Shown: piece by piece, positions 1-44,513 of the stretch | Position numbering within the stretch: the first letter of the stretch is position 1 | How the letters are laid out: every line of letters begins with the position of its first letter | Sequence record: NC_031113.1 | Strand: one strand, 5' to 3' | From: Escherichia phage Gluttony | DNA: 44,513 nt | Notes under the pieces: model-generated | What the model saw: the letters and a program-made list of their open reading frames with translations, nothing else | What the model was told of the DNA's origin: nothing | Databases searched by the model: none | Made by a program: the position numbers and the translations under genes

Positions 1-127
1 ATGCCGCTGGTGGCCTTAACCTCGTAGGTCCATACGGCATCGATCACATGCTCGCGGAAGTCGGGACCGGACTTCACCTTGCGCTTGCCTACCATGATAA
101 TATCGCCGCGGTCTATGGTATTGGCAC
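1..127. repeat. 127-bp terminal direct repeat, identical to 44387..44513; likely assembly overlap of a circular or permuted genome
   Basis: First 127 nt of the window match the last 127 nt base for base; a minus-strand ORF reads through this junction. Confidence 0.9.
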
Positions 128-344
128 TAAACAAGCCGGTACGCATGAGCAAACCTTGCGGTATACAACTGCGCCCGCCTGCTTGCCCTTCAAGGTACAT
201 GCCCGCAAACATTTCGCCCAGCACACCGACCAGTCGGCTTTGCTTGCACGCGTCGGACTTTAAGCGCCATTGGTCAAACTCGATGCTTGCTACCATTGCC
301 GCCAGGTGGAATTGTTTACCGGATATTTCATATTCGCCGTACAT
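1..344 (-). CDS. 5' part of a wrap-around gene (start codon at 344) encoding a putative PD-(D/E)XK-like nuclease-fold protein, about 191 aa in full
   Basis: Hand translation of the minus strand is open from ATG at 344 down to position 1 and in frame with the ORF at 44155..44481 through the repeat; GAGGA RBS before the ATG at 344; in-frame stop at 381-383; D...EVK-type motif (GDIIMVGKRK...VIDAVWTYEVKATSG). Confidence 0.5.
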   Translation of the reverse strand, partial: MYGEYEISGKQFHLAAMVASIEFDQWRLKSDACKQSRLVGVLGEMFAGMYLEGQAGGRSCIPQGLLMRTGLFSANTIDRGDIIMVGKRKVKSGPDFREHVIDAVWTYEVKATSG

Positions 345-386
345 CGTGTGGTCCTCATTGATGCGGGCCGAAGCCCGCGATTAGAA

Positions 387-965
387 TTATTTCAGTGCGC
401 TACGTACCAGTGTTTTTTCCATGTTGCGGAAGTCTTCCGGCGTCATGAGGATTTTGGACCCATCCTCTCCAGTGAGCACGACCATAGGCTGGACGTCCTG
501 GGCCGCTACGCCGAAATTGGCGGCTTTGACAGTCTTCCCGAACGAGGCCACCACACCTTCGGCAACGCGCATCGCACTGTTATACGCATTAATCTCGCCA
601 TCTAGTCGTACGGACAGGTCTTTGAGGCTGTCGAATTGTGCTGCCGTTGTGTCGATCTGGATCTCGTCATGCACGGTCATGTACGACTCGCCCAGCAGTG
701 CGGCATATGCTACCAGGTCAACGATGTTATCGTCCTGGTGCTTACGGTGCTGGCGTACCAGCTTCAGGCAGATCAAGAAGGTCCAGGCTTCTTGCTCGGT
801 CAGGTCGCGACCGGTAAGCGCGTTAAACACGTCAGCGATCTGTTTAGCGCTACGCTCTTCTTTCGCGTTGTCATAGCCGTTTTCTTTTCCGCGCTGTTCC
901 ATAGTGGTGGCGGCGTTTTTGCAGTATTCGTATGCTTTCATTATGTGGTCCTTTTTAGGGGCCAT
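387..965 (-). CDS. Hypothetical protein, 192 aa (alternative start at 941)
   Basis: ORF track; helical, charged sequence; function not recognised. Confidence 0.5.
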   Translation of the reverse strand: MAPKKDHIMKAYEYCKNAATTMEQRGKENGYDNAKEERSAKQIADVFNALTGRDLTEQEAWTFLICLKLVRQHRKHQDDNIVDLVAYAALLGESYMTVHDEIQIDTTAAQFDSLKDLSVRLDGEINAYNSAMRVAEGVVASFGKTVKAANFGVAAQDVQPMVVLTGEDGSKILMTPEDFRNMEKTLVRSALK

Positions 966-1470
966 ATCGCCCCGACGAGTTAACTATAGTGCAACCAATA
1001 GGTTGGTTGCAAGTAAATTTTGCAACGTTTATCGCATAAATTTTCGAGACCAGATCGCTGCACGCCCGTCGAATGGCCGCGATGTTCTTCGGGCAGTCTT
1101 CAATGATGACCAGTTCCGATACGTCCGCATAGCAGACCATTTTGAACACGGCGCACGCTTTAAACTCTGGCGGCGGGGTATCGTCCAGCATGTGGCGCAT
1201 AAACAACCGGCCTACGGGGAATACTTCCAATTGCTCGACGGTAGTCTCCCAGCATTCTCGCTGCCGGTTGGTCAGATACGCGATCTCGAAGCCTTGCTCT
1301 TTGTACATGGTCAGCAGCGGCAGCATATCCATGTTCAGATCTTCGCGTATATGCGCTTTGTGCCACTTCGCCCAAAAGGTGGATTTTGTTTTTATACCTG
1401 GCACCAGGTCGGCACGCGCATCGCTTGAACCATTAATAACGCCATCAAGATCACAAATCAGTAGTTTCAT
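955..1470 (-). CDS. HAD-superfamily phosphatase-like protein
   Basis: N-terminal LICDLDGVI matches the HAD motif I (DxDG) pattern. Confidence 0.5.
   Translation of the reverse strand: MKLLICDLDGVINGSSDARADLVPGIKTKSTFWAKWHKAHIREDLNMDMLPLLTMYKEQGFEIAYLTNRQRECWETTVEQLEVFPVGRLFMRHMLDDTPPPEFKACAVFKMVCYADVSELVIIEDCPKNIAAIRRACSDLVSKIYAINVAKFTCNQPIGCTIVNSSGRYGP
984..1012 (-). promoter_or_regulatory. Sigma70-like promoter (TTGCAA-17-TATAGT) inside the palindrome TTGCAACCAATAGGTTGGTTGCAA
   Basis: -35/-10 spacing read on the minus strand; contains the recurring ATTGGTTGCA motif; lies inside the 3' end of the upstream ORF. Confidence 0.4.
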
Positions 1471-1691
1471 TTTAATTCCTCAACCAAATCCGAACGAACA
1501 ACTCTGGCGGAAAACTTGTTACACACAAGATGCCAATTTGCGGTTATGACAAGCCAGCCGGTAAGGTCCAGACCCAGGATATATTCTGGACGTGACACTC
1601 GCTTCACACGATCGCGGCGCGGATCGATGTTATAGTCTCTTTGCATTCGGTCTACTACCGCAGGGTCGCGGTCAACGATTAAGATATTCAA
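1467..1691 (-). CDS. Hypothetical protein, 74 aa
   Basis: ORF track; overlaps neighbours in operon fashion. Confidence 0.35.
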   Translation of the reverse strand: MNILIVDRDPAVVDRMQRDYNIDPRRDRVKRVSRPEYILGLDLTGWLVITANWHLVCNKFSARVVRSDLVEELK

Positions 1692-2157
1692 GGAGTTCTC
1701 CTTCGCTCATTATTTCAATTTGTGCGCTGCCGGTTGGTGGCGCTTCGTCAAATATTATCAATTGCTGGCACTTGTTATTGCTCGGCCCGACTTCACCGGT
1801 GACAGCGTGTATAAATCTCACCCGCCAGTCCAGAAGAATTATCATATTGGCAGTCTTCCGGGCCAACTTCGCCCACTTCGTCGACGTGTCCTGATTCAGT
1901 AGCATGACAGTCCGGCGACCGTGCGCTGCGCATTCCACCCACGGCAGCGGGTCGGAATACGGCGGATTGCACCACTTCCACCCTTTCAAATCAGCCCAGT
2001 CCACATCAAGCGCGCTATGTTCTGCTGTGAAGTAACGCGGTAGCAGGTGGTTGGCATCGCTTGCCGCCATATCGTAACGGAATCGGTATTTCCGACGAAG
2101 CGGTTTGAATAAAGCTGGCGGCGTGCGCCAGCTATCTTTTTGCTCACTCTTCTGCAT
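1672..2157 (-). CDS. Phage DNA N6-adenine methyltransferase (Dam-like)
   Basis: WRTPPALF and CNPPY motifs typical of the phage Dam family. Confidence 0.8.
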   Translation of the reverse strand: MQKSEQKDSWRTPPALFKPLRRKYRFRYDMAASDANHLLPRYFTAEHSALDVDWADLKGWKWCNPPYSDPLPWVECAAHGRRTVMLLNQDTSTKWAKLARKTANMIILLDWRVRFIHAVTGEVGPSNNKCQQLIIFDEAPPTGSAQIEIMSEGELLEYLNR

Positions 2158-2608
2158 GACCTGGATCTATCGCGTATAAAGGGACTTTATTGCCGGTTTT
2201 CATAACGCGCTGGACGCGCTTTGACTCCTCGGCGCTCATTGGGCGCATATCAGTGCTATAACCACCGTTTGATGTGTGCCGCCACGCTATCAGCACCAGA
2301 TCTTTCCGGTCGATCTTAGACTGGCGGCCCTTCGGTCGCACGTACGCCTCGGCCCGTTTGCAATGCTCGCGCAGACCTTCGGCAGTGATGCGGTTTAGCG
2401 CGACGGTGGTTGTGTACCCGGTGCGCTGCATAATACCCATCAACCCATACAGCAGTTCGAAGCGCTCCTCTAACTCCTTGCGCATCTTTTCCTCGCCTTC
2501 ATAGCTCGCCAGGTAGGTATCCGCCAGCGCGTTCGCCCGTTCGACCTGTTCGCGGGCTTCGAGGCATTGCGCGGCCCAGTAATTTTTCTCTTCTTGTAAA
2601 ATTTTCAT
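2144..2608 (-). CDS. Hypothetical protein, 154 aa
   Basis: ORF track; coiled-coil-like N-terminus. Confidence 0.45.
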   Translation of the reverse strand: MKILQEEKNYWAAQCLEAREQVERANALADTYLASYEGEEKMRKELEERFELLYGLMGIMQRTGYTTTVALNRITAEGLREHCKRAEAYVRPKGRQSKIDRKDLVLIAWRHTSNGGYSTDMRPMSAEESKRVQRVMKTGNKVPLYAIDPGHAEE

Positions 2609-2655
2609 CGTGTTGTCTCCAGGTATTAAAAAGGGCGTCCAAACCGGACACCCTC

Positions 2656-2684
2656 AATATAAGGCAACCAATATGACTATGCAA
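2656..2684 (-). promoter_or_regulatory. Sigma70-like promoter (TTGCAT-17-TATATT) built from two ATTGGTTGC motif copies
   Basis: Read on the minus strand upstream of the ATG at 2608. Confidence 0.4.
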
Positions 2685-2689
2685 CCAAT

Positions 2690-3013
2690 TTACGCATAAA
2701 AGTTCGGGTCGCGTGCAACGTCTACCAGGTAAAGGTTGCTTATGCGGTTGCCGTAGTGCCCTGGAGTGCGCTGGCGGCACACAACGGCGAAGCCTGGAGG
2801 GATTGTATTGCCCGTCTCAATAATCCACGCCACGCGTGCGCCAGACAGCGTCTTGCCGTTGTATTCGATACGTGTTCCGCCATCGGCGGTATTGAGGTTG
2901 CCAATTTTGCAGCCGGTGGACTTCAGACGAATGACGCCGGTTTTGCTGTCGTAGGAGAATAACTGGTTAGTCATTGCAACCGAAAAATCGATGGCTTCGA
3001 ATGAAGTATTCAT
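2690..3013 (-). CDS. HNH_3-like (NUMOD-type) endonuclease-like protein, possibly degenerate
   Basis: RVAWIIETGNTIPPGF...NRISNLYLV resembles the HRLVW...IDH...NLRLV pattern, but the catalytic D-H is not evident. Confidence 0.45.
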   Translation of the reverse strand: MNTSFEAIDFSVAMTNQLFSYDSKTGVIRLKSTGCKIGNLNTADGGTRIEYNGKTLSGARVAWIIETGNTIPPGFAVVCRQRTPGHYGNRISNLYLVDVARDPNFYA

Positions 3014-3705
3014 TTTAAATTTTCCTCGTTAACCGCTATCGCGAAGCCGCGCGGAGTGAGCGACCGGATTAATTTTGTGCGGGCTGATTTGCCTCCGAGG
3101 CGACTATACTGCTTCGAGTACCCTTTTTCAACGAAAACAGGTCTCTTCTCTGGCATACGGAAGCCGTTGCCGGTCCATAAGCAGGTCAGCTTCGGATATG
3201 AATCGCGGGCGTTGATGTATTCCGGGAAGAGCGGGTGTACGTCATCCTCCGGCAGATATCCCCCATACTCCCACGGGTCGAATGAGTGATCCGGCTTGCG
3301 CCACTGGGTGGAAAGCACACTGCGCGGATTCTCAATCATATACGGCACTTCGAAGAAGTCACCCAGGTACGCGGCGATCTTCGCGGTGCGCACCGCCTTA
3401 AGCTGGAAGGCCGGGTCGCGGGCGCGTTTGCGCGGGAAAGCTGGCGCACCGCTCACCGCCAGATCAGTACACGGCGGGAATGCGTAGATGATATCTGGCG
3501 TACCGAAATCGCCATTCATCGCGCGGTCTACAAAGTCCAGATCAATAAACTCATTGCGATATCGGATCCCGCGACCATAAATCCGGTAGTCCAGGTACGA
3601 CCCGTGATCGGCTTCGGAGTAGTTAAAACAGTAGCACTTATGCCCCATCTCGGCAGCACGCTCAATCATCAAGCCGCTGCCGTCAAACAATGACCAGATT
3701 ATCAT
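3010..3705 (-). CDS. DNA cytosine-C5 methyltransferase-like protein, short at 231 aa
   Basis: Motif I-like LFDGSGL, PC motif FPPCTDLAVSGA, ENV-like IENP. Confidence 0.5.
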   Translation of the reverse strand: MIIWSLFDGSGLMIERAAEMGHKCYCFNYSEADHGSYLDYRIYGRGIRYRNEFIDLDFVDRAMNGDFGTPDIIYAFPPCTDLAVSGAPAFPRKRARDPAFQLKAVRTAKIAAYLGDFFEVPYMIENPRSVLSTQWRKPDHSFDPWEYGGYLPEDDVHPLFPEYINARDSYPKLTCLWTGNGFRMPEKRPVFVEKGYSKQYSRLGGKSARTKLIRSLTPRGFAIAVNEENLK

Positions 3706-5126
3706 TTGCGCGCCTTCTTAGCTTTCATGTATTCCATCAAGTCGTCCTGAATATCCCGCTTACTGTCGCGACGCTCGGCGACCAGTTCGTCCAGTGTTCC
3801 GCGCGCCTGGATAATGTAGACGAATACCGGTCGAGGGTGCCCGGCCTGCATCTGGCGAACCGGCCCGATACGCTCAACGATCTGCGAAAAGTGCTCAAAG
3901 TTCCAGGTATCGGAGAAGATTGCCAGGTGATGACCGCCGTCCTGCAAGTTAAGGCCGTGGCCTGCCGATGCCGGGTGTGCAAACATGATGGGGATCTCAC
4001 CCCTGTTCCACGCTTCCATATCCTTATTGCCCTGCTTACCTTTACCCAACGCAACGCCGTGCGGAAATTTCTTCTTAAGTCGTGCCAGGTCATGCTTATA
4101 CTGATACGCAACGAGCAACGGCGCGCCGTTCAACTCCTCTACGATACTCTCCAGCGCGTCCAGCTTCGCGTCGTGAATCTTCACCCACTCGTCGGTCCGT
4201 TCGCCGTCTTCGTCCACCTTATACACGGCCCCGGATGCAAGCTGAAGGCACTTAATTGTCTTCGACGCCGCGTTCGCCGCTTCCACTGTTCCGCTTTCCA
4301 GTTCTGCAAATAGCTCGCTTTCAAACTGGTCATAAATCTTACGCGCTTTCTTCGGCAGGTCCACAACAACCGGCGTATAGATTGGCTTGTCGCACCCGAA
4401 GTATTCCGCCGCGTCAACGGTGAGGGATACATCTGACAGACGTTGTTGTATCTCTTTCTCGGAGTTCTTTAGCGGAGCGTGCTGCATAGTGAAGCTGCTA
4501 GGCTTAACAGGCTTGCTAATGAACCAGCGGTCGGTAAATGCCTTATAGCTACTGCCGAGGCGTTCGCCACCGTCGACAAACCACGTCTGACCCCATAAGT
4601 CTTTTAGCCCGTTTGGCGCTGGTGTGCCGGTAAGGTTAATCCAGCGCTTGACGTGTTTATGTGCAATCGCTGCCAGTGCGCGGGCGCGCTTGCTCCCCTG
4701 CTTGCTACGATAGCCTTTCAGCTTAGTCGATTCATCGGCAACAACGACCGTAAAGGGCCACGCATCGCCGTAATAGTCGACCAGCCACTCAACCACATCA
4801 TAGTTAACACAAACCACGTTAGCGTCGCTCTCCAGCGCTGCAATGCGGTCCTTCTCTGGACCAGTGCCGTCTACTACCAGCAGGGCTGGGAAGCGCCATT
4901 TCTCCTGCTCCGGGGGCCAGGTGCCGGACGCAACGCGCAGCGGGGCCAGCACCAGTACGCGGTCCTCCTGGTTGGACAGGATACCCGTCTGGAACATTTT
5001 ATTCAGCGCCCACATTGTCGCGCCGGTTTTACCCGATCCCATTGTCGCCCATATATTACATCGCTTATGCTTGAGGATGAACGCGGTTATCAACTTCTGA
5101 TATTCGCGGCGTCGGAATCGTGCCAT
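3702..5126 (-). CDS. Superfamily II (SNF2/DEAD-like) DNA helicase
   Basis: Walker A MGSGKTG, DEST box, helicase C motif HPASAGHGLNLQ; start placed at MARF (5126) after a GGCGGA RBS. Confidence 0.8.
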   Translation of the reverse strand: MARFRRREYQKLITAFILKHKRCNIWATMGSGKTGATMWALNKMFQTGILSNQEDRVLVLAPLRVASGTWPPEQEKWRFPALLVVDGTGPEKDRIAALESDANVVCVNYDVVEWLVDYYGDAWPFTVVVADESTKLKGYRSKQGSKRARALAAIAHKHVKRWINLTGTPAPNGLKDLWGQTWFVDGGERLGSSYKAFTDRWFISKPVKPSSFTMQHAPLKNSEKEIQQRLSDVSLTVDAAEYFGCDKPIYTPVVVDLPKKARKIYDQFESELFAELESGTVEAANAASKTIKCLQLASGAVYKVDEDGERTDEWVKIHDAKLDALESIVEELNGAPLLVAYQYKHDLARLKKKFPHGVALGKGKQGNKDMEAWNRGEIPIMFAHPASAGHGLNLQDGGHHLAIFSDTWNFEHFSQIVERIGPVRQMQAGHPRPVFVYIIQARGTLDELVAERRDSKRDIQDDLMEYMKAKKARK

Positions 5127-5130
5127 ATCT

Positions 5131-5364
5131 TTATTCCGCCTTTTTCCAGACTTCAGTTTCACTGTTCCAGTTCCTTTTTGTGGCGTCGTAGTTGGTGGCG
5201 TGTCCGACGTGGACACCGGTAGCCCGGAAGCTCTTAAATTTTTGCCAGCACACCGTCAACGGCAGCGGATCATTCATGCCTGCGATAAACCATACGCGAT
5301 CGCCCGGTTTACATTCGCCCAGCTTGGTGAGTCGGTAATGTTCTTTCATCGTCATGTCTCCCAA
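5131..5364 (-). CDS. Hypothetical protein, 77 aa
   Basis: ORF track. Confidence 0.4.
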   Translation of the reverse strand: MGDMTMKEHYRLTKLGECKPGDRVWFIAGMNDPLPLTVCWQKFKSFRATGVHVGHATNYDATKRNWNSETEVWKKAE

Positions 5365-5392
5365 AAATGGCGGGACAAGCCCGCCGTATTAA

Positions 5393-5566
5393 TTATTTTT
5401 GTTCTGCACGGTAGCGGCGCTGCCGTTCGCGCTCTTTTTTATTGCGGCACGATTTGCACTCTGCCCGATACCCGTCTGGACTTCGCGCAGTCTTACCGGT
5501 GTATTTGTGGAACTGGGATAGCGGCTTTACACAGCCGCAATTACTACAACGTTTTTCTTCAATCAT
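5393..5566 (-). CDS. Small zinc-ribbon protein
   Basis: CSNCGC...CKSC cysteine pairs; start at MIEEK with a GAGGA RBS. Confidence 0.45.
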   Translation of the reverse strand: MIEEKRCSNCGCVKPLSQFHKYTGKTARSPDGYRAECKSCRNKKERERQRRYRAEQK

Positions 5567-5606
5567 CTCTAAAATCCTCGATATGGCTAACCGGCACACT
5601 ATACCG

Positions 5607-5885
5607 CTATGCGACCAATTCAGCAACCAATAAATCACAGTCGGCTATGCTGTCGATAACGCGAACGTCCGCACCGCGGCGGGCCATTCGCTCATGTTCT
5701 CGTACCTGGTGCGGCTTAGGTTTACCGCCTGGGCGCTTCACTTCGACGAAAACTATCTTGCCGTTGATGATGATAATCAGATCGGGCGCGCCTGCGCGCC
5801 CCTCCCACGCCACTTTACGGCAGAATCCGCCAACCTCTTTAACCCGTTTCATAAGGTGACGCTGCACCTTGCCTTCTGGTGTCAT
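5607..5885 (-). CDS. VRR-NUC domain nuclease
   Basis: VFVEVKRPGGKPKPHQ...E motif; ATG overlaps the upstream stop (ATGA). Confidence 0.7.
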   Translation of the reverse strand: MTPEGKVQRHLMKRVKEVGGFCRKVAWEGRAGAPDLIIIINGKIVFVEVKRPGGKPKPHQVREHERMARRGADVRVIDSIADCDLLVAELVA

Positions 5886-6514
5886 TGTCGGCTTTTCCTT
5901 ACGGCAGCGATGGCAGGTCCGATAAACTTCTTCATTTCGTCCGGGGTAAACCGATCCCCGCGGGCTATGTTGCACTCTACGCAGCACGGCACGCAGTTAT
6001 CTTTCGTATGGCCTACTGCGTTGTCGAGTCGGTCCGCGCCATTGTCGCCGGTGAATCCGCAGTATGCGCACGGCTGAGAAGTAAGGCGCAGCACGTCCTC
6101 TGTAGTAAGGTCGGTGTTTAGCCCCTTCCTTTCGTCTGCCTTACGGTACTGAAAGAGTTTATAGTAAGCGCGGATCTCTGGTGTCCGGTGGTTGTACTCG
6201 CGGCGTGACTTATTAGCGCACGATCGGCATTCTTTACGAATATGTGACCCGTTTGCTTGGCTTCCTGGCCGGAAGTTTTCCGGCGTGAGCGGCTTGCGCT
6301 CACCGCACGTACGACATGTTACGATCTCCCCGGTGTACTCTCGCCATACTTCTCTCGGCGGCGCGCCTCTTTCCTTATCCCGTCTCTCTTTCTTATATGC
6401 CGCCATGCATTTGGCGCACCACGACTGGCCCTTGTTGAAAGCGGACTCATCTTTACCCGTATTACAACGCCCACAATGTTTCATATACACCTCGAAAAAG
6501 AAAACGCCAGACAA
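5882..6514 (-). CDS. HNH endonuclease with N-terminal zinc-finger repeats
   Basis: CAYCGF...GH...N..CCVECN HNH-type motif. Confidence 0.7.
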   Translation of the reverse strand: MSGVFFFEVYMKHCGRCNTGKDESAFNKGQSWCAKCMAAYKKERRDKERGAPPREVWREYTGEIVTCRTCGERKPLTPENFRPGSQANGSHIRKECRSCANKSRREYNHRTPEIRAYYKLFQYRKADERKGLNTDLTTEDVLRLTSQPCAYCGFTGDNGADRLDNAVGHTKDNCVPCCVECNIARGDRFTPDEMKKFIGPAIAAVRKSRQ

Positions 6515-6550
6515 TAATGCCCAACGTTTCCGCTAAAAGCAACATTTCCG

Positions 6551-8842
6551 CTACTTGCGGTAGCGATACATGCAATCGCCCTCTGCGGCAAGTGGGAAGC
6601 CTTTCGCCCAAATAGGCAGGTCGCACATCAGCGCGCAAAGCTCCTCTGTCGTGTAGTCGTCGGTGTCCGGCACTTCTGTGATCAATTCATCATGCACCGA
6701 TAGAACGATTTCATAGCCCGCAGCTTCAACGCCAGGCATTGACCAGGCGAGAATATCACGGCACAACGCCTGTACTATGTTCTCCGTCAGTTTGCCGCCG
6801 TAGGTATACTGGAAGCCCCACTGGCGCGTCGTCTGATTCTCGCCCTGATATTTAATGCGGGTGCTGGTGCGTTTCTTGCCGGTATCTTCGTCGATCTCGG
6901 TCGTCACTGACAGCGCAATGCCTGGATAACTCATAATACGCCCCGACGGCAACTCAATTTTCAACCACCACCCCGCGGCGTTCGGGTCGTCGCGTTCCTC
7001 GTCGAAGGTTGGGTCATGCTTCGCCTTCGTGCGGACTATCTTGAGCGCTTTCTTACCATCCGGGCGAACGTTCGCGCCAGCCCAGTACGCTTTGCCAGGA
7101 TTGCGGATTGCACACAACACCGCGTCCTCAAGCTCGGCCCAAAAGGCTACCGTCTTCGGGTGAGCCTCGCGCCACATGCGTTTAATCGCATCACACGTAA
7201 GCCATACGTTTTTCGGCAGTATGTAAGTCGGGCGCTCGTCCTTCTTGCCAGGCTTTGGCGGTCGCTTCGCTTCGTTAATGCGGGCGTACTCATAACCCCG
7301 TTTAGCCGCTGCCCAAATGTGATCGGGGAATGTGCCCTTCATGACGTCCGCCATCGCGTAAAGGTCGAGGCCCAGGTTTTTAGCGAACTGCAAGAACGCC
7401 GCGACGCCGCCACCATAGCCCAGCCCCAATTCGCACGCCTTACCGATCTGGCGTAAGTCCTTGCGGTTAGCTTTAATGTAGTCCGGGTCCAGGCCGAACA
7501 TCTTACCGGCAGTCTCACAATAGATATCGCGACCGGCCTTAAACACCATTAGCGCGGTTTTCTCGCCTGCGATCCAGGCAAGTCCACGCCCTTCCACGTT
7601 GGAGTAGTCCGCTACGACAAACTTCTTGCCCTTAGCCGGGATAATGCACCCGCGAACGGTCGAGGCTGTTAGCTTAGATATGTCATACGCCCAGTGCGCG
7701 GTCCCGCGTAACAGGGAATTGATGCCGTTGGTGAGCATGTGCGACCGGACCCAAAAAGCAACGTCGCTCTCGCCTTCGCGGCGCTTAATCTTCCCTTCGT
7801 GATCGTCGCTATACTCGCCGCGTGCCAGGTTTTGAGGCTGGAAGCCTTTACCCGCCCAGCGCAGCGTGCGCTTTGCACCACCATACTGAAGACACCCACG
7901 GCGGCGACCATCTGCGGATAAGCCGTTAACTAGCGGATTGTACTTAGTCGATGCCGTTGATGACGCTCCGAGGCGCATTTCTATAAGCGCTTTGCCTTCG
8001 TCGGGGAAGTCCGGGTCTTCAAGCAGGTCGTTAAGTGTGGATTTCTGCGCGTTGTGGATCGTGAACGCCGGGGCGATATCACGTAGGATTGGCAGGAAGT
8101 CATTGCCGGTCAGCTTACCGCCAAATCGCTCCCAGGCTTCCTCTTTCAATTCTTCCTTATGCGCCTGTACCGCTTTGATCGCAGCGCGCGCCAGGTCAAC
8201 GTCCACGTAGAAGCCGCGGTCGTTAATCAATTGGTCGATAAGCAGGATTTCGTCTTCCTTCGGCGTATTACCCCAGTCCGGTATGCGCCAATAGACTTCC
8301 CTCATCGCGATGATATCCAGCGCGGCATAGCGCAGGAATTTAGCCCACTCCTCGGGGTGCGTCTTGCGCGTGTAGCGGCGGATTTTGTAGGTCTTAGGGG
8401 TAGGCTTACAGAATCGTTTAATCAGCGCCTTGCCTGCCTTATCCTTCGCGTGCTCTGCGTCAACGCCCAGCACCTGACACTGCATATCGAGGCTACCCGG
8501 CAGCGCGTGCCGAAAGGCCATAATCATGGTATCTTCGATCTGGCTTACCGGCAGATCTATACCCCACTTCTCGCGAATAACAAGGCGGTCAAACAGGAGG
8601 CCGTTAGCCATCACTATTTTTGCTTTCTTGCGGGATACACGGCGGAGTGCCTTGCGCAGTTCACGCGGCATTGTTGGGGATTCAGTGGCATCCCATGTCT
8701 GCACGCGGCCTTCGTCGATGGCGTAGGTGCAAATCATAATCTCGGTGGTTTGGTGCTCTGCGTAGGCGTACGCCCCTACTTTCTTCAGGTCCACCCCGCT
8801 AAATGTCTCGGTGTCGAGAAACAGACGTTCGAAGTCTTTCAT
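6551..8842 (-). CDS. Family A DNA polymerase with 3'-5' exonuclease domain
   Basis: Exo I LDTETFS; motif A DYSNVEGR; motif B RKDLRQIGKACELGLGYGGG; motif C VHDE. Confidence 0.9.
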   Translation of the reverse strand: MKDFERLFLDTETFSGVDLKKVGAYAYAEHQTTEIMICTYAIDEGRVQTWDATESPTMPRELRKALRRVSRKKAKIVMANGLLFDRLVIREKWGIDLPVSQIEDTMIMAFRHALPGSLDMQCQVLGVDAEHAKDKAGKALIKRFCKPTPKTYKIRRYTRKTHPEEWAKFLRYAALDIIAMREVYWRIPDWGNTPKEDEILLIDQLINDRGFYVDVDLARAAIKAVQAHKEELKEEAWERFGGKLTGNDFLPILRDIAPAFTIHNAQKSTLNDLLEDPDFPDEGKALIEMRLGASSTASTKYNPLVNGLSADGRRRGCLQYGGAKRTLRWAGKGFQPQNLARGEYSDDHEGKIKRREGESDVAFWVRSHMLTNGINSLLRGTAHWAYDISKLTASTVRGCIIPAKGKKFVVADYSNVEGRGLAWIAGEKTALMVFKAGRDIYCETAGKMFGLDPDYIKANRKDLRQIGKACELGLGYGGGVAAFLQFAKNLGLDLYAMADVMKGTFPDHIWAAAKRGYEYARINEAKRPPKPGKKDERPTYILPKNVWLTCDAIKRMWREAHPKTVAFWAELEDAVLCAIRNPGKAYWAGANVRPDGKKALKIVRTKAKHDPTFDEERDDPNAAGWWLKIELPSGRIMSYPGIALSVTTEIDEDTGKKRTSTRIKYQGENQTTRQWGFQYTYGGKLTENIVQALCRDILAWSMPGVEAAGYEIVLSVHDELITEVPDTDDYTTEELCALMCDLPIWAKGFPLAAEGDCMYRYRK

Positions 8843-9009
8843 TGCTTTATCCTCACTACGGCGTCAGCGCTGCCGATCATGGAGAAGATGCCGTCTGACA
8901 GGGCAATCTCTTCGCCGTTGTTGCGAATCTCGGCAACTGTGAAATATTCCCCCAGTAGCTTAGACCATACTTTCATTCCGACTTTTACTTCGCTGGCTTT
9001 AATCCGCAT
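8840..9009 (-). CDS. Small hypothetical protein, 56 aa
   Basis: Hand-translated ORF (MRIKASEVKVGMKVW...) with an AGGA RBS; its stop overlaps the polymerase start. Confidence 0.3.
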
Positions 9010-9020
9010 TTTTCATTGTC

Positions 9021-9049
9021 CTATTAAAAAGCCCGCATTAAGCGGGCTT
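9021..9049 (-). terminator. Rho-independent terminator after the SSB-like gene
   Basis: 8-bp GC stem AAGCCCGC/GCGGGCTT followed by a T-run on the minus strand. Confidence 0.6.
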
Positions 9050-9067
9050 GAATAGTGGGCTTTGCCC

Positions 9068-9841
9068 TTAACGGCGGCGACGTTTACGTGGCGCTTCGTC
9101 TTCGTCGTCGTCCTCATCTTCGTCATCGCGTGGTTTACGACGTTTGCGAGGTTTTTCGTCGTCGTCGTCATCGCTGCGCTTGGACTTTTTGGACTTACGC
9201 GGCTTGTCGTCTTCGTCATCGTCATCACGACGTTTTGACTTTTTGGACTTACGCGGGCTTTCATCTTCGTCATCGTCGCCCAGGTCTTCGTCGGAACATG
9301 AAGACCCGCCACCGCCGAAGGCTTCTCCGTCATCGCGGAAGCGCATACCCAGCAGACCACAGCCTAAGCCTTTGCCGTTGGTATTGTTCCAGGCCCAAAT
9401 ATCTAAGGAAACGTTGCAATAGCAACCGGAATAGATTTCCTTCCCTTCGATTTCGTCGCCGTCGATGGTCAGACCCTGCTCCGTCTGCTTCTCGCCTTCG
9501 GAAGTCTGGATGATCGGCTGTTTGAATGATTTGGCATTGATGTACAGCTTTCCTTCAAACTCTTCCGTCACTTCTTCACGCTCGTCACCATCACGAACTG
9601 CACATTCTTTCGAATCCTGTGCGTAGTGGCGGTCCATCCACTTATCGGCGTTCTTTTCAGACTTCAGCTTTTCGGTGAGCACTGCGCGTGCCGCCGCTTC
9701 CACTTTGTCCACCTGCGGATCTTCTTTATCAAGAATAATCACCGCACGATATGCCGGTTTTTGTCCATCCTGTTTAGGGGTGTCACGCTCCCAAATTTTC
9801 GGGAAGCATACACGTACATTTTTCAGGTTGACTTTAGCCAT
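9068..9841 (-). CDS. Phage ssDNA-binding protein (DUF2815-like) with alternating acidic/basic C-terminal repeats
   Basis: MAKVNLKNVRVCFPKIWE N-terminus with GAGGAA RBS; C-terminal DDDEDE/PRKSKKSKR repeats. Confidence 0.55.
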   Translation of the reverse strand: MAKVNLKNVRVCFPKIWERDTPKQDGQKPAYRAVIILDKEDPQVDKVEAAARAVLTEKLKSEKNADKWMDRHYAQDSKECAVRDGDEREEVTEEFEGKLYINAKSFKQPIIQTSEGEKQTEQGLTIDGDEIEGKEIYSGCYCNVSLDIWAWNNTNGKGLGCGLLGMRFRDDGEAFGGGGSSCSDEDLGDDDEDESPRKSKKSKRRDDDDEDDKPRKSKKSKRSDDDDDEKPRKRRKPRDDEDEDDDEDEAPRKRRRR

Positions 9842-9937
9842 TTTCCAATTCCTCATTTCACATGTATCGGGGTTATTAGAAGCCACCCCGTCCGGCTTGG
9901 TTGCTAATGTACTTGGTTGCGTTTCCGCGGTCAAGTG

Positions 9938-10171
9938 TTATTTATTAAAAAGTTTTAAAATCAGGTCGAGATATTTGTGCAGCCACACCAGTGGCGGGCG
10001 GTGCACGTTGTTTTCCATCCAGTTCAAACAGGCTTCGTTATAGCCGTCGTCCCATAAGCGGGATGGGTGGCGAATCATCCAGGCCAGCGCCAGCAGACCG
10101 CCGCAGGTATGTACTACGAATCCCAGTGCCGCCAACGGCAGCACCATAATCATTGCCAGAATCTTATTCAT
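9938..10171 (-). CDS. Small membrane protein
   Basis: Two hydrophobic segments (ILAMIMVLPLAALGFVV, GGLLALAWMI). Confidence 0.4.
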   Translation of the reverse strand: MNKILAMIMVLPLAALGFVVHTCGGLLALAWMIRHPSRLWDDGYNEACLNWMENNVHRPPLVWLHKYLDLILKLFNK

Positions 10172-11594
10172 CGTTTAAATCCTCGTCGCTTGCTTCTTGC
10201 CATTCCGGGCGCGGGTCGTCAACTGGTGCCAGGACTGGTTTCGCAGGTGCACGCGTGATTTTATCTTGCAGCTTCGCCCACACTTTCGGTTTCTCATCCT
10301 TCAGCACCTTCTCGGCATCAGTAGGGCTGATTAATGATTCCTTGTACATCAGGTCGCGCTTGATCCGGGCCGTTGTGAATACAGCGATAACTTCGCTTTC
10401 ATCCTTCCACTTACGCGCACCTTCACGACCTGCTACCAGCTTCAGGCCCAGCGCTTCGCCGTCACCGGCTAACACTGCTTTGAATACGGCAGCCTCGATC
10501 GCTTTGATGTGCTGGCGCATGGTTTCCAGACCGTCGTAAGCCTTTTTCAATTCTTCCGTGGTCATTGCACCGGCTGGCGCTTCTTTCTCGCCACGCTTCG
10601 CACGTCGGGCCGCTTTCCGGGCTTCGCGGGCCATGTTCCGGTCGTGGTTTTTGCATTCTTCCTCGGTGGCAATGCTTACATCGTCGCCCAGGTCTTCGTC
10701 GGTTGCCGTTGGTGGCGTCATTGTGTCGATGGCGGCTTTAGCGCGGGCACTACATTGATCCGCAAATCGACACCACTGACACGCATCGGCGCTCGGACGG
10801 AAGTCTGCACGGGTGAGATTCTTCTTACCCTTAGCGAAGGCATCCAGGGCGGCTACTGCGCGTTTTGCTGCGTACTTGGCGAAGATTTCCAGTGCTTCCA
10901 CTGAAATATCCCACTCCGATGCGCCGCCGCAATACGGCTGGAAGATGACCAGGCGAACGGTGGTAATGTCGTACATCTTTTGCAGCTTGCGCAGCAGACC
11001 GAGCGCATACAGCATAAGCTGTTTGTTCTCTTTCGCCTCGACCTTATGGCGTCCGGTCTTCAGGTCGCCAACAATCAGCATGTACGTGCCGTCGGTCTTC
11101 TTCATGACCATAACCATATCGGCAGTACCGAAGGTTTTAATCACCTCGCCGTCAATCTCGTAGCCTTTGTGCAGGACGCGTGTCAGATCCGCGCGCATCT
11201 CGAGCTGAACAAACTCCGCCACTTCGAGGAGCGGTCGCCAGTGGTCGATGTACGCGTCGCACTGTTTCACCATATCGTCGTTGACCAGTACGCCGCCTTT
11301 CGGTGCTTTCGGGTGTGCCTTTACTGGCCCCTTTCCTTCGTTCTCGACGTAACACCCTTTATACGTCTTTGCGGTTATCAGCTTTTCACCGGCGATAATG
11401 CGGTTTAGCACGACTTCAGATACGGTGTGCATACTCGTACCGTTAATCGCGGCTTGCCCGGATTCGTTTGGGATATCTTTTTCTACCACCAGAGCGGCAG
11501 GGCAACCCATCCATTTTTTAGCACCGGACGGCCCGAGTAATGAGTGTTCGGTATTGCTACCGGATTGCGTCTTACGTTTTGGTTTAATCGCCAT
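10164..11594 (-). CDS. PD-(D/E)XK (RecB/Cas4-like) exonuclease with Cys cluster and C-terminal extension
   Basis: GTADMVMV, IVGDLKTG, QLMLYA motifs; CQWCRFADQC cluster. Confidence 0.65.
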   Translation of the reverse strand: MAIKPKRKTQSGSNTEHSLLGPSGAKKWMGCPAALVVEKDIPNESGQAAINGTSMHTVSEVVLNRIIAGEKLITAKTYKGCYVENEGKGPVKAHPKAPKGGVLVNDDMVKQCDAYIDHWRPLLEVAEFVQLEMRADLTRVLHKGYEIDGEVIKTFGTADMVMVMKKTDGTYMLIVGDLKTGRHKVEAKENKQLMLYALGLLRKLQKMYDITTVRLVIFQPYCGGASEWDISVEALEIFAKYAAKRAVAALDAFAKGKKNLTRADFRPSADACQWCRFADQCSARAKAAIDTMTPPTATDEDLGDDVSIATEEECKNHDRNMAREARKAARRAKRGEKEAPAGAMTTEELKKAYDGLETMRQHIKAIEAAVFKAVLAGDGEALGLKLVAGREGARKWKDESEVIAVFTTARIKRDLMYKESLISPTDAEKVLKDEKPKVWAKLQDKITRAPAKPVLAPVDDPRPEWQEASDEDLNDE

Positions 11595-11773
11595 TATTCC
11601 ACCCTTGTAAACTGGACAATTACATATTTCACATTAGCCAGGCCCGCTTTTTCGACTCGGCGCTTAACTTCATTTTGCGCGTCCACAAAGCAATTGCTTG
11701 CGTTGGTGTTTTCAACAATAAAAGAAGTGTGATCGTTTAATTCGTGGCAAGTTGCCATGACGAAGAATTTCAT
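11594..11773 (-). CDS. Small hypothetical protein, 59 aa
   Basis: ORF with GGGAGA RBS; start overlaps upstream stop (TAATG). Confidence 0.35.
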   Translation of the reverse strand: MKFFVMATCHELNDHTSFIVENTNASNCFVDAQNEVKRRVEKAGLANVKYVIVQFTRVE

Positions 11774-12024
11774 TATTTTGTCTCCCAGCGGTCGATTGTT
11801 TTTGCTTCGGATGCAACTGCGAAGCGAACATATTCCAGATTTGAATCCGCCCAAATATAAAAGTCGGGATTAATAAAGGTGGTGCGCTTAATTTGCGCGG
11901 GGGTGTTGCGGCGTTTGTCTATTACGGCAACGCGTGACTGAAAGCTGCCGATGCGTTCGAATAGCCAATAGTACGGGCGCTGGTCGCGGGAATCCACCGC
12001 CTCGATTAGCGTGAATCGTGCCAT
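11773..12024 (-). CDS. Hypothetical protein, 83 aa
   Basis: ORF track. Confidence 0.4.
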   Translation of the reverse strand: MARFTLIEAVDSRDQRPYYWLFERIGSFQSRVAVIDKRRNTPAQIKRTTFINPDFYIWADSNLEYVRFAVASEAKTIDRWETK

Positions 12025-12035
12025 TGTCTCGTCCT

Positions 12036-12065
12036 CTAAAAATAGGCCCGCAGATTAGCGGGCCG
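12036..12065 (-). terminator. Rho-independent terminator after the first leftward early gene
   Basis: GGCCCGC/GCGGGCC stem followed by TATTTTT on the minus strand. Confidence 0.55.
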
Positions 12066-12072
12066 GATAATA

Positions 12073-12579
12073 TTAATCTTCCAGTTCGAAATAAGTTTCG
12101 ACGATTTCTTTTAGCTCTTTGTGGAAGTCTTCGACGTCGTCATCTTCCAGCTTAGCGATTGATTTGATTTCGAACGCGTCCAGCAGATCATCAAATTCGT
12201 CGTTCGCGTCGTCGTCATCACCGCCCGCGATAATCGCGGCATACTGTTTGATCTCGTCGCGCATCTCCGCCAGCGGATCGGCATCTTTCTTGCCTTTGCC
12301 CTTCGCCGGTGCTTTTTTAGACTTAGCCGGTTTTGCGTCTTCGGCGTCTTCGTCGTCATCTTCGACTACTTCTTTTTTAGCCTTACCTTTCGCCGGGGCT
12401 TTTTTAGATTTAGCCGGTTTTTCGTCTTCGTCGTCATCTTCGACAACTTCTTTTTTGGCCTTAGACGGCTTCTTGTCTTCCTGCTTACCAACGGCAGCGC
12501 CAACGGTTTCATAATGCTTAGCGATGACTTCCAGTGCTACTACGCCGCGAGTGATCAGGTTTACGATTTGCTCAAACAT
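12073..12579 (-). CDS. Highly charged tandem-repeat protein, first gene of the leftward early operon
   Basis: Start at MFEQIV with GGAG RBS; two copies of KKEVVEDDDEDEKPAKSKKAPAKGK; polyacidic C-terminus. Confidence 0.6.
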   Translation of the reverse strand: MFEQIVNLITRGVVALEVIAKHYETVGAAVGKQEDKKPSKAKKEVVEDDDEDEKPAKSKKAPAKGKAKKEVVEDDDEDAEDAKPAKSKKAPAKGKGKKDADPLAEMRDEIKQYAAIIAGGDDDDANDEFDDLLDAFEIKSIAKLEDDDVEDFHKELKEIVETYFELED

Positions 12580-12775
12580 GGTATATCTCCGATTGGTTAA
12601 GTTTAGGTGTCGGCAGTTAACTTCGTCGGTGGCCTTAACATATTGCCAGGTTACGCGTTCTCCCGTTCGGGTAGTGGACCTGGTTATATAATCACGGTTG
12701 GGAATCCTGACACTTCGATCCGGCCCCTGCGTTGCCCCTCTCCAGTTTGCGTCCTGCATCCTGTCGACGGAGTGA

Positions 12776-12805
12776 ATGATAGATTGGTTGCAGGATGGGT
12801 GTCAA
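12776..12805 (-). promoter_or_regulatory. Leftward early promoter (TTGACA-18-TATCAT)
   Basis: Consensus -35 read on the minus strand, about 190 nt upstream of the ATG at 12579. Confidence 0.5.
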
Positions 12806-12816
12806 CAACTAATTTC

Positions 12817-12851
12817 AAAAAAAAAGCGCCGAGGCAAAATGCGACGGCGCT
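12817..12851 (-). terminator. Orphan minus-strand intrinsic terminator in the divergent control region
   Basis: AGCGCCG/CGGCGCT stem followed by nine T on the minus strand. Confidence 0.45.
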
Positions 12852-12921
12852 AACCAATAAGAGACAATGAGACGGGAATTATTATTACACGCGTGCGCGC
12901 CCGTTTCAATATCCAAAGGAT

Positions 12922-12950
12922 TTGACACCATGCAGTTTTAGGTGTAGTTT
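12922..12950 (+). promoter_or_regulatory. Rightward early promoter (TTGACA-17-TAGTTT)
   Basis: Perfect -35 hexamer about 35 nt upstream of the ATG at 12982. Confidence 0.5.
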
Positions 12951-12981
12951 CGTTGGTCATTAACCAACAGGAGACTGAATT

Positions 12982-13311
12982 ATGAATATCAAAGAAGCAA
13001 TTGAAGTGTTATCTAATGCAATCCGCGGCGAAGCGGGTAAATCCTGGTATTACACAAATGCGGTGGATACTCTGTTATTTGAAGTGTCCAGATTATCGCG
13101 TGCTGAGAAGGAGCTTACCGCGAAGCTGGAATTGCTCAACGGCACGGCAGCAAGCAAGCTGCAAAAACACAATGAAGAAATGGAAGAATACAAAAAACAG
13201 GTTATCCGTCTACGTGAGGAAGGTAAATCCTGGGCGATGATTGCCGAGTTGACCGGAATTAATCAGAGCACAGTGCGCTCCTGGGTACGCAATAATAAAA
13301 CTTCTAAGTAA
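12982..13311 (+). CDS. HTH DNA-binding protein, putative transcriptional regulator
   Basis: C-terminal KSWAMIAELTGINQSTVRSWV helix-turn-helix; coiled-coil middle. Confidence 0.5.
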   Translation: MNIKEAIEVLSNAIRGEAGKSWYYTNAVDTLLFEVSRLSRAEKELTAKLELLNGTAASKLQKHNEEMEEYKKQVIRLREEGKSWAMIAELTGINQSTVRSWVRNNKTSK

Positions 13312-13321
13312 GGCCACGGCA

Positions 13322-15586
13322 ATGAGCTTAATTAAATTCGCTGTAACAAGACCCGCTAAAAAAGGCGAAAAAGCCAGGGCGGAAAACTTCCAGATGACGA
13401 CCGATGAATTTTTCGAATTTATCAAAGATGCGAAAGAGATATCGTCGGTGCATATCAACAAGACGGAAGATAAAGCCGAGTATGCGCGCCGCAAGCGTAA
13501 GGCCGATGGCATCGTAGCGTATACCAGTGACGGCTTACGCCGCAAGACCAGTGCGGTGGACCGCTCGATCCTGTTCTTCGATATTGACCGTACCGACACC
13601 CGCACCCTACGCCGCTGCCGTAAGGCTTTCATCGACGCGGGGCTGGAGCACGTATTTCACACCACAACCGGCGACCGCCACCCGCTGAAAGGCGGCACGC
13701 GTTGCGCTCGTTTCCTGGTGCTCACCGACAAGCCTGTACCGGCTGAAGACCTGGGCCGCGTCCAGTACGCACTATTACACCAACTGGGCCTGTCAGATGT
13801 GGACTTCGATGATTGTACGAAAGACACAAACCGCCTGATGTACCTGCCACACCAGCAGTCTGTTATTAAGTGCCACTACGGCAAGCGTGCCCGCGTCCGT
13901 CGTCTGCTTCGCCTGGCGGATAAGTTGGGCGTGGAGAAGGAGGAAGTACGCCGCGAGCTTACCCAGGGCGACGACGCAGTGGCAGACGGCATTCTGGACT
14001 GGTGCTTCCAGGCAGGATTCGAGGAGTTATCTTCCGGTCGCGGTTATGAAGTGCCGTGCCCGAACGAACATCTGCACAGCGGCGAAGGGTCGACGGCTAT
14101 CATGGTCAAGGATGGCGAGATCCGTTTCAAGTGTATGCACACCGGCAACGAGTGTTGCTCGGAACTGAACAGACACCAGCACCTGGCGCTACGTCTTATC
14201 GGGATCCCGGACCACCTGAACGTCGAGCCGCACAACATGTCACGTAAGCAAATCGCCGCCATCCTTCCGGGACTGGACGATGAGGAAGTGGAATCGTGCT
14301 ATGAACATATCGTTGATGCGGTCGGAGACGGCGACGAGTACGGCGTGTGTACTGATGCAGACCTGGACAACGAGCCGGTCGCACTGTTCAGTAAGCACGA
14401 CCCGATCATCGAAGGCCTGGTCAACTTCAAATCGACCTGGTATCTCGCCGGTGAGTCGAACATTGGCAAGTCGTTCTACGTGCTGGGCCAGATGGCGTCA
14501 GTATCTGCCGGTATTCCGTTCGGCGGTGCGAAGGTCGTCCAGTCTCATTGCTTCTATTTCGATGCGGAAGGTGGTGAGGCCTCCAACCAGCGTAAAGAAG
14601 CACTGCAGATCAAATATGAGCACGACCTGGACAAGCTGCACATTATCGATCTGCAATCACGCGGCTGGGATATCACCAGCAAATCCGGCTTGCGTGAAGT
14701 TATCAGCTTCATCAACCGCACCGCTAACGGCGAGCCGGTTGGCCTGGTGGCGTTCGACTCACTCAACCAGACTGTTGCGCTGCGGTCCGCCGATGCAAAA
14801 CCGTTCGACGAGAATAACGCCAGCGATATGGGTGAAGTGGTCAAAGCGCTGAAGGCCATTGCGGAAAATACAGGCGGCAGTGCGGGCGTCATCCACCACC
14901 CGGCGAAGGGTGCAAACGGCAGCAGATCTCCCCGTGGGTCCGGCGCGCTGCATGGCGCTGTCGATTCTGCGTTCTTCCTGGAACAGCCGGACGACAACCA
15001 GCCAGGTCAACTCAACCTGTATCACGAAAAATCCCGTAACGGCATCAAGCAAGCGCCGCGCGGCTTCGTCCTGCTCAAGTGCAAGGTTAAGGTGGATCTC
15101 CGCAAGTCCGAGGCGTTCGAAGCCCACCAGTCCACCAGCACCGGGCCGGACTTCGGTGACGTCGTTGCCGGTTGGGACGTCAAGCCGATTGCCTCCACGC
15201 CACGCGACGAGACTCTTTACCTCGTACCGGTCGCCCTGGCACCGTTCGCCATTGAGCAGGCAAAGGCCGCTGGCAAGGCCGCAGTTAAGGAAGAGAACGC
15301 CGCAGGACCGCGCAACGAAAAAGAGAAAGTGCTTTATGCAGCGCTGGAAAAACTGATGGAAGATAACCCGGACCATACCGGATTCAGCAAATCGGCAATT
15401 GTCCGCCAGGCTGGGCTTGCGAAAGGTGGCACATCGACGAAGGCAATTGACGATATGGTCGAGCGCGGCGTGCTCGGTTTTTATACCGATCCGCACACCG
15501 GGGCCATCTATGGGTCGTCGAATATCGTCATCAAAACGAAGATACCCATCACGCTTTCGGCGACCGATGACGACTTAAAAGATTAA
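13322..15586 (+). CDS. Primase-polymerase (AEP-like) fused to a RecA/DnaB-like ATPase; replication initiator candidate
   Basis: FFDIDRTD acidic motif, Cys/His zinc cluster, Walker A GESNIGKS, Walker B FYFDAEGG. Confidence 0.7.
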   Translation: MSLIKFAVTRPAKKGEKARAENFQMTTDEFFEFIKDAKEISSVHINKTEDKAEYARRKRKADGIVAYTSDGLRRKTSAVDRSILFFDIDRTDTRTLRRCRKAFIDAGLEHVFHTTTGDRHPLKGGTRCARFLVLTDKPVPAEDLGRVQYALLHQLGLSDVDFDDCTKDTNRLMYLPHQQSVIKCHYGKRARVRRLLRLADKLGVEKEEVRRELTQGDDAVADGILDWCFQAGFEELSSGRGYEVPCPNEHLHSGEGSTAIMVKDGEIRFKCMHTGNECCSELNRHQHLALRLIGIPDHLNVEPHNMSRKQIAAILPGLDDEEVESCYEHIVDAVGDGDEYGVCTDADLDNEPVALFSKHDPIIEGLVNFKSTWYLAGESNIGKSFYVLGQMASVSAGIPFGGAKVVQSHCFYFDAEGGEASNQRKEALQIKYEHDLDKLHIIDLQSRGWDITSKSGLREVISFINRTANGEPVGLVAFDSLNQTVALRSADAKPFDENNASDMGEVVKALKAIAENTGGSAGVIHHPAKGANGSRSPRGSGALHGAVDSAFFLEQPDDNQPGQLNLYHEKSRNGIKQAPRGFVLLKCKVKVDLRKSEAFEAHQSTSTGPDFGDVVAGWDVKPIASTPRDETLYLVPVALAPFAIEQAKAAGKAAVKEENAAGPRNEKEKVLYAALEKLMEDNPDHTGFSKSAIVRQAGLAKGGTSTKAIDDMVERGVLGFYTDPHTGAIYGSSNIVIKTKIPITLSATDDDLKD

Positions 15587-15700
15587 AATTTGCGCGCATT
15601 GGTCGCCGATATGGGGATTCCCATATCGCTAGACGATTAAATTTTGCGCGCATTGGTTGCCATTTTGAGTGTTTTTATCTGGTCGTATTGGTTGCCGTGT
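15584..15700. repeat. Direct repeats TTAAA(A)TTTGCGCGCATTGGT(C/T)GCC x2 flanking the palindrome CGATATGGG-GATT-CCCATATCG
   Basis: Read directly downstream of the primase-helicase stop; a third ATTGGTTGCC copy near 15687. Confidence 0.6.
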
Positions 15701-15744
15701 AGTGTGAATATAGTGAATAGTTATGCAGTTTTATTGCATAAAGT

Positions 15745-15902
15745 AAGCGGGACAAAAAGCGGGACAAACAAGGGGCGGGACAAAGCGGGACAGCACCCCC
15801 GTCCCGCCACGGATGGCGCGGCTTCCAGAGGAGCGGGACAGCGGGACAGCACCCCAGTCTTTCAGACTAGACGGGGGTCAATGGCCCCCCTCGTCTGAGA
15901 CT
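15745..15902. repeat. GCGGGACA iteron-like array A with 3' hairpin module; putative origin or regulatory cassette
   Basis: At least six GCGGGACA copies at about 11-bp spacing, then CAGTCTTTCAGACTAGACGGGGG...CCCCCCTCGTCTGAGACTG; near-identical to 31965..32124. Confidence 0.6.
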
Positions 15903-16062
15903 GAATAAAATCCGGGGATTGCAAAATACACGGCAGCATGATGCTAAGTGCGGTCGTCGATGAACTAGGCAACCAATGCAGGTTGTATTATGCTGAGTGA
16001 AAATGCGGTTTGCAGTCACAGCAGATAGCGATCAACTTTTTCATGCGCGTGATTAATATTGG

Positions 16063-16091
16063 TTGCACCCTGCCTGGCGCCCTGCTATATT
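16063..16091 (+). promoter_or_regulatory. Sigma70-like promoter (TTGCAC-17-TATATT) formed by two TATTGGTTGCAC copies
   Basis: Spacing counted directly; 29 nt upstream of the ATG at 16120. Confidence 0.5.
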
Positions 16092-16119
16092 GGTTGCACA
16101 CCAACAAGAGGACTGAACG

Positions 16120-16425
16120 ATGAAAGCATTAATCTGGAATTACACATCAGCGGTCGCAGCGCTCTATGAAGCGAAGCACACAAACGGCAACGCCGACCAC
16201 GCACGCCAGGCTGTAATGTTCGCGCAGCAGGCAATCTTTGCAGCGTTCGACAACATGGGCGTCAGCCTGGATGAACTGGAACCATTGCGTGTGGCAATCT
16301 GCGAGTATGCGATGAAATTCGCCCGTGAGCGTCTTGCGTACCGGTTTGGCATCGGAGAGACGGCAGTGACTAACATCGCTCGCATCACGGCTCAGCGTGA
16401 GCTACACGCCTTACTTGCGAAATAA
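16120..16425 (+). CDS. Hypothetical early protein, 101 aa
   Basis: ORF track; RBS AGAGGA. Confidence 0.5.
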   Translation: MKALIWNYTSAVAALYEAKHTNGNADHARQAVMFAQQAIFAAFDNMGVSLDELEPLRVAICEYAMKFARERLAYRFGIGETAVTNIARITAQRELHALLAK

Positions 16426-16434
16426 GGGGCTAAA

Positions 16435-16704
16435 ATGGCACGTAGACGCGCTAAATGGTTATCCTGGTATATTCCCCTGCATAGCATCCGTTTATGGGCG
16501 CAGAATGCGATTGAGGGTGATTCTGTGTTCTGGAGCTATCGGGATGACGTCAAGCCGCTGACGCAGACCAAAATGCTGCACCAGTTCATGAACGAACACG
16601 GACTGCCGGTGAAAACATCATTGCAACCAATCGGCATCCGTATTACATTACGCCGTAAGCCAATCGTTGCGCAGGTTGGCAAACACAAGAGACTGAGCAA
16701 ATGA
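16435..16704 (+). CDS. Hypothetical early protein, 89 aa
   Basis: ORF track. Confidence 0.45.
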   Translation: MARRRAKWLSWYIPLHSIRLWAQNAIEGDSVFWSYRDDVKPLTQTKMLHQFMNEHGLPVKTSLQPIGIRITLRRKPIVAQVGKHKRLSK

Positions 16705-16853
16705 CACCAATGCAAAGAGCGCTAATGGCTGGATTCTCGCAGAAGTTTATTTCAGTAGACGACTGCATAGCTGATTATGAGATGGACGGCATCGCTACGG
16801 TATGCGATGGCGACTATAAGACTGTTGACGAGATCGAGGAGACTGAGCAATGA
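16701..16853 (+). CDS. Small hypothetical protein, 50 aa
   Basis: Hand-translated ORF (MTPMQRALMAGF...) with overlapping ATGA junctions at both ends. Confidence 0.3.
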   Translation: MTPMQRALMAGFSQKFISVDDCIADYEMDGIATVCDGDYKTVDEIEETEQ

Positions 16854-17404
16854 AATTACTATTCCGCAATAAACATAACGGGCTATTCTTCACCCCGATC
16901 GAAGTGCTGCCGAACTTTGTGCGCATGTACCATGAAGCCAGCGACCGCGTATACTGGTACAGGAAAGACACCCTGCATGAGCATTTGCAGGTTGTGCATC
17001 ACGACGTACGAGTAGGTGATGTGCTGCGTTGTGATGGCAATGACTACACCTGGGTCGTGAAGTCAGTCGGGAAGGAATGGATTACTATCGACAGCACTCT
17101 GGTTGCGGGCGCAACAATAAACCCCGCCACCCTGGTGAACTACACCCGCGTAGGCCGGAACTATGCACCTAAGCGCCCTGGCGTCGAAGCGAAAGCGATT
17201 ACCCGTACGGAGCACCCATATACCAAATACGACGAGAACAAGGTGCGCCAGCATATCGACAACGCCCGGAAAGCCATCACCCAGCAATGTGATGCGATGC
17301 GCCTGGCTAATCTGGACGCAGAGCGCTTTGGCATTGGTGTGATCCTGGTCTACCCGGACGGCAGCATGAAGTCTACCGATCCGCGCTCGGTGATTCAGAA
17401 ATGA
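16850..17404 (+). CDS. Hypothetical early protein, 184 aa
   Basis: ORF track; RBS GAGGAG. Confidence 0.5.
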   Translation: MKLLFRNKHNGLFFTPIEVLPNFVRMYHEASDRVYWYRKDTLHEHLQVVHHDVRVGDVLRCDGNDYTWVVKSVGKEWITIDSTLVAGATINPATLVNYTRVGRNYAPKRPGVEAKAITRTEHPYTKYDENKVRQHIDNARKAITQQCDAMRLANLDAERFGIGVILVYPDGSMKSTDPRSVIQK

Positions 17405-17541
17405 GTGCGACGGTCCGTGATATGCTAATGCATAACCGCTTTGAGGTTGGCGGTCGTGTATTCCGTAACTACTTCGTTGCGCGCGCCTGGGCGCGCCACA
17501 TTGGCAAACCAGAGGGGGCAATACGATGCTACACGATTTGA
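17401..17541 (+). CDS. Small hypothetical protein, 46 aa
   Basis: Hand-translated; start overlaps previous stop. Confidence 0.3.
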   Translation: MSATVRDMLMHNRFEVGGRVFRNYFVARAWARHIGKPEGAIRCYTI

Positions 17542-17813
17542 TATATTGGTTTGGATTGGGGTGCGCGACACTCTTTGCCACGGTGCTGGCGCTGTTGGTA
17601 TGGGTGTTCCTGATTTGGCCCGCGGTGGAAGCAGCCAGCATTACCCGCATGACGTTCCAGATATACAAGCGCCGTGGCATCACGGAGCACCCTACCAGGT
17701 TGCGCATGTGGTGGCTATGGTATCGCGATATGATCGGCGGGCGAATGTTCGAGGCCGTCCGATCGGAAGGGTGGGAGTGGAAAGGCGTCGGCAAGTGGTC
17801 CATTTTCGATTAA
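17526..17813 (+). CDS. Membrane protein, 95 aa
   Basis: Hydrophobic N-terminus LGCATLFATVLALLVWVFLIW. Confidence 0.4.
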   Translation: MLHDLIYWFGLGCATLFATVLALLVWVFLIWPAVEAASITRMTFQIYKRRGITEHPTRLRMWWLWYRDMIGGRMFEAVRSEGWEWKGVGKWSIFD

Positions 17814-17830
17814 TTATGCAAGCGTGATAT

Positions 17831-17865
17831 AGTCCCAGTGAGCTAAAACTTACTGGGACTTTTTT
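17831..17865 (+). terminator. Intrinsic terminator directly abutting the holin start codon
   Basis: 9-bp stem AGTCCCAGT/ACTGGGACT, 12-nt loop, then TTTTT and ATG at 17866. Confidence 0.5.
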
Positions 17866-18156
17866 ATGGATAAGCTAAACGAGTGGTTATTCGCCCTTGC
17901 GTGTCTTGCTGGTGGCTTCGTAGGCGCACGCATTCATGGCGAGGCAACGAAAGGGCCGCTAAACTTCGTGTTATATATCGTAGTTGGCTTCCTGTGTGCC
18001 ATCTTTGGTGCGCCAGCTATCGCCGAGTGGGCTGGCTTATCTGGCGAGCGCACTGTCGCCGGTTTGGGCTTCGTAACTGCAATCTTCTGGATGCCAATCG
18101 CCGACCGGGTCAGGGGGACTATTGCGTCGTTCCGACTTCCGGGGGGTGCAAAATGA
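17866..18156 (+). CDS. Holin
   Basis: 96 aa with three hydrophobic segments, directly upstream of the endolysin. Confidence 0.6.
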   Translation: MDKLNEWLFALACLAGGFVGARIHGEATKGPLNFVLYIVVGFLCAIFGAPAIAEWAGLSGERTVAGLGFVTAIFWMPIADRVRGTIASFRLPGGAK

Positions 18157-18398
18157 TTATCTCCGTCCTGTTGTTTGTTATCATCGGGGCTTCGTCCCTG
18201 TTTAACGTGTATGCGCCGTCCGTCCGGGATGGCTTTTTCGGTCGGGTGCTGTATCTGTTAACGGCAATGGTCTGTTTTATCGGATTGTTGCAAACCGGAG
18301 ACGTATCTGATACCACCAGGACCGCGTTAATATGGCTGTTTGCATTGCGCACGCTGCGTAATGCTGTTTTGAATGGGGTAAAACATGCGATTCAGTGA
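18153..18398 (+). CDS. Second small membrane protein of the lysis cassette (holin or antiholin-like)
   Basis: 81 aa, two TM-like segments, overlaps both neighbours. Confidence 0.45.
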   Translation: MIISVLLFVIIGASSLFNVYAPSVRDGFFGRVLYLLTAMVCFIGLLQTGDVSDTTRTALIWLFALRTLRNAVLNGVKHAIQ

Positions 18399-18876
18399 CA
18401 ACGGTCTACGATTTACGGCAGCATGGGAGACGTTCAGTCCAGTGCCGTATTTCGCGACTAAGAAAGAGCAGGCACGCGGCCTGTACACCTGGGGCTATGG
18501 GCATACTGGCACAAACCCGCCGCGGAGCATTACCCGCGCGGAAGCGCTTGAACTACTCAAGCGCGATGTGGCGTATGCCGAAAACTGGGTGAACAAGTAC
18601 GCACACCCTAGTATCAATCAGGCGCAATTCGACGCGCTGGTGGACCTGGTTATCAATGCCGGTCCTGGTCCGATCATGCCGGACGACGTCGCCGGAGACT
18701 TCGACGATGCGATCCGCCTGGGTGACTGGGCAAAGGTCCGTGCTACGCTGCCACAATTCCGCAAGCAAGGCGGGGCAGTGCTCAAGGGGCTTGTCCGTCG
18801 TGCAATCGGCAGGCAGGCACTATTTGATGGTAAGCAGTGGGATGTTGCCGAGAAAATCGGGCGAAACGCCGCATAA
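18385..18876 (+). CDS. Endolysin, phage lysozyme (GH24-like) family
   Basis: YTWGYGHTG and QFDALVDLVINAG...GLVRRAIGRQALF signature. Confidence 0.75.
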   Translation: MRFSDNGLRFTAAWETFSPVPYFATKKEQARGLYTWGYGHTGTNPPRSITRAEALELLKRDVAYAENWVNKYAHPSINQAQFDALVDLVINAGPGPIMPDDVAGDFDDAIRLGDWAKVRATLPQFRKQGGAVLKGLVRRAIGRQALFDGKQWDVAEKIGRNAA

Positions 18877-18892
18877 TACGAGGAGACACAGT

Positions 18893-19054
18893 ATGTTAAA
18901 AAGCATTCTTGATCATAACGCCGACGCGCTCGCCGCGCTGGCTAAAACCGAAGACCCAGGCGCTCGCGCCATTATCGCGGACACTATCAGTCATGCTGGC
19001 GTATTTGACGCGAAGCTGCCGAGTCCGCCACCGCCGGAAGATCCAGAAGTGTAA
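18893..19054 (+). CDS. Small hypothetical protein, 53 aa
   Basis: ORF between the endolysin and a strong terminator. Confidence 0.3.
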   Translation: MLKSILDHNADALAALAKTEDPGARAIIADTISHAGVFDAKLPSPPPPEDPEV

Positions 19055-19060
19055 ACTACC

Positions 19061-19090
19061 AAGCCCGGATAATTCCGGGCTTTTTTATTT
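19061..19090 (+). terminator. Rho-independent terminator after the lysis cassette
   Basis: AAGCCCGGA-TAAT-TCCGGGCTT followed by TTTTTTATTT. Confidence 0.75.
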
Positions 19091-19149
19091 CTTGGCCCAG
19101 TACCGTGGTATATTGCCTCCAGGTCATCTCAAACTGGAAGTAAATTAAT

Positions 19150-20292
19150 ATGCACCCGCAAACTAAAATTACCGATGAGCAATTGATCGCAGAATTGCAA
19201 GCAGGCACTACGTCGAAAGATATTGCGAAGAAATACGGCATTGCCCTTCGAAATGTCTACATGCGCAAAGCCCGCCTGTCGAAGAAAGGTATTGGTCACG
19301 GTAACGATGCCGTAATTCGTAAGCGCGTTGCTGATGGCTTCGGTGTTAAACGCGTATCCGCCCTGGTGCGCGGAAATGGCGAAGAGGTCATGTCGTGGGT
19401 TATCACTGAGCAAGACAAGGAGCGCCAGCTTGAAGCAATGCGAGCCGTTGTCGAGGGTATGAACAGCGAAATCACACCGGCAGCGCCAGTAAACGCCCCG
19501 CCAGTACCGATCCAGGCGCTAGACTTGCTCAACCTGTACACCGTGTCCGACTTCCACCTGGGTATGCTGGCATGGGGCGAGGAGACTGGCGAAGATTGGG
19601 ATATGGCGATCGCCGAAGACCTGTTCTACCGCTGGTTTGTCGAAGCCTTCGCCCGCGCACCGGACGCAGGCACTGCCGTGATCAATATCCTCGGCGATAT
19701 GGCGCACTTTGATAGCCTTGATGCCGTCACACCGGCAAGCGGTCACGTATTGGACGCCGACACCCGCTACCAGAAACTGGTACGCTACATGATTCGCATG
19801 GTGCGCAACGTGGTAGACCTGGCGCTGCAAAAACACCACAAAGTCAAACTTCTAATCGTCCAGGGGAATCATGACGAGTCTGGCATGATTTGGCTGGCTG
19901 AAATGTTCAATACACTGTACGAGAACGAGCCACGCGTCGAGGTGGACACGTCCCCGGACGTGTACAAAATGGTGCAACACGGCAAGACCACGCTGTTCTT
20001 CCACCACGGGCACAAAGCGCGCTTCGATGCTATCGAGACCGTCATGATTTCTAAATTCAGACAGGCTTTCGGATCCAGTGAGTACAGCTACGCACACGTA
20101 GGCCACTTGCACCACCAGAAGATTGTAGAATCCCGCAACATGATTGTTGAACAACACCGGACCCTCGCAGCGAAAGACGCATATGCCAGCCGCGGCGGTT
20201 GGATGTCCGGTCGTAGTGCCAACGTCATCACCTACAGCGCCAATTACGGCGAAGTGGCGCGCTTAACCATTAGCCCGGAAATGTTGAAGTAA
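19150..20292 (+). CDS. N-terminal HTH fused to a calcineurin-like metallophosphoesterase domain
   Basis: HTH TTSKDIAKKYGIALRNV; phosphoesterase motifs DFH, GDMAHFD, GNHDE, HHGH, GHLHH. Confidence 0.6.
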   Translation: MHPQTKITDEQLIAELQAGTTSKDIAKKYGIALRNVYMRKARLSKKGIGHGNDAVIRKRVADGFGVKRVSALVRGNGEEVMSWVITEQDKERQLEAMRAVVEGMNSEITPAAPVNAPPVPIQALDLLNLYTVSDFHLGMLAWGEETGEDWDMAIAEDLFYRWFVEAFARAPDAGTAVINILGDMAHFDSLDAVTPASGHVLDADTRYQKLVRYMIRMVRNVVDLALQKHHKVKLLIVQGNHDESGMIWLAEMFNTLYENEPRVEVDTSPDVYKMVQHGKTTLFFHHGHKARFDAIETVMISKFRQAFGSSEYSYAHVGHLHHQKIVESRNMIVEQHRTLAAKDAYASRGGWMSGRSANVITYSANYGEVARLTISPEMLK

Positions 20293-20421
20293 CGGCAACC
20301 AGTAATCCTCCCAGCCTGCCGATTTGGTGGGCTTTTTTGTGCCTGTTATAATCCCCTCAGATGGCAGGGCCGTCTCTTATGTTGCCGATGGTCGGCGCAT
20401 ATGCACAAAAGGGCTTATATC

Positions 20422-20973
20422 ATGGCAGAAATTAAAGTTAAAGGTCGTCGCGCTAAACTGGACGGACGAGTCGCAGTAACCCCGCGCCGTAAACCAGGCG
20501 AGCAAACAGAGCATACCAATCTCGGACCTGAGATCGAATATGGCAAGCGTCGTAAAGGCGGCAAATGCGGACGCCCTACTGACTACAGATCCGTTTACTG
20601 CGACCAGCTTCGCCGCTATTTTGCCGACGCCGACGCCTGGCAGGTCAACTACTCCGATAAAGGCGCTGCGCAAGTAATTCCCCGCAACAAAATGCCAACC
20701 TTCGGTCGATTTGCCGCGGAAATCGGCGTTGGCGTCGCTTGCCTGTATCGCTGGGCGCGTGCACATGAGGAGTTCGCCGAGGCTATGGCGGACGCTATGG
20801 AGCTACAGAAAACTTTCCTGATGGAAGCTGGCGGCGTTACCATCGCGGCGGGCTTCGCCACGTTCCTGCTTAAAGCCAACCACGGCGTCCGCGATGATGT
20901 TCCACTGGATGACGACGAAGATGATAACGGCGACGTCGTTGTCGAACCTACCGGCAAAGGCCAGGGTGAGTAA
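20422..20973 (+). CDS. Terminase small subunit (Terminase_2-like)
   Basis: GGKCGRPTDY and YCDQ motif; acidic C-terminus; directly upstream of the large subunit; start at MAEIK (track ORF begins at 20401). Confidence 0.7.
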   Translation: MAEIKVKGRRAKLDGRVAVTPRRKPGEQTEHTNLGPEIEYGKRRKGGKCGRPTDYRSVYCDQLRRYFADADAWQVNYSDKGAAQVIPRNKMPTFGRFAAEIGVGVACLYRWARAHEEFAEAMADAMELQKTFLMEAGGVTIAAGFATFLLKANHGVRDDVPLDDDEDDNGDVVVEPTGKGQGE

Positions 20974-22358
20974 TGCGTAATTATGCGGCAGAACACCGCG
21001 CCCTGGAACGCGCGATCGCAAAGCGCAACCGACCGCCGCGCCCTACGCGTGTTGCGCAGGCCGTCCGCCTGTATCAGCCTGATTGCCTTCCCCACCAGGT
21101 GGAACTACTGCGCGATACAAAGACCAAAATCCTCGGCCTGTGTTCCGGCTTCGGTGGCGGTAAGTCATGGGTTGCGGCGCGCAAGGTCATCCAGCTTCTG
21201 ACACTGAACCCTGGTCATGACGGCATCGTTACAGAACCGACAATCCCCCTCCTGGTTAAAATCATGTACCCGGAATTGGAAAAGGCGTTTGACGAGGCGG
21301 GCTTCCGGTGGAAGTTCAATAAGCAGGACAAGATCTATAACGTGCTTGTGAAAGGCAAATGGACCCGCGTTATCTGTGAATCAATGGAGAACTATACCCG
21401 CCTGATCGGGGTCAACGCCGCGTGGATTGTTGCCGATGAATTCGACACCACGAAGCAGGACGTTGCGCTGGCGGCGTATCACAAATTGCTCGGCCGTCTG
21501 CGTGCGGGTCTGGTCCGCCAGTTTGTCATCGTGTCCACCCCGGAAGGCTACCGGGCAATGTACCAGATTTTCGAGGTGGAGAAAGACAACCAGAAACGCT
21601 TGATCCGGGCGAAGACCACGGACAACCACCATTTACCGGCAGACTTTATCGACACGCTCCGTAGTCAGTACCCAGCTAACCTGATCGACGCGTACCTGAA
21701 CGGCCTGTTTGTTAACCTTACGTCGGGCGCGGTATACAAGATGTTTAACCGTGAGGAGAACGCCAGCACCGAAGAAGTGCAACCGGACGACACGCTGATT
21801 ATCGGTATGGACTTTAACGTCACGAAAATGGCGGCGGTCGTGTACGTCAGACGGCAGCGCATCACCGAAAACAAGGAGTTCCGCGACGAGATTCACGCAG
21901 TGGATGAATTTGTGGACCTGTTTGATACCCCGGCTATGATTGAGGCGATCGAGGAGCGATACCCCGATCATTGTGCTGCCGGTCGTGTTGTTGTTTACCC
22001 GGATAGCAGCGGCAAGTCTCGCAAGACTGTCAACGCATCGTCGTCCGATATCGCGCAACTGGAAGACGCGGGCTTCGAGGTGGAGTATGACAGCGTTAAC
22101 CCTCCCGTGAAAGACCGATTGATCGCGATGAATACGATGATGTGCAACTCGAAGGGCGTGCGCCAGTATTTTGTCAACCTGGATAAATGCCCTACACTAG
22201 CGAAATGTCTGGAACAGCAGGTCTACGACCTGAAGAAAGGCGAGCCGGATAAAACCGCCGGTGTGGACCACATGAACGATGCCGCGGGCTATCCAATTGC
22301 GCACCTGTTCCCAGTGATTCGTCCGATCGCCGTTGTTCCAACTGTAGACTTCTACTAA
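20973..22358 (+). CDS. Terminase large subunit
   Basis: Walker A-like GFGGGKS; size and position before the portal gene. Confidence 0.8.
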   Translation: MRNYAAEHRALERAIAKRNRPPRPTRVAQAVRLYQPDCLPHQVELLRDTKTKILGLCSGFGGGKSWVAARKVIQLLTLNPGHDGIVTEPTIPLLVKIMYPELEKAFDEAGFRWKFNKQDKIYNVLVKGKWTRVICESMENYTRLIGVNAAWIVADEFDTTKQDVALAAYHKLLGRLRAGLVRQFVIVSTPEGYRAMYQIFEVEKDNQKRLIRAKTTDNHHLPADFIDTLRSQYPANLIDAYLNGLFVNLTSGAVYKMFNREENASTEEVQPDDTLIIGMDFNVTKMAAVVYVRRQRITENKEFRDEIHAVDEFVDLFDTPAMIEAIEERYPDHCAAGRVVVYPDSSGKSRKTVNASSSDIAQLEDAGFEVEYDSVNPPVKDRLIAMNTMMCNSKGVRQYFVNLDKCPTLAKCLEQQVYDLKKGEPDKTAGVDHMNDAAGYPIAHLFPVIRPIAVVPTVDFY

Positions 22359-22368
22359 GGAAACGACC

Positions 22369-23889
22369 ATGACCGTTAACGTTGACAACCAGCACCCTCT
22401 CTATGCGCGCATCGCGCCAGAGTGGAAAATGATTCGTGACTGTGTAGCAGGGGAGCGCGCCGTGAAGGCGTGCGGCCCCTTGTACCTGCCTCATCCCGCC
22501 AGTGGCGACAATACTGACCCAAAAGCACGGGCGCGATATAAGGCGTACAAGCAACGCGCTGTATTCCTGAACGCCACCGCCCGCACACTTAACGCGCTGT
22601 TAGGCGTCGCCTTTGCAAAACCTGTAAGTCTGGACCTTTCTGGGGCGATGGCTGACCTGATTGACGACGTAGACGGCAGCGGTATGCCATTGCCGCAACT
22701 TCTGCGCGGTGCTATGTCGGAAGTTCTGCAATCGGGCCGCGCGGGCTTTATGGTGGACTACGACCGCCAGGCTAACTTTGATGAACTGGGTAACGTAGTT
22801 CCGCAGACAGCCGCCGAGATGGCGTCACACCGCCCGCTTATCCGCCTGTACACGGCAGAACAGATCATCAACTGGCGGCAGACCCACGGCGTCGATACGC
22901 TAATTGTGCTGAAGGAAACGGACGAAATCAGCACCGAAGACCCGGACGACTTCGCAAACCACGAAGTAACAATCTGGACCGAGCTTCGCATGATTGACGG
23001 CAAGGCACACGCCCGCCGCTGGTTTTACAACGCGGACACGTCCGAAGTGCAGATGGACTTGCCGCGTGGATTTACCCGCACCGATCTGGTGCCGTTGGTG
23101 GATGCTTCCGGTAATGCGCTTACGCAACTACCGTTTTGCTGGTGCGGTGCGGTGGACAACAACGCAACGCCTGACGCCGCTCCGCTGGCGGATATCGCAT
23201 CCATCAACATTAAGCACTACAACGCCGAAGCGGACGTCGCCGAGATTGCGCACATCGTGGGCCAGCCTACCCTCGTTGCGACGGGCTTGACCCAATCATG
23301 GGCGGACAAGAACCTGAAGGGCGGCATTGCCCTCGGTGCGACTAAGGGCGTTATCCTGGGCCAGAACATGGACGCTAAACTGATCCAGGCGGAGGAGCGC
23401 AACTTGTCTGTTGCACTGTGTGAGCGTCGCGAATTGCAAATGGCTAAACTTGGCGCGGCCCTGGTCGAGAAGGGGACAGCACCTAAGACGGCAACGGAAG
23501 CGGCCTACGATGCGCAGACTGATAACAGTATCCTGTCACTGATCGCCGGTAACGTCGAGAAGGCTTTCAACCGTGCGCTGCAAATCGTCCAGCTATTCAC
23601 GGGCGACACCGCCGACCAGCGTGTGACGCTGAATAAGTTCTACACCGAAATCACGGTTGATGCGCAGCTTATGACCGCGATGATGTCGGGTGTGCAGACG
23701 GGTACGGTCCGCCTGGCTGACTTCATCAAGTGGATGATGGCGCAGGGTGTCATCGACGACTCGCAAACCGTCGAGCAGGTTGAAGACGAATTGCGGAATC
23801 AGAATCCACTGCCCCAAATGTCCTCCGATGCGGTAGAATCTACCGAAGAAGACCCGGACAAGGTAGCGGACAATGTCGAAGACAATTAA
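22369..23889 (+). CDS. Portal protein
   Basis: 506 aa immediately after the terminase large subunit; acidic C-terminus. Confidence 0.75.
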   Translation: MTVNVDNQHPLYARIAPEWKMIRDCVAGERAVKACGPLYLPHPASGDNTDPKARARYKAYKQRAVFLNATARTLNALLGVAFAKPVSLDLSGAMADLIDDVDGSGMPLPQLLRGAMSEVLQSGRAGFMVDYDRQANFDELGNVVPQTAAEMASHRPLIRLYTAEQIINWRQTHGVDTLIVLKETDEISTEDPDDFANHEVTIWTELRMIDGKAHARRWFYNADTSEVQMDLPRGFTRTDLVPLVDASGNALTQLPFCWCGAVDNNATPDAAPLADIASINIKHYNAEADVAEIAHIVGQPTLVATGLTQSWADKNLKGGIALGATKGVILGQNMDAKLIQAEERNLSVALCERRELQMAKLGAALVEKGTAPKTATEAAYDAQTDNSILSLIAGNVEKAFNRALQIVQLFTGDTADQRVTLNKFYTEITVDAQLMTAMMSGVQTGTVRLADFIKWMMAQGVIDDSQTVEQVEDELRNQNPLPQMSSDAVESTEEDPDKVADNVEDN

Positions 23890-24976
23890 TCAACATTTGG
23901 CGGATCGAATGATTCGCCGTCACATCTTCACCCAGCGCCTGAGCAATGATCAGGCGCGGAGGGTGCTGGCTATGTGGGAGAAGTTCCGGCCCACTTTACT
24001 TGGTAAGCTGACCGAGTTACTTGATGGCAAAAAGTCCATGAGCAACAAGGCACTTACCACACTGTTAACGCAACTCGACAAGACCGTCAAAACGGAACTG
24101 CGCGCCGAGTTTAAAGTGCTGGCGGATAGTCTTCAGGAGTTTGCCGACACCGAGGCCGATTACCTCGCCGACACATTAACGGCAGCGATCCAGCCGGTGG
24201 TCGCCGTACCTGCGGTCGAGGTGGTGGGTGTAGTAACAGGCGCGCAGGTCGCAGCGACTGCGATGAAAAACCCGTTCCAGGGTAACACCATGATGCAATG
24301 GCCGGATTCACTTTCAGAGTGGACAAGGACGCAGATCGGCAATCAGGTGCGCGCCGGATTCATCCAGGGCAAGCCGACTATGGAAATTATCGCGGACGTG
24401 AGGCGCGCGCTCGGCGGTCGTAGTGCGCAAGCAATCTCAAGCGTTGTTAAGTCCGCTGTCAACCACTATGCGGCGACCGCCCGCGAATTAATGGTGAAAG
24501 CTAATGACGATATTCTCGAAGGTCGCCAATGGTTGGCCACATTGGACACTCATACTTCCCCTATGTGCCAGCTACGCGATCGCCTGTTTTATCCTGTTGA
24601 CGTCACTCCCGACACCAAAGGAAAACGCGGCGGGAAAGTGGTGGCGGGATCACAATATGGCGCTGGTCCGGGCAAGCTGCATTATTGCTGCCGTTCGACG
24701 GAGACGTGGAAAGTTAAGGGCATGGAAGACTGGCCCAGTGGTAAGCGTCCGGCACTGAAGGCTGACGCAGGCAGATTGCTGAGTGAGCAGGTAGACGCGC
24801 AGACTGATTTCTTCTCATGGGTGCAGCGCCAGCCGCGCCATATTCTGGAGGAGTTATATGGAGTGCAACGCGCCGACCAGATTATGCGCGGCGTGAAAGT
24901 GCCGAAGATGTTTACCGATTCTGGCGAACTGATGACTATTGCACAGCTTAAAAACCGGGGGTTATGGCGTGATTAA
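23873..24976 (+). CDS. Head morphogenesis / minor head protein (Mu F or SPP1 gp7-like)
   Basis: Position after the portal; 367 aa. Confidence 0.55.
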   Translation: MSKTINQHLADRMIRRHIFTQRLSNDQARRVLAMWEKFRPTLLGKLTELLDGKKSMSNKALTTLLTQLDKTVKTELRAEFKVLADSLQEFADTEADYLADTLTAAIQPVVAVPAVEVVGVVTGAQVAATAMKNPFQGNTMMQWPDSLSEWTRTQIGNQVRAGFIQGKPTMEIIADVRRALGGRSAQAISSVVKSAVNHYAATARELMVKANDDILEGRQWLATLDTHTSPMCQLRDRLFYPVDVTPDTKGKRGGKVVAGSQYGAGPGKLHYCCRSTETWKVKGMEDWPSGKRPALKADAGRLLSEQVDAQTDFFSWVQRQPRHILEELYGVQRADQIMRGVKVPKMFTDSGELMTIAQLKNRGLWRD

Positions 24977-25277
24977 ATATGCAGCGATCGGACTGGTTAT
25001 CGGTCTGGTGGTAGGATTCTGGCAGGGTGATTCCTACCGAGCTGCCGTTGTGGCGAGAGCATCGCAAGAAGCGCAAGCGAAAGCCCAACGGCAGCAAACT
25101 AAGGTTGTCGAGGGGGCTGTGCAGGCAGAACAGGCCCGCGATGTGGAATACCGGACTATCACGAAAGAGGTTGTGAAATATGTTACGCGTCCTAACCGTC
25201 CTGATTGCAGTTTTGATGCTGAGCGCGTGCGGATCAAGCAAAGCGCCATTGATGCCGCTAACCGAGTCGGTCTATAG
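24939..25277 (+). CDS. i-spanin (Rz-like); start may be GTG near 24966
   Basis: N-terminal TM segment IKYAAIGLVIGLVVGFW followed by a coiled-coil region. Confidence 0.65.
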   Translation: MHSLKTGGYGVIKYAAIGLVIGLVVGFWQGDSYRAAVVARASQEAQAKAQRQQTKVVEGAVQAEQARDVEYRTITKEVVKYVTRPNRPDCSFDAERVRIKQSAIDAANRVGL

Positions 25278-25410
25278 ACCGCCTTGCACCTTTGAGAATG
25301 CCTCGGCAGATCCAGACGAAGACTTGCTGGTTGATGTTAAGAATATGGAGTGTGGTGCGAAGCTGCGGGCGCAAGTGCTGGAGTTGCAGAAAATAATTCG
25401 GGGGCCGTGA
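25180..25410 (+). CDS. o-spanin (Rz1-like lipoprotein) in the +1 frame overlapping the i-spanin
   Basis: Signal peptide with lipobox LSAC, proline-rich mature region, conserved Cys. Confidence 0.7.
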   Translation: MLRVLTVLIAVLMLSACGSSKAPLMPLTESVYRPPCTFENASADPDEDLLVDVKNMECGAKLRAQVLELQKIIRGP

Positions 25411-25422
25411 TGGCCCCCTTTT
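25391..25422. terminator. Bidirectional intrinsic terminator between the o-spanin and the minus-strand moron
   Basis: GGGGGCC-GTGAT-GGCCCCC with T-runs on both sides. Confidence 0.7.
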
Positions 25423-25424
25423 CG

Positions 25425-26189
25425 TTAGCGCGGAATACCGCAAATCTCGTTTAGTGTTTTCACGTCCAGCGCCACCGCCGTGGACTTCGGCTTGTCCGGG
25501 TAAGGAATGAACTGTTCAACTTCAGGCCACGCCTTGATCAGCTTCTTATCTGTATTGTGCATATCCAGCACGCCGGTAACAGTTAGTTTGAACGCGTCAT
25601 ACTTAGCACGCAACTCACGGCGGGCCTTGTCGTTACGGTCCAGGCGCTTGCAGAAATCATGACCCGCCGGGTAGTCTATACGACCGCGTGGCTTATATAT
25701 CGGCAGCGCTTTCCCGTCGTCGTCGACTTCGCACACTGACGCTAACAAAATTTCCTCATACCCTGGCACAATATCGCCGAGATCGGGGGATAGTTTATTC
25801 ATGTATTTATACTCCCAGTATCCTCGATGTACTCGGAATCGGTATCCGTCTCCGCTCAATGACACGGTACGGACGTTTCCGCCTGCGTTGATTTCGAAAG
25901 TGGCGTCGTAAACGCTGCCTATACCATATGGGTTGTCGTCGTCATGTCTATACGTCGCCTTGTTGGTGTATACGCTTACTCCGTACATCTGCGACGGGTC
26001 ATCGCCGATTGCTTTAATGCGCGAGAGTAGCTCGGCGAAAGTGCGAATGCCTTCCGGCATACAGTCCAGCGTAATGGCGTACGCCAGATTTCGAGAGTCC
26101 ATCATGATTGATTTGGCTTCGGTCGCGATTTCGTGGTCGCGCAGGATGTTAGCCAGAATCTGGTTTTTAATGTCTTTCGTCAGTCTCAT
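25425..26189 (-). CDS. Moron: 254-aa protein of unknown function on the opposite strand inside the head gene block
   Basis: Start at MRLTKDIKNQ with GAGGA RBS; own promoter and terminator; no recognisable motifs. Confidence 0.6.
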   Translation of the reverse strand: MRLTKDIKNQILANILRDHEIATEAKSIMMDSRNLAYAITLDCMPEGIRTFAELLSRIKAIGDDPSQMYGVSVYTNKATYRHDDDNPYGIGSVYDATFEINAGGNVRTVSLSGDGYRFRVHRGYWEYKYMNKLSPDLGDIVPGYEEILLASVCEVDDDGKALPIYKPRGRIDYPAGHDFCKRLDRNDKARRELRAKYDAFKLTVTGVLDMHNTDKKLIKAWPEVEQFIPYPDKPKSTAVALDVKTLNEICGIPR

Positions 26190-26218
26190 TTGTGTGTCCT
26201 CGTTGTTGGTGTGCAACC

Positions 26219-26248
26219 AATATAGTGCAACCAATACGAGGATTGCAA
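26219..26248 (-). promoter_or_regulatory. Promoter for the moron (TTGCAA-18-TATATT) with two GTGCAACCAATA copies
   Basis: Leader and RBS near-identical to the 16063 promoter cassette (TATATTGGTTGCACACCAACAA-GAGGA). Confidence 0.5.
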
Positions 26249-26255
26249 GCGAATT

Positions 26256-26283
26256 TTGCGATTATTTTTATCGCTGATAATAT
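26256..26283 (+). promoter_or_regulatory. Candidate promoter for the scaffold and capsid genes (TTGCGA-16-TAATAT)
   Basis: Hexamer spacing read directly. Confidence 0.35.
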
Positions 26284-26338
26284 TAGAAGCGTGAAGTCGA
26301 GCGGGTGGCCTGCTCTGCCACAATCCCAGGGGGATAGC

Positions 26339-27043
26339 ATGAAACTTACTAAAGCAGAATATGACGCGTTGCCGGAAGGTATGAAGGCGCTTTTTGTTGC
26401 CGATGGTGACGGGTATAAGTCAACGTTCATGACCGCAGAAGAAGTACAGGCGGAAATCAAGGGTCTGAAAGACAACAACGCGAAGCTGGTGAGCGAGAAG
26501 AAAGCAGAAGCTGAACGCCGCGCCGAAGCTGAGCGCCTTGCGAAAGAGAAAGAGGAAGCCGCCGCGCGCAAAAATGGCGACCTCGAAGCGATCGACAAGT
26601 CCTGGAAGGATAAGTTTGCGAAACACGAAGCAGACACATCGGGAAAAATCGAAGCCTACCGCAAGCAGATCCACGATCTAACCATCGGCAGCGCTGCCAA
26701 AGACCTGGCATCGAAGCTATTCGGTAAGAATGCGGGCATCATGCAACGCCACGTAATGGACCGCCTGACGCTGGAAGACGGCGAAGACGGCAGCTTGAAA
26801 GTGCGTGTCTTGCAGGATGGCAAACCGTCCGCGCTGACTATGGAAGAGCTTGAAAAAGAGTTCCGTAATAACGCCGATTTTGCATCCGTCCTGGCTGGCA
26901 CGCCAGCCGGTGGCGCGCCTAGCAAACCGACGCAGGTTGTCGAAGATGTGAAGTCGAAAATCACTATGGGCCACAGCTTCGGTATCACTGACCTTACGAA
27001 ACAGGCAGGTGAAATCATCGCTAAGATGGGCGACGACGAGTAA
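26339..27043 (+). CDS. Scaffolding protein
   Basis: Coiled-coil-rich 234-aa protein directly upstream of the capsid gene; RBS AGGGGGA. Confidence 0.6.
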   Translation: MKLTKAEYDALPEGMKALFVADGDGYKSTFMTAEEVQAEIKGLKDNNAKLVSEKKAEAERRAEAERLAKEKEEAAARKNGDLEAIDKSWKDKFAKHEADTSGKIEAYRKQIHDLTIGSAAKDLASKLFGKNAGIMQRHVMDRLTLEDGEDGSLKVRVLQDGKPSALTMEELEKEFRNNADFASVLAGTPAGGAPSKPTQVVEDVKSKITMGHSFGITDLTKQAGEIIAKMGDDE

Positions 27044-27047
27044 GCAG

Positions 27048-27073
27048 ATTGCCCGCGAAAGCGGGCAATTTTG
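27048..27073 (+). terminator. Intrinsic terminator or attenuator after the scaffold gene
   Basis: TTGCCCGC-GAAA-GCGGGCAA followed by TTTT. Confidence 0.6.
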
Positions 27074-27140
27074 CGAGCGCGTAAATCTAAGGTAACATTA
27101 ACGTCACTGGGCGAATGCTCACAACTCAAAGGATTTCGAT

Positions 27141-28241
27141 ATGTCTTTAACAGTGTTCCAGCGTAAACTCGTTACCGCGGTTACGCAAATGATCCCCGAC
27201 AACCTGAACGTTTTCAACGCCGCCGCCAATGGCGCTGTTGTTCTCGGTACTGGTGAAGTGCTGAAGGATGTTGTTGAGAAAATGTCCGTAGGCTTGATCG
27301 CCAACCTTGTTACCGACCGTAACGCCTACGCCCCTGTCGGCACTCCGGCAACCGCTAAAGTGCTGGCGCGTATGCTGACCAACTCCGTTAACCTTTCCGC
27401 GAAAGTGGGTCCGGTAGCAATCACTAAGGCCATGATGGCTAAAATCGAAACCAACGTTAACAGCGTTGCGGCTGAGATTGCGGCGCAGGCTACTCAAGCG
27501 ATTTTGCTGCATTACCTAAAAGCTGGTATCGGTGCGGGTAAAGCGGCGATCGAAAGCAACGCAGCGGCAAAATACACCCAACCGGCGCGCGTTGACGGCG
27601 TTGGCGGTCGTACCTTCCCGACCCTGGCAGACTTCCCGCTGGCGGCTTCTAAGTTCGGCGATCAGGCGTCTTTGATTAAGTCCTGGTTTATGGACGGCGT
27701 TACCTGGGCAAACTTCATTGCGTACCAGGCACTCCCTTCCGCTGAACAGGTATTCGCAATTGGCGATCTCCAGGTAATGGGTGATGGCCTGGGCCGTCGC
27801 TTCATTATCTCCGATGCCGCTGCCGATGCTATGGGCGCTGGTAACATGCTGGGTCTGGTCCCTGGCGCGGTTGCAGTTACGACCAACGGCCTCGACATGC
27901 TGGCGCAGGAAAAAGGCGGCAACGAGAACATTGAGCGCTGGTGGCAGGGTGAGTTCGACTTCAACGTGGCTGTTAAAGGCTACCGTCTGAAGGCGTCCGC
28001 TCGTACCCCGATCGAAGGTGTACGCTCGTTCAAACTGGACGATATCACCACTTCCGCTAACTGGGAACTGGATCAGGGCCAGGTAGACAACGCACCGGCA
28101 ACCGTGCAGGATGTTGGCGCTGTGGGTGATGGCGATACTAAAGGCCGTCGTAAGACCCAGGCCGCACAGGCAGTGCCTACCCGCCACATCAAGGAAACCG
28201 CTGGCGTACTGGTTACGCTGACGGCGACTACCGCGTCTTAA
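27141..28241 (+). CDS. Major capsid protein
   Basis: 366 aa between the scaffold gene and a strong terminator. Confidence 0.75.
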   Translation: MSLTVFQRKLVTAVTQMIPDNLNVFNAAANGAVVLGTGEVLKDVVEKMSVGLIANLVTDRNAYAPVGTPATAKVLARMLTNSVNLSAKVGPVAITKAMMAKIETNVNSVAAEIAAQATQAILLHYLKAGIGAGKAAIESNAAAKYTQPARVDGVGGRTFPTLADFPLAASKFGDQASLIKSWFMDGVTWANFIAYQALPSAEQVFAIGDLQVMGDGLGRRFIISDAAADAMGAGNMLGLVPGAVAVTTNGLDMLAQEKGGNENIERWWQGEFDFNVAVKGYRLKASARTPIEGVRSFKLDDITTSANWELDQGQVDNAPATVQDVGAVGDGDTKGRRKTQAAQAVPTRHIKETAGVLVTLTATTAS

Positions 28242-28257
28242 CGGGCGCACATCCCAA

Positions 28258-28285
28258 ATGGGCGGGCTTATGCCCGCCTTTTTTA
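28258..28285 (+). terminator. Strong intrinsic terminator after the capsid gene
   Basis: GGCGGGC-TTAT-GCCCGCC followed by TTTTTTA. Confidence 0.8.
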
Positions 28286-28299
28286 TAGGAGTGAATCTA

Positions 28300-28800
28300 A
28301 TGTATGGCGACCCGCAAACCTTTGTCGATTATGCCGCTGCGCGAGGCGTTGAAGTCACGCTGGGCGATGCAACGCGACACCTTACCATCGTTAATGACTT
28401 TCTTAACGGCATCAACTGGATCGGCGAACAGGCGGACCAGACAGGGATAGACGCATGGCCCCGCGTCAACTACCCGTCAGACGGTAAGCCGGTGCTAAAC
28501 ACGCTTACTGAAGATTTGGCAGTAGTTCCCGCTGGGCAGATTGTAGACTTCGCATCAATCCCCGTTGCCGTTGAGCAAGCTGTTTACAGGCTGGCGTTGT
28601 TGGTGGCGGACGAGATCGATATTTCTCCGGTCGGCGATGGTAAAGAGACTATCCGCGAAACGGTCGGCCCGATCACGATGGAATACGACCCGGCGTCGAT
28701 TGGTAGCGGGGTGTCGTTTCCGTGGTGGGATGGCTTGTTAGGGCACTGGGTTGATTCTGGCGGCAACGCCGCAGGCAATTTCGATGTATTCCGGGGGTGA
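28300..28800 (+). CDS. Head-associated structural protein (putative head-tail connector or completion protein)
   Basis: Position; start at MYGDPQ. Confidence 0.4.
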   Translation: MYGDPQTFVDYAAARGVEVTLGDATRHLTIVNDFLNGINWIGEQADQTGIDAWPRVNYPSDGKPVLNTLTEDLAVVPAGQIVDFASIPVAVEQAVYRLALLVADEIDISPVGDGKETIRETVGPITMEYDPASIGSGVSFPWWDGLLGHWVDSGGNAAGNFDVFRG

Positions 28801-28904
28801 TATGAATCCTGCATTACTGGCGGCTATTATCGCCGCAAATACTAAACGCCAACCAGAACAGGAGCCAGCACCAGAACCAGAACCACCGGTACAGGAGGAT
28901 GATA

Positions 28905-29258
28905 ATGGCGGGCTTTAATTACGCAGGATTAAAGCGGAAAGTGAATCCGCTGATTAAAAAATTCGGCATGACCGTTACGGTTACGCGTCCGGGGTCGGTT
29001 GACCGCGTAGACGGCGACGAAGTGGTAATCCCGCCAACGTCGTTCGACGTCATAGGTCTTCGCGAGGAGTACAAGCCTAGCGAGATCGACGGAACGCGTA
29101 TCGTTGCCGGTGATGTGAAGTTTTTATGTCGGGCGGTTGAGCAATTGCGGGTGGGCGACCTTGTTAACCTGAACGGCACTGACTACCGGGTCGTTAACCC
29201 TAACCCACTGCAACCGGCGGGGACGACCATGCTGTTTCAACTACAGCTAAGGGGCTAA
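28905..29258 (+). CDS. Putative head-tail joining protein
   Basis: Position; start at MAGFNY with RBS CAGGAGG. Confidence 0.4.
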   Translation: MAGFNYAGLKRKVNPLIKKFGMTVTVTRPGSVDRVDGDEVVIPPTSFDVIGLREEYKPSEIDGTRIVAGDVKFLCRAVEQLRVGDLVNLNGTDYRVVNPNPLQPAGTTMLFQLQLRG

Positions 29259-29259
29259 C

Positions 29260-29853
29260 GTGGCTGAAGTCTACTCATTCGCCGCCACTATTGCTACGTG
29301 GGTGGATAAGACGAAGGAGAACAACGATAAGGCGGTGCGGGCGTACGGGATGCAAATACTCGGACGCCTTATTGAGATCTCCCCGGTGGGCGACCCTCGC
29401 CGGTGGAAAATTAACAGGGCTTACGCGCTGGCCCGCCAGCACGCGAACAAGGTGAACGCCGCGCAGCGTCGCAAGAATGGCGGCAAACTGAAGCGCGGGC
29501 AGAAAAAGCACGCTGGCGTGCTGGTGTCATTCAAGACTAAAAACGGCAACGTCACGTTCCGCCAGCGTGGCTGGGCTGCGAAGAATTACACCGGCGGACG
29601 CTTCCGGGGTAACTGGCAGGTTACGTTCGACCAACCGGCTGTAGGCGCTATCGACCGCGTGGATAAGGCCGGAACGGCAACACTAGCCGCAGGGCGTGAA
29701 GTGCTGGCGCATTATGATTCAGGTGAATACGGGTCGATCTGGTTTACTAACAATGTGCCGTATGCGCAGCGACTTGAGTATGGTTGGAGTAAACAAGCGC
29801 CCGCGGGGGTTGTTCGCGTCGTAGCGGCAGAAATTAATTCTAAGGTGAAATAA
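29260..29853 (+). CDS. Putative neck / tail-completion protein (GTG start)
   Basis: Position; tightly packed between neighbours. Confidence 0.4.
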   Translation: MAEVYSFAATIATWVDKTKENNDKAVRAYGMQILGRLIEISPVGDPRRWKINRAYALARQHANKVNAAQRRKNGGKLKRGQKKHAGVLVSFKTKNGNVTFRQRGWAAKNYTGGRFRGNWQVTFDQPAVGAIDRVDKAGTATLAAGREVLAHYDSGEYGSIWFTNNVPYAQRLEYGWSKQAPAGVVRVVAAEINSKVK

Positions 29854-30275
29854 TGAGCAATACTCTAATCCGCAAGGCGCTTAACAGCGTTGTAGAAGAA
29901 TTATCGGTAAGCCTGAGCACTAACCAGCGCCCGATAAAGGTTAACTGGGAGAACGTGAGCGGCGACCACGCAAACGGCAGCGGTGTCTACCTGGAACCGT
30001 ACCTGCTTCCGGCCCCTACCCAGTTTGTGGGCTTCCAGCAGAAGGGCCGTATCTATGCCGGTGTGTATCAGGTTGCCGTGGTGTTTCCTGCAGGCACTGG
30101 CACACAGTATGCGAGCGAACTGGCGGACGCCATCGCGACGTCTGACAAGTGGCAGGCCGTAAGGCTTACCGGCGCTGCGTTCCAGCTTCAGGACGCGCCA
30201 TACACCAGTTCGGTGATTGAGGATGTTGATCGCGCCCGCATCGTGGTTACAGTGCCCTATTCCTGTTGTGCCTGA
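29853..30275 (+). CDS. Putative tail terminator protein
   Basis: Position directly upstream of the major tail protein. Confidence 0.4.
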   Translation: MSNTLIRKALNSVVEELSVSLSTNQRPIKVNWENVSGDHANGSGVYLEPYLLPAPTQFVGFQQKGRIYAGVYQVAVVFPAGTGTQYASELADAIATSDKWQAVRLTGAAFQLQDAPYTSSVIEDVDRARIVVTVPYSCCA

Positions 30276-30335
30276 TTTGGCGCAATTCTGCGCGTGCTGT
30301 ATCATTAAACCGTATATCTAAACAGGAGCTTTATT

Positions 30336-31061
30336 ATGGGTTATCAACTCCCCAACGGGTCCAGCGTCCAGATCGGGTCCGTATTAGGCAGCGGCATCGC
30401 TGTTACGGCAGCTACCAACGCCACCGCATCAATCTCTGACCTTACGCAAGGTTGCGTAATTACCTGCGCGGCATCGCATGGCCTGGTTGTTGGCGACGTT
30501 GTTATGTTCACTAAAACCCCGTGGGTCCGAGCGCTTAACCGCGCATTCATCGTGGGTAAAGTAGCCGAGAACGACGTGACGCTGGCGCGCTTCGACTCCT
30601 CTGACGTCACAAAATACCCGACCGGCGCTTTCAGCGTAGGCACTCCGGGCGAAGTGGTGAAGGTGTCGAGCTTTATCGACTTCCCTTTCATTACTAACGT
30701 TGCCGTGTCGGGTGGCGACCAGCAGACTACTACCTTCCAGCCGTTGCAGGTGAACACCGCAATCAGTCTTAACACCACGAAAAACCCGTTGGTACAGACT
30801 TACACCTTCACCCACGACGAAGAAGACCCGATCCGCCCAATCCTGGAAGACCTGGACGACACACAGAAAACCACTGTGATCAAGTTCACTAACCCAGCGG
30901 CAGCAAGTGGCAAAGGTGAAATTCGTATTTACCCGGCTAAGGTATCTTTCCAGAAGATTCCTTCCGCTGAAGTAAACAACGTGGAAACGGTACAGTCTAC
31001 TCTGACCATGCAGTCTGATATGGTTATCTACCGTAAGGATCTGGTCGAGGCATTGTCTTAA
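30336..31061 (+). CDS. Major tail (tube) protein
   Basis: 241 aa immediately upstream of the chaperone pair; followed by a terminator. Confidence 0.65.
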   Translation: MGYQLPNGSSVQIGSVLGSGIAVTAATNATASISDLTQGCVITCAASHGLVVGDVVMFTKTPWVRALNRAFIVGKVAENDVTLARFDSSDVTKYPTGAFSVGTPGEVVKVSSFIDFPFITNVAVSGGDQQTTTFQPLQVNTAISLNTTKNPLVQTYTFTHDEEDPIRPILEDLDDTQKTTVIKFTNPAAASGKGEIRIYPAKVSFQKIPSAEVNNVETVQSTLTMQSDMVIYRKDLVEALS

Positions 31062-31091
31062 TTTGGTCGCTTAAATAGCGAGTGTTAATAT

Positions 31092-31116
31092 GGGGCCAGC
31101 ACGGCCCCTTTTTTAT
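31092..31116 (+). terminator. Intrinsic terminator or attenuator after the major tail gene
   Basis: GGGGCC-AGCAC-GGCCCC followed by TTTTTTA. Confidence 0.65.
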
Positions 31117-31493
31117 TGGAGAATACTACAATGGCTAAAGCACCACTCTTCACTCTTGACCCTAAGCCGACCTTTAAGCTGCCGATTGAGATCCCGCGCC
31201 CTGGTGAGAACGAACCCGGCAAGATGACGTTTACCGTCCGTCACCGCCCGATCGACGAATTTTCGCAGACCATGCAGGACACCGAACGCAAGCTGTCGGA
31301 ATATGACGACAATGACCCGGACGGCTTTAACGTTATGGTCGAGGCCATCATGCACGTCGCAGAAGGCTGGAATCTGCCAGACGAATTTAACGCGGAGAAC
31401 GTCCGCCGCCTGGTGGTCAACTATCCTCGCGCGTTCGGTGTGTTCCATACGTCGTACTATCTCGAACTGATGGGCTTGCGTGAAAAAAACTAA
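31116..31493 (+). CDS. Tail assembly chaperone (lambda gpG-like)
   Basis: 125 aa, acidic, position before the tape measure; ends just after a slippery heptamer. Confidence 0.75.
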   Translation: MENTTMAKAPLFTLDPKPTFKLPIEIPRPGENEPGKMTFTVRHRPIDEFSQTMQDTERKLSEYDDNDPDGFNVMVEAIMHVAEGWNLPDEFNAENVRRLVVNYPRAFGVFHTSYYLELMGLREKN

Positions 31494-31810
31494 TTGAGGC
31501 GGCGCGACGCTTTTATGGCCCGCCGCCACCCTCCGAAGATTTAGCCGCAAGTTTATGGGGTGCGTCCCCCGAAGATGTTTGTCCGCCTGTTGCGTTATGG
31601 CCTGACAACGCGAAGATAGTCGCAGTATTCACGGATTGTGCCACGCAATGGCGCACCGGATTTGGTGGCGCATACGGCATCGATTACGGCGTGCTGGAGT
31701 GGTTATTTAAGATGCACGGTATCGAAAACGAGCAGCGCGCGTTTAAAGATATCAAGCTAATGGAACGAATCGCGCTTGATGAAATGGCGCAGCAGAACCA
31801 CGCACAGTGA
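31116..31810 (+). CDS. Tail assembly chaperone frameshift product (gpGT-like) via programmed -1 frameshift at 31484..31490
   Basis: Slippery A_AAA_AAC in the 0 frame; the -1 frame is open for 106 codons from 31490 to the TGA at 31808..31810. Confidence 0.7.
31484..31490 (+). other. Programmed -1 ribosomal frameshift slippery heptamer A_AAA_AAC
   Basis: Codons gaA AAA AAC TAA; fits the X_XXY_YYZ pattern. Confidence 0.7.
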
Positions 31811-32124
31811 AGCGGGACAAAGCGGGATGTCCCGTTTTGTCCCGCCTCTGTAAAACTGCATATCTAATCACTCCCATTGCATAAACCAAAAGAGGGACAG
31901 GCGGGACGTCCCGTTTTGTCCCACCCCATAAATGTGCATATCTATTCGCATTTCGTGCATAAAACAAACGGGACAAAAAGCGGGACAGACCAGGGGCGGG
32001 ACAAAGCGGGACAGCACCCCGTCCCCGCCAGTGCTGCCGCTGGTTTCAGCCGATCGGGACAGCGGGACAGCACCCCAGTCTTTCAGACTAGACGGGGGTC
32101 TGGCACCCCCCTCGTCTGAGACTG
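31811..32124. repeat. GGGACA iteron-like array B with palindromic units and the same 3' hairpin module as array A
   Basis: About 14 GGGACA copies including palindromes GGGACAAAGCGGGA-TG-TCCCGTTTTGTCCC; 32055..32124 near-identical to 15833..15902. Confidence 0.65.
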
Positions 32125-32192
32125 CATAGGGTTTGTTTGAAATTCGCTGATACAATGTCAATCGGCAACTGAATAAAAAAGGGGACTGCATA

Positions 32193-34835
32193 ATGGCAGA
32201 TCAGGCAGCAGGCATCACGCTAAAGGCGGATGTTGCACAAATCAGAACGGCGAATACTGTGCTTGATTCATTCGCACAGAAATCCGAGAACACAGAAAAC
32301 AAGGTTAAGAAATTAAACGACACCCTCGGCAAATCCAAAAAGGTGACGAGTGACGCCGCGGGCGGAATGGAGAAGCTGGCGACTGAATCGCAGCGCGCTG
32401 CCGATGGCATGACGAAACAGGAGCGACTTGCCAACAGGTTAGGCATGTCGACCAAAAACCTGGGCTTTGCCTCGCGTAACGCCGCATTCCAGTTACAGGA
32501 TATCGCAGTTACGCTTGAGATGGGGATGCCGGTACACCGCGTTATGCTTCAGCAGTTACCGCAGTTAACTGGGGCGTTCGGGGGATTGGGTAACACGCTG
32601 CGTTATGTGGCGGGATTCCTCGGCCCAGTAGGGATCGGCATTGCCGCACTAACGGCAACGTTAGGCGTCGGCGTGGCAGTTACGACCCGAGCAGAAAACC
32701 AGGTCGCAGCGCTTAACAAGACGCTGGCGCTGTCGGGTAACATTTCCGGCCTCACCGCTAACCAGATCCTTGTGCTGTCTGAGAACGCTGAGCGCATGGG
32801 CTGGTCATTCCGCAAGACGCGAGACACCATTCAGGCACTGGCGGCGGCGGGCGTTAAAGCGGGTGCGGACTTCGGCGCGCTGGCGAAAGTGGTGAATGAC
32901 TTTGCGAAGGCGTCTAATCAGCCGATCTCTGACGTGGTTGAATCCATCTCAAAATTGTCGAACGACCCGGTCGGTGGACTGCGCGCACTGGCGGACCAGT
33001 ATCACGTCGTTACCGAGGCGCAGATCCAGCAGGTGCAATCACTAGTGACGGCTGGTCGAGAAACCGAAGCGGTGGCGCTGGCGAACAAAACCGCCGCTGC
33101 GTCGTTCTCCAGCATGACCAATGAGATCAAGTCCAACATGGGTACGCTCGAGCGGTCTATGAACGTCGTCACATCTGCAGCCAAATCCATGTGGGACGCC
33201 ATCCTGGATGTAGGACGCGCGCAGTCATCGAATGAGTCCGAGATGAAAGCGCGTGAATCCTTGCAGCGCATGACCACGGCTTACTATGCCGAGATGAAAG
33301 CGGTAAACGCTGCCGGTGGGGTGATGACCGAGGCGCAGAAAGCGCGTATTAACATGCTTTACAGCGAACTGGTCGCCCAGGAAAAGGTGGTGGCGTCGCT
33401 CACCCTGCGCAACCGCGCCGAGCGAGACAACGCCAGCGCCGCTGACGAAGCAGCAAAGGCGAACGAGGAGGCAAACCGCACCGCCCGCGACCGCGCCGCG
33501 TTTGAGAAGGAGTACGCAACCAACGCGAAGCGGCGAGCCGACGAGATCGCCCGCCTCAATTTGCTGAATAAGCGCGGTGTTATTAACGAGAAAGAACTAG
33601 CCGAGGCGGTGAAGCAGGTCAACGAGCGCTACAAAGACCCAGCACCGAAAAAGGCGGCGGCAATTCGAGTCGATGCCGGGCTGAAAATGCTGGAAGTCGC
33701 GCGAAGCGAATTAGCCCAGCTTCGTGAGTCTGGAAAGCAGATCGAAGCCAACGCATCGACGCAGACCCGCACGCAACGCGCGCAAGCGGCCCTTAACAAG
33801 CTGATCGCGGACCATGAACAGTTAATCGCGGCGAGCAAAGAAAGGGCGCTGACGGCAGCAGAAAAGCAGCAAATGGCGGAGTTCGAGTCGGTTAAATCGG
33901 TACGCGAGCAGATCGTCGAAGAAGCCAAATTGCTGGACGCGAAAGAGAAGCAGATCAAGGCACACGCCCAGGTCGAAGCATTCATCAAGAACCAGAACGC
34001 CGAGCTAAAAGCCACCGCGGCGGGCTATGCGCTTTCTACTCGCGAAGCGGCTAACCTGCGCGAAGAGTTGCAGCTAATTGACCGCCTTCAGCGTGCCGGT
34101 GCTAACGATACTGATATTGACAAGGCGGTGTATAAGCTGCGTGAGGTTCAGGAAGCACAGACCGGTGCTAACGCCTCATTATGGGATGGATTCAGTCGCG
34201 GGCTTCGCGATAGTGTGGATGAAATGGGTAACGGATACACGCAGATGTCGTCACTCACAAAATTCACGTTCGGTGCTATGCAGGACACGATGAACGAGTT
34301 TTTCGAGACTGGCAAGCTGAACGCAAAAGATATGGTTAAGTCCATTCTGAGCGAATTAATAAAGCTGGCTACCTCGCAGGCGTTCAAGTCCATCGTTAGC
34401 GCTTTCGGTGGCGACGGCGGCAAAAACGGATTGTTCGGCGCTATCTTCTCGGGCCTCACTAAGAATGCGGACGGCGGAGCGTACACCGGAGGCAATCTCG
34501 CGGCCTATTCGGGGCAAGTGGTGAGCCAGCCTACCTTTTTCAGTTATGGCGTCCAGGCGTTCGCTAAGGGCGCTGGGTTGATGGGTGAGGCTGGACCCGA
34601 GGCCATCATGCCACTGAAGCGCGGGCCGGACGGGAAACTGGGCGTTGCCGCGTCTGGCGCAGGCGGTGGTATGGTCGTGACGACTAACGTTTACACGGGG
34701 ACCGGTAAGACGGATACCAGTGTTGGCGGGCCGGACCCACGTACCGCGCAGGCGTTCGGCAAGCAAATCACCGAGGCGGTGAAGGCCGAGATCGTGAAGG
34801 CGATGAAACCGGGTGGTGTACTTTACAAACGATGA
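32193..34835 (+). CDS. Tape measure protein
   Basis: 880 aa, Ala-rich with coiled-coil regions, downstream of the chaperone pair. Confidence 0.85.
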   Translation: MADQAAGITLKADVAQIRTANTVLDSFAQKSENTENKVKKLNDTLGKSKKVTSDAAGGMEKLATESQRAADGMTKQERLANRLGMSTKNLGFASRNAAFQLQDIAVTLEMGMPVHRVMLQQLPQLTGAFGGLGNTLRYVAGFLGPVGIGIAALTATLGVGVAVTTRAENQVAALNKTLALSGNISGLTANQILVLSENAERMGWSFRKTRDTIQALAAAGVKAGADFGALAKVVNDFAKASNQPISDVVESISKLSNDPVGGLRALADQYHVVTEAQIQQVQSLVTAGRETEAVALANKTAAASFSSMTNEIKSNMGTLERSMNVVTSAAKSMWDAILDVGRAQSSNESEMKARESLQRMTTAYYAEMKAVNAAGGVMTEAQKARINMLYSELVAQEKVVASLTLRNRAERDNASAADEAAKANEEANRTARDRAAFEKEYATNAKRRADEIARLNLLNKRGVINEKELAEAVKQVNERYKDPAPKKAAAIRVDAGLKMLEVARSELAQLRESGKQIEANASTQTRTQRAQAALNKLIADHEQLIAASKERALTAAEKQQMAEFESVKSVREQIVEEAKLLDAKEKQIKAHAQVEAFIKNQNAELKATAAGYALSTREAANLREELQLIDRLQRAGANDTDIDKAVYKLREVQEAQTGANASLWDGFSRGLRDSVDEMGNGYTQMSSLTKFTFGAMQDTMNEFFETGKLNAKDMVKSILSELIKLATSQAFKSIVSAFGGDGGKNGLFGAIFSGLTKNADGGAYTGGNLAAYSGQVVSQPTFFSYGVQAFAKGAGLMGEAGPEAIMPLKRGPDGKLGVAASGAGGGMVVTTNVYTGTGKTDTSVGGPDPRTAQAFGKQITEAVKAEIVKAMKPGGVLYKR

Positions 34836-34869
34836 TAAAATGGCCCTCACTACAACGTGGGGGCTTTTT

Positions 34870-35469
34870 ATGTCACAAGGTACAATCACACTAACGAAAG
34901 GAAGTAAGACCGTCACGGGCGCGGGAACGGCGTTCCTTAGCGAGATCGGGAAGGTACTCGTATTCGCCCGCATCGACGGCAACGACTACACCGGCAAAAT
35001 TGCGGCATTCAACTCGAACACGGTCATTACTCTGAAAGATAACTGGGCTGGGCCAACGAAATCCGGTGCGGCATATGAGCTAATCGAAGCACACGACCCG
35101 CGATCAAACGAATGGCCATATTACTGGCACATGCAATTGCAGGGCGGTGGCGACGTGCAGTTAGCTTTCCGGTCGGAGGAATTGCAATTCGGTAATGGCT
35201 ACGGACAGAACATCGCGGACGGCCCGAACGCCGAAACGAAACAGTTCCCCGTGCAATTCGTCGGGCTGACTACGGACAAATGGTGCAATCCTAAACTGGT
35301 TTACAACTTCCTTCGCGGTCACTTCGTAAAACCGTTTGTCGTCACCGCGCCGGATGGCGAAACAGGTTTATTCGTGGTCGAGCGTTCGAGCTTGTCGTAC
35401 ACGGACAACGGGCACTACACGGCAACGGTATCCGCCACCCTTAAGACTGCTATTGGATTCGTAAGATGA
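34870..35469 (+). CDS. Minor tail protein with lambda gpM-like C-terminal domain and a fibre-like N-terminal extension
   Basis: QFGNGYGQ resembles lambda M RFGDGYSQ as recalled; N-terminal ~70 aa resemble the tail fibre N-terminus. Confidence 0.65.
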   Translation: MSQGTITLTKGSKTVTGAGTAFLSEIGKVLVFARIDGNDYTGKIAAFNSNTVITLKDNWAGPTKSGAAYELIEAHDPRSNEWPYYWHMQLQGGGDVQLAFRSEELQFGNGYGQNIADGPNAETKQFPVQFVGLTTDKWCNPKLVYNFLRGHFVKPFVVTAPDGETGLFVVERSSLSYTDNGHYTATVSATLKTAIGFVR

Positions 35470-36254
35470 ATAAACTCTATCGTGAAGCGACGCGCTTTGA
35501 CCCCTCAGGACGCGTTCGCCTGATTCACATTGACGCGCAGGACGTGGAACCCGGAGACGGCGCGATCGGCGCGGGCCACCACTATTTTCATTACTGCTTT
35601 ATCCCACACACTGCGGAGGATATCGCTGCCGCGGGTGGTGACGAGGATAAGCTAAAACCTAAATCAATCTTCTTCGGCGGGCAGGAGTTCGAATTTTGGC
35701 CCTTCGATTTGTCCGGCCTTAACTTTTCCACATCGACGGCAGCAGAACCGCAACTAACAATCGTCGATATTGGCGGCATAATAACCCGGCTGTCACTGAA
35801 TCACGACCAGCTACTGGGCGCGAAGGTTGAAATAATCGACACATTCGCGAAGTTCCTGGATAACGGGTCGGACCCAGACCCGACGCAGAAACGAGTGCAG
35901 GAGTATTACATCGACTCGCAGGTCGGGCGCAATCCAGGCAAGCAAATCACCTTCGCACTATCCTCCCCCGCGGATATGGAAGGGCAGGTCGTTCCCCGTC
36001 GCCAGATCATGAACATGTGCGAATGGGCGCTCAACGGGAAGTACGCCAGCGGGGACGGTTGCACATGGAACCTTGCACAGCCTGGAATAAAGTATTACGA
36101 CGAGCGAGGTAATGAAGTCATCGCAATGAATATGGACCGATGCGGCGGCTGTTTGTCCGACTGCTATCTTCGTTTTGGGCAAGGGCTTGCGGATCCTAAA
36201 GCTGCGGTGCTGGACTTCGGTGGTTTTCCTGGGTCCAAATTAATCAAGGGGTAG
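35466..36254 (+). CDS. Minor tail protein, lambda gpL-like
   Basis: C-terminal Cys cluster GCTW...DRCGGCLSDC similar to the lambda L iron-sulfur region as recalled. Confidence 0.75.
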   Translation: MNKLYREATRFDPSGRVRLIHIDAQDVEPGDGAIGAGHHYFHYCFIPHTAEDIAAAGGDEDKLKPKSIFFGGQEFEFWPFDLSGLNFSTSTAAEPQLTIVDIGGIITRLSLNHDQLLGAKVEIIDTFAKFLDNGSDPDPTQKRVQEYYIDSQVGRNPGKQITFALSSPADMEGQVVPRRQIMNMCEWALNGKYASGDGCTWNLAQPGIKYYDERGNEVIAMNMDRCGGCLSDCYLRFGQGLADPKAAVLDFGGFPGSKLIKG

Positions 36255-36256
36255 CC

Positions 36257-36997
36257 ATGTTAACGAAAAAGGTTAAAAGCGATATCGCCGCGCACGTTGC
36301 GGCATGTCTGCCTGAAGAAGCCTGTGGCCTTGTTGTCATGGTGGGCCGCAAACAAGTATTTGTCCCGTGCATGAACGTATTCGAAGACCCGACCGGCGTG
36401 CGCTCACGCAGAGACGCATTCACGATTAGTGATATGGCCTGGATGGATGCCGAGGATATGGGCGACGTCGTGCGAGTAGTCCACTCGCATCCAGGCCAGC
36501 GAGAGCTTACACCCTCACTTGGCGACGTTAACGGATGCAACGGCAGCGGCGTAGTCTGGACCATCACTAACGAATATGGCGACTTTATCGAGATCGACCC
36601 TGAAGACCCGCCGCTGGTAGGCCGCCGATTTGTTCTCGGAATTACAGATTGTTATGGCCTCGTCATGGACTGGCACAAAAAGCAGGGTGTAAACCTGCCA
36701 GACTTCCGCGTGCCGTATAACTGGTGGGAGACAGGCGAAAATCTGTATATGGATAATTGGTACGGTGCTGGCTTCAGGGAATGCGAGGAGAATACGCCGG
36801 GGGCAATGGTCATCATGCAGATTAGCGCGCCTGTGCCTAACCACGCTGGGATATTCCTTCCGGGCAACCAACTACTACACCATATCTACGGCAGCCTGTC
36901 GAGCGTGATTCCCTTCCGGGCAGGATTTTTCCGGGACAATGTGGTTAAATGGGTACGTCATAAAGACCTACCGGGGAATATAACAGAATGGCAATGA
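36257..36997 (+). CDS. Tail assembly protein, lambda gpK-like (JAMM/MPN plus NlpC/P60-like)
   Basis: HSHP...D JAMM-type motif; position. Confidence 0.7.
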   Translation: MLTKKVKSDIAAHVAACLPEEACGLVVMVGRKQVFVPCMNVFEDPTGVRSRRDAFTISDMAWMDAEDMGDVVRVVHSHPGQRELTPSLGDVNGCNGSGVVWTITNEYGDFIEIDPEDPPLVGRRFVLGITDCYGLVMDWHKKQGVNLPDFRVPYNWWETGENLYMDNWYGAGFRECEENTPGAMVIMQISAPVPNHAGIFLPGNQLLHHIYGSLSSVIPFRAGFFRDNVVKWVRHKDLPGNITEWQ

Positions 36998-37605
36998 CCA
37001 CATTTAAATTATACGGCGTTTTAGGACGTCGATTCGGTAAAGTGCATAAGCTGGACTGCTTCACTCCGGGCGAGGGTATTACCGGCCTGTGCGTGAAGTT
37101 ACCCGGCTTACAGGACTTTCTAATGTCAGCCCACCTGGACAATATGATGTTCAAGGTGCGCAAAGGCGACCACACGATGACCGGCTATGATGAGCTGGGT
37201 GAGTTCCACGGCAACCGCGTCGTCACCATCGCGCCGGTTATGACTGGCGCAAAAAGAGGGTTGGGACAATTGCTGGCGGGTGTCGCGATCGTAGTGGCGT
37301 CGTTCTATACGGGCGGACTTGCTACTGCCGCTTTCGGGGCTTCGGCTGCAACCGCTGCCGCTATCGGGACGGCGACGTTTTCGTTCGGGATGTCGATGGC
37401 GCTGGGTGGCGTTATGCAATTGCTGTCGCCACAACCGAAAGGATTGCAGACAAGGCAGGACGTGGATAACAAAGCGTCGTATGCGTTCGGAGGCCCAGTA
37501 AACACTACCGCGCAAGGCACGGCTCTTGGTGTATTATGGGGCGAGCGTGAGATCGGCGGCGCTATTATTTCAGCCGGAATCGTAACCGAGGACTTGAACG
37601 AATGA
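36988..37605 (+). CDS. Tail assembly protein, lambda gpI-like
   Basis: Gly/Ala-rich hydrophobic C-terminus; position before the J-like gene. Confidence 0.65.
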   Translation: MAMTTFKLYGVLGRRFGKVHKLDCFTPGEGITGLCVKLPGLQDFLMSAHLDNMMFKVRKGDHTMTGYDELGEFHGNRVVTIAPVMTGAKRGLGQLLAGVAIVVASFYTGGLATAAFGASAATAAAIGTATFSFGMSMALGGVMQLLSPQPKGLQTRQDVDNKASYAFGGPVNTTAQGTALGVLWGEREIGGAIISAGIVTEDLNE

Positions 37606-40600
37606 CGATTATCTACGACGTCACAGGGCATAAAGGCGGCGGCGGCAAACAGCACACCCCACAGGAGACGCCAGATAGCCTGCATTCGCTGGCTAAAATC
37701 CGCATCTTGCTTGCGCTGGGGGAAGGGGAATTCGAAAGTATTACCAGCGCCAGCGAATTGCGGCAGCGTGTTTACCTTGATGGAACACCGATCCAGAACG
37801 CGGACTTGTCCGAAAACTTCCCCGGCGCGCGGGTGGAGTTCCGCCCAGGCACACAGCACCAGGACGTGATCCACGGATTTTCAGCGGTGGAAAGTGAGCA
37901 ATCCATCGGTGTAAAACTGGAAAACGGCACGCCGTGGGTGCGCCAGATTAACGACACCAGTTTGGACGCCGTGCGCATTCGCATCGGCATTCCGGCCCTG
38001 TACACAAACGAAGATAATGGCGACCTGGTGGGCGGGCGCATCGACTATAAGATCGTTGTGTATACGGATAACGCCGACCCGCGTGAGTTCAGATTCGCCG
38101 CCGTTGGTAAAACAATGTCGCTGTATGAGCGCGACCACCGCATCGAATTACCGCCGAACGTGAATACCGGCTGGCGCGTGGAGGTGCACCGCATAACGGC
38201 AGACTCCACATCGGCGAAAGTGGTTAATGATATCCGGGTGCAGTCCATCACTGAGATTATTGACGCCCGCCTGCGTTACCCGCTAACCGCGCTGTTGTTT
38301 GTGGAGTTCGACGCCAAAGCGTTCCAGAACATCCCGCGCGTGTCCATCAAGTGCAAAGGCCGCAAAGTTCTAATACCGAACAACTACGACCCGATTAATC
38401 ATACCTATTCCGGGGACTGGGACGGCACGTTTAAACGCGCATGGACGGATAACCCTGCGTGGCACTGGTACGATATTTGTATTACTGAGCGCTTCGGCCT
38501 CGGTCGGCGTATCAAACCGCAAATGTTAAACCGGTACGCGCTCTACCAGATTGCGCAGCGCTGCGATCAGTTGGTCAGCGACGGCAACGGTGGTCGAGAA
38601 ATCCGCTTTAAGAATGATATGTACATTCAGTCACAGACGGATGCCTGGACCGTGCTTAAGGATTTAGCCGCCATCTTCGCCGGAATGACCTGGTGGGGCA
38701 ACCAGATGTTGAATATCGTCAGTGACCAACCGGTCGCAGCAGTGTCGCACACTATCACCAACGCCTCGGTTATTGATGGTCGATTCGACTACGCGTCCGG
38801 TAGCCAGAAAACTCGGTATTCCACATTCGCGGTAGCATACGGCAACCCGAAGAACCACTATGAAGATGCCATCGCAACGGGGCAACGTGTCGAACTGGTA
38901 CGCCGCCATAAGATTAACCGTCTTGATATAACGGCGATCGGCTGTACGCGTGAGTCAGAAGCGCAACGACGTGGGCACTGGGCGCTAATCTCCAACCAGC
39001 TTGACCAGCAAGTTAGCTTTAAGGTGGGCATGGAGGGACTTTTCTTTATTCCTGGTAGCGTAGTCGCGATCGCCGATACAAACATTTCTGGCGGCTTCGA
39101 GACACGCGGCGGTCGCCTGTTGTCGGACCCTGGCACGCGTACCGTGCTTAACACGGACAGCGAAATCACATTCCGCCCAGGTGATAAATTCCTGGTACGC
39201 ACCGATAGTGGTAATGTAGAGACTCGCGAGATCGCCAGCGTCAACGGCAACAAGGTTACGCTAAAAACCGCACTGGACGCCGACCCGATTCCTGATCAGC
39301 CGTTTTGCGTCGATGGCAACGATATCCAGTTGCAGAAGTTCCGCATCACCGACCTGGAATATGACGACTCTACGAGCACTTTCTCGGTGCGCGGGATTGA
39401 ATACAACGATAGCAAATATGATGCCGTTGATAATGGCGCGCGCCTAGACCCGGGCATCTTTACGCAAGTGCCTGACGGGGTAATGAAGGGGCCGGAATCC
39501 GTGACCATCACCCCGTCGCAGATTTCATCGCAAGGACAGCTAATCACCAACGTGGATATTGTATTCCCTCCGGTGAAGGATGCCGTGGTGTATGAAATCC
39601 AGTGGAGGCGTACCAGCCTTCAGAATATGGAAATCCAGTGGGGTAACGACTGGGTGAATATCCCACGCACGGCGTCGAACGGCGCGCACATCCCTAACGT
39701 GTTCTCCGGTAACTACCAGGCACGCGTCCGCGCGATCGGTATGGGCGAGATTTCATCTCCGTGGGTGTCGTCCGCCATCACGCCGGTGGAAGGTCGTCTC
39801 GGTGGGCTTAACGCACCAATCATCACCAACGCTATTTCGGGCCTTCACCAGATCTTGTGGAAGTGGAACCACAACAACGCCGCTACTGATATCTCGTACA
39901 CCGAGCTTGAAGTGCGCAAGACCGGTGAGACTGAATGGAAATTCCTTACCAACGTCCCATATCCGGGGGCGGAGTATGCGCAAACATCGCTGGAGTTCGG
40001 AATTTACCAGCAGTTGCGCGCCCGTGTAGCGGATAAAATCGGCAACCGGTCGGACTGGTCGGCCCCGTTTGAAGGGCAGGTGAGTGACAAAGTTGACGAG
40101 TACATGAAGGGGCTTGATGACGAGTTCTTGACTTCCGAGGATGGTAAACACTTCCAGGAAGCTATTAACACGATCCCGCAAGGCATTTATGAGTCAATGC
40201 TCACCGACGCCCAGCAGCTATTCAACGCCCGCGCCGAGTACAAAGGGATTTATGCGGAAATCAAGGTGACGTATAACGTGGCGGCGGACGCCCACAAGGC
40301 GGTCGCTCAACTGGAGACGTTGATCGGCACGCGACTTGATGACGCGGAAGCTGCGATCCGCACGTTGCAGACCGCGCAGAGCACACAGGAACAAGCGTTC
40401 GCCCAGTACCAGCAAACTGTTGCCGCTAAGTTCGGGGAACAGGAAGCCGCCATCCAGCAGGTACAAACGGCAACCGCAGACGTGGCGGGAGCGCTGGCGG
40501 AATATAAGACCCAGGTCGCTACACAGTTCGGTCAGCAGTCCGCCGCTATCGAGCAGAAGATGACGTCCTCGTTTAACCACTCTGGTGGTAGCGCCACGTA

Positions 40601-41021
40601 TAGCCTTAAGGCTGGCGTGACATATAACGGGACTTATTATGATGCGGGTATGCAGCTTTCCGTTGTGACGTCTGGCAACGCGGTTAAATCGCGTATTGCG
40701 TTCAAGGCGGACCAGTTCTACATCATGCATCCGTCCAATGGGACGCTGTCGTCTGCGTTTATTGTGGACGGTGGCGCGGTGTATATCGACACGGCACGCA
40801 TCAAGAACGCGTCCATCAACTTCGCGCAGATAACAGACACGCTGCAATCGAATAACTACGACGGCAGCACGCGCGGCTGGCGCTTAGGGAAAGATGGAAC
40901 GTTTATCAACCTGGGCACCGGTAGCGGCGGCGGGATGAAACAGACGAACACAAGAATCAGCGTGAAGGACGGAAACGGCGTTCTCCGCGTGCAGATTGGT
41001 GAGCTTACTGGTAGCTGGTAG
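37602..41021 (+). CDS. Central tail fibre / host specificity protein, lambda gpJ-like
   Basis: 1139 aa; N-terminal third resembles lambda J as recalled (YSGxWDGTF, YxIxQxCDQ, DGxGGxExR). Confidence 0.85.
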   Translation: MTIIYDVTGHKGGGGKQHTPQETPDSLHSLAKIRILLALGEGEFESITSASELRQRVYLDGTPIQNADLSENFPGARVEFRPGTQHQDVIHGFSAVESEQSIGVKLENGTPWVRQINDTSLDAVRIRIGIPALYTNEDNGDLVGGRIDYKIVVYTDNADPREFRFAAVGKTMSLYERDHRIELPPNVNTGWRVEVHRITADSTSAKVVNDIRVQSITEIIDARLRYPLTALLFVEFDAKAFQNIPRVSIKCKGRKVLIPNNYDPINHTYSGDWDGTFKRAWTDNPAWHWYDICITERFGLGRRIKPQMLNRYALYQIAQRCDQLVSDGNGGREIRFKNDMYIQSQTDAWTVLKDLAAIFAGMTWWGNQMLNIVSDQPVAAVSHTITNASVIDGRFDYASGSQKTRYSTFAVAYGNPKNHYEDAIATGQRVELVRRHKINRLDITAIGCTRESEAQRRGHWALISNQLDQQVSFKVGMEGLFFIPGSVVAIADTNISGGFETRGGRLLSDPGTRTVLNTDSEITFRPGDKFLVRTDSGNVETREIASVNGNKVTLKTALDADPIPDQPFCVDGNDIQLQKFRITDLEYDDSTSTFSVRGIEYNDSKYDAVDNGARLDPGIFTQVPDGVMKGPESVTITPSQISSQGQLITNVDIVFPPVKDAVVYEIQWRRTSLQNMEIQWGNDWVNIPRTASNGAHIPNVFSGNYQARVRAIGMGEISSPWVSSAITPVEGRLGGLNAPIITNAISGLHQILWKWNHNNAATDISYTELEVRKTGETEWKFLTNVPYPGAEYAQTSLEFGIYQQLRARVADKIGNRSDWSAPFEGQVSDKVDEYMKGLDDEFLTSEDGKHFQEAINTIPQGIYESMLTDAQQLFNARAEYKGIYAEIKVTYNVAADAHKAVAQLETLIGTRLDDAEAAIRTLQTAQSTQEQAFAQYQQTVAAKFGEQEAAIQQVQTATADVAGALAEYKTQVATQFGQQSAAIEQKMTSSFNHSGGSATYSLKAGVTYNGTYYDAGMQLSVVTSGNAVKSRIAFKADQFYIMHPSNGTLSSAFIVDGGAVYIDTARIKNASINFAQITDTLQSNNYDGSTRGWRLGKDGTFINLGTGSGGGMKQTNTRISVKDGNGVLRVQIGELTGSW

Positions 41022-41057
41022 TATAGGGGCTTCGGCCCCTTTTTAACGAGGTTATTT

Positions 41058-41360
41058 ATGGCATTCGGTATCGCAACGTGGGACGCGCAAGGACGCCCAA
41101 ACAACTACGGCATTAAACCGGTAAGCGTGATCGGAAGGATTCATCTTGCGGAAGGACAAAAATCAGGCGCATGGTCATTCCCTGTACCGGCGGGGATGAA
41201 GGTCGGATACGTGGTCGCACTGGATAAAGGCGCGGTCGGGCCAGGCCGCAGAATAACCGCCAGCGGGAACACTATCACGGTTTCCGCGGCAAGTGCGGTA
41301 GGTGGCGGGGTTTACTCCGCATCTGAATGTGACGTTATTGTTTTTGTGGAGCGAGCATAA
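41058..41360 (+). CDS. Hypothetical tail-associated protein, 100 aa
   Basis: ORF track; position after the J-like gene. Confidence 0.4.
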   Translation: MAFGIATWDAQGRPNNYGIKPVSVIGRIHLAEGQKSGAWSFPVPAGMKVGYVVALDKGAVGPGRRITASGNTITVSAASAVGGGVYSASECDVIVFVERA

Positions 41361-42034
41361 TGGCTAATTACGGCGCGTTGATTGACTTACCAAACGGCAA
41401 CCCGTTTATCACGCCAGAATCGACGCCGTTTTGTCTATTCCGCCGTGTGGTTGTTGGGTCTTCGGCTAACGGCACTGCGCAGTCGGCGGCTGCCGATATT
41501 AATTTGGGCGGTGACTACCCTGCAATAGCGTTTGTGAAAACTACGCACACCGCCCAGCCGACCGTCGTAGGGTCTTCTCGCGTTGGTAATGTGGTGAAGG
41601 TGAGCGCCAGCAATCCATTCGGGCAAGGCTTCACGATGACGGCTTACATCTTTGCCATATTCCCACAGACCCTTCCGCGGTGGGGCTTCGCTATTTGGGA
41701 TAAGACGGGGAAGCTAGTGCTTACTAATGAGAGTCGCGTACTGAGCGATTTAGTTACCGTCGGGTCGCCTGGCGCTAACGGGGGGATTAACATTGATCAG
41801 ACGCTAAACGGCAGCTACGCCGTCGCACCGGGAATATTGGGGTCTACGCTGATCCGGTTTTTTGTGCAGGGCCAGCCGCAGGTAATATCGGTAACGGCGT
41901 ACACGGGGGCCAGATTTGATGGGTCGCGAACGCGTATATCGGCAGCGTCGTCAGGGAACGCCACGGGGGATGTGGTGGGGTATACTAACAACGGCAACGC
42001 GATTATGGCGATTAACACTGCCAATTATGATTGA
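41360..42034 (+). CDS. Hypothetical tail-associated protein, 224 aa
   Basis: ORF track; followed by a terminator. Confidence 0.45.
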   Translation: MANYGALIDLPNGNPFITPESTPFCLFRRVVVGSSANGTAQSAAADINLGGDYPAIAFVKTTHTAQPTVVGSSRVGNVVKVSASNPFGQGFTMTAYIFAIFPQTLPRWGFAIWDKTGKLVLTNESRVLSDLVTVGSPGANGGINIDQTLNGSYAVAPGILGSTLIRFFVQGQPQVISVTAYTGARFDGSRTRISAASSGNATGDVVGYTNNGNAIMAINTANYD

Positions 42035-42036
42035 AG

Positions 42037-42060
42037 AAAGCCCCGAAAGGGGCTTATTTG
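42037..42060. terminator. Bidirectional intrinsic terminator
   Basis: AAGCCCC-GAAA-GGGGCTT with T-rich flanks. Confidence 0.6.
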
Positions 42061-42272
42061 CAGGTTGTGCTTTTGAAATGGTCTACAGACACGTACTGGA
42101 AGCTAAACGGATAACCCGCCCTTAGCATTTTATGCCCGGAGAAGTCCGCAACACCATACACAGGTACCGCATAATCCATGCCGCTATTCTGGTATGTGGC
42201 GTCGCAGACTTTAGCGGGCATGTTGGCACAACCGGACAAAAGAACCGCACAAATCATAATTAAAGTTTTCAT
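42054..42272 (-). CDS. Moron: small secreted lipoprotein, candidate superinfection-exclusion (receptor-blocking) protein
   Basis: MKTLIMICAVLLSGC signal peptide with lipobox; AGGAGA RBS; own promoter and terminator; opposite strand between tail genes and tail fibre. Confidence 0.65.
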   Translation of the reverse strand: MKTLIMICAVLLSGCANMPAKVCDATYQNSGMDYAVPVYGVADFSGHKMLRAGYPFSFQYVSVDHFKSTTCK

Positions 42273-42303
42273 GGTATCATCTCCTATATTTGGTCGAGTT
42301 TCA

Positions 42304-42331
42304 GTATTACACCGCTCAACCAGGATTGCAA
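42304..42331 (-). promoter_or_regulatory. Promoter for the lipoprotein moron (TTGCAA-16-TAATAC) containing AATTGGTTGCA
   Basis: Hexamer spacing read on the minus strand. Confidence 0.45.
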
Positions 42332-42352
42332 CCAATTTATGAGGATTTAGCT

Positions 42353-44131
42353 ATGGCAGCGGGCACACTATCCGTAACGAATAACAGCAAGGCGGTTGTA
42401 GGGGTCGGCACAACGTTTACCTCGTTTAACGCTGGCGACTTCTTAACGCTGGTGGTAGGACAAGTCCCCTACACCGTAGCAATCGCGTCCATTGAAAGCG
42501 AAACCGCGCTTACGCTGGTGTTGCCGTTCGACGGCCCAACGGCAACCGGCCTCGCGTGGGATGGCGTTAAGCGCGATACCATGTCACTGGCGACGATGGG
42601 TGTAACCGTACAGGCACAGAAAGCATTGCGCTTGATGATTGCAGATGAAAACAACTGGCGTGCAATCTTCGGCGACGCTGAAGAAATCACCGTGACGCTG
42701 CCTAACGGGCAGGTAATGCAGGGTATGTCATGGGGCTACCTGTCGCAGTTGATGAAACAGATCGACCCCGTTGAGATGCTAAACCTGCAACAACAAGCCG
42801 CCGCATCGGAAGCAGCCGCGCAAGGATACCGCGACCAGGCCGAAGGCATTAAAACCGAGACGGCAGGCATCCGCGACGACACCAGGTTGATTAATGCTGA
42901 TACGCTGGCGATCCGCAACGACACCGATGCCATCAGGACGAATACCAACCAGATTAAATCAGATACGCAGGCCATTAAGGACCAGACGAACCAGATCAAG
43001 ACGGACACCGGCGTTATTCGCGACGAAGCCAATACCGCGAAGACGGACGCGCAATCCGCCCGCGATGCTGCGCTGGGATACCGGAACGAGGCCGAACAGT
43101 TCAAGAATGAGATCGACCCGTCGAAACTTCTGGCAAAGGCCAACAACCTTAGCGACGTTGCCGACCCCGCGGCAGCGCGCGACCACTTAGGCATCGGGCC
43201 TGACGACACCCTTAACCTTGGTGGCCTGGTAACGTCCGGCAGTATCTCCGCGGGCCGCAACACATGGGATGGGTCTAACTGGGGGAGCCAGGGACTTCTC
43301 GCCTCATTAGTGGTCCTATACCCGGACGGAAGCTCAGCCCCAGGCTTATACGTGCGAAAATCCAACGGCGACAGCGGATATGCGGCGGGATGGTTGTATA
43401 ACGAGAACAGTATCAGTTGGGCTACTAACGCGCGTATTGCGGGCTTTCAGTTCCGGTCCCCTAAAGGCGCGATGGGGTATAACCAGCTATGGTCAGAGGC
43501 TGTGGTGCGTGCGGACGACTTCATGGCACAGAATGGCGCGGAAAACTATAAGTCGTTAATCGCGGGGGCCGCTACAACGCAAGGTCACGGATACTCGGGC
43601 GGTGTCTCGTTCGGGATAATGACAACTGGCATAAACAACTGGCCCCGGGCGCAGATCTCGATCGGCACAGCAGACCGTGACGCCGCTGGGAATATGGCTT
43701 CGCAGATGCACTTCCGCTTTAATGAATATGGGCAGATTTCTTACACAGGGCCACTGGGGACGGGGTCGTTCCAGCAAGTACCTGCGTCGGATCGCAACCT
43801 GAAGCATGACATTGCCGATGACGCAAGCAGCACCGCCTACGACAATATCAAGGCTTTGCGGTTCCGCACGTTCGTATTCAACAACGATGAACAGGAACGG
43901 CAGCGTCGCGGTATTATTGCGCAGGAAGCGGAAGAAATCGACCCGCTGTATGTGAAGCACCGCGTGTATAACAATCACGAATTAAATGGGCCTCTGGTGC
44001 ACCAGCTTGAACTGGATACGACACCGCTGTTACTCGACACTATGCGAGCGTTGCAGGATACGATTAAGCAGGTGGAGGATTTGAAGGCGGAGATCGCAGC
44101 GATGAAGCAGGCGGAAGAGTTGAAGAAATAA
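42353..44131 (+). CDS. Tail fibre with DT-rich repeat shaft and C-terminal intramolecular chaperone (Peptidase_S74-like) domain
   Basis: Start at MAAGTLSV with GAGGA RBS; repeats DT..I..; C-terminal SDRNLKHDIADDASSTAYDNIKALRFRTFVFNN. Confidence 0.75.
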   Translation: MAAGTLSVTNNSKAVVGVGTTFTSFNAGDFLTLVVGQVPYTVAIASIESETALTLVLPFDGPTATGLAWDGVKRDTMSLATMGVTVQAQKALRLMIADENNWRAIFGDAEEITVTLPNGQVMQGMSWGYLSQLMKQIDPVEMLNLQQQAAASEAAAQGYRDQAEGIKTETAGIRDDTRLINADTLAIRNDTDAIRTNTNQIKSDTQAIKDQTNQIKTDTGVIRDEANTAKTDAQSARDAALGYRNEAEQFKNEIDPSKLLAKANNLSDVADPAAARDHLGIGPDDTLNLGGLVTSGSISAGRNTWDGSNWGSQGLLASLVVLYPDGSSAPGLYVRKSNGDSGYAAGWLYNENSISWATNARIAGFQFRSPKGAMGYNQLWSEAVVRADDFMAQNGAENYKSLIAGAATTQGHGYSGGVSFGIMTTGINNWPRAQISIGTADRDAAGNMASQMHFRFNEYGQISYTGPLGTGSFQQVPASDRNLKHDIADDASSTAYDNIKALRFRTFVFNNDEQERQRRGIIAQEAEEIDPLYVKHRVYNNHELNGPLVHQLELDTTPLLLDTMRALQDTIKQVEDLKAEIAAMKQAEELKK

Positions 44132-44133
44132 GA

Positions 44134-44157
44134 GAGGGGCCATACAGCCCCTTTTTA
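44134..44157. terminator. Intrinsic terminator after the tail fibre gene
   Basis: AGGGGC-CATACA-GCCCCT followed by TTTTT. Confidence 0.65.
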
Positions 44158-44513
44158 GTTTGAGTTTTCCCAGTCCATTTTGCGCCGCACCAGCGGGCTT
44201 TCGTAATATTCCTTTCCTTCCACTTCCACCAAAGGCCAGTCGTTCACAATCACGTATGGCTCCGCGATATCCTCAATCACGCCGTGCGCGCTTTGCGGCC
44301 CTAACGACACACCAACCAGGATAACACCGGCAACGCGACGGGTCAGATATTCGCGAGCGCAACGTGCCTCAACCAGCCCACGACGGATGCCGCTGGTGGC
44401 CTTAACCTCGTAGGTCCATACGGCATCGATCACATGCTCGCGGAAGTCGGGACCGGACTTCACCTTGCGCTTGCCTACCATGATAATATCGCCGCGGTCT
44501 ATGGTATTGGCAC
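44155..44513 (-). CDS. 3' part of the same wrap-around gene (44387..44513 duplicates 1..127)
   Basis: ORF track 44155..44481; the Met at 44481 has no RBS and the frame stays open upstream in the other repeat copy. Confidence 0.5.
   Translation of the reverse strand, partial: ANTIDRGDIIMVGKRKVKSGPDFREHVIDAVWTYEVKATSGIRRGLVEARCAREYLTRRVAGVILVGVSLGPQSAHGVIEDIAEPYVIVNDWPLVEVEGKEYYESPLVRRKMDWENSN
44387..44513. repeat. Second copy of the 127-bp terminal direct repeat
   Basis: Identical to 1..127. Confidence 0.9.

Follow-up and report, generated by a model that had tools for sequence, protein, structure and literature searches.

Terminal duplication in the Escherichia phage Gluttony record: an untrimmed assembly overlap that splits the gene of a predicted PD-(D/E)XK nuclease

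The 127-bp duplication found at the two ends of the Escherichia phage Gluttony sequence stems from an overlap in the assembly; it does not belong to the phage DNA itself. All coordinates given here are positions in record NC_031113.1, whose full 44,513 nt we call the window. We consider that the window is the untrimmed circular contig of a headful, permuted Dhillonvirus, and we put the probability of this whole explanation at roughly 0.92. The minus-strand gene that seems to be broken by the ends of the record is real and whole, and its splitting is an accident of the point at which the contig was opened.

The identity of both ends was verified base for base. Positions 1..127 and 44387..44513 agree at 127 out of 127 bases in the end comparison, as the sequence-only reading had claimed. 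When the whole window was checked, 127 was the sole length at which a prefix exactly overlaps a suffix, and the 127-mer is present in exactly two copies. An exact match of 127 bases cannot arise by chance. Subtracting one of the copies leaves 44,386 bp of unique sequence. The first copy (1..127) is real genomic sequence and holds codons 73-115 of the gene lying across the junction, while the second (44387..44513) is redundant, an assembler artefact with the length of the SPAdes maximum k.

Joining the ends restores a minus-strand ORF of 576 nt (191 aa) that runs from 344 to 1 and proceeds in frame from 44386 to 44155. Its start codon is the ATG at 344..342 and its stop codon is located at 44157..44155. 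The joined translation showed that every coordinate proposed earlier for this ORF was right. In the linear window neither half is complete, the 344..1 part being devoid of a stop and the part at the other end being devoid of a start. The cut lies inside the 576-nt gene and, consequently, the gene appears split. Its 5' part (1..344, minus strand) comprises codons 1-115 of the predicted PD-(D/E)XK-fold nuclease, as judged from the translation and from a match to phrog_10558. The 3' part (44155..44386, minus strand) extends from the rest of codon 115 to the stop, and the length of the joined ORF equals that of its homologs.

The junction gene is the final gene of a leftward (minus-strand) operon that also carries polymerase and helicase genes. 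A Shine-Dalgarno motif, GAGGA (352..356, minus strand), can be read in the sequence 8 nt 5' of the ATG, so that the good ribosome-binding site noticed beforehand is indeed there. Directly upstream lies a DUF6378 gene (387..965, minus strand). The 42-bp spacer between this gene and the junction gene contains a small GC hairpin, GCGGGC-CGAA-GCCCGC (363..378), which was read from the sequence and was not called by the terminator scan. At the other side, the junction gene converges with the tail-fibre gene (42290..44131, plus strand). Between them, the terminator scan found on both strands a terminator-like hairpin (44131..44156), which is common to the two genes and lies downstream of both.

Further information was obtained from related genomes. 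Gluttony is a Dhillonvirus (HK578/SO-1-like), a virulent siphophage infecting E. coli, and practically the same phage as Lust. Escherichia phage Lust shows 100% identity over the region 20000-44386, which more than 140 members of the genus match at 90-95%, and the region 1-20000 is 98% identical to phage Pride. The Lust record (KX534338, 41,942 bp) corresponds to 8554..1 followed directly by 44386..10999, with 99.98% identity over 41.9 kb. The Pride record (KX534341) corresponds to 24832..44386 followed directly by 1..25212, with identities of 99.995% over 24832-44386 and 98.4% over 1-25212. The 127-mer is present once in Lust and once in Pride. Each of these records has an intact annotated CDS of 576 nt over the joint (ANY29860.1 in Lust and ANY30030.1 in Pride), which differs from the joined Gluttony gene by a single base (position 293, V18I) located outside the overlap. 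Moreover, a 2-kb joined query (43387..44386 plus 1..1000) was found contiguous in 155 phage records and, among the matches listed, the joined site is at least about 2.2 kb away from any record end, save in PQ843332. An exact terminal overlap was searched for in the Lust, Pride and UDS3lw records, and none of them contains one.

The records of the two closest phages deserve a comment of their own. The Lust record is labelled as a complete genome, yet it is an open contig: the missing stretch, 8555-10998, starts inside the DNA polymerase I gene. The Gluttony sequence is thus a closed, more complete version of Lust. In the Pride record, bases 1-137 are an inverted copy of 25012..24877, and about 380 bp (24832-25212, inside a head-morphogenesis gene) are present at both ends. 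Both features are those of assembly ends left untrimmed and in part chimeric.

The length of the duplication points to its origin. The largest default k of SPAdes is 127 and, when this program writes out a cyclic path in linear form, the first k bases of the contig reappear as its last k. In Gluttony the ends are exact and their length is that of an assembler k value, while in independent assemblies the segment is single and the joint is run through. Such "127 bp artificial overlaps" at contig ends are a documented artefact (PMC5923482). In a coliphage genome announcement, "terminal repeats of 127 bp" were taken as the sign of a circularly permuted genome and then trimmed (PMC8104045). The earlier proposal that the duplication is an assembly overlap instead of a pair of fixed ends is therefore upheld by its length, equal to the SPAdes k, by its single copy in Lust and Pride and by the contiguous junction. 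The use of a SPAdes-type assembler with k = 127 is what we infer from these data.

We propose that a de Bruijn-graph assembler working with k = 127 (the SPAdes default maximum) would have walked along a cyclic path and cut it at an arbitrary point. It would then have printed the last k bases again at the opposite end, the cut landing inside the 576-nt gene. Dropping one 127-bp copy and joining the ends recovers a 44,386-bp circle with an intact gene. This circle is a map, as distinct from the molecule. The virion DNA is expected to be a linear product that a headful (pac) terminase cuts out of concatemers. It would be circularly permuted and terminally redundant, without fixed ends at 1 or 44513.

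The sequence-only reading had also taken the genome to be circular or permuted, as in headful packaging. For headful packaging the overlap by itself is insufficient, and support comes instead from PhageTerm analyses of relatives, from the terminase and from the scattered starts of the deposited records. Strictly, what the overlap alone demonstrates is a closed assembly graph. A graph of this kind also results from cos ends, or from true terminal repeats elsewhere that collapsed in assembly, and therefore headful packaging needs separate evidence. Three relatives provide it. For UDS3lw, which is 94% identical to Gluttony over 20000-44386, PhageTerm indicated headful packaging with a preferred pac site (PMC13348001). 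For Opt-212, PhageTerm predicted headful packaging, and the five SO-1-like genomes of that study were circularised and re-opened at the small terminase gene (PMC9022532). For BF9, PhageTerm gave a headful (pac) mechanism and a permuted genome (PMC10059673).

Among the packaging genes of Gluttony, the large terminase subunit (20973..22358, plus strand) matches Pfam Terminase_6N and Terminase_6C above their cut-offs and aligns along about 88% of its length with Jerseyvirus terminases, at about 40% identity; a sequence search against solved structures returned nothing useful for it. These Jerseyviruses have been typed as headful by PhageTerm, by a circular-type restriction pattern and by a broad PFGE band (K47), and their terminases group with the terminase of Dhillonvirus K19 and with that of P1 (PMC10783031). 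The large terminase of Gluttony is thus related to terminases typed as headful. The small terminase subunit (20401..20973, plus strand), one of the components that determine where the true ends of virion DNA lie, matches phrog_3064, labelled 'terminase', with an E-value of 2.6e-73. Its Pfam scores were below the cut-offs both for GP3_package of P22 (22.5 bits, cut-off 29.4) and for Sf6_terminase (19.9 bits, cut-off 27). The portal protein (22369..23889, plus strand) matches the phrog_145 portal family (E 2.2e-137) and Pfam DUF4055.

In this respect, the way in which close relatives have been deposited is also informative. Their records start at more than 15 map positions scattered around the circle, and the one cluster of starts, at about 20.0-20.7 kb, corresponds to the convention of starting at the small terminase gene. 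Genomes of the same length have been deposited in different permutations, as seen for Envy versus Sloth and for ZCEC10, 11 and 12. No conserved genome ends are found among close relatives. Judging from these relatives and from the type of its terminase, Gluttony itself probably packages its DNA by a headful mechanism.

Other explanations have to be weighed against this one. The 127 bp might be genuine short direct terminal repeats, as in T7-like phages, in which case the nuclease gene would be split in the particle and restored by recombination or in concatemers. The ends are identical in the sequence as given, and one unrelated record has an end no more than 15 bp away from the repeat. However, the length is exactly the SPAdes maximum k, and the repeat falls wholly within conserved coding sequence (codons 73-115, among them those of the invariant residues D81, E108 and K110). 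T7-like repeats would be expected in non-coding DNA and at a conserved end, while here the repeat is coding and the site is not a conserved end among relatives. Moreover, every end of a relative near the site is explained by its own assembly, UDS3lw, Opt-212 and BF9 are headful according to PhageTerm and the terminase groups with those of headful phages. A true terminal repeat of exactly 127 bp, placed inside a conserved coding region and at no relative's end, is implausible, and we give this explanation next to no weight. The same holds for the related idea that the nuclease gene, split and inactive on the injected DNA and made whole after end joining, serves as a timer of nuclease expression, which is hardly credible.

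The end of PQ843332 at about 142, 15 bp past the overlap, was considered as a real end and rejected. This record (P-GXEC-L2P5, 88,607 bp) is composed of blocks that step back by about 77 bp on the Gluttony map at each boundary. It amounts to about two related Dhillonvirus genomes, in which numerous genes are interrupted, and its first copy runs across the junction inside the record. PQ843332 is a chain of graph unitigs whose k=77 overlaps were left untrimmed; as an 88-kb genome it is not real. The genus has about 310 record ends, so that chance alone should place one of them within 150 bp of any chosen site.

It could also be argued that the overlap is artefactual but that the genome has fixed ends elsewhere (cos ends or longer collapsed repeats) and is not permuted, cases that a circular assembly graph cannot separate. 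The UDS3lw record starts at an intergenic position, 16019, next to a conspicuous repeat-and-hairpin element that contains GCGGGACA motifs, and this start might be taken for such an end. Nevertheless, UDS3lw was described by its authors as a headful phage with a pac site instead of fixed ends (PMC13348001), and BF9 and Opt-212 were called headful too. BF9 holds the 16-kb region inside its record, and therefore no pac site can be deduced from the UDS3lw start. The circular-type digest and the broad PFGE band of Jerseyvirus K47 (PMC10783031) also argue against fixed ends, which we consider unlikely. A truly circular replicon, either a plasmid-prophage or a circular replicative form, is still less probable and can practically be dismissed. 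The map closes perfectly, as it would for such a molecule, but terminase, portal, head and tail genes are those of a tailed phage, a type that packages linear DNA. In addition, papers on members of the genus report no lysogeny genes and call these phages lytic (PMC13348001, PMC10059673), and no matching prophage or plasmid context appeared among the database matches.

Coming back to the junction gene, the joined protein matches phrog_10558 from end to end (residues 1-191 of 191, E 3.7e-118), a family whose function label is "unknown". Its homologs are 191-194 aa long and form a very small family, since searches of 5.8 billion and of 1.84 billion proteins yielded 7 clusters and 15 representatives, respectively. 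Across 16 members of the family, with identities going down to 23%, residues E44, D81, E108 and K110 do not vary. D81 opens a predicted strand (81-91), and E108 and K110 lie within another one (99-112), the two strands being adjacent. The protein thus shows the D...(D/E)-x-K motif on adjacent strands that is typical of PD-(D/E)XK enzymes, and its predicted structure has the core restriction-endonuclease-like alpha/beta fold. Because of the invariance of E44, D81, E108 and K110 and of the position of D81 and E108-x-K110 on adjacent predicted strands, the junction protein is predicted to be a PD-(D/E)XK-fold nuclease. Searches against Pfam, NCBIfam and PADLOC gave no match, phrog_10558 being the only family hit, so that the protein is not assigned to the superfamily by a curated sequence model. 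PDB sequences returned nothing useful, and a viral fold library returned only uncharacterised phage proteins. The UDS3lw record labels the homolog of the junction gene as 'restriction endonuclease', which is an annotation and not a test, and this label is consistent with the prediction. Most likely, the junction protein is a putative Mg-dependent nuclease made from the leftward operon of replication genes.

As for the neighbouring gene, the DUF6378 protein (387..965, minus strand) also matches PHROGs labelled 'phosphofructokinase', and in some records its gene is named 'nucleotide modification associated protein'. Dam and C5 methylase genes are found nearby in relatives. The nuclease-like junction gene may be part of a small cluster concerned with DNA modification or anti-restriction.

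We also observed several repeated elements elsewhere in the genome. A direct repeat of about 195 bp, with 83% identity between copies, is located at 15713-15907 and 31934-32128, one copy lying behind the primase/helicase gene and the other immediately ahead of the tape-measure gene. Each copy carries an array of the motif GCGGGACA followed by a strong hairpin (AGACTAGACGGGGGTC...CCCCCCTCGTCTGAGACT), and this arrangement is conserved in Lust, Pride and UDS3lw. The motif occurs 13 times in the window against 2.1 expected, a number reached in 0 of 100 shuffles. In UDS3lw (PQ658967), the last 620 bases or so (about 15770-15900 on the Gluttony map) carry, duplicated in tandem, the 3' half of the GCGGGACA array together with the hairpin, and the start of that record, 16019, lies about 110 bp downstream of the element. 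The array may be a candidate protein-binding array, acting as a regulatory, origin or packaging signal. As a weaker alternative, the array-plus-hairpin elements at 15.7 kb and 31.9 kb could represent an undescribed packaging or regulatory signal of Dhillonvirus.

A second motif, the 9-mer ATTGGTTGC, has 14 copies against 0.57 expected, with a maximum of 3 in 100 shuffles. The copies are found at 991, 2664, 2681, 5623, 12783, 15652, 15687, 15969, 16058, 16089, 16623, 26213, 26227 and 42328. They are often paired, and several lie in intergenic spacers; the 9-mer is a candidate promoter or operator motif of the phage. Short degenerate tandem and dispersed repeats rich in GTC/GAC and AAAAAG are present at 9097-9263 and 12114-12475, within the minus-strand ORFs 9068..9934 and 12073..12759. 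In the two early proteins concerned, both encoded on the minus strand, these repeats would give rise to low-complexity stretches of acidic/basic character.

For the record itself the practical consequences are modest. One of the 127-bp copies should be removed, which brings the sequence to its true length of 44,386 bp, the genome should be treated as a circular map with the small terminase gene (20401) as the conventional re-opening point, and the junction gene should be annotated as a single 191-aa protein instead of two fragments. An untrimmed overlap makes the genome too long, interrupts a gene call and could pass for terminal repeats. The headful, circularly permuted biology of Dhillonvirus has already been published for close relatives, and the duplication is an ordinary artefact on a known genome type, a correct but routine observation. 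The one addition of modest use is the assignment of the split gene to a very small family of predicted PD-(D/E)XK nucleases.

Compared with known systems, the junction protein differs from the PD-(D/E)XK superfamily in that it belongs to no Pfam, NCBIfam or PADLOC model and in the very small size of its family. Gluttony shares its gene order with the Dhillonvirus phages Lust and Pride, with which it is collinear, and its size and GC content (54.5%) fit the genus; the Lust record differs by lacking 2.4 kb (8555..10998). In the comparison with headful (pac) packaging as in P1, P22, SPP1 and the Jerseyviruses, the small terminase resembles P22 gp3 and Sf6 weakly, at scores below the Pfam thresholds, and the large terminase has T4-type ATPase and nuclease domains. 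Finally, the window reproduces what is known of the SPAdes 127-bp overlap, namely the same exact ends, the same length, an arbitrary intragenic cut and a gene restored by trimming. We found no difference between the two, the assembler itself being deduced from the sequence.

Follow-up and report, generated by a model that had tools for sequence, protein, structure and literature searches.

The octamer GCTGGTGG occurs several times in the genome of Escherichia phage Gluttony, mostly on one strand, which raises the question of whether these Chi octamers reflect an adaptation of the phage to host RecBCD or only the way its genes are spelled. The window analyzed here is the whole 44,513-nt sequence record (NC_031113.1). 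A sequence-only reading of it had listed four unique plus-strand Chi copies and a single minus-strand copy, set the four against roughly 0.7 expected by chance, and proposed that, with an enteric host, their orientation could modulate RecBCD attack from one genome end. Chi in coliphages, its explanation by codon usage, and the dichotomy of Chi-rich and Chi-free phages are already described.

The genome and its Chi octamers

By megablast, the window belongs to the genus Dhillonvirus and is an HK578/SO-1-type E. coli siphovirus. Its bases 1 to 20,000 are 98% identical to phage Pride, bases 20,000 to 44,386 are 100% identical to phage Lust, and more than 100 further coliphages are ~90% identical to it. 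The name Escherichia phage is carried by 163 of the 191 records that match the window. The relatives are thus overwhelmingly E. coli phages, which bears out the enteric host, and GCTGGTGG is therefore Chi as read by host RecBCD.

Bases 1 to 127 and 44387 to 44513 are 100% identical, and the match ends at exactly 127 nt, base 128 being different. Since, in addition, the gene that crosses the window junction is uninterrupted in Pride, we attribute the end repeat to an assembler (k-mer) overlap on a circular contig and do not regard it as a biological terminal repeat. Features within this duplication are counted twice by any whole-window scan. The unique genome length is 44,386 bp, with a G+C content of 54.4%. 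Gene models were taken over from Pride, and 62 of 62 are intact open reading frames (ORFs) in the window. Coding sequence makes up 93% of the genome, 28.4 kb of it on the plus strand (about two thirds) and 13.0 kb on the minus strand. A leftward replication/recombination module of 13.0 kb runs on the minus strand from 44155 across the junction to 12579, and almost all the rest is rightward, comprising the helicase-primase, small early genes, lysis genes, terminase (20422-22358), head, tail, and fibers.

Seven exact matches to GCTGGTGG are present in the window. Six are unique, with a plus-to-minus split of five to one:

1-127 and 44387-44513: terminal duplication, exact 127-nt repeat, circular contig written linearly
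6..13 (= 44392..44399; one site, in the overlap), plus strand: Chi, antisense within a minus-strand gene (44155 to 344 across the junction, 191 aa, unknown function, phrog_10558), whose sense codons here are GCC-ACC-AGC-GGC (A-T-S-G)
15132..15139, minus strand (the sole minus copy): Chi, antisense in the helicase-primase gene (13322-15586, plus), whose sense codons here are TCC-ACC-AGC-ACC (S-T-S-T)
17908..17915, plus strand: Chi, sense in gene 17866-18156 (homologues in JLBYU60 and GeorgBuechner annotated as holin), codons GCT-GGT-GGC (A-G-G)
18636..18643, plus strand: Chi, sense in the lysin gene (18442-18876), codons GCG-CTG-GTG-GAC (A-L-V-D)
27937..27944, plus strand: Chi, sense in the major capsid gene (27141-28241), codons CGC-TGG-TGG (R-W-W)
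42448..42455, plus strand: Chi, sense in the tail fiber gene (42353-44131), codons ACG-CTG-GTG-GTA (T-L-V-V)

Every coordinate given in the sequence-only reading holds an exact GCTGGTGG, and the pair 6-13/44392-44399 is, as it had stated, one site duplicated, in this case within the 127-nt overlap. Its single minus-strand copy stands as well; its plus-strand count of four does not, because the site at 18636-18643 had been overlooked, and the real ratio is 5:1.

All six unique sites lie within ORFs, four in sense and two in antisense. The sense copies are spelled as CTG-GTG (Leu-Val) twice, as GCT-GGT-GG (Ala-Gly-Gly), and as CGC-TGG-TGG (Arg-Trp-Trp), and both antisense copies lie over ACC-AGC (Thr-Ser). 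These codon strings are common in E. coli-like coding sequence, and at 27937 two tryptophan codons fix 6 of the 8 bases.

To follow the sites through the genus, relatives were taken from 15 IMG/VR contigs rebuilt from three overlapping scans and from 8 GenBank genomes; a search of IMG/VR with the tape-measure protein by itself yielded 13 relatives. The fraction of relatives in which each Chi is intact, and the percentile of its conservation among local octamers, are as follows:

6-13: intact in 9/18 (0.50); percentile 0.64
15132: intact in 16/21 (0.76); percentile 0.74
17908: intact in 3/20 (0.15); percentile 0.25
18636: intact in 16/21 (0.76); percentile 0.80
27937: intact in 20/21 (0.95); percentile 0.96
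42448: intact in 14/20 (0.70); percentile 0.85

The genome-wide mean intact fraction for any octamer in the same relatives is 0.49. At 17908, the relatives that do not have Chi read GCGGGTGG or GCTGGCGG. Among 21 nonredundant Dhillonviruses there was no clear signal of extra conservation of Chi over neighboring octamers. Chi sites thus appear to be gained and lost in the genus like neutral synonymous variation, with no clear purifying selection on the octamer.

Chi number and strand bias against the coding structure

Whether Chi is in excess depends on the null model. Markov models of order 0 to 1 predict 0.7 to 1.0 copies per strand, and dinucleotide shuffles gave a mean of 1.41 for both strands, with none of 100 shuffles reaching 7; against such low-order nulls, the excess over ~0.7 that had been claimed is found. 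It is not found once codon structure or tri- to heptanucleotide composition is modeled and the expectation becomes 3.6 to 5.9. Markov models of order 3 to 6 predict 4.7 to 5.9 copies in total (P for at least 6, 0.34 to 0.54), with 2.8 to 4.3 on the plus strand and 1.6 to 1.9 on the minus strand. Shuffling synonymous codons within each gene, so that every protein and the per-gene codon usage are preserved, gave a total expectation of 3.6 to 3.8 (P for at least 6, 0.14 to 0.16), and a stricter dicodon shuffle, which also preserves all dinucleotide counts, gave 4.8 (P for at least 6, 0.31). The composition-matched shuffled control that the sequence-only reading had proposed therefore goes against it, since codon-level shuffles erase the total excess (P for at least 6, 0.14 to 0.31); its caution over small numbers was justified, with six unique sites. 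Against a mono- or dinucleotide null, this G-rich octamer seems 5- to 7-fold over-represented; under a codon-structured null, the excess disappears. The Chi octamers are real and present at a neutral compositional frequency.

At least six copies are reached by 863 octamer/complement pairs, the top octamer having 31, and the Markov-4 z-score of Chi is 1.07, with 34% of observed octamers scoring as high or higher. Six sites per 44,386 bp correspond to a density of 135 sites/Mbp; a 50-kb sample of K-12 holds 14 sites. PMC12315714 gives 217 sites/Mbp for E. coli, ~536/Mbp for phage LLS (23 Chi in 42.9 kb), and ~527/Mbp for P1 (50 in 94.8 kb), and names Chi as the top octamer in both phages. Gluttony is unlike LLS and P1 in that its Chi density lies under the host level, at about a quarter of P1's, that Chi is not its top octamer, and that there is no Chi excess over trinucleotide- or codon-based expectation (6 versus 3.6 to 5.9).

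Under Markov models, five or more plus-strand Chi sites are not unusual (P = 0.15 to 0.42). In the protein-preserving shuffles, the five plus-strand sites compare with 1.5 expected after synonymous shuffling (P = 0.010) and 2.5 after dicodon shuffling (P = 0.058), and a plus-minus difference of at least 4 has a P value of 0.005 to 0.03. Divided by gene orientation, the sites fall into four classes:

Sense, plus-strand genes: 4 observed, 1.35 to 2.2 expected
Antisense, plus-strand genes: 1 observed, 0.64 to 0.78 expected
Sense, minus-strand genes: 0 observed, 1.46 to 1.61 expected (P for zero, 0.12 to 0.17)
Antisense, minus-strand genes: 1 observed, 0.13 to 0.33 expected

The encoded proteins contain 39 peptide contexts in which Chi could be spelled in sense and 14 in which it could be spelled in antisense. 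Sense contexts are used in 4 of 24 cases in plus-strand genes and in 0 of 15 cases in minus-strand genes, where 1.5 to 1.6 are expected. The strand signal is a mild sense surplus in rightward genes plus a zero against 1.5 expected. The idea that antisense Chi is to be expected more often than sense Chi was ruled out, the minus-strand expectation stemming from sense contexts in minus-strand genes.

The strand bias of an octamer needs to be judged against gene orientation. In the orientation of the window, the 21 nonredundant Dhillonviruses carry 2 to 9 plus-strand Chi (mean 4.9) and 0 to 4 minus-strand Chi (mean 1.6), with Markov-3/4 expectations of 2.4 to 2.5 and 1.8 to 1.9, respectively; these genomes share ancestry and are not independent samples. 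Counted as distinct positions in the genus, there are 16 plus-strand and 7 minus-strand sites, which fits the null split (binomial P = 0.08 to 0.17). A homologous replication module, with a DNA polymerase 61 to 66% identical, is found in the Guernseyvirinae (Jerseyvirus SS3e, SE2, and wksl3; Kagunavirus), whose hosts are Salmonella and E. coli. In the leftward replication block of 48 Guernseyvirinae loci, 42 Chi are sense and 16 antisense; whole-locus Chi totals of 57 and 45 become 41 and 3 in the flanks when the replication block is subtracted. In both modules, Guernseyvirinae Chi goes with the way the genes are transcribed instead of keeping to a single strand of the genome, a pattern that matches the prediction of a coding-strand effect and that a packaging-directed orientation would not predict.

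The Chi strand bias in Gluttony is mostly such a coding-strand effect, perhaps with a weak residual orientation bias beyond gene orientation (P = 0.01 to 0.06). We consider it likely that the six Chi sites are incidental, arising from host-like codon usage in a densely coding E. coli phage, with no RecBCD-directed adaptation. They are spelled by ordinary codon strings inside ORFs; the plus-strand majority would arise because Chi favors the sense strand and the plus strand holds about two thirds of the coding sequence; and the zero sense Chi in the minus-strand replication module would be sampling noise. Should RecBCD reach the phage DNA, every site would behave as any Chi. In E. coli itself, Chi frequency is credited to codon usage and its skew to gene orientation (Colbert 1998; Subramaniam & Smith, both as cited in bioRxiv 10.1101/2021.07.08.451572). 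Gluttony resembles the E. coli chromosome in having the same octamer, nearly all copies in ORFs, CTG often in frame, and a bias that tracks ORF orientation; it differs in density (135 versus 217/Mbp) and in being without replichore structure.

Any residual bias could also come from weak selection for the lambda-active orientation, such that RecBCD at a free end reads the plus-strand Chi. We regard this as unlikely. The 5:1 split, with the P values of 0.01 to 0.06 for at least five plus-strand sites in protein-preserving shuffles, argues for it, as do the 21 relatives, in which the plus-strand mean is ~2 times and the minus-strand mean ~0.85 times the Markov expectation. However, neither the total of Chi sites nor their density reaches the host level, and Chi is far from the top octamers. 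The genus-wide count of distinct positions (16:7) is compatible with the null split, only 3 of 20 relatives have Chi at 17908, conservation of the sites does not clearly exceed that of their neighbors, and the leftward module of the Guernseyvirinae has its Chi mainly in sense.

Packaging, RecBCD geometry, and recombination genes

The proposal that Chi orientation modulates RecBCD attack from one genome end presupposes a fixed end. For Dhillonviruses, PhageTerm analyses report headful packaging that starts at a preferred pac site and yields terminally redundant DNA (PMC9022532; PMC13348001), and their genomes assemble as circles. There is no single genome end, because headful pac packaging gives permuted, redundant ends, and the ends of the window are an assembly overlap; in this form the proposal fails.

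Chi is active only for RecBCD arriving from its 3' side (Faulds 1979 and Taylor 1985, both as cited in PMC12315714 and bioRxiv 10.1101/2021.07.08.451572), so the five plus-strand Chi are legible solely to RecBCD travelling toward lower coordinates. The orientation rule used here has its source in lambda chi+ mutants (red gam), in which packaging polarity sets the relevant Chi orientation (Kobayashi 1982, Faulds 1979, and Taylor 1985, as cited in PMC12315714 and bioRxiv 10.1101/2021.07.08.451572). Lambda has fixed cos ends, whereas Dhillonvirus ends are permuted and redundant through headful pac packaging. For Gluttony, rightward packaging from pac, as in lambda, can be inferred, and distances were counted from the small terminase gene:

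20422..20973, plus strand: small terminase gene (terS), with weak similarity to P22 gp3/Sf6 small terminases, under Pfam cut-offs

From the start of terS, the plus-strand Chi lie at 7.5, 22.0, 24.0, 41.9, and 42.6 kb and the minus-strand Chi at 39.1 kb. Two of the five plus-strand sites, 17908 and 18636, are thereby located 1.8 to 2.5 kb upstream of terS, although numbers are small. If terminase cuts at pac and packaging proceeds rightward, RecBCD entering the free end would read the five plus-strand Chi. On the view that the lambda-active orientation is under selection, RecBCD would enter at the end left free once a concatemer is cut at pac near terS, move leftward, and meet 18636 and 17908 within ~2.5 kb, and Chi would switch it from degradation to RecA loading, so that replicating phage DNA is spared or recombined. 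The two plus-strand Chi just upstream of terS point this way, and the same geometry is known for lambda chi+ mutants and for LLS, in which 20 of 23 Chi, grouped at the right end, have the active orientation (PMC12315714). Yet the view depends on a packaging direction that we infer. The 5:1 arrangement would guard against RecBCD entry from one side only.

Injected, terminally redundant linear DNA could instead be circularized by host RecA and RecBCD with Chi as hotspots, as in P1, a use that the headful packaging and terminal redundancy of the genus (PMC9022532; PMC13348001) would permit. P1 depends on RecBCD and has many Chi, with an active site for entry from either end (bioRxiv 10.1101/2021.07.08.451572). 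Such a use requires correctly oriented Chi from both ends. RecBCD going left to right along a first-headful chromosome has one such site in Gluttony, the single minus-strand Chi at 15132, at a distance of 39 kb from the pac-proximal (left) end. Since RecBCD from that side meets only 15132, the sites cannot protect or circularize injected DNA as P1's end-clustered sites on two strands may. With a density a quarter of P1's, and with a phage exonuclease and annealing protein that could circularize the DNA instead, we find a P1-type use very improbable.

The phage's own recombination-type genes bear on any need for RecBCD and Chi. Matches to Pfam and PHROGs identify a VRR-NUC nuclease and an SNF2 helicase in addition to the following:

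9068-9841, minus strand: Enc34/gp2.5-like ssDNA-binding/annealing protein
10164-11594, minus strand: DUF2800 PD-(D/E)XK exonuclease

The window and Pride are ~100% identical nearly throughout, but identity falls to 87 to 91% over the genes for the SSB-like protein and the DUF2800 exonuclease (8839-11594), which looks like a recombination patch within the recombination genes themselves. Related GAC/GAA-rich repeat runs, whose plus strand reads CGTCTTCGTCGTCATC, are present in minus-strand genes at 9097-9263 and 12114-12475 and would encode acidic tails of the SSB-like protein and of an uncharacterized protein (12073-12579).

No homologues of Gam, Abc2, or gp5.9 were found when 32 early, replication, and packaging proteins were searched against Pfam and PHROGs, which is in keeping with selection for the lambda-active orientation; a novel RecBCD inhibitor may be among the many small uncharacterized proteins of the phage. 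JLBYU60_49 has been annotated as "DNA recombination nuclease inhibitor gamma protein," but its orthologue in the window (12982-13311, plus strand) matches HTH_23, Sigma70_r4_2, and phrog_9366, and the public Gam annotation in JLBYU60 is probably wrong. P2 Old restricts Dhillonviruses, and the known triggers of Old are RecBCD inhibitors (bioRxiv 10.64898/2026.07.10.737580). This sensitivity hints that RecBCD is perturbed during Dhillonvirus infection and, like the phage's own recombination-type genes, speaks against selection for Chi in the lambda-active orientation.

Lambdoid phages with their own Rec module tend to have few Chi and those that do not have one tend to have many (PMC12315714); LLS-class phages are without a Rec module, whereas Gluttony has exonuclease and annealing-type genes. 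The presence of Rec-type genes and a density lower than that of E. coli might suggest that Chi has been counter-selected, as in lambda and P22, and that the six sites are a depleted remnant. This is hard to credit, as the six observed equal or exceed every composition-aware expectation (3.6 to 5.9; observed/expected of at least 1). According to PMC12315714, 172 of 314 Enterobacteriales lambdoid phages carry 0 to 1 Chi, and Chi is mostly absent from phages that combine a Rec module with a RecBCD inhibitor. Gluttony is like lambda, P22, 21, 434, and Sf6 in its phage-encoded recombination-type genes and unlike them (0 to 1 Chi) in carrying six Chi without a recognizable Gam, Abc2, or gp5.9. The genus thus stands between known extremes, the Chi-rich, RecBCD-reliant phages and the Chi-free, RecBCD-inhibiting ones.

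ACGGCARC and other repeated motifs

The commonest octamer of the genome is ACGGCAGC, with 25 plus-strand copies; ACGGCAAC comes second with 18. Pooled as ACGGCARC (= ACGGCA[AG]C), they occur 43 times on the plus strand and 13 times on the minus strand, genome-wide, at ~1 per 0.8 kb:

1941, 5259, 5901, 6946, 10135, 13144, 15930, plus strand: ACGGCARC, among 43 copies
20292, 24179, 29543, 33852, 36540, 40467, 43897, plus strand: ACGGCARC, among 43 copies
640, 2747, 3676, 5419, 10702, 13614, 42520, minus strand: ACGGCARC, among 13 copies

Compared with protein-preserving shuffles, ACGGCARC is enriched 3- to 8-fold, and no other word in the genome is so strongly over-represented:

Sense, plus-strand genes: 32 observed, 6.2 to 9.7 expected (SD 2.2)
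Antisense, plus-strand genes: 7 observed, 1.5 to 3.0 expected
Sense, minus-strand genes: 5 observed, 1.0 to 1.2 expected
Antisense, minus-strand genes: 7 observed, 0.9 to 1.9 expected

Copies fall in each of the three frames as well as at five intergenic or gene-edge places. All 8 positions are specific, since no single-substitution variant has more than 9 plus-strand copies, against 43 for the motif itself. In the 21 relatives, 79.7% of the sites are retained, versus 51.1% of control octamers (0 of 10,000 permutations). Dhillonvirus assemblies of three-quarters completeness or more all carry 25 to 43 plus-strand and 8 to 18 minus-strand copies. ACGGCAAC is also the top octamer in the Guernseyvirinae (Jerseyvirus, Kagunavirus), with a median of 0.8 sites/kb, 2.9 times the Markov-4 expectation, and it is rare in polymerase relatives more distant than these. 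A 50-kb sample of E. coli contains 8 copies of ACGGCARC, which is ~8 times rarer than in the phage. No description of ACGGCARC was found in searchable papers, full-text matches to ACGGCAGC and ACGGCAAC being primer sequences only.

ACGGCARC is very likely a real selected DNA signal, and since the same tests that were applied to Chi pick it up, they are able to detect a selected motif in the Gluttony genome. It might act as a polar or a binding signal specific to the phage. With host Chi as a bystander here, one could imagine that ACGGCARC is a Chi-like "self" signal through which an enzyme of the phage spares or processes phage DNA, but we think such a role rather improbable; speculatively, its reader could be the DUF2800 nuclease with the SNF2 helicase, or else the helicase-primase. 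ACGGCARC, as a strongly selected and lineage-specific octamer, and the conserved CGGGACA arrays described below would be better targets for follow-up than Chi.

Two intergenic repeats of ~195 nt, 83% identical to each other, are found after the helicase-primase gene and before the tape-measure gene, and each has six closely spaced CGGGACA followed by a long GC-rich hairpin:

15713-15907: ~195-nt repeat, after the helicase-primase gene
31934-32128: ~195-nt repeat, before the tape-measure gene
5370 (plus), 31812 (plus), 31838 (minus): extra CGGGACA copies

Nearly all Dhillonviruses examined have CGGGACA arrays at the two positions, with 4 to 6 copies at the first and 4 to 8 at the second. The RNA fold z-score of the repeats is -2.2; Rfam at its gathering threshold gave no match anywhere in the window, and simple promoter and terminator scans around the two repeats gave nothing convincing. 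The repeats look like protein-binding arrays, regulatory or origin-like.

A further motif, GCAACCAAT(A), and its complement have ~19 copies (Markov-4 z ~7), many apparently between genes and often paired:

991/1003, 2664/2681, 9897/9913, 12784, 15653/15688/15969, 16059/16090, 26213/26227, 42328: GCAACCAAT(A)

GCAACCAAT(A) is a candidate phage promoter or operator element.

What the first reader, a model, noticed from the sequence alone, without database searches (positions are those of the whole stretch)
1672..3705. Cluster of DNA modification and nuclease genes with a short C5-methyltransferase-like protein
Within 2 kb lie a Dam-like adenine methyltransferase, a degenerate HNH_3-like protein lacking an evident catalytic D-H, and a 231-aa protein with C5-methyltransferase motifs I, IV and VI but a non-canonical motif I (GSGL) and short length. 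Either an active minimal cytosine methylase or a catalytically altered relative would matter for host restriction evasion.
Basis: partly seen in the sequence, partly recalled or inferred. Interest (0 to 1): 0.4.

Follow-up and report, generated by a model that had tools for sequence, protein, structure and literature searches.

The report
Known short phage cytosine methyltransferase cluster
This stretch of an already sequenced E. coli phage carries an adenine methylase, a dead HNH-nuclease remnant and a very short cytosine-5 methylase whose family is widespread in phages and already shown to be active, so it is ordinary.

Summary
The window is a Dhillonvirus genome, 100% identical over its first 8 kb (the part searched) to Escherichia phages Lust and Pride. 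All three genes named in the finding exist, on the minus strand.

- **Dam, 1672-2157:** a clear match to Pfam PF05869, with an NPPY motif.
- **HNH-like protein, 2690-3013 (107 aa):** it has an I-HmuI-like HNH fold, but the catalytic Asp-His is replaced by Val-Cys. It is nevertheless under strong purifying selection.
- **Short methylase, 3010-3705 (231 aa):** no Pfam or NCBIfam hit, but it belongs to a large phage family (phrog_757). That family has at least 2864 protein clusters and occurs in 1510 of 50,697 phage records.

The methylase model is confident, and its best structural matches are all DNA cytosine-5 methyltransferases. It keeps FxGxG, the Pro-Cys catalytic motif and ENP (for ENV), and has almost no target-recognition domain.

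It is 54% identical over its full length to the Dcm-like gene of phage KarlJaspers. The counterpart gene of the closely related phage K42 was reported to put 5mC on retron Ec86 msDNA and to trigger that defence. It is therefore most likely an active minimal methylase of a known kind. Its target sequence has not been determined.

The parts
3010..3705 (-). 231-aa short DNA cytosine-5 methyltransferase (phage 'Dcm-like' family, phrog_757). Its start overlaps the helicase stop by 4 nt, and its stop overlaps the start of the next gene by 4 nt.
3673..3687 (-). Motif I, F7-D-G-S-G11 (FxGxG, SAM-binding loop)
   Evidence: Aligned to FSGAGG of M.HaeIII.
3448..3480 (-). Motif IV, F76-P-P-C79-T-D-L-A-V-S-G86, with the predicted catalytic cysteine C79
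   Evidence: P77, P78, C79 and T80 are invariant in 32 relatives. Aligned to PPC of M.HaeIII. Corresponds to C82 of K42 Dcm.
3325..3333 (-). Motif VI, E125-N126-P127 (ENV variant)
   Evidence: Invariant in the family. Corresponds to E128 of K42 Dcm.
3166..3192 (-). Motif VIII-like strand, K172-L-T-C-L-W-T-G-N180. This is not the canonical QxRxR.
   Evidence: K172, T174 and W177 are invariant. It forms strand E174-179 in the model. K172 corresponds to K175 of K42 Dcm.
3046..3099 (-). C-terminal conserved block, LGGKS...TK.IRSLTPRG (residues 203-220), the probable fused motif IX/X equivalent. Only about 22 residues separate it from motif VIII, so there is no canonical-size target-recognition domain.
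   Evidence: Invariant columns L203-K206, T210, K211 and I213-L216, P218-G220. Helices 208-214 and 219-229. The assignment to motifs IX/X is inference.
2690..3013 (-). 107-aa catalytically degenerate HNH_3 / I-HmuI-like protein. VVCRQ (residues 77-81, nt 2771-2785) replaces the D-H catalytic dyad.
2144..2608 (-). 154-aa protein of unknown function (phrog_10530). It is labelled 'DNA ligase' in some records without evidence, and its stop overlaps the Dam start by 14 nt.
   Evidence: No Pfam, NCBIfam or PADLOC hit. The RefSeq note reads 'Possible DNA ligase but no evidence'. dN/dS 0.21.
1672..2157 (-). 161-aa phage Dam-type N6-adenine DNA methyltransferase, with DMAAS at residues 29-33 and NPPY at 64-67 (nt 1957-1968)
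   Evidence: PF05869 E=4.2e-35. phrog_111 E=6.5e-55. PADLOC orphan MTase E=4.5e-11. 30% identical to the T1-like Dam of KarlJaspers. dN/dS 0.09.

Best explanation
This is part of the minus-strand replication and DNA-metabolism gene block of a Dhillonvirus coliphage. The order is DNA polymerase, VRR-NUC, SNF2 helicase, Dcm-like, HNH-like, p154, Dam, then a polynucleotide-kinase/phosphatase-like gene.

The 231-aa protein is an active, minimal, SAM-dependent DNA cytosine-5 methyltransferase of a large phage family. SAM is bound by the F7-x-G-x-G11 loop. Cys79 of the Pro-Cys motif attacks C6 of a flipped-out cytosine, and Glu125 (ENP) protonates N3. The large target-recognition domain of classical enzymes is reduced to a short loop.

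Its target is probably CCWGG, like host Dcm, but this is inferred only from the K42 retron work. The expected benefit is protection of replicating phage DNA from 5mC-blocked restriction enzymes of the EcoRII type. A known cost is that such a methylase triggers retron Ec86/Eco1.

The 161-aa Dam-type enzyme methylates adenine. GATC as its target is inferred from family membership only.

The 107-aa HNH-like protein has lost the catalytic residues but is conserved, so it most likely acts as a small DNA-binding protein and not as a nuclease.

Shown here: folds, motifs, homology and selection. Inferred: activity of this particular protein, target sequences and biological role.
For: - **Identity of the phage:**
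- **Family size:** at least 2864 protein clusters and 1510 phage records.
- **Conserved catalytic residues:** F7, G9, G11, P78, C79, E125, N126 and R136 are invariant across 32 relatives down to 57% identity.
- **Link to Pfam:** 17 of 32 relatives hit PF00145 at E<=1, best 1.3e-6.
- **Experimental precedent:** phage K42 Dcm is a 711-bp gene with C82, E128, K175 and K176. It raises 5mC in Ec86 msDNA by LC-MS and triggers the retron, and a quadruple active-site mutant does neither (bioRxiv 10.1101/2023.08.16.553469). PMC12916289 restates that phage cytosine methyltransferase methylates the msDNA of retron Eco1, as that paper calls it, and activates the effector.
- **Homology to that enzyme:** the 711-bp KarlJaspers orthologue is 54% identical over the full length. 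C82, E128 and K175 align to C79, E125 and K172 here.
- **Selection:** dN/dS among 7 Dhillonviruses is 0.06 for Dcm, 0.09 for Dam and 0.06 for the HNH-like gene.
- **Site counts:** CCWGG is not avoided in the genome, 161 observed against 168 expected.
- **Dam:**
- **HNH-like protein:**
Against: - The window protein itself has no Pfam, NCBIfam, PADLOC or PDB sequence hit.
- Motif VIII is K-L-T and not QxRxR.
- K176 of K42 is Leu173 here.
- The loop at the target-recognition position (residues about 181-202) belongs to a different subtype from K42/KarlJaspers: 'GYSxQ' against 'DNPGW'. Specificity therefore cannot simply be transferred.
- The K42 work did not map the methylated site directly. It was done in a dcm+ host, which leaves the CCWGG assignment open.
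- Dhillonviruses are described as sensitive to the restriction systems tested in the BASEL study. Any protection must therefore be narrow.
- No methylome data for a Dhillonvirus were found.
Confidence: 0.82

Rival explanations
1. The 231-aa protein is a catalytically altered or inactive relative. It might be a DNA-binding or decoy protein that keeps the fold but does not methylate.
For: It has no Pfam PF00145 hit. Motif VIII is non-canonical, there is no canonical target-recognition domain, and the GN of motif X is absent. Truncated or interrupted copies exist in some phages, such as the mckay frameshift and Shigella phage 1b.
Against: The nucleophile Cys, ENP Glu and FxGxG are invariant across the family. 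A relative with the same architecture is reported to be active, and its C82A/E128A/K175A/K176A mutant is not. Purifying selection is strong, with dN/dS 0.06.
Confidence: 0.07
2. It is an active enzyme with a different chemistry or substrate. It might transfer a group other than methyl (for example carboxymethyl from Cx-SAM), or act on RNA or single-stranded DNA as Dnmt2 acts on tRNA.
Against: LC-MS on K42 Dcm detected 5-methylcytosine. The closest structural matches are DNA enzymes DNMT3A/B. No CmoA-like Cx-SAM synthase was noticed in the region.
Confidence: 0.05
3. Dcm-like, HNH-like and Dam form one functional module. The dead HNH protein might supply the missing DNA-recognition function of the methylase, or the set might act as a restriction-modification-like unit.
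For: The Dcm-like and HNH-like genes overlap by 4 nt (ATGA) and keep their order in all seven Dhillonviruses compared. The methylase lacks a target-recognition domain. The HNH-like protein keeps an I-HmuI-like DNA-binding fold.
Against: Metagenomic relatives carry the HNH-like gene directly after the helicase with no Dcm gene (L013, L014). The Dcm family occurs in more than 1500 phage records, whereas the HNH-like protein has only 17 detectable relatives in 1.84 billion representative proteins. K42 Dcm works when expressed alone. Dam and Dcm are far apart in KarlJaspers.
Confidence: 0.03

Closest known systems
Dcm-like C5 cytosine methyltransferase of Drexlerviridae phages K42 / KarlJaspers (Bas06, bas06_0055), the trigger of retron Ec86/Eco1
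   Same: Same family and same length class (236 against 231 aa). 54% identical over the full length. Same catalytic Cys, Glu and Lys positions, and the same lack of a large target-recognition domain.
   Different: The loop after motif VIII differs: 'EKGYSKQYSR' here against 'KEDDKDNPGWAK' in KarlJaspers. K176 is Leu173 here. The genomic context differs. This protein has not been tested itself.
Catalytic domain of mammalian DNMT3A/DNMT3B
   Different: Only 12-17% identity. HMMER finds no PDB DNMT3 sequence at E<=10. There are no regulatory domains. DNMT3 works as a DNMT3L-assisted oligomer on CpG.
Classical bacterial C5-methyltransferases (E. coli Dcm/M.EcoRII type, M.HhaI, M.HaeIII; Pfam PF00145)
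   Different: About 100-240 residues shorter. There is no canonical target-recognition domain. Motif VIII is not QxRxR and motif X is not GN. The window protein shows no Pfam hit for PF00145 at E<=0.1. hhalign to E. coli Dcm aligns only motif IV, at E=0.2.
Phage T1-type Dam (Pfam PF05869 / TIGR01712 phage N-6-adenine methyltransferase)
   Same: Strong PF05869 match and an NPPY motif. Homologous to the KarlJaspers Dam.
   Different: Shorter, at 161 against 233 aa. Below the TIGR01712 equivalog cutoff, 84.8 against 97.05 bits. Target not determined.
HNH homing endonuclease I-HmuI / Pfam HNH_3
   Different: The catalytic D-H is V-C, DN is GN, the protein ends before the last metal-binding Asn, and the C-terminal DNA-binding domains are missing.

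Membership tests
DNA cytosine-5 methyltransferase (Pfam PF00145 superfamily) | Class I SAM-methyltransferase fold with C5-methyltransferase topology | tested here: met
DNA cytosine-5 methyltransferase (Pfam PF00145 superfamily) | Motif I FxGxG (SAM binding) | tested here: met
   F7-D-G-S-G11. F7, G9, S10 and G11 are invariant in 32 relatives.
DNA cytosine-5 methyltransferase (Pfam PF00145 superfamily) | Motif IV Pro-Cys with the nucleophilic cysteine | tested here: met
   P78-C79 is invariant and aligned with PPC of M.HaeIII.
DNA cytosine-5 methyltransferase (Pfam PF00145 superfamily) | Motif VI ENV glutamate | tested here: met
   E125-N126-P127 is invariant.
DNA cytosine-5 methyltransferase (Pfam PF00145 superfamily) | Motif VIII QxRxR | tested here: not met
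   The sequence on the corresponding strand is K172-L-T174-C-L-W. Lys may substitute for Arg, but this is inference.
DNA cytosine-5 methyltransferase (Pfam PF00145 superfamily) | Target-recognition domain between motifs VIII and IX, plus motif X GN | tested here: not met
   Only about 22 residues lie between N180 and L203. The C-terminal block reads IRSLTPRG and not GN(A/S)V.
DNA cytosine-5 methyltransferase (Pfam PF00145 superfamily) | Score above the Pfam gathering threshold | tested here: not met
   No hit at E<=0.1 for the window protein. 17 of 32 relatives hit at E<=1, best 1.3e-6.
DNA cytosine-5 methyltransferase (Pfam PF00145 superfamily) | Formation of 5-methylcytosine in DNA | not testable with these tools
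   Reported only for K42 Dcm, whose KarlJaspers orthologue is 54% identical to the window protein.
Short phage Dcm-like methyltransferases (phrog_757) | Full-length profile match and length of about 225-250 aa | tested here: met
   phrog_757 E=5e-82 over residues 1-229. The family is mostly 226-250 aa long.
Phage Dam (Pfam PF05869) | Score above the gathering threshold and a (D/N)PPY catalytic motif | tested here: met
   121.4 bits against 28.1. NPPY at residues 64-67.
Phage N-6-adenine methyltransferase equivalog (NCBIfam TIGR01712) | Score above the curated equivalog cutoff | tested here: not met
   84.8 bits against a cutoff of 97.05.
HNH_3 endonuclease (Pfam PF13392) | Score above the gathering threshold | tested here: not met
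   13.1 bits against 24.8.
HNH_3 endonuclease (Pfam PF13392) | Catalytic Asp-His and the Asn residues of the HNH motif | tested here: not met
   D-H is replaced by V78-C79, D-N by G88-N89, and there is no terminal Asn.
HNH_3 endonuclease (Pfam PF13392) | I-HmuI-like fold | tested here: met

The most novel reading that the evidence does not exclude
The Dhillonvirus enzyme represents a subtype of the minimal C5-methyltransferase family that lacks a target-recognition domain. In this reading its target sequence is not CCWGG, or its specificity is relaxed. Its loop at the recognition position ('GYSxQ' type) differs from that of the only tested member ('DNPGW' type). Even for that member the methylated site was never mapped directly, and the work was done in a dcm+ host. 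How a 231-aa enzyme reads DNA sequence at all is unresolved.
Probability: 0.25. Interest if true: 0.35.

Novelty: already known. Interest (0 to 1): 0.15.

Why it matters
It matters little beyond correct annotation. In the deposited Lust and Pride records, the Dcm-like and HNH-like genes are 'hypothetical protein' and the Dam gene is annotated with a truncated start.

The practical consequences are modest. The phage probably carries 5mC and 6mA, which affects restriction sensitivity, cloning and nanopore basecalling. Its Dcm-like gene should also make it a target of retron Ec86/Eco1.

The remaining open point is general to the family. The recognition sequence is unknown, and so is how sequence is read without a target-recognition domain.

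Tried and rejected
- Pfam, NCBIfam and PADLOC scans of the 231-aa protein gave no hit.
- A PDB sequence search with the single protein gave only a chance kinase hit at E=0.51. With the family profile it gave only M.HaeIII at E=0.68.
- hhalign of the family against E. coli Dcm aligned only motif IV, at E=0.2.
- Literature searches for a Dhillonvirus or Drexlerviridae methylome, or for a mapped target of this family, found nothing beyond the retron Ec86 work.
- The idea that the dead HNH protein is the methylase's DNA-recognition partner was rejected. Relatives of it sit after the helicase without any Dcm gene, and K42 Dcm acts alone.
- The contig look-up for relative P0128 found nothing.
- The promoter and terminator scan of 1-9500 gave 7 promoter-like sites (6.3 expected from shuffles) and 17 terminator-like sites (11.5 expected, sd 3.1), with none placed so as to define the transcription units.
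- Counts of CCWGG and GATC sites show no avoidance that could point to the targets.

Full report
**What the window is.** The first 8 kb are 100% identical to Escherichia phages Lust (KX534338) and Pride (KX534341). They are 90-94% identical to many other members of the genus Dhillonvirus, including Envy, mckay, SECphi18 and Sodalis phage SO-1. The finding lies in the minus-strand block of replication and DNA-metabolism genes. The order is DNA polymerase, a 210-aa Cys-rich ORF labelled 'putative HNH endonuclease' in some related records, VRR-NUC, SNF2 helicase, then the four genes of the finding, then a polynucleotide-kinase/phosphatase-like gene.

**Check of the observation.** All ORFs are present as described.

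- ORF 1672-2157 (161 aa) matches Pfam Dam PF05869 at E=4.2e-35, well above threshold. It also matches phrog_111 and PADLOC orphan-methyltransferase models, and has NPPY at residues 64-67. It is 30% identical to the T1-like Dam of phage KarlJaspers.
- ORF 2690-3013 (107 aa) reaches only E=0.075 on Pfam HNH_3, but E=2.3e-16 on phrog_99.
- ORF 3010-3705 (231 aa) carries FDGSG, FPPCTDLAVSG and ENP.

F-D-G-S-G fits FxGxG exactly, so that detail is wrong.

**The 231-aa protein.** It has no Pfam, NCBIfam, PADLOC or PDB sequence hit of its own. It does match phrog_757 'DNA methyltransferase' over its full length at E=5e-82.

The family is large. It has at least 2864 protein clusters in the metagenome-scale database. 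It is encoded in 1510 of 50,697 phage records, spread over Dhillonvirus, Drexlerviridae, Kagunavirus, Jersey-like phages, large myovirus-sized genomes (about 135-170 kb) and Klebsiella phages. Members are mostly 226-250 aa long.

In an alignment of 32 members down to 57% identity, the invariant columns include F7, G9, S10, G11, P77, P78, C79, T80, E125, N126, P127, W135, R136, K172, T174, W177 and the C-terminal block LGGK...TK.IRSL.PRG. Seventeen of the 32 members hit Pfam PF00145 at E<=1, with a best value of 1.3e-6. The family profile aligns weakly to M.HaeIII across motifs I-IV.

The fold and motifs I, IV and VI are therefore present. Motif VIII is K-L-T-C-L-W and not QxRxR. Only about 22 residues separate it from the C-terminal conserved block, so the large target-recognition domain of classical enzymes is missing. 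I read the C-terminal IRSLTPRG helix as the equivalent of motif X. That assignment is inference.

**Is it active?** A preprint on retron Ec86 isolated escape mutants of phage K42, which is 95% identical to KarlJaspers/Bas06. All of them disrupted, or carried a mutation just upstream of, a 711-bp 'dcm' gene. Expressing this Dcm alone raised 5mC in the retron msDNA, measured by LC-MS, and was toxic only with the retron present. A C82A/E128A/K175A/K176A mutant did neither (bioRxiv 10.1101/2023.08.16.553469). A later paper restates this finding for retron Eco1, its name for the system (PMC12916289).

I fetched KarlJaspers (MZ501090). Its 711-bp gene bas06_0055, annotated 'Dcm-like C5 cytosine methyltransferase', is 54% identical to the window protein over the whole length at E=2e-86. 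C82, E128 and K175 align to C79, E125 and K172.

Among seven Dhillonviruses the gene has dN/dS 0.06, comparable to Dam at 0.09 and the helicase at 0.03. The protein is thus most likely an active member of a known, experimentally supported family. Related GenBank records already annotate it as a C-5 cytosine methylase.

**What is still open.** The target sequence is not established.

- The K42 study assumed CCWGG and showed only that mutating the CCTGG in the msDNA hairpin abolishes defence.
- That experiment was done in a dcm+ host whose own Dcm apparently left the msDNA poorly methylated.
- The window protein belongs to the 'GYSxQ' subtype of the loop after motif VIII, while KarlJaspers has 'DNPGW'.

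From general knowledge, a CCWGG target would fit growth on K-12, because CmCWGG is not an McrBC substrate. CCWGG (161 observed, 168 expected) is not avoided and GATC (173 observed, 207 expected) only mildly under-represented. The BASEL study describes Dhillonviruses as sensitive to the restriction systems it tested. Any protection must therefore be narrow.

**The HNH-like protein.** A full HMMER scan of 1.84 billion representative proteins found only 17 relatives. Those of normal length are true HNH_3 proteins. In the alignment their 'DH...DNR..NLR...N' motif corresponds here to 'VC...GNRISNLYL', and the protein then ends. Two short metagenomic relatives also have Cys at the His position.

It is not a dedicated partner of the methylase. 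In two metagenomic relatives the gene follows the helicase with no Dcm gene between them.

**The 'cluster'.** Gene order is conserved within Dhillonvirus. The helicase/Dcm and Dcm/HNH-like junctions overlap by 4 nt, and p154/Dam overlap by 14 nt, which suggests co-translation within one early or middle transcript. Outside the genus the genes are not linked. The cluster is ordinary synteny of a replication module, not a functional system.

**Verdict.** The feature is already known, and interest is low. The residual question is the target sequence, and how sequence is read without a recognition domain. That question applies to the whole family and is not special to this window.

Noticed in passing
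window 2144-2608 (-): This 154-aa protein has a coiled-coil-like N-terminus and matches only phrog_10530. The 'DNA ligase' label appears in the 2009 Sodalis phage SO-1 record and several later ones, and RefSeq itself notes 'Possible DNA ligase but no evidence'. It has no Pfam, NCBIfam or PADLOC hit. Its dN/dS is 0.21, higher than its neighbours.
   Followed up: partly
window 2609-2689 (-): This 81-nt intergenic gap holds a G+C-rich hairpin followed by a T run, which looks like a terminator (GAGGGUGUCC...GGACGCCCUU UUUAAU). The whole-gap fold has a z-score of only -1.45. In phages Envy, mckay and BF9 the same position holds an extra 243-bp gene.
   Followed up: partly
window 1672-2157 (-); L002 2172-2570: The GenBank record of phage Pride annotates the Dam gene as only 399 bp. 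The Pfam Dam match starts at residue 3 of the 161-aa ORF, so the deposited start is probably too far downstream.
   Followed up: partly
L009 3284-3919 (phage mckay); hit H84 (Shigella phage 1b): The Dcm-like gene of phage mckay is frameshifted near its 3' end (211 aa, losing the conserved LGGKS...RSLTPRG block). In Shigella phage 1b only the last 57 residues of the gene match, and a gene annotated 'putative homing endonuclease' lies under the match. These are either sequencing errors or natural loss of the methylase.
   Followed up: no
window 5393-5638 (-): This small Cys-rich ORF corresponds to a gene annotated 'Lar-like restriction alleviation protein' or 'kilA anti-repressor' in related records. 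It would be a second possible anti-restriction function near the finding.
   Followed up: no
hits H20 and H51 (MG065648 Campylobacter phage A144; MG065654 Campylobacter phage C15): One record labelled as a Campylobacter jejuni phage (A144) is about 91% identical to this coliphage region. Another (C15) carries a Dcm-like gene whose product scores like those of 135-139-kb Escherichia phages. Their host labels look doubtful.
   Followed up: no
hit H8 (PQ843332.1, 88.6 kb): This Dhillonvirus-like record is twice the normal genome length and contains two matching places in 14 pieces. It is probably a concatenated or chimeric assembly.
   Followed up: no
window 5882-6514 (-): This 210-aa ORF has several CxxC pairs. 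Its position corresponds to a gene variously labelled 'putative HNH endonuclease', 'restriction endonuclease' or hypothetical in related records. It was not examined.
   Followed up: no

Follow-up and report, generated by a model that had tools for sequence, protein, structure and literature searches.

Alternating acidic and basic blocks in the C-terminal tail of a T7 gp2.5/Enc34-type single-stranded DNA-binding protein of Escherichia phage Gluttony and its relatives

[quoted passage not shown] The SSB gene of Escherichia phage Gluttony therefore raises the question of what is represented by an SSB tail that alternates between acidic and basic blocks and ends in arginines, and whether it belongs to this protein or to a wider repeat module. 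A sequence-only reading of the 44,513-nucleotide stretch of DNA analysed here (NC_031113.1; the window) had singled out the mixed-charge tail as atypical, justly in light of the Enc34 work, and had proposed that its repeats are shared with a second early protein. The source is a Dhillonvirus-type siphophage of E. coli. Its SSB gene (9068..9841, minus strand) encodes 257 amino acids plus a stop codon when counted from the ATG, the listed ORF of 288 residues corresponding to an upstream TTG start.

The proposed identity as a DUF2815/gp2.5-type SSB was borne out. The protein matches Pfam PF10991 (Enc34_ssDNA-bd, formerly DUF2815) over residues 3-193 at 112.2 bits against a cutoff of 26, corresponds to PHROG 112 ("Gp2.5-like ssDNA binding and annealing protein"; E = 5e-56), and by sequence also matches PDB entries 4jg2, 4klk and 5odj; the gene shows 85-93% nucleotide identity to Dhillonvirus phages. 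An OB-fold domain is predicted for residues 1-176 (9314..9841, minus strand) from AlphaFold2 and Foldseek, with pLDDT of 90-98 over residues 1-170. The model retrieved 4klk, 5odl and 5odj at E = 1e-11 to 1e-10, with 4jg2 also a top match, and T7 gp2.5 (1je5), an OB-fold SSB of the same structural type, at E = 5e-6. Sequence match and predicted fold together identify the protein as the phage's replicative SSB, of the T7-gp2.5/Enc34 type. Its likeness to Enc34 ORF6 (PDB 5ODJ, 5ODK, 5ODL) extends from Pfam family and predicted fold (Foldseek TM-score about 0.7, target-normalised) to a chain that leaves the OB fold through a Gly-rich segment and continues as an unstructured tail opening with an acidic/hydrophobic stretch, and to a genomic module of DUF2800 nuclease, SSB, family-A polymerase and helicase-primase. 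The tails themselves differ: that of Enc34 ORF6 is short, with D or E at 16 of its last 29 residues, whereas the Gluttony tail runs to 74 residues, of which 27 are Lys/Arg, grouped in four blocks; likewise the SSB of PK4, a Chivirus relative of Enc34, ends in ...DWEDEV and that of Gluttony in PRKRRRR. The Gluttony tail is thus unstructured and acidic at its start, but with 27 K/R beside 33 D/E and its basic end it is not the purely acidic tail of PF10991 SSBs. Because such a tail describes the family rather than defining homology, membership in PF10991 stands.

The tail (residues 184-257; 9071..9292, minus strand) comprises four acidic and four basic blocks, in the order DEDLGDDDEDE / SPRKSKKSKRR / DDDDEDD / KPRKSKKSKRS / DDDDDE / KPRKRRKPR / DDEDEDDDEDE / APRKRRRR. 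The alternation and the RKRRRR ending had been correctly perceived from the sequence, but not the extent: there are four acidic-basic pairs rather than three, in 74 residues rather than about 65. Charge runs number 8, against a mean of 30.8 and a minimum of 16 in 2000 residue shuffles, and the charge-segregation index is 0.45 against 0.09 in shuffles (maximum 0.24); the alternating blocks are far from chance. The fraction of charged residues is 0.81 and the net charge -6 over 74 residues. AlphaFold2 gave pLDDT of 44-55 and no secondary structure for residues 177-257, and the whole tail is predicted to be disordered. High charged fraction, low net charge, segregation exceeding that of shuffles and predicted disorder are therefore all present, and the tail is a polyampholyte with strong charge segregation and a net charge that remains negative (-3 to -11), akin in its charged fraction, near-balanced charge and extreme segregation to the blocky polyampholytes in the sense of Das and Pappu. 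Like histone SPKK-type repeats it opens each basic block with Pro-Arg/Lys (xPR[KR] in every case), but a check for S/T-P-K/R-K/R found SPRK in the first block only, the rest reading KPRK, KPRK and APRK. Both classes are physico-chemical descriptions, not families homologous to the tail.

Three layers make up this tail: a proximal motif, SDEDLGDDDEDE; a near-neutral spacer of one to three acidic-plus-basic pairs, variable in number; and an invariant arginine-rich tip, PRKRRRR (with its preceding alanine, residues 250-257; 9071..9094, minus strand), identical in close relatives. A 54-nt tandem repeat detected by TRF (9159..9277; 2.2 copies, 86% match) encodes both PRKSKKSKR units and so builds part of the tail, and the spacer is made and resized by in-frame slippage of this repeat.

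The SSB gene region is present in 153 Dhillonvirus-type phage records, and mixed-charge-tailed relatives occur also in sampled Jerseyvirus (VT223), Eiauvirus (eiAU) and the unclassified coliphage Ivi. The tails of relatives, on which the sequence-only reading had staked its interpretation, divide with distance. One to four basic blocks occur in 94 of 94 homologues with at least 42% identity in the OB domain, as that reading would have it, whereas 22 of 23 with no more than 38% identity bear an ordinary acidic tail without a basic block, as it would not. Across the family, for which 2175 hits were obtained, mixed tails recur in 15 of the 146 representatives left after clustering at 50% identity, some of which retain a canonical DDLV or DDDI end, and other low-complexity tails are Q/P-rich, G/F/D-rich or composed of RD/RS repeats. 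Where the OB domains of phages are more than 90% identical, unit number still ranges from two to four and changes in frame, which indicates that no precise tail length is required and also fits weak selection; in the indels of aligned relatives an acidic and a basic block are gained or lost together with the frame kept. Where aligned tail positions differ, substitutions within a charge class (1245) outnumber acid/base flips (127). The window, all eight related loci with an extracted SSB, proteins P0001, P0002, P0004, P0005 and P0020, and phages SECphi4 and SECphi18 have PRKRRRR in identical form; Jerseyvirus VT223 (TPRRERRRNR) and phage Ivi (APRRERRRR) carry Arg-rich tips related to it. A basic terminus is nonetheless not universal, since an acidic block closes the tail of some relatives (...RRNYEDDEE). 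Literature searches returned no report of SSB tails of mixed charge. The tail is a real new variant of a known SSB family and a clade-wide departure, within a large and well-sampled phage group, from the acidic-tail rule.

The canonical acidic SSB tip has its counterpart in the proximal motif, S-D-E-D-L-G-D (residues 183-189; 9275..9295, minus strand), the acidic/hydrophobic sequence that opens the tail. Peptides of the same kind are carried by the DUF2800/PD-(D/E)XK exonuclease (10164..11594, minus strand; PF10926 at 237 bits, PF12705), internally as T-D-E-D-L-G-D (10683..10703, minus strand) and C-terminally as S-D-E-D-L-N-D-E (10167..10190, minus strand), both kept in eight related phages, and by the replicative helicase-primase (13322..15586, plus strand; AAA_25 domain, and so annotated in relatives), which ends in T-D-D-D-L-K-D (15563..15583, plus strand), a C-terminus conserved in relatives. 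The motif-bearing peptides are SSCSDEDLGDDDEDE, QEASDEDLNDE and LSATDDDLKD. The pattern [ST]D[DE]DL occurs four times in the window's proteome, always in replication proteins, against 0.059 expected (0 of 2000 shuffles). Over 21 lineages the SSB motif co-varies with the exonuclease C-terminus (28.0 within genomes against 21.5 between genomes; z = 5.7, 0 of 20000 permutations), two controls giving z = 1.9 and -0.6. SSB, exonuclease and helicase-primase carry clade-specific versions: TDEDL in Dhillonvirus, TE[ED]DLE in Jerseyvirus and Ivi, DDDL in eiAU, DLV in BIP-1 and WDDEV in Chivirus, in which the tip was also seen on the SNF2 helicase. An exact 24-nt repeat (9271-9294 = 10679-10702) was considered as a conserved DNA element and rejected; its copies differ at synonymous sites in other phages, which points to a peptide motif with coincident preferred codons.

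The same acidic/hydrophobic peptide thus stands on SSB and helicase-primase, as in T7, where the gp2.5 tail and the C-terminal DTDF peptide of gp4 bind a basic patch of the polymerase (PMC12339929). The T7 SSB and helicase-primase have similar acidic, Phe-ending tails, whereas in Gluttony [ST]D[DE]DL has Leu as its hydrophobic residue and a third carrier, the exonuclease, with two copies. The gp2.5 motif is moreover the very C-terminus; that of the Gluttony SSB is internal, with 63 mixed-charge residues (195-257) after it. E. coli SSB likewise combines an OB fold, a low-complexity disordered segment and a short acidic/hydrophobic protein-binding motif, but belongs to a different fold family, and its linker is Gly/Gln/Pro-rich, nearly uncharged and placed before the tip, whereas the Gluttony segment, about 80% of it charged, comes after the motif. 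In E. coli SSB, the linker tunes cooperativity and phase separation. Mixed-tailed SSBs retain the acidic docking motif and add basic blocks and, usually, an Arg-rich end. That a lineage-specific tip is common to SSB, DUF2800 exonuclease and helicase-primase predicts a single docking site organising a very common phage replication module, a side result that may be more useful than the tail itself.

The second protein implicated by the sequence-only reading, here termed P2 (168 aa; 12073..12579, minus strand), is the product of the first gene of the leftward replication operon. It corresponds to PHROG 3127 (E = 8e-52) and was found in 153 phage records, the same number as the SSB region. AlphaFold2 predicts a helix at residues 2-29, disorder at 30-100 and a three-helix bundle at 102-164; the fold had no PDB match with E < 0.5, BFVD yielded uncharacterised relatives only, and Pfam only a sub-threshold low-complexity match to BUD22. 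The disordered mixed-charge linker (12280..12492, minus strand; pLDDT 33-49) consists of two units of KKEVVEDDDEDEKPAKSKKAPAKGK and contains an 87-nt direct repeat (12284-12363 / 12371-12450, 83%). Natural variants carry from zero to more than two linker units (115-180 aa in total), and the linker, fully lost in some of them, is on this sequence evidence dispensable. The P2 peptide NDEFDDLL, entertained as a free mimic of the SSB tip, was set aside, as it sits in a confidently predicted helix of the three-helix bundle.

The best explanation of the locus as a whole, to which we give an even chance of being right, is a three-layer tail with an electrostatic mechanism, that mechanism probably consisting of interactions of the tail with itself and with DNA. 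The proximal motif would do the classical job of docking on a basic surface. A candidate surface is the DNA-binding groove of an OB fold, either its own or that of a neighbour, as seen in crystals of Enc34 and gp2.5; those of Enc34 ORF6 show tails inserted into the neighbour's beta-sheet groove, and deletion of the tail permits dsDNA binding (PMC5686142). An alternative candidate is the polymerase (6551..8842), as in T7. Helicase-primase and exonuclease may use the same site via the same motif. The basic blocks would be electrostatic counter-stickers, pairing with acidic blocks in their own tail or in neighbouring ones and touching the DNA backbone, with tuned auto-inhibition, stronger SSB-SSB cooperativity or clustering on ssDNA as the likely outcome; strand annealing could gain as well. 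Unit number would set valency, a range being tolerated. We infer this cooperative, zipper-like role of the basic blocks from general polyampholyte physics and from analogy.

Other accounts of the basic blocks assign the weight differently. They may be auxiliary nucleic-acid-binding arms, of SPKK-type or arginine-rich character, with the acidic blocks mere spacers or masks; such arms would fasten the SSB to adjacent duplex or primer-template, or hold together two strands coated with SSB in gp2.5-style annealing with the neighbouring exonuclease. The xPR[KR] start of each block (a literal SPRK in the first), the invariant arginine-rich tip (RRERRR in relatives), the annotation of the family as an annealing protein, and the position of the SSB gene two genes downstream of the PD-(D/E)XK exonuclease, with a 77-aa ORF alone intervening, are consistent with this, as is the finding that tail charge governs discrimination between dsDNA and ssDNA in Enc34 ORF6 (PMC5686142). 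However, the net tail charge is negative and each basic block has acidic neighbours of equal or greater charge, which would oppose DNA binding by the tail, and the S/T of a true SPKK motif is found in one of four units only; we consider the proposal possible, if doubtful. That the alternating blocks are instead largely neutral low-complexity expansion, function residing only in the proximal motif and perhaps the tip, seems unlikely. Slippage of a GAY/AAR-rich repeat would be tolerated since each addition brings an acidic and a basic block whose charges balance, and the existence of the tandem DNA repeat, the spread of two to four units among phages with OB-domain identity above 90%, the complete loss of the analogous P2 linker in natural variants and the quite different low-complexity tails elsewhere in the family all suit this account. 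Against it, despite deep divergence, not one of the 94 homologues at 42% identity or above is missing a basic block; frame is preserved through the indels of aligned relatives, and the two database proteins that depart from it, P0003 and P0006, look like indel errors; aligned positions strongly conserve their charge class; and branches of the family that are unrelated have come to carry similar tails.

Turning to P2, the cassette reported from its sequence does recur there, DDDEDEKPAKSKK being found twice, and the peptide DDDEDxKPxKSKK is common to P2 and the SSB tail. The module built upon this, in which tail and P2 central region would both derive from a single mobile repeat through exchange or co-conversion of DNA, is very improbable and already largely refuted. 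The P2 region is the window's best DNA match to the tail after the 24-nt repeat (67% over 54 nt ungapped; 75% over 69 nt gapped), and at the protein level the score marginally beats a null that preserves the acidic/non-acidic layout (28 of 2000). Yet the DNA local alignment score of 53, reached by none of 1000 codon shuffles, is reached by 156 of 1000 synonymous redraws of both peptides, so that the DNA adds nothing beyond peptide similarity and codon bias, and the relatedness suggested for 9130..9260 and 12290..12470 is not confirmed in that form. A BLASTP match of E = 1e-10 disappears once composition-based statistics are applied; similarity of tail and P2 across eight phages shows no within-genome excess (98.9 in own against 98.8 in other genomes), on which ground gene conversion between the two genes was rejected; and the basic halves differ systematically, being R/K/S-rich in the SSB and K/A/P/G-rich, with no Arg, in P2. 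The two proteins share a style of disordered charge-block linker, common descent or DNA exchange being unsupported, and orthologues of both in phages eiAU, VT223 and Ivi display the same style. A more speculative extension, which we rate as quite improbable, makes SSB tail and the linker of the co-expressed P2 multivalent electrostatic stickers that would condense SSB, P2, exonuclease and helicase-primase onto ssDNA in a membrane-less replication/recombination focus, with repeat number tuning valency and PRKRRRR as dedicated nucleic-acid or partner anchor; if true, the phage would have equipped a classical SSB with a coacervation device of its own. It is likewise hard to credit that the tail is an anti-defence adaptation whose basic blocks change perception by SSB-monitoring host sensors (Retron-Eco8 msDNA, Hachiman, ShosTA). 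The homologous, same-tailed SSBs of SECphi4 and SECphi18 do trigger Retron-Eco8, as does T7 SSB (bioRxiv 10.1101/2022.08.27.505566), but these phages are still sensitive to the retron, and the C-tail of T7 SSB is dispensable for Eco8 activation (bioRxiv 10.1101/2025.11.11.687766). Escape mutations in SECphi4 and SECphi18 map either to the OB domain (T56P) or to the promoter, and none to the tail, so that existing genetics is silent on the tail.

Returning to the three-layer tail, its natural forms with two, three and four units provide a series for asking how charge patterning controls auto-inhibition, cooperativity, annealing and partner hand-off, and because the same SSB is a known Retron-Eco8 trigger, tail effects on immune sensing are testable too.

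Several lesser features accompany these genes. An alternative-frame ORF (9013..9360) was rejected as a real product: the points at which two database proteins cross into this frame differ, which looks like the outcome of indel errors. Directly 3' of the SSB stop lies a terminator-like hairpin read by eye, GCCCGC-TTAAT-GCGGGC followed by TTTTT (9024..9049, minus strand), which was absent from the output of a consensus scan; Rfam gave zero structured-RNA matches across the whole window. A second terminator-like hairpin (12045..12064, minus strand) is directly 3' of the P2 stop codon, and upstream of P2 is a sigma-70-like promoter, TTGACA and TATCAT with an 18-nt spacer (12776..12805, minus strand; 11 of 12 positions). 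Promoters are annotated at the equivalent place in the HK578 record.

The SSB of the window (9068..9841, minus strand) starts at the ATG at 9841 and has 257 residues, the form in which its relatives are annotated; the 288-residue version in a mechanical ORF list uses an upstream TTG. It matches PF10991 (Enc34_ssDNA-bd, formerly DUF2815; 112 bits) and PHROG 112, and its AlphaFold2 model, confident over residues 1-170 (pLDDT 90-98), matches the DUF2815 structures 4klk, 5odl, 5odj and 4jg2 at E = 1e-11 to 1e-10 and T7 gp2.5 at E = 5e-6. A Gly-rich exit, FGGGGSSC, precedes the tail, DEDLGDDDEDE-SPRKSKKSKRR-DDDDEDD-KPRKSKKSKRS-DDDDDE-KPRKRRKPR-DDEDEDDDEDE-APRKRRRR. The repeated acidic-basic pattern noted in the sequence-only reading holds, its extent being slightly greater than was counted there: four acidic/basic pairs in 74 residues, 81% of them charged, with a net charge of -6. 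Charge falls into 8 runs where 30.8 are expected, none of 2000 shuffles giving fewer than 16; the segregation index, 0.45, exceeds the highest shuffled value, 0.24, and the tail is modeled at pLDDT 44-55 without secondary structure. Its DNA contains a 54-nt tandem repeat (9159..9277; 2.2 copies, 86% match). A 115-aa alternative-frame ORF (9013..9360, minus strand) is also open across the entire tail and beyond the SSB stop; the database proteins P0003 (phage 22664B1) and P0006 enter this frame at differing positions, probably through indel errors in low-complexity repeat rather than programmed frameshifting.

In the window, eight Dhillonvirus-type phages with an extracted SSB and the nearest database clusters, SSBs of 218-263 aa share this tail design with 2, 3 or 4 basic blocks, differing by in-frame indels in which an acidic and a basic block are lost together, while the PRKRRRR end is invariant. 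The tail is layered into a docking motif, a variable charge-balanced spacer and an invariant Arg-rich tip. More divergent versions include DDDLSDDDDEPRSVSRRRSRDDEDD… in eiAU, ATDSDLDDDDDKPSKPKRRPSRDEDDEEEERPRKKRRNYEDDEE in a large Salmonella-associated group, and the minimal form SVDDLEDDEDETPRRERRRNR in Jerseyvirus VT223 and phage Ivi. Comparison of relatives' C-termini, as the earlier reading had suggested, gave a divided answer: 94 of 94 homologues with at least 42% identity in the OB-fold domain (residues 1-176) carry one to four basic blocks, whereas 22 of 23 at 38% or less carry none and end in ordinary acidic tails, which are short and include a hydrophobic residue. A wider search, over one representative per 50%-identity cluster, yielded 2175 family members; acidic-plus-basic tails are present in 15 of the best 146 full-length ones, among them unrelated branches whose poly-D/RS-R repeats run to as many as 170 residues and which still end in DDLV or DDDI. 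The charge-striped tail is thus fixed in one large enterobacterial-phage branch, and in other parts of the family it is a solution that has recurred. Other DUF2815 SSBs (P0254, P0273, P0304, P0334, P0341, P0352, P0355, P0360) bear long, very different low-complexity tails, Q/P-rich (QQPPAQQY repeats) or G/F/D-rich (GGDGFDFGG), and in one an RD/RS-type alternation extends over 170 residues to an RRDDLV end; the tails of the family are far more diverse than the literature implies. In Enc34 ORF6, the experimentally solved member, the tail is purely acidic, a feature that its authors ascribe to all prokaryotic and phage SSBs (PMC5686142), in contrast to the acidic and basic blocks found here. Our literature search for charge-striped (mixed-charge) SSB tails found no paper describing one. 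While the PF10991 family was already known, the striped tail is real, clade-wide and, as far as searched, undescribed.

The proximal part of the tail is shared with other replication proteins. The 58-gene proteome of the window contains the pattern [ST]-D-[DE]-D-L four times, against 0.059 expected (0/2000 shuffles): at SSB residue 183 (9275..9295), at exonuclease residue 298 as TDEDLGDD (10683..10703), and at the C-termini of the exonuclease (…SDEDLNDE; 10167..10190) and the helicase-primase (…TDDDLKD; 15563..15583). A repeat search also retrieved an exact 24-nt direct repeat encoding DEDLGDD, at the start of the SSB tail (9271..9294) and in the exonuclease gene (10679..10702); since synonymous differences separate these copies in other phages, it is the peptide that is conserved, and the repeat was dropped as a DNA element, reflecting coincident codon choice. 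Across the window and related loci (L011-L016, L017-L096) the acidic/hydrophobic motif changes by lineage in concert on SSB, exonuclease and helicase-primase: TDEDL in the window lineage, TE[ED]DLE (TEEDLE) in Jerseyvirus VT223 and phage Ivi, DDDL or SDLED in eiAU, …D[DE]F.D[IV]…DLV in BIP-1, …DFDD[LV] in APSE-2, and …WDDEV on four proteins in Chivirus, where WDDE[VE] ends four replication proteins of PK4; DDFDD..DLI is also among the versions. When the first 35 residues of the SSB tail were compared with the last 22 of the exonuclease in 21 lineage representatives (<70% OB identity) drawn from 96 loci and the window, similarity was 28.0 within a genome and 21.5 between genomes (z = 5.7; 0/20000 permutations); for two control segments z was 1.9 and -0.6. 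The three proteins have a tip code in common, a concrete lead that is cheap to test. There are parallels in T7, whose gp2.5 and gp4 tails alike bind a basic patch of the polymerase (PMC12339929), and in crystals of the Enc34 protein and of gp2.5, in which the tail occupies the OB groove of a neighbor. The window SSB thus keeps the classical docking element, its novelty lying in everything downstream. In exonuclease residues 298-330 (10600..10703, minus strand), TDEDLGDD precedes an acidic stretch and then a basic, helix-like one, REARKAARRAKRGEK, an order echoing the SSB tail; the version in phage bob is shorter.

The sequence-only reading had also proposed that the SSB tail and the early protein P2 (12073..12579, minus strand; 168 aa, PHROG 3127) share a repeat module with related underlying DNA. 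P2 begins with an invariant helix, continues with a disordered linker (pLDDT 33-49) that holds two units of KKEVVEDDDEDEKPAKSKKAPAKGK, and closes with an acidic three-helix bundle, confidently modeled; its natural variants of 115-180 aa carry from zero to more than two units, so the cassette is dispensable there, and the orthologues of eiAU, VT223 and Ivi have mixed-charge linkers of different sequence. The local DNA score of 53 is not reached by codon shuffles (0/1000), but synonymous redraws reach it in 156/1000, removing the case for related DNA. At the protein level, BLASTP gives E = 1e-10 without composition correction and no match with it; a shuffle keeping the acidic/non-acidic layout is only marginally beaten (28/2000); similarity within a genome (98.9) shows no excess over that between genomes (98.8); and the basic halves are unlike, Arg/Lys/Ser in SSB and Lys/Ala/Pro/Gly in P2. 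A shared module is therefore not demonstrable, and its being a mobile one is very improbable. What the two proteins have in common is the style of their linkers, which may answer to a functional pressure acting on both.

For the SSB tail we propose that the acidic motif would dock on a basic surface, the OB groove or the polymerase, also used by helicase-primase and exonuclease, while the basic blocks may have as partners both acidic blocks, of their own or of neighboring tails, and DNA phosphates, thereby modulating auto-inhibition and raising cooperativity, clustering or annealing. This anatomy and the attendant roles, taken as a whole, we judge about evenly balanced between right and wrong, holding the anatomy with much more confidence than the inferred role of the basic blocks. 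That these blocks are instead an auxiliary nucleic-acid-binding arm seems doubtful. The tail is predicted to be disordered and has the dynamics of repeat slippage together with a conserved charge pattern, same-charge-class changes outnumbering acid/base flips by 1245 to 127 among differing aligned residues; a mostly neutral slippage expansion is unlikely. The sole study handling this protein identified the SECphi4 and SECphi18 SSBs as Retron-Eco8 triggers and modeled residues 1-186, omitting the "flexible C-terminal residues" (bioRxiv 10.1101/2022.08.27.505566); we give very little credence to the tail being an anti-defence adaptation.

The locus around the SSB is 85-93% identical in nucleotide sequence to Dhillonvirus siphophages of E. 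coli (rolling, SSL-2009a, Envy, HK578). The leftward early operon runs from a sigma-70-like promoter (12805..12776) through P2, two small ORFs, the DUF2800/PD-(D/E)XK exonuclease (10164..11594), a 77-aa ORF, SSB and a 56-aa ORF (8839..9009, minus strand; PHROG 10102) to the family-A DNA polymerase (6551..8842), the helicase-primase (13322..15586) being divergently transcribed. The SECphi18 homologue of the 56-aa ORF carries the frameshift E21fs in a defence-escape mutant (Stokar-Avihail supplementary table). GC-rich hairpins with T-runs lie directly 3' of the SSB stop (9024..9049, minus strand) and the P2 stop (12045..12064, minus strand), which suggests that the transcripts for both charge-block proteins are attenuated or terminated separately, and probably abundant. 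AAGCGGGAC is present in six exact copies (0.48 expected) grouped in two clusters, 15745..15791 and 31810..32012, the second region including a 79-nt repeat (31819..31986); these repeats could be origin or regulatory iterons, and their equivalents appear in the SO-1 record as annotated repeat regions A and B, beside its helicase-primase gene.

Follow-up and report, generated by a model that had tools for sequence, protein, structure and literature searches.

Conserved ends, an evolvable charged linker and a structured leader RNA in a PHROG 3127 gene of Escherichia phage Gluttony

The leftward replication and recombination operon of Escherichia phage Gluttony (NC_031113.1), whose 44,513-nt sequence is the window analysed here, opens with a gene for a 168-aa protein in which constraint falls on a short N-terminal helix and on an acidic C-terminal domain, predicted to fold as a three-helix bundle, while the conspicuous charged repeats between them form a disordered linker that varies in length and sequence. 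Most of the 5' leader of this gene corresponds to a structured, covarying RNA element which recurs in other siphovirus groups. An initial annotation, made from the letters of the sequence, had described a tandem-repeat protein and offered two roles for it, either an anti-restriction DNA mimic such as T7 Ocr or a nucleoid-targeting protein with histone H1-like blocks. We find both roles highly improbable and tentatively favour an adaptor or regulator that would act electrostatically in the T7-like replication/recombination machinery of the phage, a reading which we regard as possible rather than probable.

Results

The gene and its product

The open reading frame at 12579..12073 (-) is, judging from its sequence, a real gene under purifying selection. 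In an alignment of 17 related loci, the N-terminal 30 codons contained 13 columns with synonymous changes only and 3 with amino acid changes, and the C-terminal 70 codons contained 38 and 12, respectively. The sequence CGGAGA just 5' of the ATG is conserved in 16 of the 17 loci, the remaining one (L015) having TGGAGA. A longer reading frame, of 228 aa in the window and of 231-232 aa in the GenBank records of Opt212 and EE09, was considered and rejected: its extra 60 codons lie in the leader RNA described below, they are absent in 4 of the 17 loci and put out of frame in two others (L013 and L014) by an indel of 2 nt, and the substitutions in them are, in our own reading, mostly non-synonymous, which indicates that the longer annotation is wrong.

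The highly charged composition, the tandem repeats and the acidic C-terminus which the initial annotation had ascribed to the product are all borne out by the reading frame, the repeat search and the charge distribution. The calculation it had proposed gave a pI of 4.54 and a net charge of -19 (D+E = 49, K+R = 30), unevenly distributed along the chain, with a near-neutral segment at residues 1-31, +3 at residues 32-98 and -21 in the 70 C-terminal residues (99-168).

Phages Pride and Lust encode an identical hypothetical protein, and PHROG 3127 includes it as a member; the protein is therefore already catalogued and the window adds no new entity. Over 11500-13400, the surrounding region shares 99.9% identity with Escherichia phages Lust and Pride, and the Pride protein annotated at the matching position is 100% identical to the 168-aa protein. 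The same region matches 173 phage records, nearly all of them titled Escherichia phage, Shigella phage or Dhillonvirus, and every matching record that we opened belongs to the genus Dhillonvirus. The gene is labelled 'hypothetical protein' in each record inspected. Homologues of the protein fell into 104 clusters, most of them with full-length (~44 kb) contigs of Dhillonvirus size.

Table 1 Features of the 168-aa gene and its surroundings in the window.
Feature	Position	Strand	Details
Coding sequence	12073..12579	-	168 aa + TAA stop; PHROG 3127 / pVOG1545 member
Shine-Dalgarno GGAG	12587..12590	-	ATG start 7 nt downstream
N-terminal amphipathic helix, residues 1-26, MFEQIVNLITRGVVALEVIAKHYETV	12502..12579	-	One of the best-conserved parts of the family
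Disordered block-polyampholyte linker, residues 27-98	12286..12501	-	pLDDT <50 at 27-97; net charge +3
Partial third repeat copy	12450-12480		Repeat search
Repeat unit 1 (N-proximal; acidic block, then K/A/P-rich block)	12371..12450	-	Repeat search
Repeat unit 2	12284..12363	-	Reference copy of the repeat family
Acidic C-terminal domain, residues 99-168, net -21	12076..12285	-	Predicted three-helix bundle
Intrinsic terminator GGCCCGC-TAATCT-GCGGGCC + TATTTTT	12036..12064	-	Begins 9 nt past the stop
Structured RNA element, most of the 5' leader, ~165 nt	12607..12771	-	Covariance-model match, 216 bits
Sigma-70-type promoter TTGACA-18-TATCAT	12776..12805	-	11/12 consensus positions
Candidate small RNA, upstream mini transcription unit	12815..12909	-	Extended -10 promoter, hairpin, nine T

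Conserved ends and a variable linker

In the alignment of relatives, residues 1-30 and 99-168 are nearly invariant. Given that the ends are so well kept and the middle is hypervariable, a more fitting description of the protein is an evolvable polyampholyte tether that joins two conserved ends. The N-terminal helix (2-23), which had been overlooked in the initial annotation, holds five of the six columns that are invariant across the whole family (R11, V13, A15, E17 and A20) when Dhillonvirus, Guernseyvirinae and more distant members are aligned.

Structure prediction, which had also been suggested from the start, was performed with AlphaFold2 and the alignment of relatives, and it returned a helix at residues 2-23 (pLDDT ~68), disorder at 27-97 and a bundle at 102-164 (pLDDT ~90) consisting of predicted helices 102-119, 123-135 and 146-164. 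A second model, computed for the shortest natural variant with a diverse alignment of the family, kept the bundle and gave the N-terminal helix a pLDDT of only ~45, so that the helix is not confidently packed onto the bundle even when the linker is short, and a four-helix bundle made of the N-helix and the C-terminal domain finds no support. The N-helix is probably an intermolecular contact. We also considered whether the segment GGDDDDAND could be an EF-hand-like metal loop, and rejected this on inspection of its spacing, which is off the canonical pattern; AlphaFold2 places the segment at the start of helix 2.

The linker is where the repeats lie. These are units of 26 and 29 aa, KKEVVEDDDEDEKPAKSKKAPAKGKA and KKEVVEDDDEDAEDAKPAKSKKAPAKGKG, each with an acidic block followed by a basic one (KKEVVEDDDEDE-KPAKSKKAPAKGKA in the first and KKEVVEDDDEDAEDA-KPAKSKKAPAKGKG in the second), and their main difference is a 3-residue indel. 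In the DNA they appear as two 80-nt copies with 83% identity and a spacing of 87 nt. Among 100 close relatives the protein measures 115 to 179 aa in total and its linker 14 to 78 aa; acidic blocks are missing from the linker in 6 of them and number one in 38, two in 51 and three in 5, and the net charge of the linker averages +2 (range -5 to +9). The linker's sequence is unconserved in the alignment with distant members, and a basic patch directly before the C-terminal domain, GKGKK, is nearly invariant in Dhillonvirus.

Expression signals around the gene

The promoter from which the initial annotation had the 168-aa gene transcribed as first protein gene is well supported, as it matches the consensus closely, is the top promoter match in window positions 1-19000, is conserved in 17 loci and has an annotated counterpart at the equivalent site in the HK578 record. 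The placement of the gene at the start of a leftward operon likewise agrees with the gene order in the loci that we read, where it heads the replication/recombination operon. The promoter suggests, in turn, that the gene may be expressed early; a homologue in Salmonella phage MB78, discussed below, bears a 'late protein' name. On the other side, the terminator, which the initial annotation did not mention, combines a GC-only 7-bp hairpin at 12064..12045 (-) with a T-run, is the top match in the same 1-19000 interval and is kept in 15 of 17 related loci; no terminator was found after the PHROG 3127 homologue of dunkel, the sole Jerseyvirus locus scanned. Being flanked by promoter and terminator, the 168-aa gene constitutes a discrete cassette.

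The divergent region, of ~400 bp, has three promoter-like sites, and promoters are annotated at the equivalent positions in HK578. One of these sites is a rightward promoter, TTGACA-17-TAGTTT, read from the sequence at about 12922-12950 on the + strand. Another, TTGAAA-17-(TG)AATAAT at 12909..12881 (-), would drive a candidate small RNA of ~60 nt, with a hairpin (arms 12825-12836 and 12840-12851) that starts ~30 nt after the promoter and whose pairing is retained through compensatory changes in one related locus (L018). The 5' part of this RNA is complementary, over 14 nt, to the Shine-Dalgarno region of each divergent first gene. Among 607 Shine-Dalgarno-like sites, the duplexes, predicted at -18.0 and -18.8 kcal/mol, come only 26th and 14th, and the pairing is thus suggestive, short of significance.

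A structured RNA element in the leader

The ~190 nt between the promoter and the ATG, also overlooked initially, are a structured non-coding leader, most of which belongs to one RNA element. The conservation of this element far exceeds that of the coding DNA beside it: of 153 records, 73 have at least 99% identity and 50 have 95-99%, whereas the DNA of the C-terminal domain has 90-95% identity in 112 of 120 records. Homologues were found in Tempevirinae (Drexlerviridae), in Sortsnevirus, in Serratia phage MQ-4, in Escherichia phage Alux-21 and in two IMG/VR contigs, and scored 95-103 bits with a covariance model derived from the copies in Dhillonvirus. In the six annotated records the homologues are intergenic and co-oriented with the flanking genes, which differ from record to record, and all homologues start ~7 nt after a -10-like hexamer. 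Four of the 17 Dhillonvirus loci have a filler of 18-22 nt in place of the element. Judging from this distribution, the leader RNA is a separable module, common to at least four siphovirus groups and not specific to the 168-aa gene.

Evidence for the fold comes from several sides. The positions assigned as partners can pair in 94.6% of the cells of the alignment, as compared to 76% after shuffling and 25-39% when partners are slid, and in 19 of the 35 pairs both partners vary; covariation scores 0.459 against 0.154, with none of 500 shuffles reaching 0.459. The alignment was fitted to the covariance model, which favours the structure. However, single-sequence folds of the variable arm independently yield the same shape in every group, and G-U pairs occur on the leader strand only. 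No match to the element was found in Rfam 15, in the literature when searched by sequence, or in the E. coli genome.

We considered the possibility that promoter, leader RNA, gene and terminator form an antitermination layout similar to that of lambda N. This reading is weakened by the four Dhillonvirus loci without leader RNA, which retain both gene and terminator, and by dunkel, which shows no terminator.

Family, distribution and gene order

The full-length protein matches the PHROG 3127 profile (E = 8.3e-52, residues 1-168 on profile positions 1-178), an entry whose function is listed as unknown in the catalogue, and three distant members (P0114, P0108 and P0118) match the phrog_3127 profile as well. 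PHROG 3127 / pVOG1545, which includes Q9T1Z8 of phage MB78 and Gp46 of Edwardsiella phage eiAU, comprises true homologues with the same architecture; they differ from the 168-aa protein in the sequence and length of the linker, and some have two C-terminal domains. When a profile of the C-terminal domain was run against 1.84 billion representative sequences, 36 proteins were recovered at E <= 1e-3. The full-length members that we read consist of N-helix, charged linker and C-terminal domain, with the exception of one (P0137) which has no N-helix motif; among the matches the helix takes the form M[LF][ED][KQ]..L.[ET]R[FG]V[VI]A.E.IA, and the linkers of the full-length ones span 36-100 aa with near-zero net charge. 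Three members of the family have two C-terminal domains in one protein.

By tblastn, relatives were found in 251 phage records, from Guernseyvirinae (Jerseyvirus and Kagunavirus) and others, the latter being phages of Enterobacter, Serratia, Raoultella and Klebsiella. Within the phage collection, only siphoviruses have the family, namely Dhillonvirus, Guernseyvirinae and their relatives, and the bacterial side, 185,579 species genomes, gave a single locus, on a phage-like contig of a Taishania assembly. A structure search of BFVD returned only family members at E <= 0.001, among them Q9T1Z8 (UniProt) from Salmonella phage MB78, from which several GenBank records take the name '13.88 kDa late protein'; no originating experiment for this name was found in the accessible literature.

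The genomic setting of the family is alike in the loci that we read. The order in Opt212, bob, Pride, dunkel and a further locus (L022) runs from primase-helicase through a small HTH gene of opposite orientation to the gene of the 168-aa type, small ORFs and a PD-(D/E)XK nuclease, and the PHROG 3127 gene occupied the same genomic position in the Guernseyvirinae loci examined. In Dhillonvirus, the HTH gene and the PHROG 3127 gene are separated by a gap which bears the promoters. DNA polymerase I comes after the nuclease in dunkel, phiEap-2, EE09 and the window. In the window the two are separated by a gene for a gp2.5-like SSB, which in L022 comes after the nuclease, and in phiEap-2 an HNH endonuclease gene stands in front of the PHROG 3127 gene. 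The divergent HTH neighbour matches HTH_23 and Sigma70_r4_2; some GenBank records call it 'nuclease inhibitor gamma', a name for which Pfam offers no support.

Detection in infected cells

Published proteomes offer some information on the abundance of the protein. Whole-cell samples taken 25 min after infection with phage EE09 yielded no more than four proteins of the phage, CDS29, CDS40, CDS56 and CDS61, and CDS56 is missing from the published table of proteins in cell-free lysate (PMC10673088). CDS56 (34845..35543), whose annotation includes the false extension, has 95% identity to the 168-aa protein, and CDS61 matches in position the gp2.5-like SSB gene of the window. As CDS56 was seen in infected cells and is missing from the lysate table, the 168-aa protein would be abundant and is apparently non-structural, on the basis of this EE09 orthologue.

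Discussion

What the protein does can be approached through its neighbours and its charge. The reading that we favour, tentatively, is that it acts within the T7-like module which its gene precedes, namely primase-helicase, PD-(D/E)XK nuclease, gp2.5-like SSB and DNA polymerase I. The N-terminal amphipathic helix would dock on a partner or self-associate, the acidic bundle would bind a basic, probably nucleic-acid-binding, surface, and the disordered, near-neutral linker of alternating acidic and basic blocks would join the two, lengthening or shortening through gain or loss of ~29-aa units, which are the repeats that the initial annotation saw. With a strong promoter of its own and a terminator near its stop, the transcript of the gene would probably be more abundant than those of the downstream genes. 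Both the binding action and its target we infer, beyond a gene, an architecture, a conservation, a synteny and a set of signals that can be read directly.

Charge patterning in the same operon points in this direction. The gp2.5-like SSB (9934..9068 (-)) ends in a C-terminal tail of alternating acidic and basic blocks, ...DDDEDESPRKSKKSKRRDDDDEDDKPRKSKKSKRSDDDDDEKPRKRRKPRDDEDEDDDEDEAPRKRRRR, and a six-frame scan of the 44.5-kb window found just four segments with at least 12 acidic and at least 10 basic residues per 40, three of which are in the replication operon, in the 168-aa protein, in an internal linker of the nuclease and in the SSB tail. This shared charge-block pattern is among the grounds on which we favour the adaptor reading. 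Primase-helicase, nuclease and SSB also have a common [ST]D[DE]DL motif at or near their C-termini, as is the case in L022, and the motif is absent from the 168-aa protein, which speaks against the adaptor reading. The replication proteins T7 gp2.5 and gp4 have charged C-terminal tails, and they and the SSB of this phage thus offer a precedent for charge-based, disordered interaction segments; the 168-aa protein differs from them in having no OB fold, no enzymatic domain and no [ST]D[DE]DL motif. Also against the adaptor reading, what can be said of the mechanism comes from composition, position and co-occurrence, and since the replication modules of Dhillonvirus and Guernseyvirinae are homologous and the phages may simply be related, the co-occurrence may reflect vertical inheritance and not function. 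In addition, the predicted three-helix bundle is too generic to indicate any partner, and a first-gene position after an early-type promoter fits a host-takeover or anti-defence protein equally well.

The main alternative, which we consider somewhat doubtful, is that the protein is a DNA-mimic decoy directed against a host DNA-binding enzyme other than classical type I restriction, such as RecBCD, or against H-NS/HU. The acidic bundle would then fill a DNA-binding site and the N-helix would supply dimerisation or avidity, a mechanism that we hold to be just as doubtful. A charge of -21 over the 70 residues of the C-terminal domain is what might suggest a mimic, although charge by itself is weak evidence, and the three members with two C-terminal domains are as expected of a binding module. 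The protein is also abundant and made from a strong host-type promoter, although the dunkel homologue, which has no terminator of its own, suggests that strong over-expression compared with the operon may not characterise the family. The location near the phage recombination nuclease is suggestive too, as lambda gam adjoins exo/bet and T7 gene 5.9 adjoins gene 6, and lambda Gam and T7 gp5.9 are RecBCD-inhibiting DNA mimics encoded in recombination modules. Both are, like the 168-aa protein, small and acidic or helical, with genes that lie next to a recombination exonuclease and are expressed from an early promoter. However, no homology to either was detected, as Pfam gave no Gam match and a profile search of PDB sequences returned neither Gam nor gp5.9, and inhibition of RecBCD by the 168-aa protein is putative. 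More generally, no similarity in sequence or fold to known DNA mimics was found, and a three-helix bundle of 65 aa is small beside them. All PDB matches had E > 0.05 (ribosomal protein bS20, designed proteins, a histone acetyltransferase and a DegV protein).

It is unlikely, yet worth stating, that the 168-aa protein and the SSB tail act as block polyampholytes which, through multivalent electrostatic contacts, form a replication/recombination hub or condensate tuned by the number of repeats, or that the tethered bundle represents a new class of nucleic acid mimic with no relation to those known.

Distinctly unlikely is a role, together with the divergent HTH protein, as a modulator of host RNA polymerase or in the switch from early to late transcription, for which acidic helical factors such as T4 AsiA and region 1.1 of sigma-70 provide an analogy. 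The pairing with the HTH gene is conserved, and no RNA polymerase gene was seen in the annotated genome of the Dhillonvirus EE09, for which reason the phage presumably relies on the host polymerase. However, the argument from neighbourhood is weak, no similarity to known polymerase-binding factors was found, and the Sigma70_ner match of one distant member is weak and compositional.

The two roles put forward in the initial annotation fared worse. An Ocr-like protein which blocks type I restriction-modification is very unlikely. T7 Ocr (gp0.3), the type I restriction inhibitor, is likewise small and very acidic, and its gene is the first behind an early host-type promoter in a virulent coliphage; no sequence or fold match linking it to the 168-aa protein was found, and in the latter only a 70-aa domain is acidic and is tethered to a conserved helix by the disordered linker. 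There was no match to Ocr (Pfam PF08684) in a Pfam scan at E <= 10, which gave only weak, compositional matches below cut-off (BUD22 and DUF6669 among others), and searches of Pfam, NCBIfam and PADLOC for ArdA, ArdB(KlcA) and catalogued anti-defence and defence proteins gave only compositional noise at E > 0.01. Across Pfam, NCBIfam, PADLOC and PDB sequences, no characterised family of any kind was matched. Furthermore, the BASEL study contrasts Dhillonvirus and Drexlerviridae with the restriction-resistant Queuovirinae, reporting that Dhillonvirus is sensitive to type I and type II restriction relative to the latter (PMC8594841). The Dhillonviruses of that collection all belong to the group that carries the gene (one cluster, P0054, is the protein of phage TheodorHerzl), which argues against an effective Ocr-like activity.

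A histone H1-like or nucleoid-binding role, in which the K/A/P-rich blocks would bind, condense or coat DNA, is similarly hard to credit. Histone H1 and some bacterial histone-like proteins have basic tails rich in K, A and P, the local composition of blocks such as KPAKSKKAPAKGK, and the near-invariant GKGKK patch ahead of the C-terminal domain in Dhillonvirus also speaks for such a role. Nevertheless, each basic block is paired with an acidic one, the linker averages +2 in a protein of -19, natural variants make do with zero to three acidic blocks and with linkers down to 14 aa, and in the wider family the sequence of the linker is not kept. In contrast to linker histones, the protein has no globular domain, as no winged-helix or other DNA-binding domain was found in the Pfam scan or in the AlphaFold2 model, and there was no Pfam linker-histone match.

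Identity with either of the two characterised small proteins of Dhillonvirus was also considered and rejected. Ksap1, the trigger of KpAvs2, has 74 aa and is encoded between methyltransferase and phosphatase genes (PMC11564622), and anti-Tmn is ORF35, with a beta-sheet domain, whereas the homologue of the 168-aa protein in SM_S22 is CDS0050 (PMC11846954).

We have described a clear anatomy for a protein that was already catalogued: the repeats are an evolvable linker, and constraint lies on a short N-helix and an acidic three-helix bundle. Its detection as one of few phage proteins in infected cells, together with its one conserved position across two groups of phages used in therapy and biocontrol work, makes it a cheap and well-defined object for deletion mutants and pull-down assays. 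Of the two results, that on the leader RNA may be the more original, as this is a phage-specific, covarying element that is found in several siphovirus groups and is absent from Rfam.

Leader RNA element

The 5′ leader of the gene encoding the PHROG 3127 member contains a structured RNA element of about 165 nt with strong covariation: both sides had changed in 19 of 35 pairs, and pairing was retained in 94.6% of cells. The element is hyper-conserved in Dhillonvirus and is absent from four of the 17 Dhillonvirus loci compared, and homologues were found in Tempevirinae, Sortsnevirus, Serratia phage MQ-4 and phage Alux-21. Every copy begins just downstream of a −10-like hexamer, and the placement in annotated records is intergenic. 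No match to the element was found in Rfam, in the literature or in E. coli genomes.

Table. Coordinates of RNA elements, genes and motifs in the window and in loci carrying homologous copies of the leader element.
Feature	Locus	Position	Strand	Description
Leader RNA element	Window	12607-12771	-	About 165 nt; covariation, conservation
Leader RNA element	L024	843-1003
Leader RNA element	L025	1475-1635
Leader RNA element	L040	1794-1953
Leader RNA element	L041	1801-1965
Leader RNA element	L042	1794-1953
Leader RNA element	L043	1804-1961
Leader RNA element	L031, L036, L039
Candidate small RNA	Window	12815-12909	-	About 60 nt; extended -10 promoter, then hairpin and T-run
Terminator hairpin	Window	12045-12064	-	Same site compared in L001-L019
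Divergent neighbour gene	Window	12982-13311	+	109 aa
gp2.5-like SSB gene	Window	9068-9934	-	C-terminal tail part 9068-9320
[ST]D[DE]DL, primase-helicase C-terminus	Window	15560-15586	+	SATDDDLKD
[ST]D[DE]DL, PD-(D/E)XK nuclease C-terminus	Window	10164-10190	-	ASDEDLNDE
[ST]D[DE]DL, inside PD-(D/E)XK nuclease	Window	about 10690-10715	-	TATDEDLGDD
[ST]D[DE]DL, SSB tail	Window	about 9290-9315	-	CSDEDLGDDD

Candidate small RNA, terminator and divergent neighbour

Upstream of the leader lies a candidate small RNA whose promoter is of the extended −10 type (TTGAAA-17-TG-AATAAT). Downstream of this promoter come a hairpin (GCGCCG..CGGCGC), for which covariation was seen in one relative (L018), and a run of nine T. 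Each of the two divergent first genes has a Shine-Dalgarno region (at 12586-12599 and at 12960-12974) with complementarity to UCUCUUAUUGGUUA, the 5′ part of the candidate. The energies of the two duplexes, ranked 14th and 26th among 607 Shine-Dalgarno-like sites, were not outliers.

The terminator hairpin that follows the gene has a 6-nt loop that reads TAATCT in some genomes and AGATTA in others, the two orientations that an inversion of the palindromic hairpin would give. The terminator is missing from this site in EP23 and slur05, where the stop codon is directly followed by different, apparently coding sequence.

The divergent neighbour is labelled, depending on the record, as a transposase, a 'DNA recombination nuclease inhibitor gamma' or an HTH protein. 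Of these labels, Pfam backs no more than an HTH at the C-terminus (HTH_23, Sigma70_r4_2, HTH_28), so the product is probably a small transcription regulator.

Doubtful host assignments

A Guernseyvirinae-like replication module, consisting of primase-helicase, HTH, PHROG 3127 member, nuclease and SSB, was found in a 19-kb contig (NZ_JACVEL010000022.1) of the genome assembly of Taishania pollutisoli (Bacteroidota). The contig appears to stem from phage contamination and not from a prophage resident in this organism. The host labels of two further records also look doubtful, namely MG065648.1 (Campylobacter phage A144), which matches the present E. coli Dhillonvirus locus along the whole query (93.3% and 98.5%), and OQ221563.1 (Acinetobacter phage NJ01), which matches this locus over a 52-nt core (92.3%).

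Charged tails and a shared motif in replication proteins

The C-terminal tail of the gp2.5-like SSB, about 70 aa long, alternates acidic (DDDDEDD) and basic (KPRKSKKSKR) blocks, a pattern much resembling the linker of the PHROG 3127 member. Only four mixed-charge segments of this type occur in the whole window, three of them within the operon headed by the gene of the PHROG 3127 member. The SSB tail also carries the motif [ST]D[DE]DL, which recurs in the primase-helicase and twice in the PD-(D/E)XK nuclease, and a similar pattern is found in the Guernseyvirinae-like locus of the Taishania assembly. This motif may be a docking motif common to the replication proteins.

Follow-up and report, generated by a model that had tools for sequence, protein, structure and literature searches.

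A putative small RNA gene ending in an intrinsic terminator between the divergent early promoters of Escherichia phage Gluttony and other Dhillonviruses

In phage lambda, the strong promoter pR' is followed at a short distance by the efficient terminator tR', and this pair produces an abundant short RNA, the 6S RNA, upstream of an operon. A second short lambda RNA, OOP, extends leftward from its own constitutive-type promoter, pO, to the intrinsic terminator tO. Its transcription opposes that of the neighbouring early rightward operon, and its unit immediately precedes the replication genes, next to a small regulator gene. OOP acts by antisense pairing (PMC12197685). Small RNAs ending in a terminator hairpin are also found in other temperate phages: in sar of P22 and c4 of P1/P7, an unpaired region pairs with the Shine-Dalgarno sequence or start of an early gene, limiting its translation (PMC12197685). 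In Tn916, the intrinsic terminator T1, located just upstream of a regulated promoter or operon, blocks transcription coming from outside (PMC11658703).

Here, we analyzed a hairpin followed by a T-run whose surroundings recall several of these systems. The window is the whole 44,513-nucleotide sequence of Escherichia phage Gluttony (NC_031113.1). Over the 2 kb around the terminator, the sequence matches that of Escherichia phages Lust and Pride at 100% identity and that of many further members of the genus Dhillonvirus, which groups HK578-like lytic siphophages, at 92-96%. The site is contained in a divergent control region of 400 bp (12580..12981), the only one in the window. To the left of 12579, every long ORF and annotated gene is encoded by the minus strand; among the products are a PD-(D/E)XK nuclease, DNA polymerase I, a helicase and a methylase. 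From 12982 rightward, the genes are on the plus strand, in the order 109-aa helix-turn-helix protein, helicase-primase, then lysis, packaging and tail genes, the exceptions being two isolated minus-strand genes deep in the late region. Given this arrangement, no minus-strand gene feeds the terminator, in agreement with the earlier note on this DNA, which had seen no minus-strand gene to the right of the site; the two far late-region genes aside, no minus-strand protein gene is found there. ARAGORN detected no tRNA or tmRNA.

Our best reading of the locus, to which we assign a probability of about 0.55 from sequence comparison, is a small RNA gene of about 56 nt, whose terminator would also shield the leftward early promoter P1 and whose product would pair with early ribosome-binding regions. 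Such an RNA would share with OOP the short leftward transcript, the own promoter of constitutive type, the intrinsic terminator, the orientation against the adjacent early rightward operon, the position directly upstream of replication genes and beside a small regulator gene and, as a proposal, the antisense pairing. The two differ in several respects. OOP overlaps the 3' end of cII, to which it is perfectly complementary as a cis-antisense RNA, whereas the segment encoding the Dhillonvirus RNA (12817..12873) lies between P1 and the rightward early promoter P_R and overlaps no annotated or conserved plus-strand gene, unlike the cis-antisense arrangement of the oop and sar type. The pairing of the Dhillonvirus RNA would take place in trans, over 13-16 nt, and at ribosome-binding sites instead of a 3' end. 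No sequence similarity links the two RNAs, and Dhillonviruses are strictly lytic phages without a lysogeny decision to tune. With sar and c4, the predicted RNA has in common its small size and the terminator hairpin at its end; as for c4, its proposed targets are similar copies and not the overlapping strand. In contrast, sar is encoded in cis, on the strand opposite to its target, c4 arises by processing of the transcript that also carries its target, and both control an antirepressor in temperate phages, whereas the Dhillonvirus RNA would putatively target two divergent operons.

On the plus strand, positions 12817..12851 read A9-GCGCCGAGGCAAAATGCGACGGCGCT. On the minus strand, 12851..12825 read AGCGCCG-UCGCAUUUUGCCU-CGGCGCU followed by U9 ending at 12817, the first U doubling as the stem-closing base. 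The terminator hairpin (12825..12851, minus strand) is composed of a 7-bp stem, AGCGCCG/CGGCGCU, with six G-C pairs, a 2x2 internal loop and an inner 3-bp stem, GCA/UGC, and the U-tract (12817..12825, minus strand, nine T) adjoins it without spacer. For the folding energy, which had been suggested as a check, we obtained an RNA MFE of -16.7 kcal/mol for the hairpin, with a fold z-score of -2.65 in a 73-nt context and of -3.40 for the 57-nt predicted RNA. The U-tract is one of two runs of at least seven T on both strands of the 44.5-kb genome. To estimate the rarity of the combination, we used a custom genome scan compared with dinucleotide shuffles in place of a generic terminator scan. A GC-rich perfect 6-bp stem with at least seven T within 2 nt occurs a single time in the genome, at this site, while the expected number is on average 0.033 per dinucleotide-shuffled genome (at least one occurrence in 3.3% of 300 shuffles). 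The generic terminator scan, which considers loops of 3-8 nt only, did not report the site, because its apical region of 13 nt, including the inner 3-bp stem, exceeds the 8-nt loop limit. Since the plus-strand side is devoid of a T-run, the signal is unidirectional and concerns leftward transcription only. Structure and rarity thus agree with the earlier description of a GC stem and nine T residues as a minus-strand intrinsic terminator, the coordinates of which were exact, and the hairpin with its U9 is most likely a genuine Rho-independent terminator.

For comparison, we took the corresponding region of 14 IMG/VR contigs and of several GenBank phages, the hairpin not being a search criterion. 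Every Dhillonvirus examined carries a hairpin and 8-13 T at the equivalent place. In the Ioannina/LM40P1/L004 lineage the stem reads AUCCCCG...CGGGGAU, and in L016, a divergent metagenomic relative without counterpart in the phage database, it reads AUCCCCAG/CUGGGGAU with an inner stem UCA/UGA. In these Ioannina/L004 and L016 lineages, stem pairs 2, 4 and 7 and the first inner pair are changed on both sides; the compensatory changes, counted over three lineages, are G-C to U-A, G-C to C-G and G-C to A-U in the stem and G-C to U-A in the inner stem of L016. As the pairs are altered on both sides and the pairing is kept, it is the structure rather than the sequence that is conserved. The T-run of L016 adjoins the hairpin and lies 25 nt from the -35 element of P1, 14 nt more than here; since it stays at the hairpin, the T-run is part of the terminator and only secondarily, if at all, of P1. 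In the record of phage CS16 (LR999870), the site is labelled 'terminator'. The UCCCCG...CGGGGAU stem of two lineages resembles the E. coli type I-E CRISPR repeat, a likeness that was dropped because the stem of the window itself differs.

A promoter scan of 10000..16000 returned three sigma-70-like sites in all, two of which, P1 and P2, are on the minus strand of the control region. P1, the leftward early promoter (12776..12805, minus strand; TTGACA-18-TATCAT, 11/12 matches), has its -35 element 11 nt beyond the U-tract and carries the motif GCAACCAAT in its spacer; the site is therefore upstream of the leftward early promoter, as had been noted before. P2 is made of a -35 element TTGAAA (12904..12909, minus strand), a 17-nt spacer and an extended -10 element TGtAATAAT (12881..12889, minus strand), with 10/12 promoter matches plus the TG. 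At a distance suitable for an independent small RNA gene, the hairpin is thus preceded by a predicted promoter of its own, TTGAAA-17-TGtAATAAT (12909..12881). The rightward early promoter P_R (12922..12950, plus strand; TTGACA-17-TAGTTT) was read from the sequence and fails the -10 rule of the scan. P_R and P2 are back-to-back, with 12 bp between their -35 hexamers. The GenBank record of HK578 annotates promoters at the equivalents of P1, P2 and P_R and, among 18 distinct Dhillonvirus sequences, the hexamers of P2 are invariant or nearly so, the -10 hexamer being invariant. The term 'orphan', applied to the terminator in the earlier note, has to be given up, since antisense transcription has an identifiable source: P2, a strong predicted minus-strand promoter, would begin an RNA of about 56 nt ending in the T-run.

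On the other side of P1, we observed a second RNA element. The P1 transcript begins with a structured leader RNA of about 160 nt (12770..12606), which is missing from some Dhillonviruses and also present in Drexlerviridae (JK16, PHB17), Jilinvirus PT1, Sortsnevirus and Guernseyvirinae-like contigs; in those four groups it is always intergenic, in sense orientation and just after a -10-like hexamer. After covariance-model realignment, 18 of the 27 modelled pairs change on both sides, and the covariation score is 0.42 against 0.17 for shuffles (reached by 0/500) and at most 0.16 for slid controls. Its closing helix is often followed by ACC(A). A search of Rfam with this leader RNA gave no match even at E <= 1.

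The extent of the predicted small RNA (about 56 nt; 12817..12873, minus strand) is set by the geometry of P2, the onset of conservation and the terminator: its 5' end would be near G12873, as judged from promoter geometry and conservation onset, and its 3' end within the U-tract. The 5' body, 22 nt long (GUCUCAUUGUCUCUUAUUGGUU; 12852..12873, minus strand), is unpaired in the MFE structure. Among the 18 distinct Dhillonvirus sequences, 2/23 columns vary in the body, against 6/6 in the discriminator just upstream and 24-62% in the neighbouring non-hexamer segments overall (P_R spacer 48%, between the two -35 hexamers 62%, P1 spacer 28%). With a variable discriminator and a body that is near-invariant from the predicted +1, the conserved object starts where the RNA should. 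The module is present in 153 phage records, and tblastn with the helicase-primase retrieved 153 Dhillonvirus-level records. Phage Oekolampad of the BASEL collection has an identical module, with 100% identity over 12806..12915. L016 keeps the same layout, with a different 3' half of the body and a different stem.

Searches outside the genus gave negative results. Rfam 15 contained no family match in the window at the gathering level, and a permissive Rfam search of 12815..12900 gave best sub-threshold scores of 11-22 bits for thresholds of 42-72. No DNA similar to the RNA module was found in 5,426 E. coli genomes, so the RNA is neither a copy of a host sRNA nor prophage-borne. In the searchable literature, we found no transcript, promoter or sRNA data for any Dhillonvirus or HK578, the RNA-seq studies that mention Dhillonviruses holding host data or data of other phages, and no description of the P2-RNA-terminator unit. 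Its parts are already annotated piecemeal, the promoters in HK578 and the terminator in CS16. The U9 tail and a U-rich stretch before the hairpin are compatible with a candidate Hfq-dependent sRNA. That the site could mark the 3' end of a small RNA was one of the options left by the earlier note; it is supported here and made more precise by P2, which the note had not mentioned and which is located about 56 nt before the T-run ends. We consider it likely that the hairpin terminates a P2-driven transcript, and put the chances that the predicted RNA has a sequence-specific function at about even.

The same segment could alternatively belong to a small protein gene, either the minus-strand 36-codon ORF 12960..12850, the end of which the terminator had also been proposed to mark, or a plus-strand 24-codon ORF starting at ATG 12867, of which the transcript would be the cis-antisense partner. 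Both ORFs exist mechanically, some GenBank records call a hypothetical protein here, and the plus strand of the RNA gene resembles a ribosome-binding region followed by an ATG (AAGAGACAATG). However, the 36-codon ORF undergoes a mid-frame switch in one group of relatives, has an altered C-terminus in another and is interrupted by a stop codon in L009; L006, HK578 and CHD5UKE2 have lost or replaced its start, and the ORF is absent from L016. It has neither a Shine-Dalgarno sequence nor an upstream promoter, its ATG is within the rightward 5' leader, and it has no PHROG or Pfam match. As for the plus-strand ORF, its length is 19-26 aa and its middle is in two different frames among relatives, the gap between a Shine-Dalgarno-like GAGA and the ATG is just 2 nt, and no rightward promoter is found upstream. 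Both ORFs were rejected as credible genes, and we regard a small protein gene as very improbable. The transcribed 56 nt contain no ORF, and the longer ORFs that cross them on either strand are not conserved.

We looked for the unit in distant loci by alignment of the helicase-primase N-terminus (53 loci fetched). IMG/VR contained no relative with a helicase identity between 69% and 43%, which leaves a gap between Dhillonvirus and Guernseyvirinae. At 35-43% helicase identity (Guernseyvirinae, Eiauvirus and unclassified contigs), a minus-strand hairpin with a T-run was present in all the distinct loci (28/28). It precedes the helicase-primase gene by 112-133 nt, the distance being 192-247 nt in the Kagunavirus clade. 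Where the loci were read in detail, the site comes directly after the stop codon of the preceding gene, which encodes an XRE-type regulator in most; because the terminator abuts this stop codon, Guernseyvirinae and Eiauvirus are even closer to the OOP layout. A promoter-like site at most 150 nt upstream of the hairpin was observed in 15/28 loci, compared to 9% of shuffles, and the predicted leftward RNAs would measure 57-130 nt. The bodies of these RNAs are not conserved, and their complementarity to neighbouring mRNAs reached P<0.05 in 1/27 tests. As the architecture is kept and the bodies are not, the architecture is old and probably of sequence-independent value, candidates for which are a block on transcription that diverges from the promoter of the replication operon, or a coupling of promoters. 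In Dhillonvirus, the unit has in addition acquired a conserved body.

These observations bear on a reading of the terminator as a pure insulator. P2 would then be a divergent partner or by-product of the replication-operon promoter P_R, the RNA would have no sequence-specific role, and the terminator would only stop polymerases before they occlude P1 or make antisense RNA; the T-tract, together with AAATTA, may at the same time serve P1 as an UP-like element. The constancy of hairpin and T-run upstream of the distant helicase-primase genes (28/28 loci, 15 of them with a promoter-like site) and the neither conserved nor complementary bodies of the RNAs found there are in favor of it, and insulator terminators are documented, T1 of Tn916 being an example (PMC11658703). 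Like T1, the present site is an intrinsic terminator just upstream of a promoter. In Tn916, however, the incoming transcription originates from unpredictable host promoters, whereas a conserved, dedicated phage promoter is located about 56 nt away here, and the transcribed segment is itself conserved in Dhillonviruses. A pure insulator puts no constraint on the body, yet no other non-hexamer stretch of the region is as conserved, and this conservation starts at the predicted +1; in most lineages, the body is significantly complementary to the two flanking ribosome-binding regions; and the upkeep of a strong promoter is left unexplained. We hold this explanation to be possible, at clearly less than even odds. 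Insulation of P1 as such, which had been suggested for this terminator, is plausible and compatible with a small RNA: under either reading, the geometry is such that transcription from P2 would be kept from reaching P1 by this one hairpin.

The complementarity of the body concerns the first gene of each early operon. The candidate leftward mRNA target, UAACCAAUCGGAGA (12586..12599, minus strand), lies over the Shine-Dalgarno sequence of the first leftward gene (12579..12073); 13/14 positions pair with the RNA body, with a duplex energy of -18.0 kcal/mol and a shuffle P of 0.0005-0.004. The candidate rightward target, UAACCAACAGGAGAC (12961..12975, plus strand), lies over the Shine-Dalgarno sequence of gene 12982..13311, with 14/15 positions pairing, -18.7 kcal/mol and a shuffle P of 0.002-0.017. 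These P values are based on dinucleotide shuffles of the RNA, the observed values being reached in 0.05-2% of trials. When the 63 annotated genes of phage Pride were compared by their translation-initiation regions, the leftward site ranked 1st and the rightward site 2nd by ungapped score, and the same two sites ranked 2nd and 4th by duplex energy. A genome-wide scan of duplex energy placed the two sites roughly in the top 20 of about 14,800 windows, a scan that is not discriminating because long G-U-rich duplexes dominate it.

Among relatives, the rightward site of phage rolling presents a 16-nt match (-23.9 kcal/mol). In CHD5UKE2, which has a different first rightward gene, 10 nt of the start region (AGACAAUGAG) match another part of the RNA perfectly. 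In L016, where RNA and leftward site have both diverged, 9 contiguous pairs are left (P 0.005-0.014). Significance was reached in the window, in rolling, in CHD5UKE2 and, for the leftward site, in L016. The complementarity was no better than that of shuffled sequences in the Ioannina/LM40P1/L004 lineage (P about 0.44-0.47) and not significant for the rightward site of HK578 (P about 0.1). Furthermore, a CU-rich RNA pairs with any purine-rich Shine-Dalgarno region, which counts against specific pairing. An antisense mechanism is plausible from these matches, and the pairing of the RNA with both early ribosome-binding regions is put forward tentatively.

The matches can also be viewed as DNA sites. 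The body and the two matching ribosome-binding regions would then serve as operators (TAACCAAYNNGAGA, a sequence akin to GCAACCAAT) of a phage DNA-binding protein, for example the 109-aa helix-turn-helix product of 12982..13311, and the RNA-RNA complementarity would be a side effect of oppositely oriented sites; the terminator reading is compatible with such operators. Several observations point in this direction. ATTGGTT has 17 matches in the genome against 5.5 expected, a threefold enrichment, and GCAACCAAT clusters in intergenic regions, often paired and in both orientations, the P1 spacer holding one copy. Three long copies of the motif are found just downstream of the P2 and P_R starts and before the leftward Shine-Dalgarno sequence; read by their geometry, the 14-nt copies at about +5..+18 of P_R and about +10..+23 of P2 occupy typical operator positions. 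The product of the first rightward gene (12982..13311; 109 aa) has an HTH_23 / sigma-70 region 4-type domain. Eiauvirus, which is devoid of this RNA, has AACCAAC before the Shine-Dalgarno sequence of the homologous leftward gene. Given the genome-wide motif and the Eiauvirus copy without RNA, the shared AACCAA motif may be a protein-binding DNA site: ATTGGTT/AACCAAT looks like the operator of a phage regulator, and operator sites could account for part of the conservation. However, the invariant 5' part of the body, GUCUCAUUGUCU, is outside the motif and is also kept in L016, and neither this nor the 10-nt match of this 5' part to the alternative first-gene start region of CHD5UKE2 is explained by operators. 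In addition, the P_R of HK578 has no motif despite a homologous helix-turn-helix protein, and the three long copies start with TAACCAA and not with GCAACCAA. We judge operator sites an unlikely explanation.

A regulated attenuator of the lambda pR'-tR' type, in which an antiterminator would let P2 polymerases into the leftward operon, was also considered, together with a replication element of the lambda pO/oop type, in which P2 transcription would activate or prime an origin. For the attenuator, a short constitutive transcript with a strong terminator upstream of an operon is the layout of the lambda 6S RNA, and here too a strong promoter is followed by a nearby terminator upstream of an operon. 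The lambda operon, however, has no promoter of its own and needs Q antitermination, whereas in the present locus the consensus promoter P1 (11/12) is found immediately beyond the terminator, 11 nt after the U-tract. Because P1 directly follows the terminator, the leftward operon needs no read-through. We found no Q-like gene or binding site, and in the scan of the flanking genes none could be recognised as Q-like or N-like. For the replication element, the unit adjoins the helicase-primase operon in Dhillonvirus and in all the relatives, as oop adjoins gene O, and the pO promoter matters for lambda replication control according to a review (PMC12197685). The P2 spacer contains a 14-nt alternating pyrimidine-purine tract, which could respond to supercoiling. 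Overall, we consider an attenuator or a replication element improbable.

For the small RNA that we favor, the following sequence of events is proposed. Host RNA polymerase would start a very short leftward transcript at the sigma-70 promoter P2, and the hairpin with U9 would end it. P2, the unstructured body of 22 nt and the terminator would thus form an autonomous non-coding RNA gene of about 56 nt between the divergent early promoters. The terminator would also stop the P2 polymerases from entering P1, which would be insulated from P2 because the terminator ends 11 nt before the -35 element of P1. The CU-rich body (5'-GUCUCUUAUUGGUUA) may pair with UAACCAAYNGGAGA, which in both early operons overlaps the first gene's Shine-Dalgarno sequence, and this pairing would damp the translation of both first early genes. 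In its full form, namely that all the Dhillonviruses encode a constitutive RNA of about 56 nt pairing in trans with both early ribosome-binding sites, and that the Guernseyvirinae and Eiauvirus units are its older oop-like relative, the proposal is speculative and, in our estimate, has well under an even chance of being correct.

If true, one tiny RNA would determine how strongly the entire early programme is translated. For temperate phages, regulatory RNAs are amply described (oop, sar, c4, lambda PreS); for the virulent siphophages used as therapy candidates and in model collections, hardly any are known. The Dhillonviruses include several phages of the BASEL collection. Public records are inconsistent at this site, giving nothing, a hypothetical protein, a promoter or a terminator, and their annotation could be corrected. 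A conserved RNA of about 56 nt, bounded by a promoter and a terminator at the early switch, would indicate a way in which lytic phages might keep their two early operons in balance in the absence of a repressor. Leftward terminators that adjoin the replication operon in distant genera as well suggest a design principle shared across this large group of enterobacterial siphophages.

Downstream of the leftward early promoter P1, we observed a structured leader RNA of about 160 nt (12606..12770, minus strand), whose 5' end lies at approximately +1 of P1 and whose 3' end stops about 7 nt short of the UAACCAAU site. It contains a GNRA-type hairpin, a long variable helix and a closing helix, after which ACC(A) is often found. 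Its large invariant blocks read GGAGAGGRGCRACGCWGGGGCYKGAUCGWAGUGUCAGGAUUCCYAACCGUGA, CACU, AGAACGC and RAGGCYACCGACGAAG, in that order. Copies were found in further loci (L126, 573-737; L127, 575-738; L128, 588-749; L129, 588-751; and L130-L138), and a -10-like hexamer was present directly 5' of the RNA in every case. Both sides had changed in 18 of the 27 modelled pairs, and the covariation score was 0.42, compared to 0.17 in shuffles, none of which reached the observed value (0/500).

The leader RNA is common to Dhillonvirus, where it is optional, Drexlerviridae, Jilinvirus, Sortsnevirus and Guernseyvirinae-like contigs. Bacterial genomes essentially lack it: two matches were obtained, both located on contigs of metagenome-assembled genomes. 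No match was obtained in Rfam 15, even at E <= 1, and nothing was found when the region was scanned with ARAGORN.

The spacer of P1 itself holds one copy of the motif GCAACCAAT (ATTGGTT), and two copies in L016, a divergent metagenomic relative. We counted 17 matches to ATTGGTT in the window versus 5.5 expected, a number that was reached in none of 100 shuffles. The sites (for example 993/1008, 2666/2683, 9902/9918, 12789, 15658/15693, 15971, 16064/16095, 26215/26229 and 42330) are concentrated in intergenic regions, in both orientations, and are often paired at a spacing of 14-35 bp. The motif probably serves as an operator for a phage regulator or as a promoter element specific to the phage. 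As for P2, the minus-strand promoter of the predicted ~56-nt RNA, its spacer is filled by a perfectly alternating pyrimidine-purine tract, CGCGCACGCGTGTA (12887..12900), which could adopt the Z-DNA form or render P2 responsive to supercoiling. The substitutions found in this spacer in HK578, L009, LM40P1 and L016 are all transitions and keep the alternation, but since transitions are the commonest type of change anyway, this conservation is weak evidence.

The annotation of the first genes of the two divergent operons is inconsistent across public records. The 109-aa protein encoded rightward (12982..13311, plus strand) is recorded as 'DNA recombination nuclease inhibitor gamma', 'transposase', 'resolvase' or hypothetical, while Pfam detected only a HTH_23 / sigma-70 region 4-type domain; in HK578 and CHD5UKE2, the N-terminus of the protein is a different one. 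On the leftward side (12073..12579, minus strand), the first protein contains a repeat region, rich in lysine and acidic residues, that varies in length, and in the phage Ioannina record the leftward CDS runs on across P1 and the predicted ~56-nt RNA gene.

Leftward terminators were also analyzed in 28 distinct loci of distant relatives (Guernseyvirinae, Eiauvirus and others, within L088-L125). A leftward hairpin followed by a T-run was present just 5' of the helicase-primase gene in all of them (28/28), 112-247 nt upstream of its start (at about 2880 in L110, 2870 in L094 and 2756 in L111). In the loci read in detail, the gene before it, which in most cases encodes an XRE-type regulator, has its stop codon just ahead of the hairpin. 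Several of these terminators also have a plus-side T-run and are thus bidirectional. The palindromic -10 near the terminator of L094, GATTATAATC, suggests a promoter that is symmetric and bidirectional.

Within the window, the only run of at least seven T residues in the genome besides that at 12817..12825 is also on the minus strand (about 31483..31530), among the structural genes of the rightward block. It is preceded, at a distance of 6 nt, by the end of a strong hairpin (-18.8 kcal/mol), and together they may constitute a further leftward stop signal. Repeated CGGGACAG / GGGACA units on the plus strand, upstream of the tape-measure gene (31870..32070) and after the helicase-primase gene (15817..15852), came up as top matches in the duplex scan owing to G-U pairing.

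Directly 3' of the first leftward gene, a terminator-like hairpin, GGCCCGC-UAAUCU-GCGGGCC, is followed by UAUUUUU (12064..12045, minus strand); the CS16 record labels it a terminator. The nuclease and polymerase genes beyond it, if driven by P1, would need read-through, which bears on the question of the leader RNA made from P1. This RNA could possibly act as a promoter-proximal antiterminator, put- or canT-like; a stable tRNA-like RNA and a decoy are also possible roles. The leader RNA may be the most interesting object of the region.
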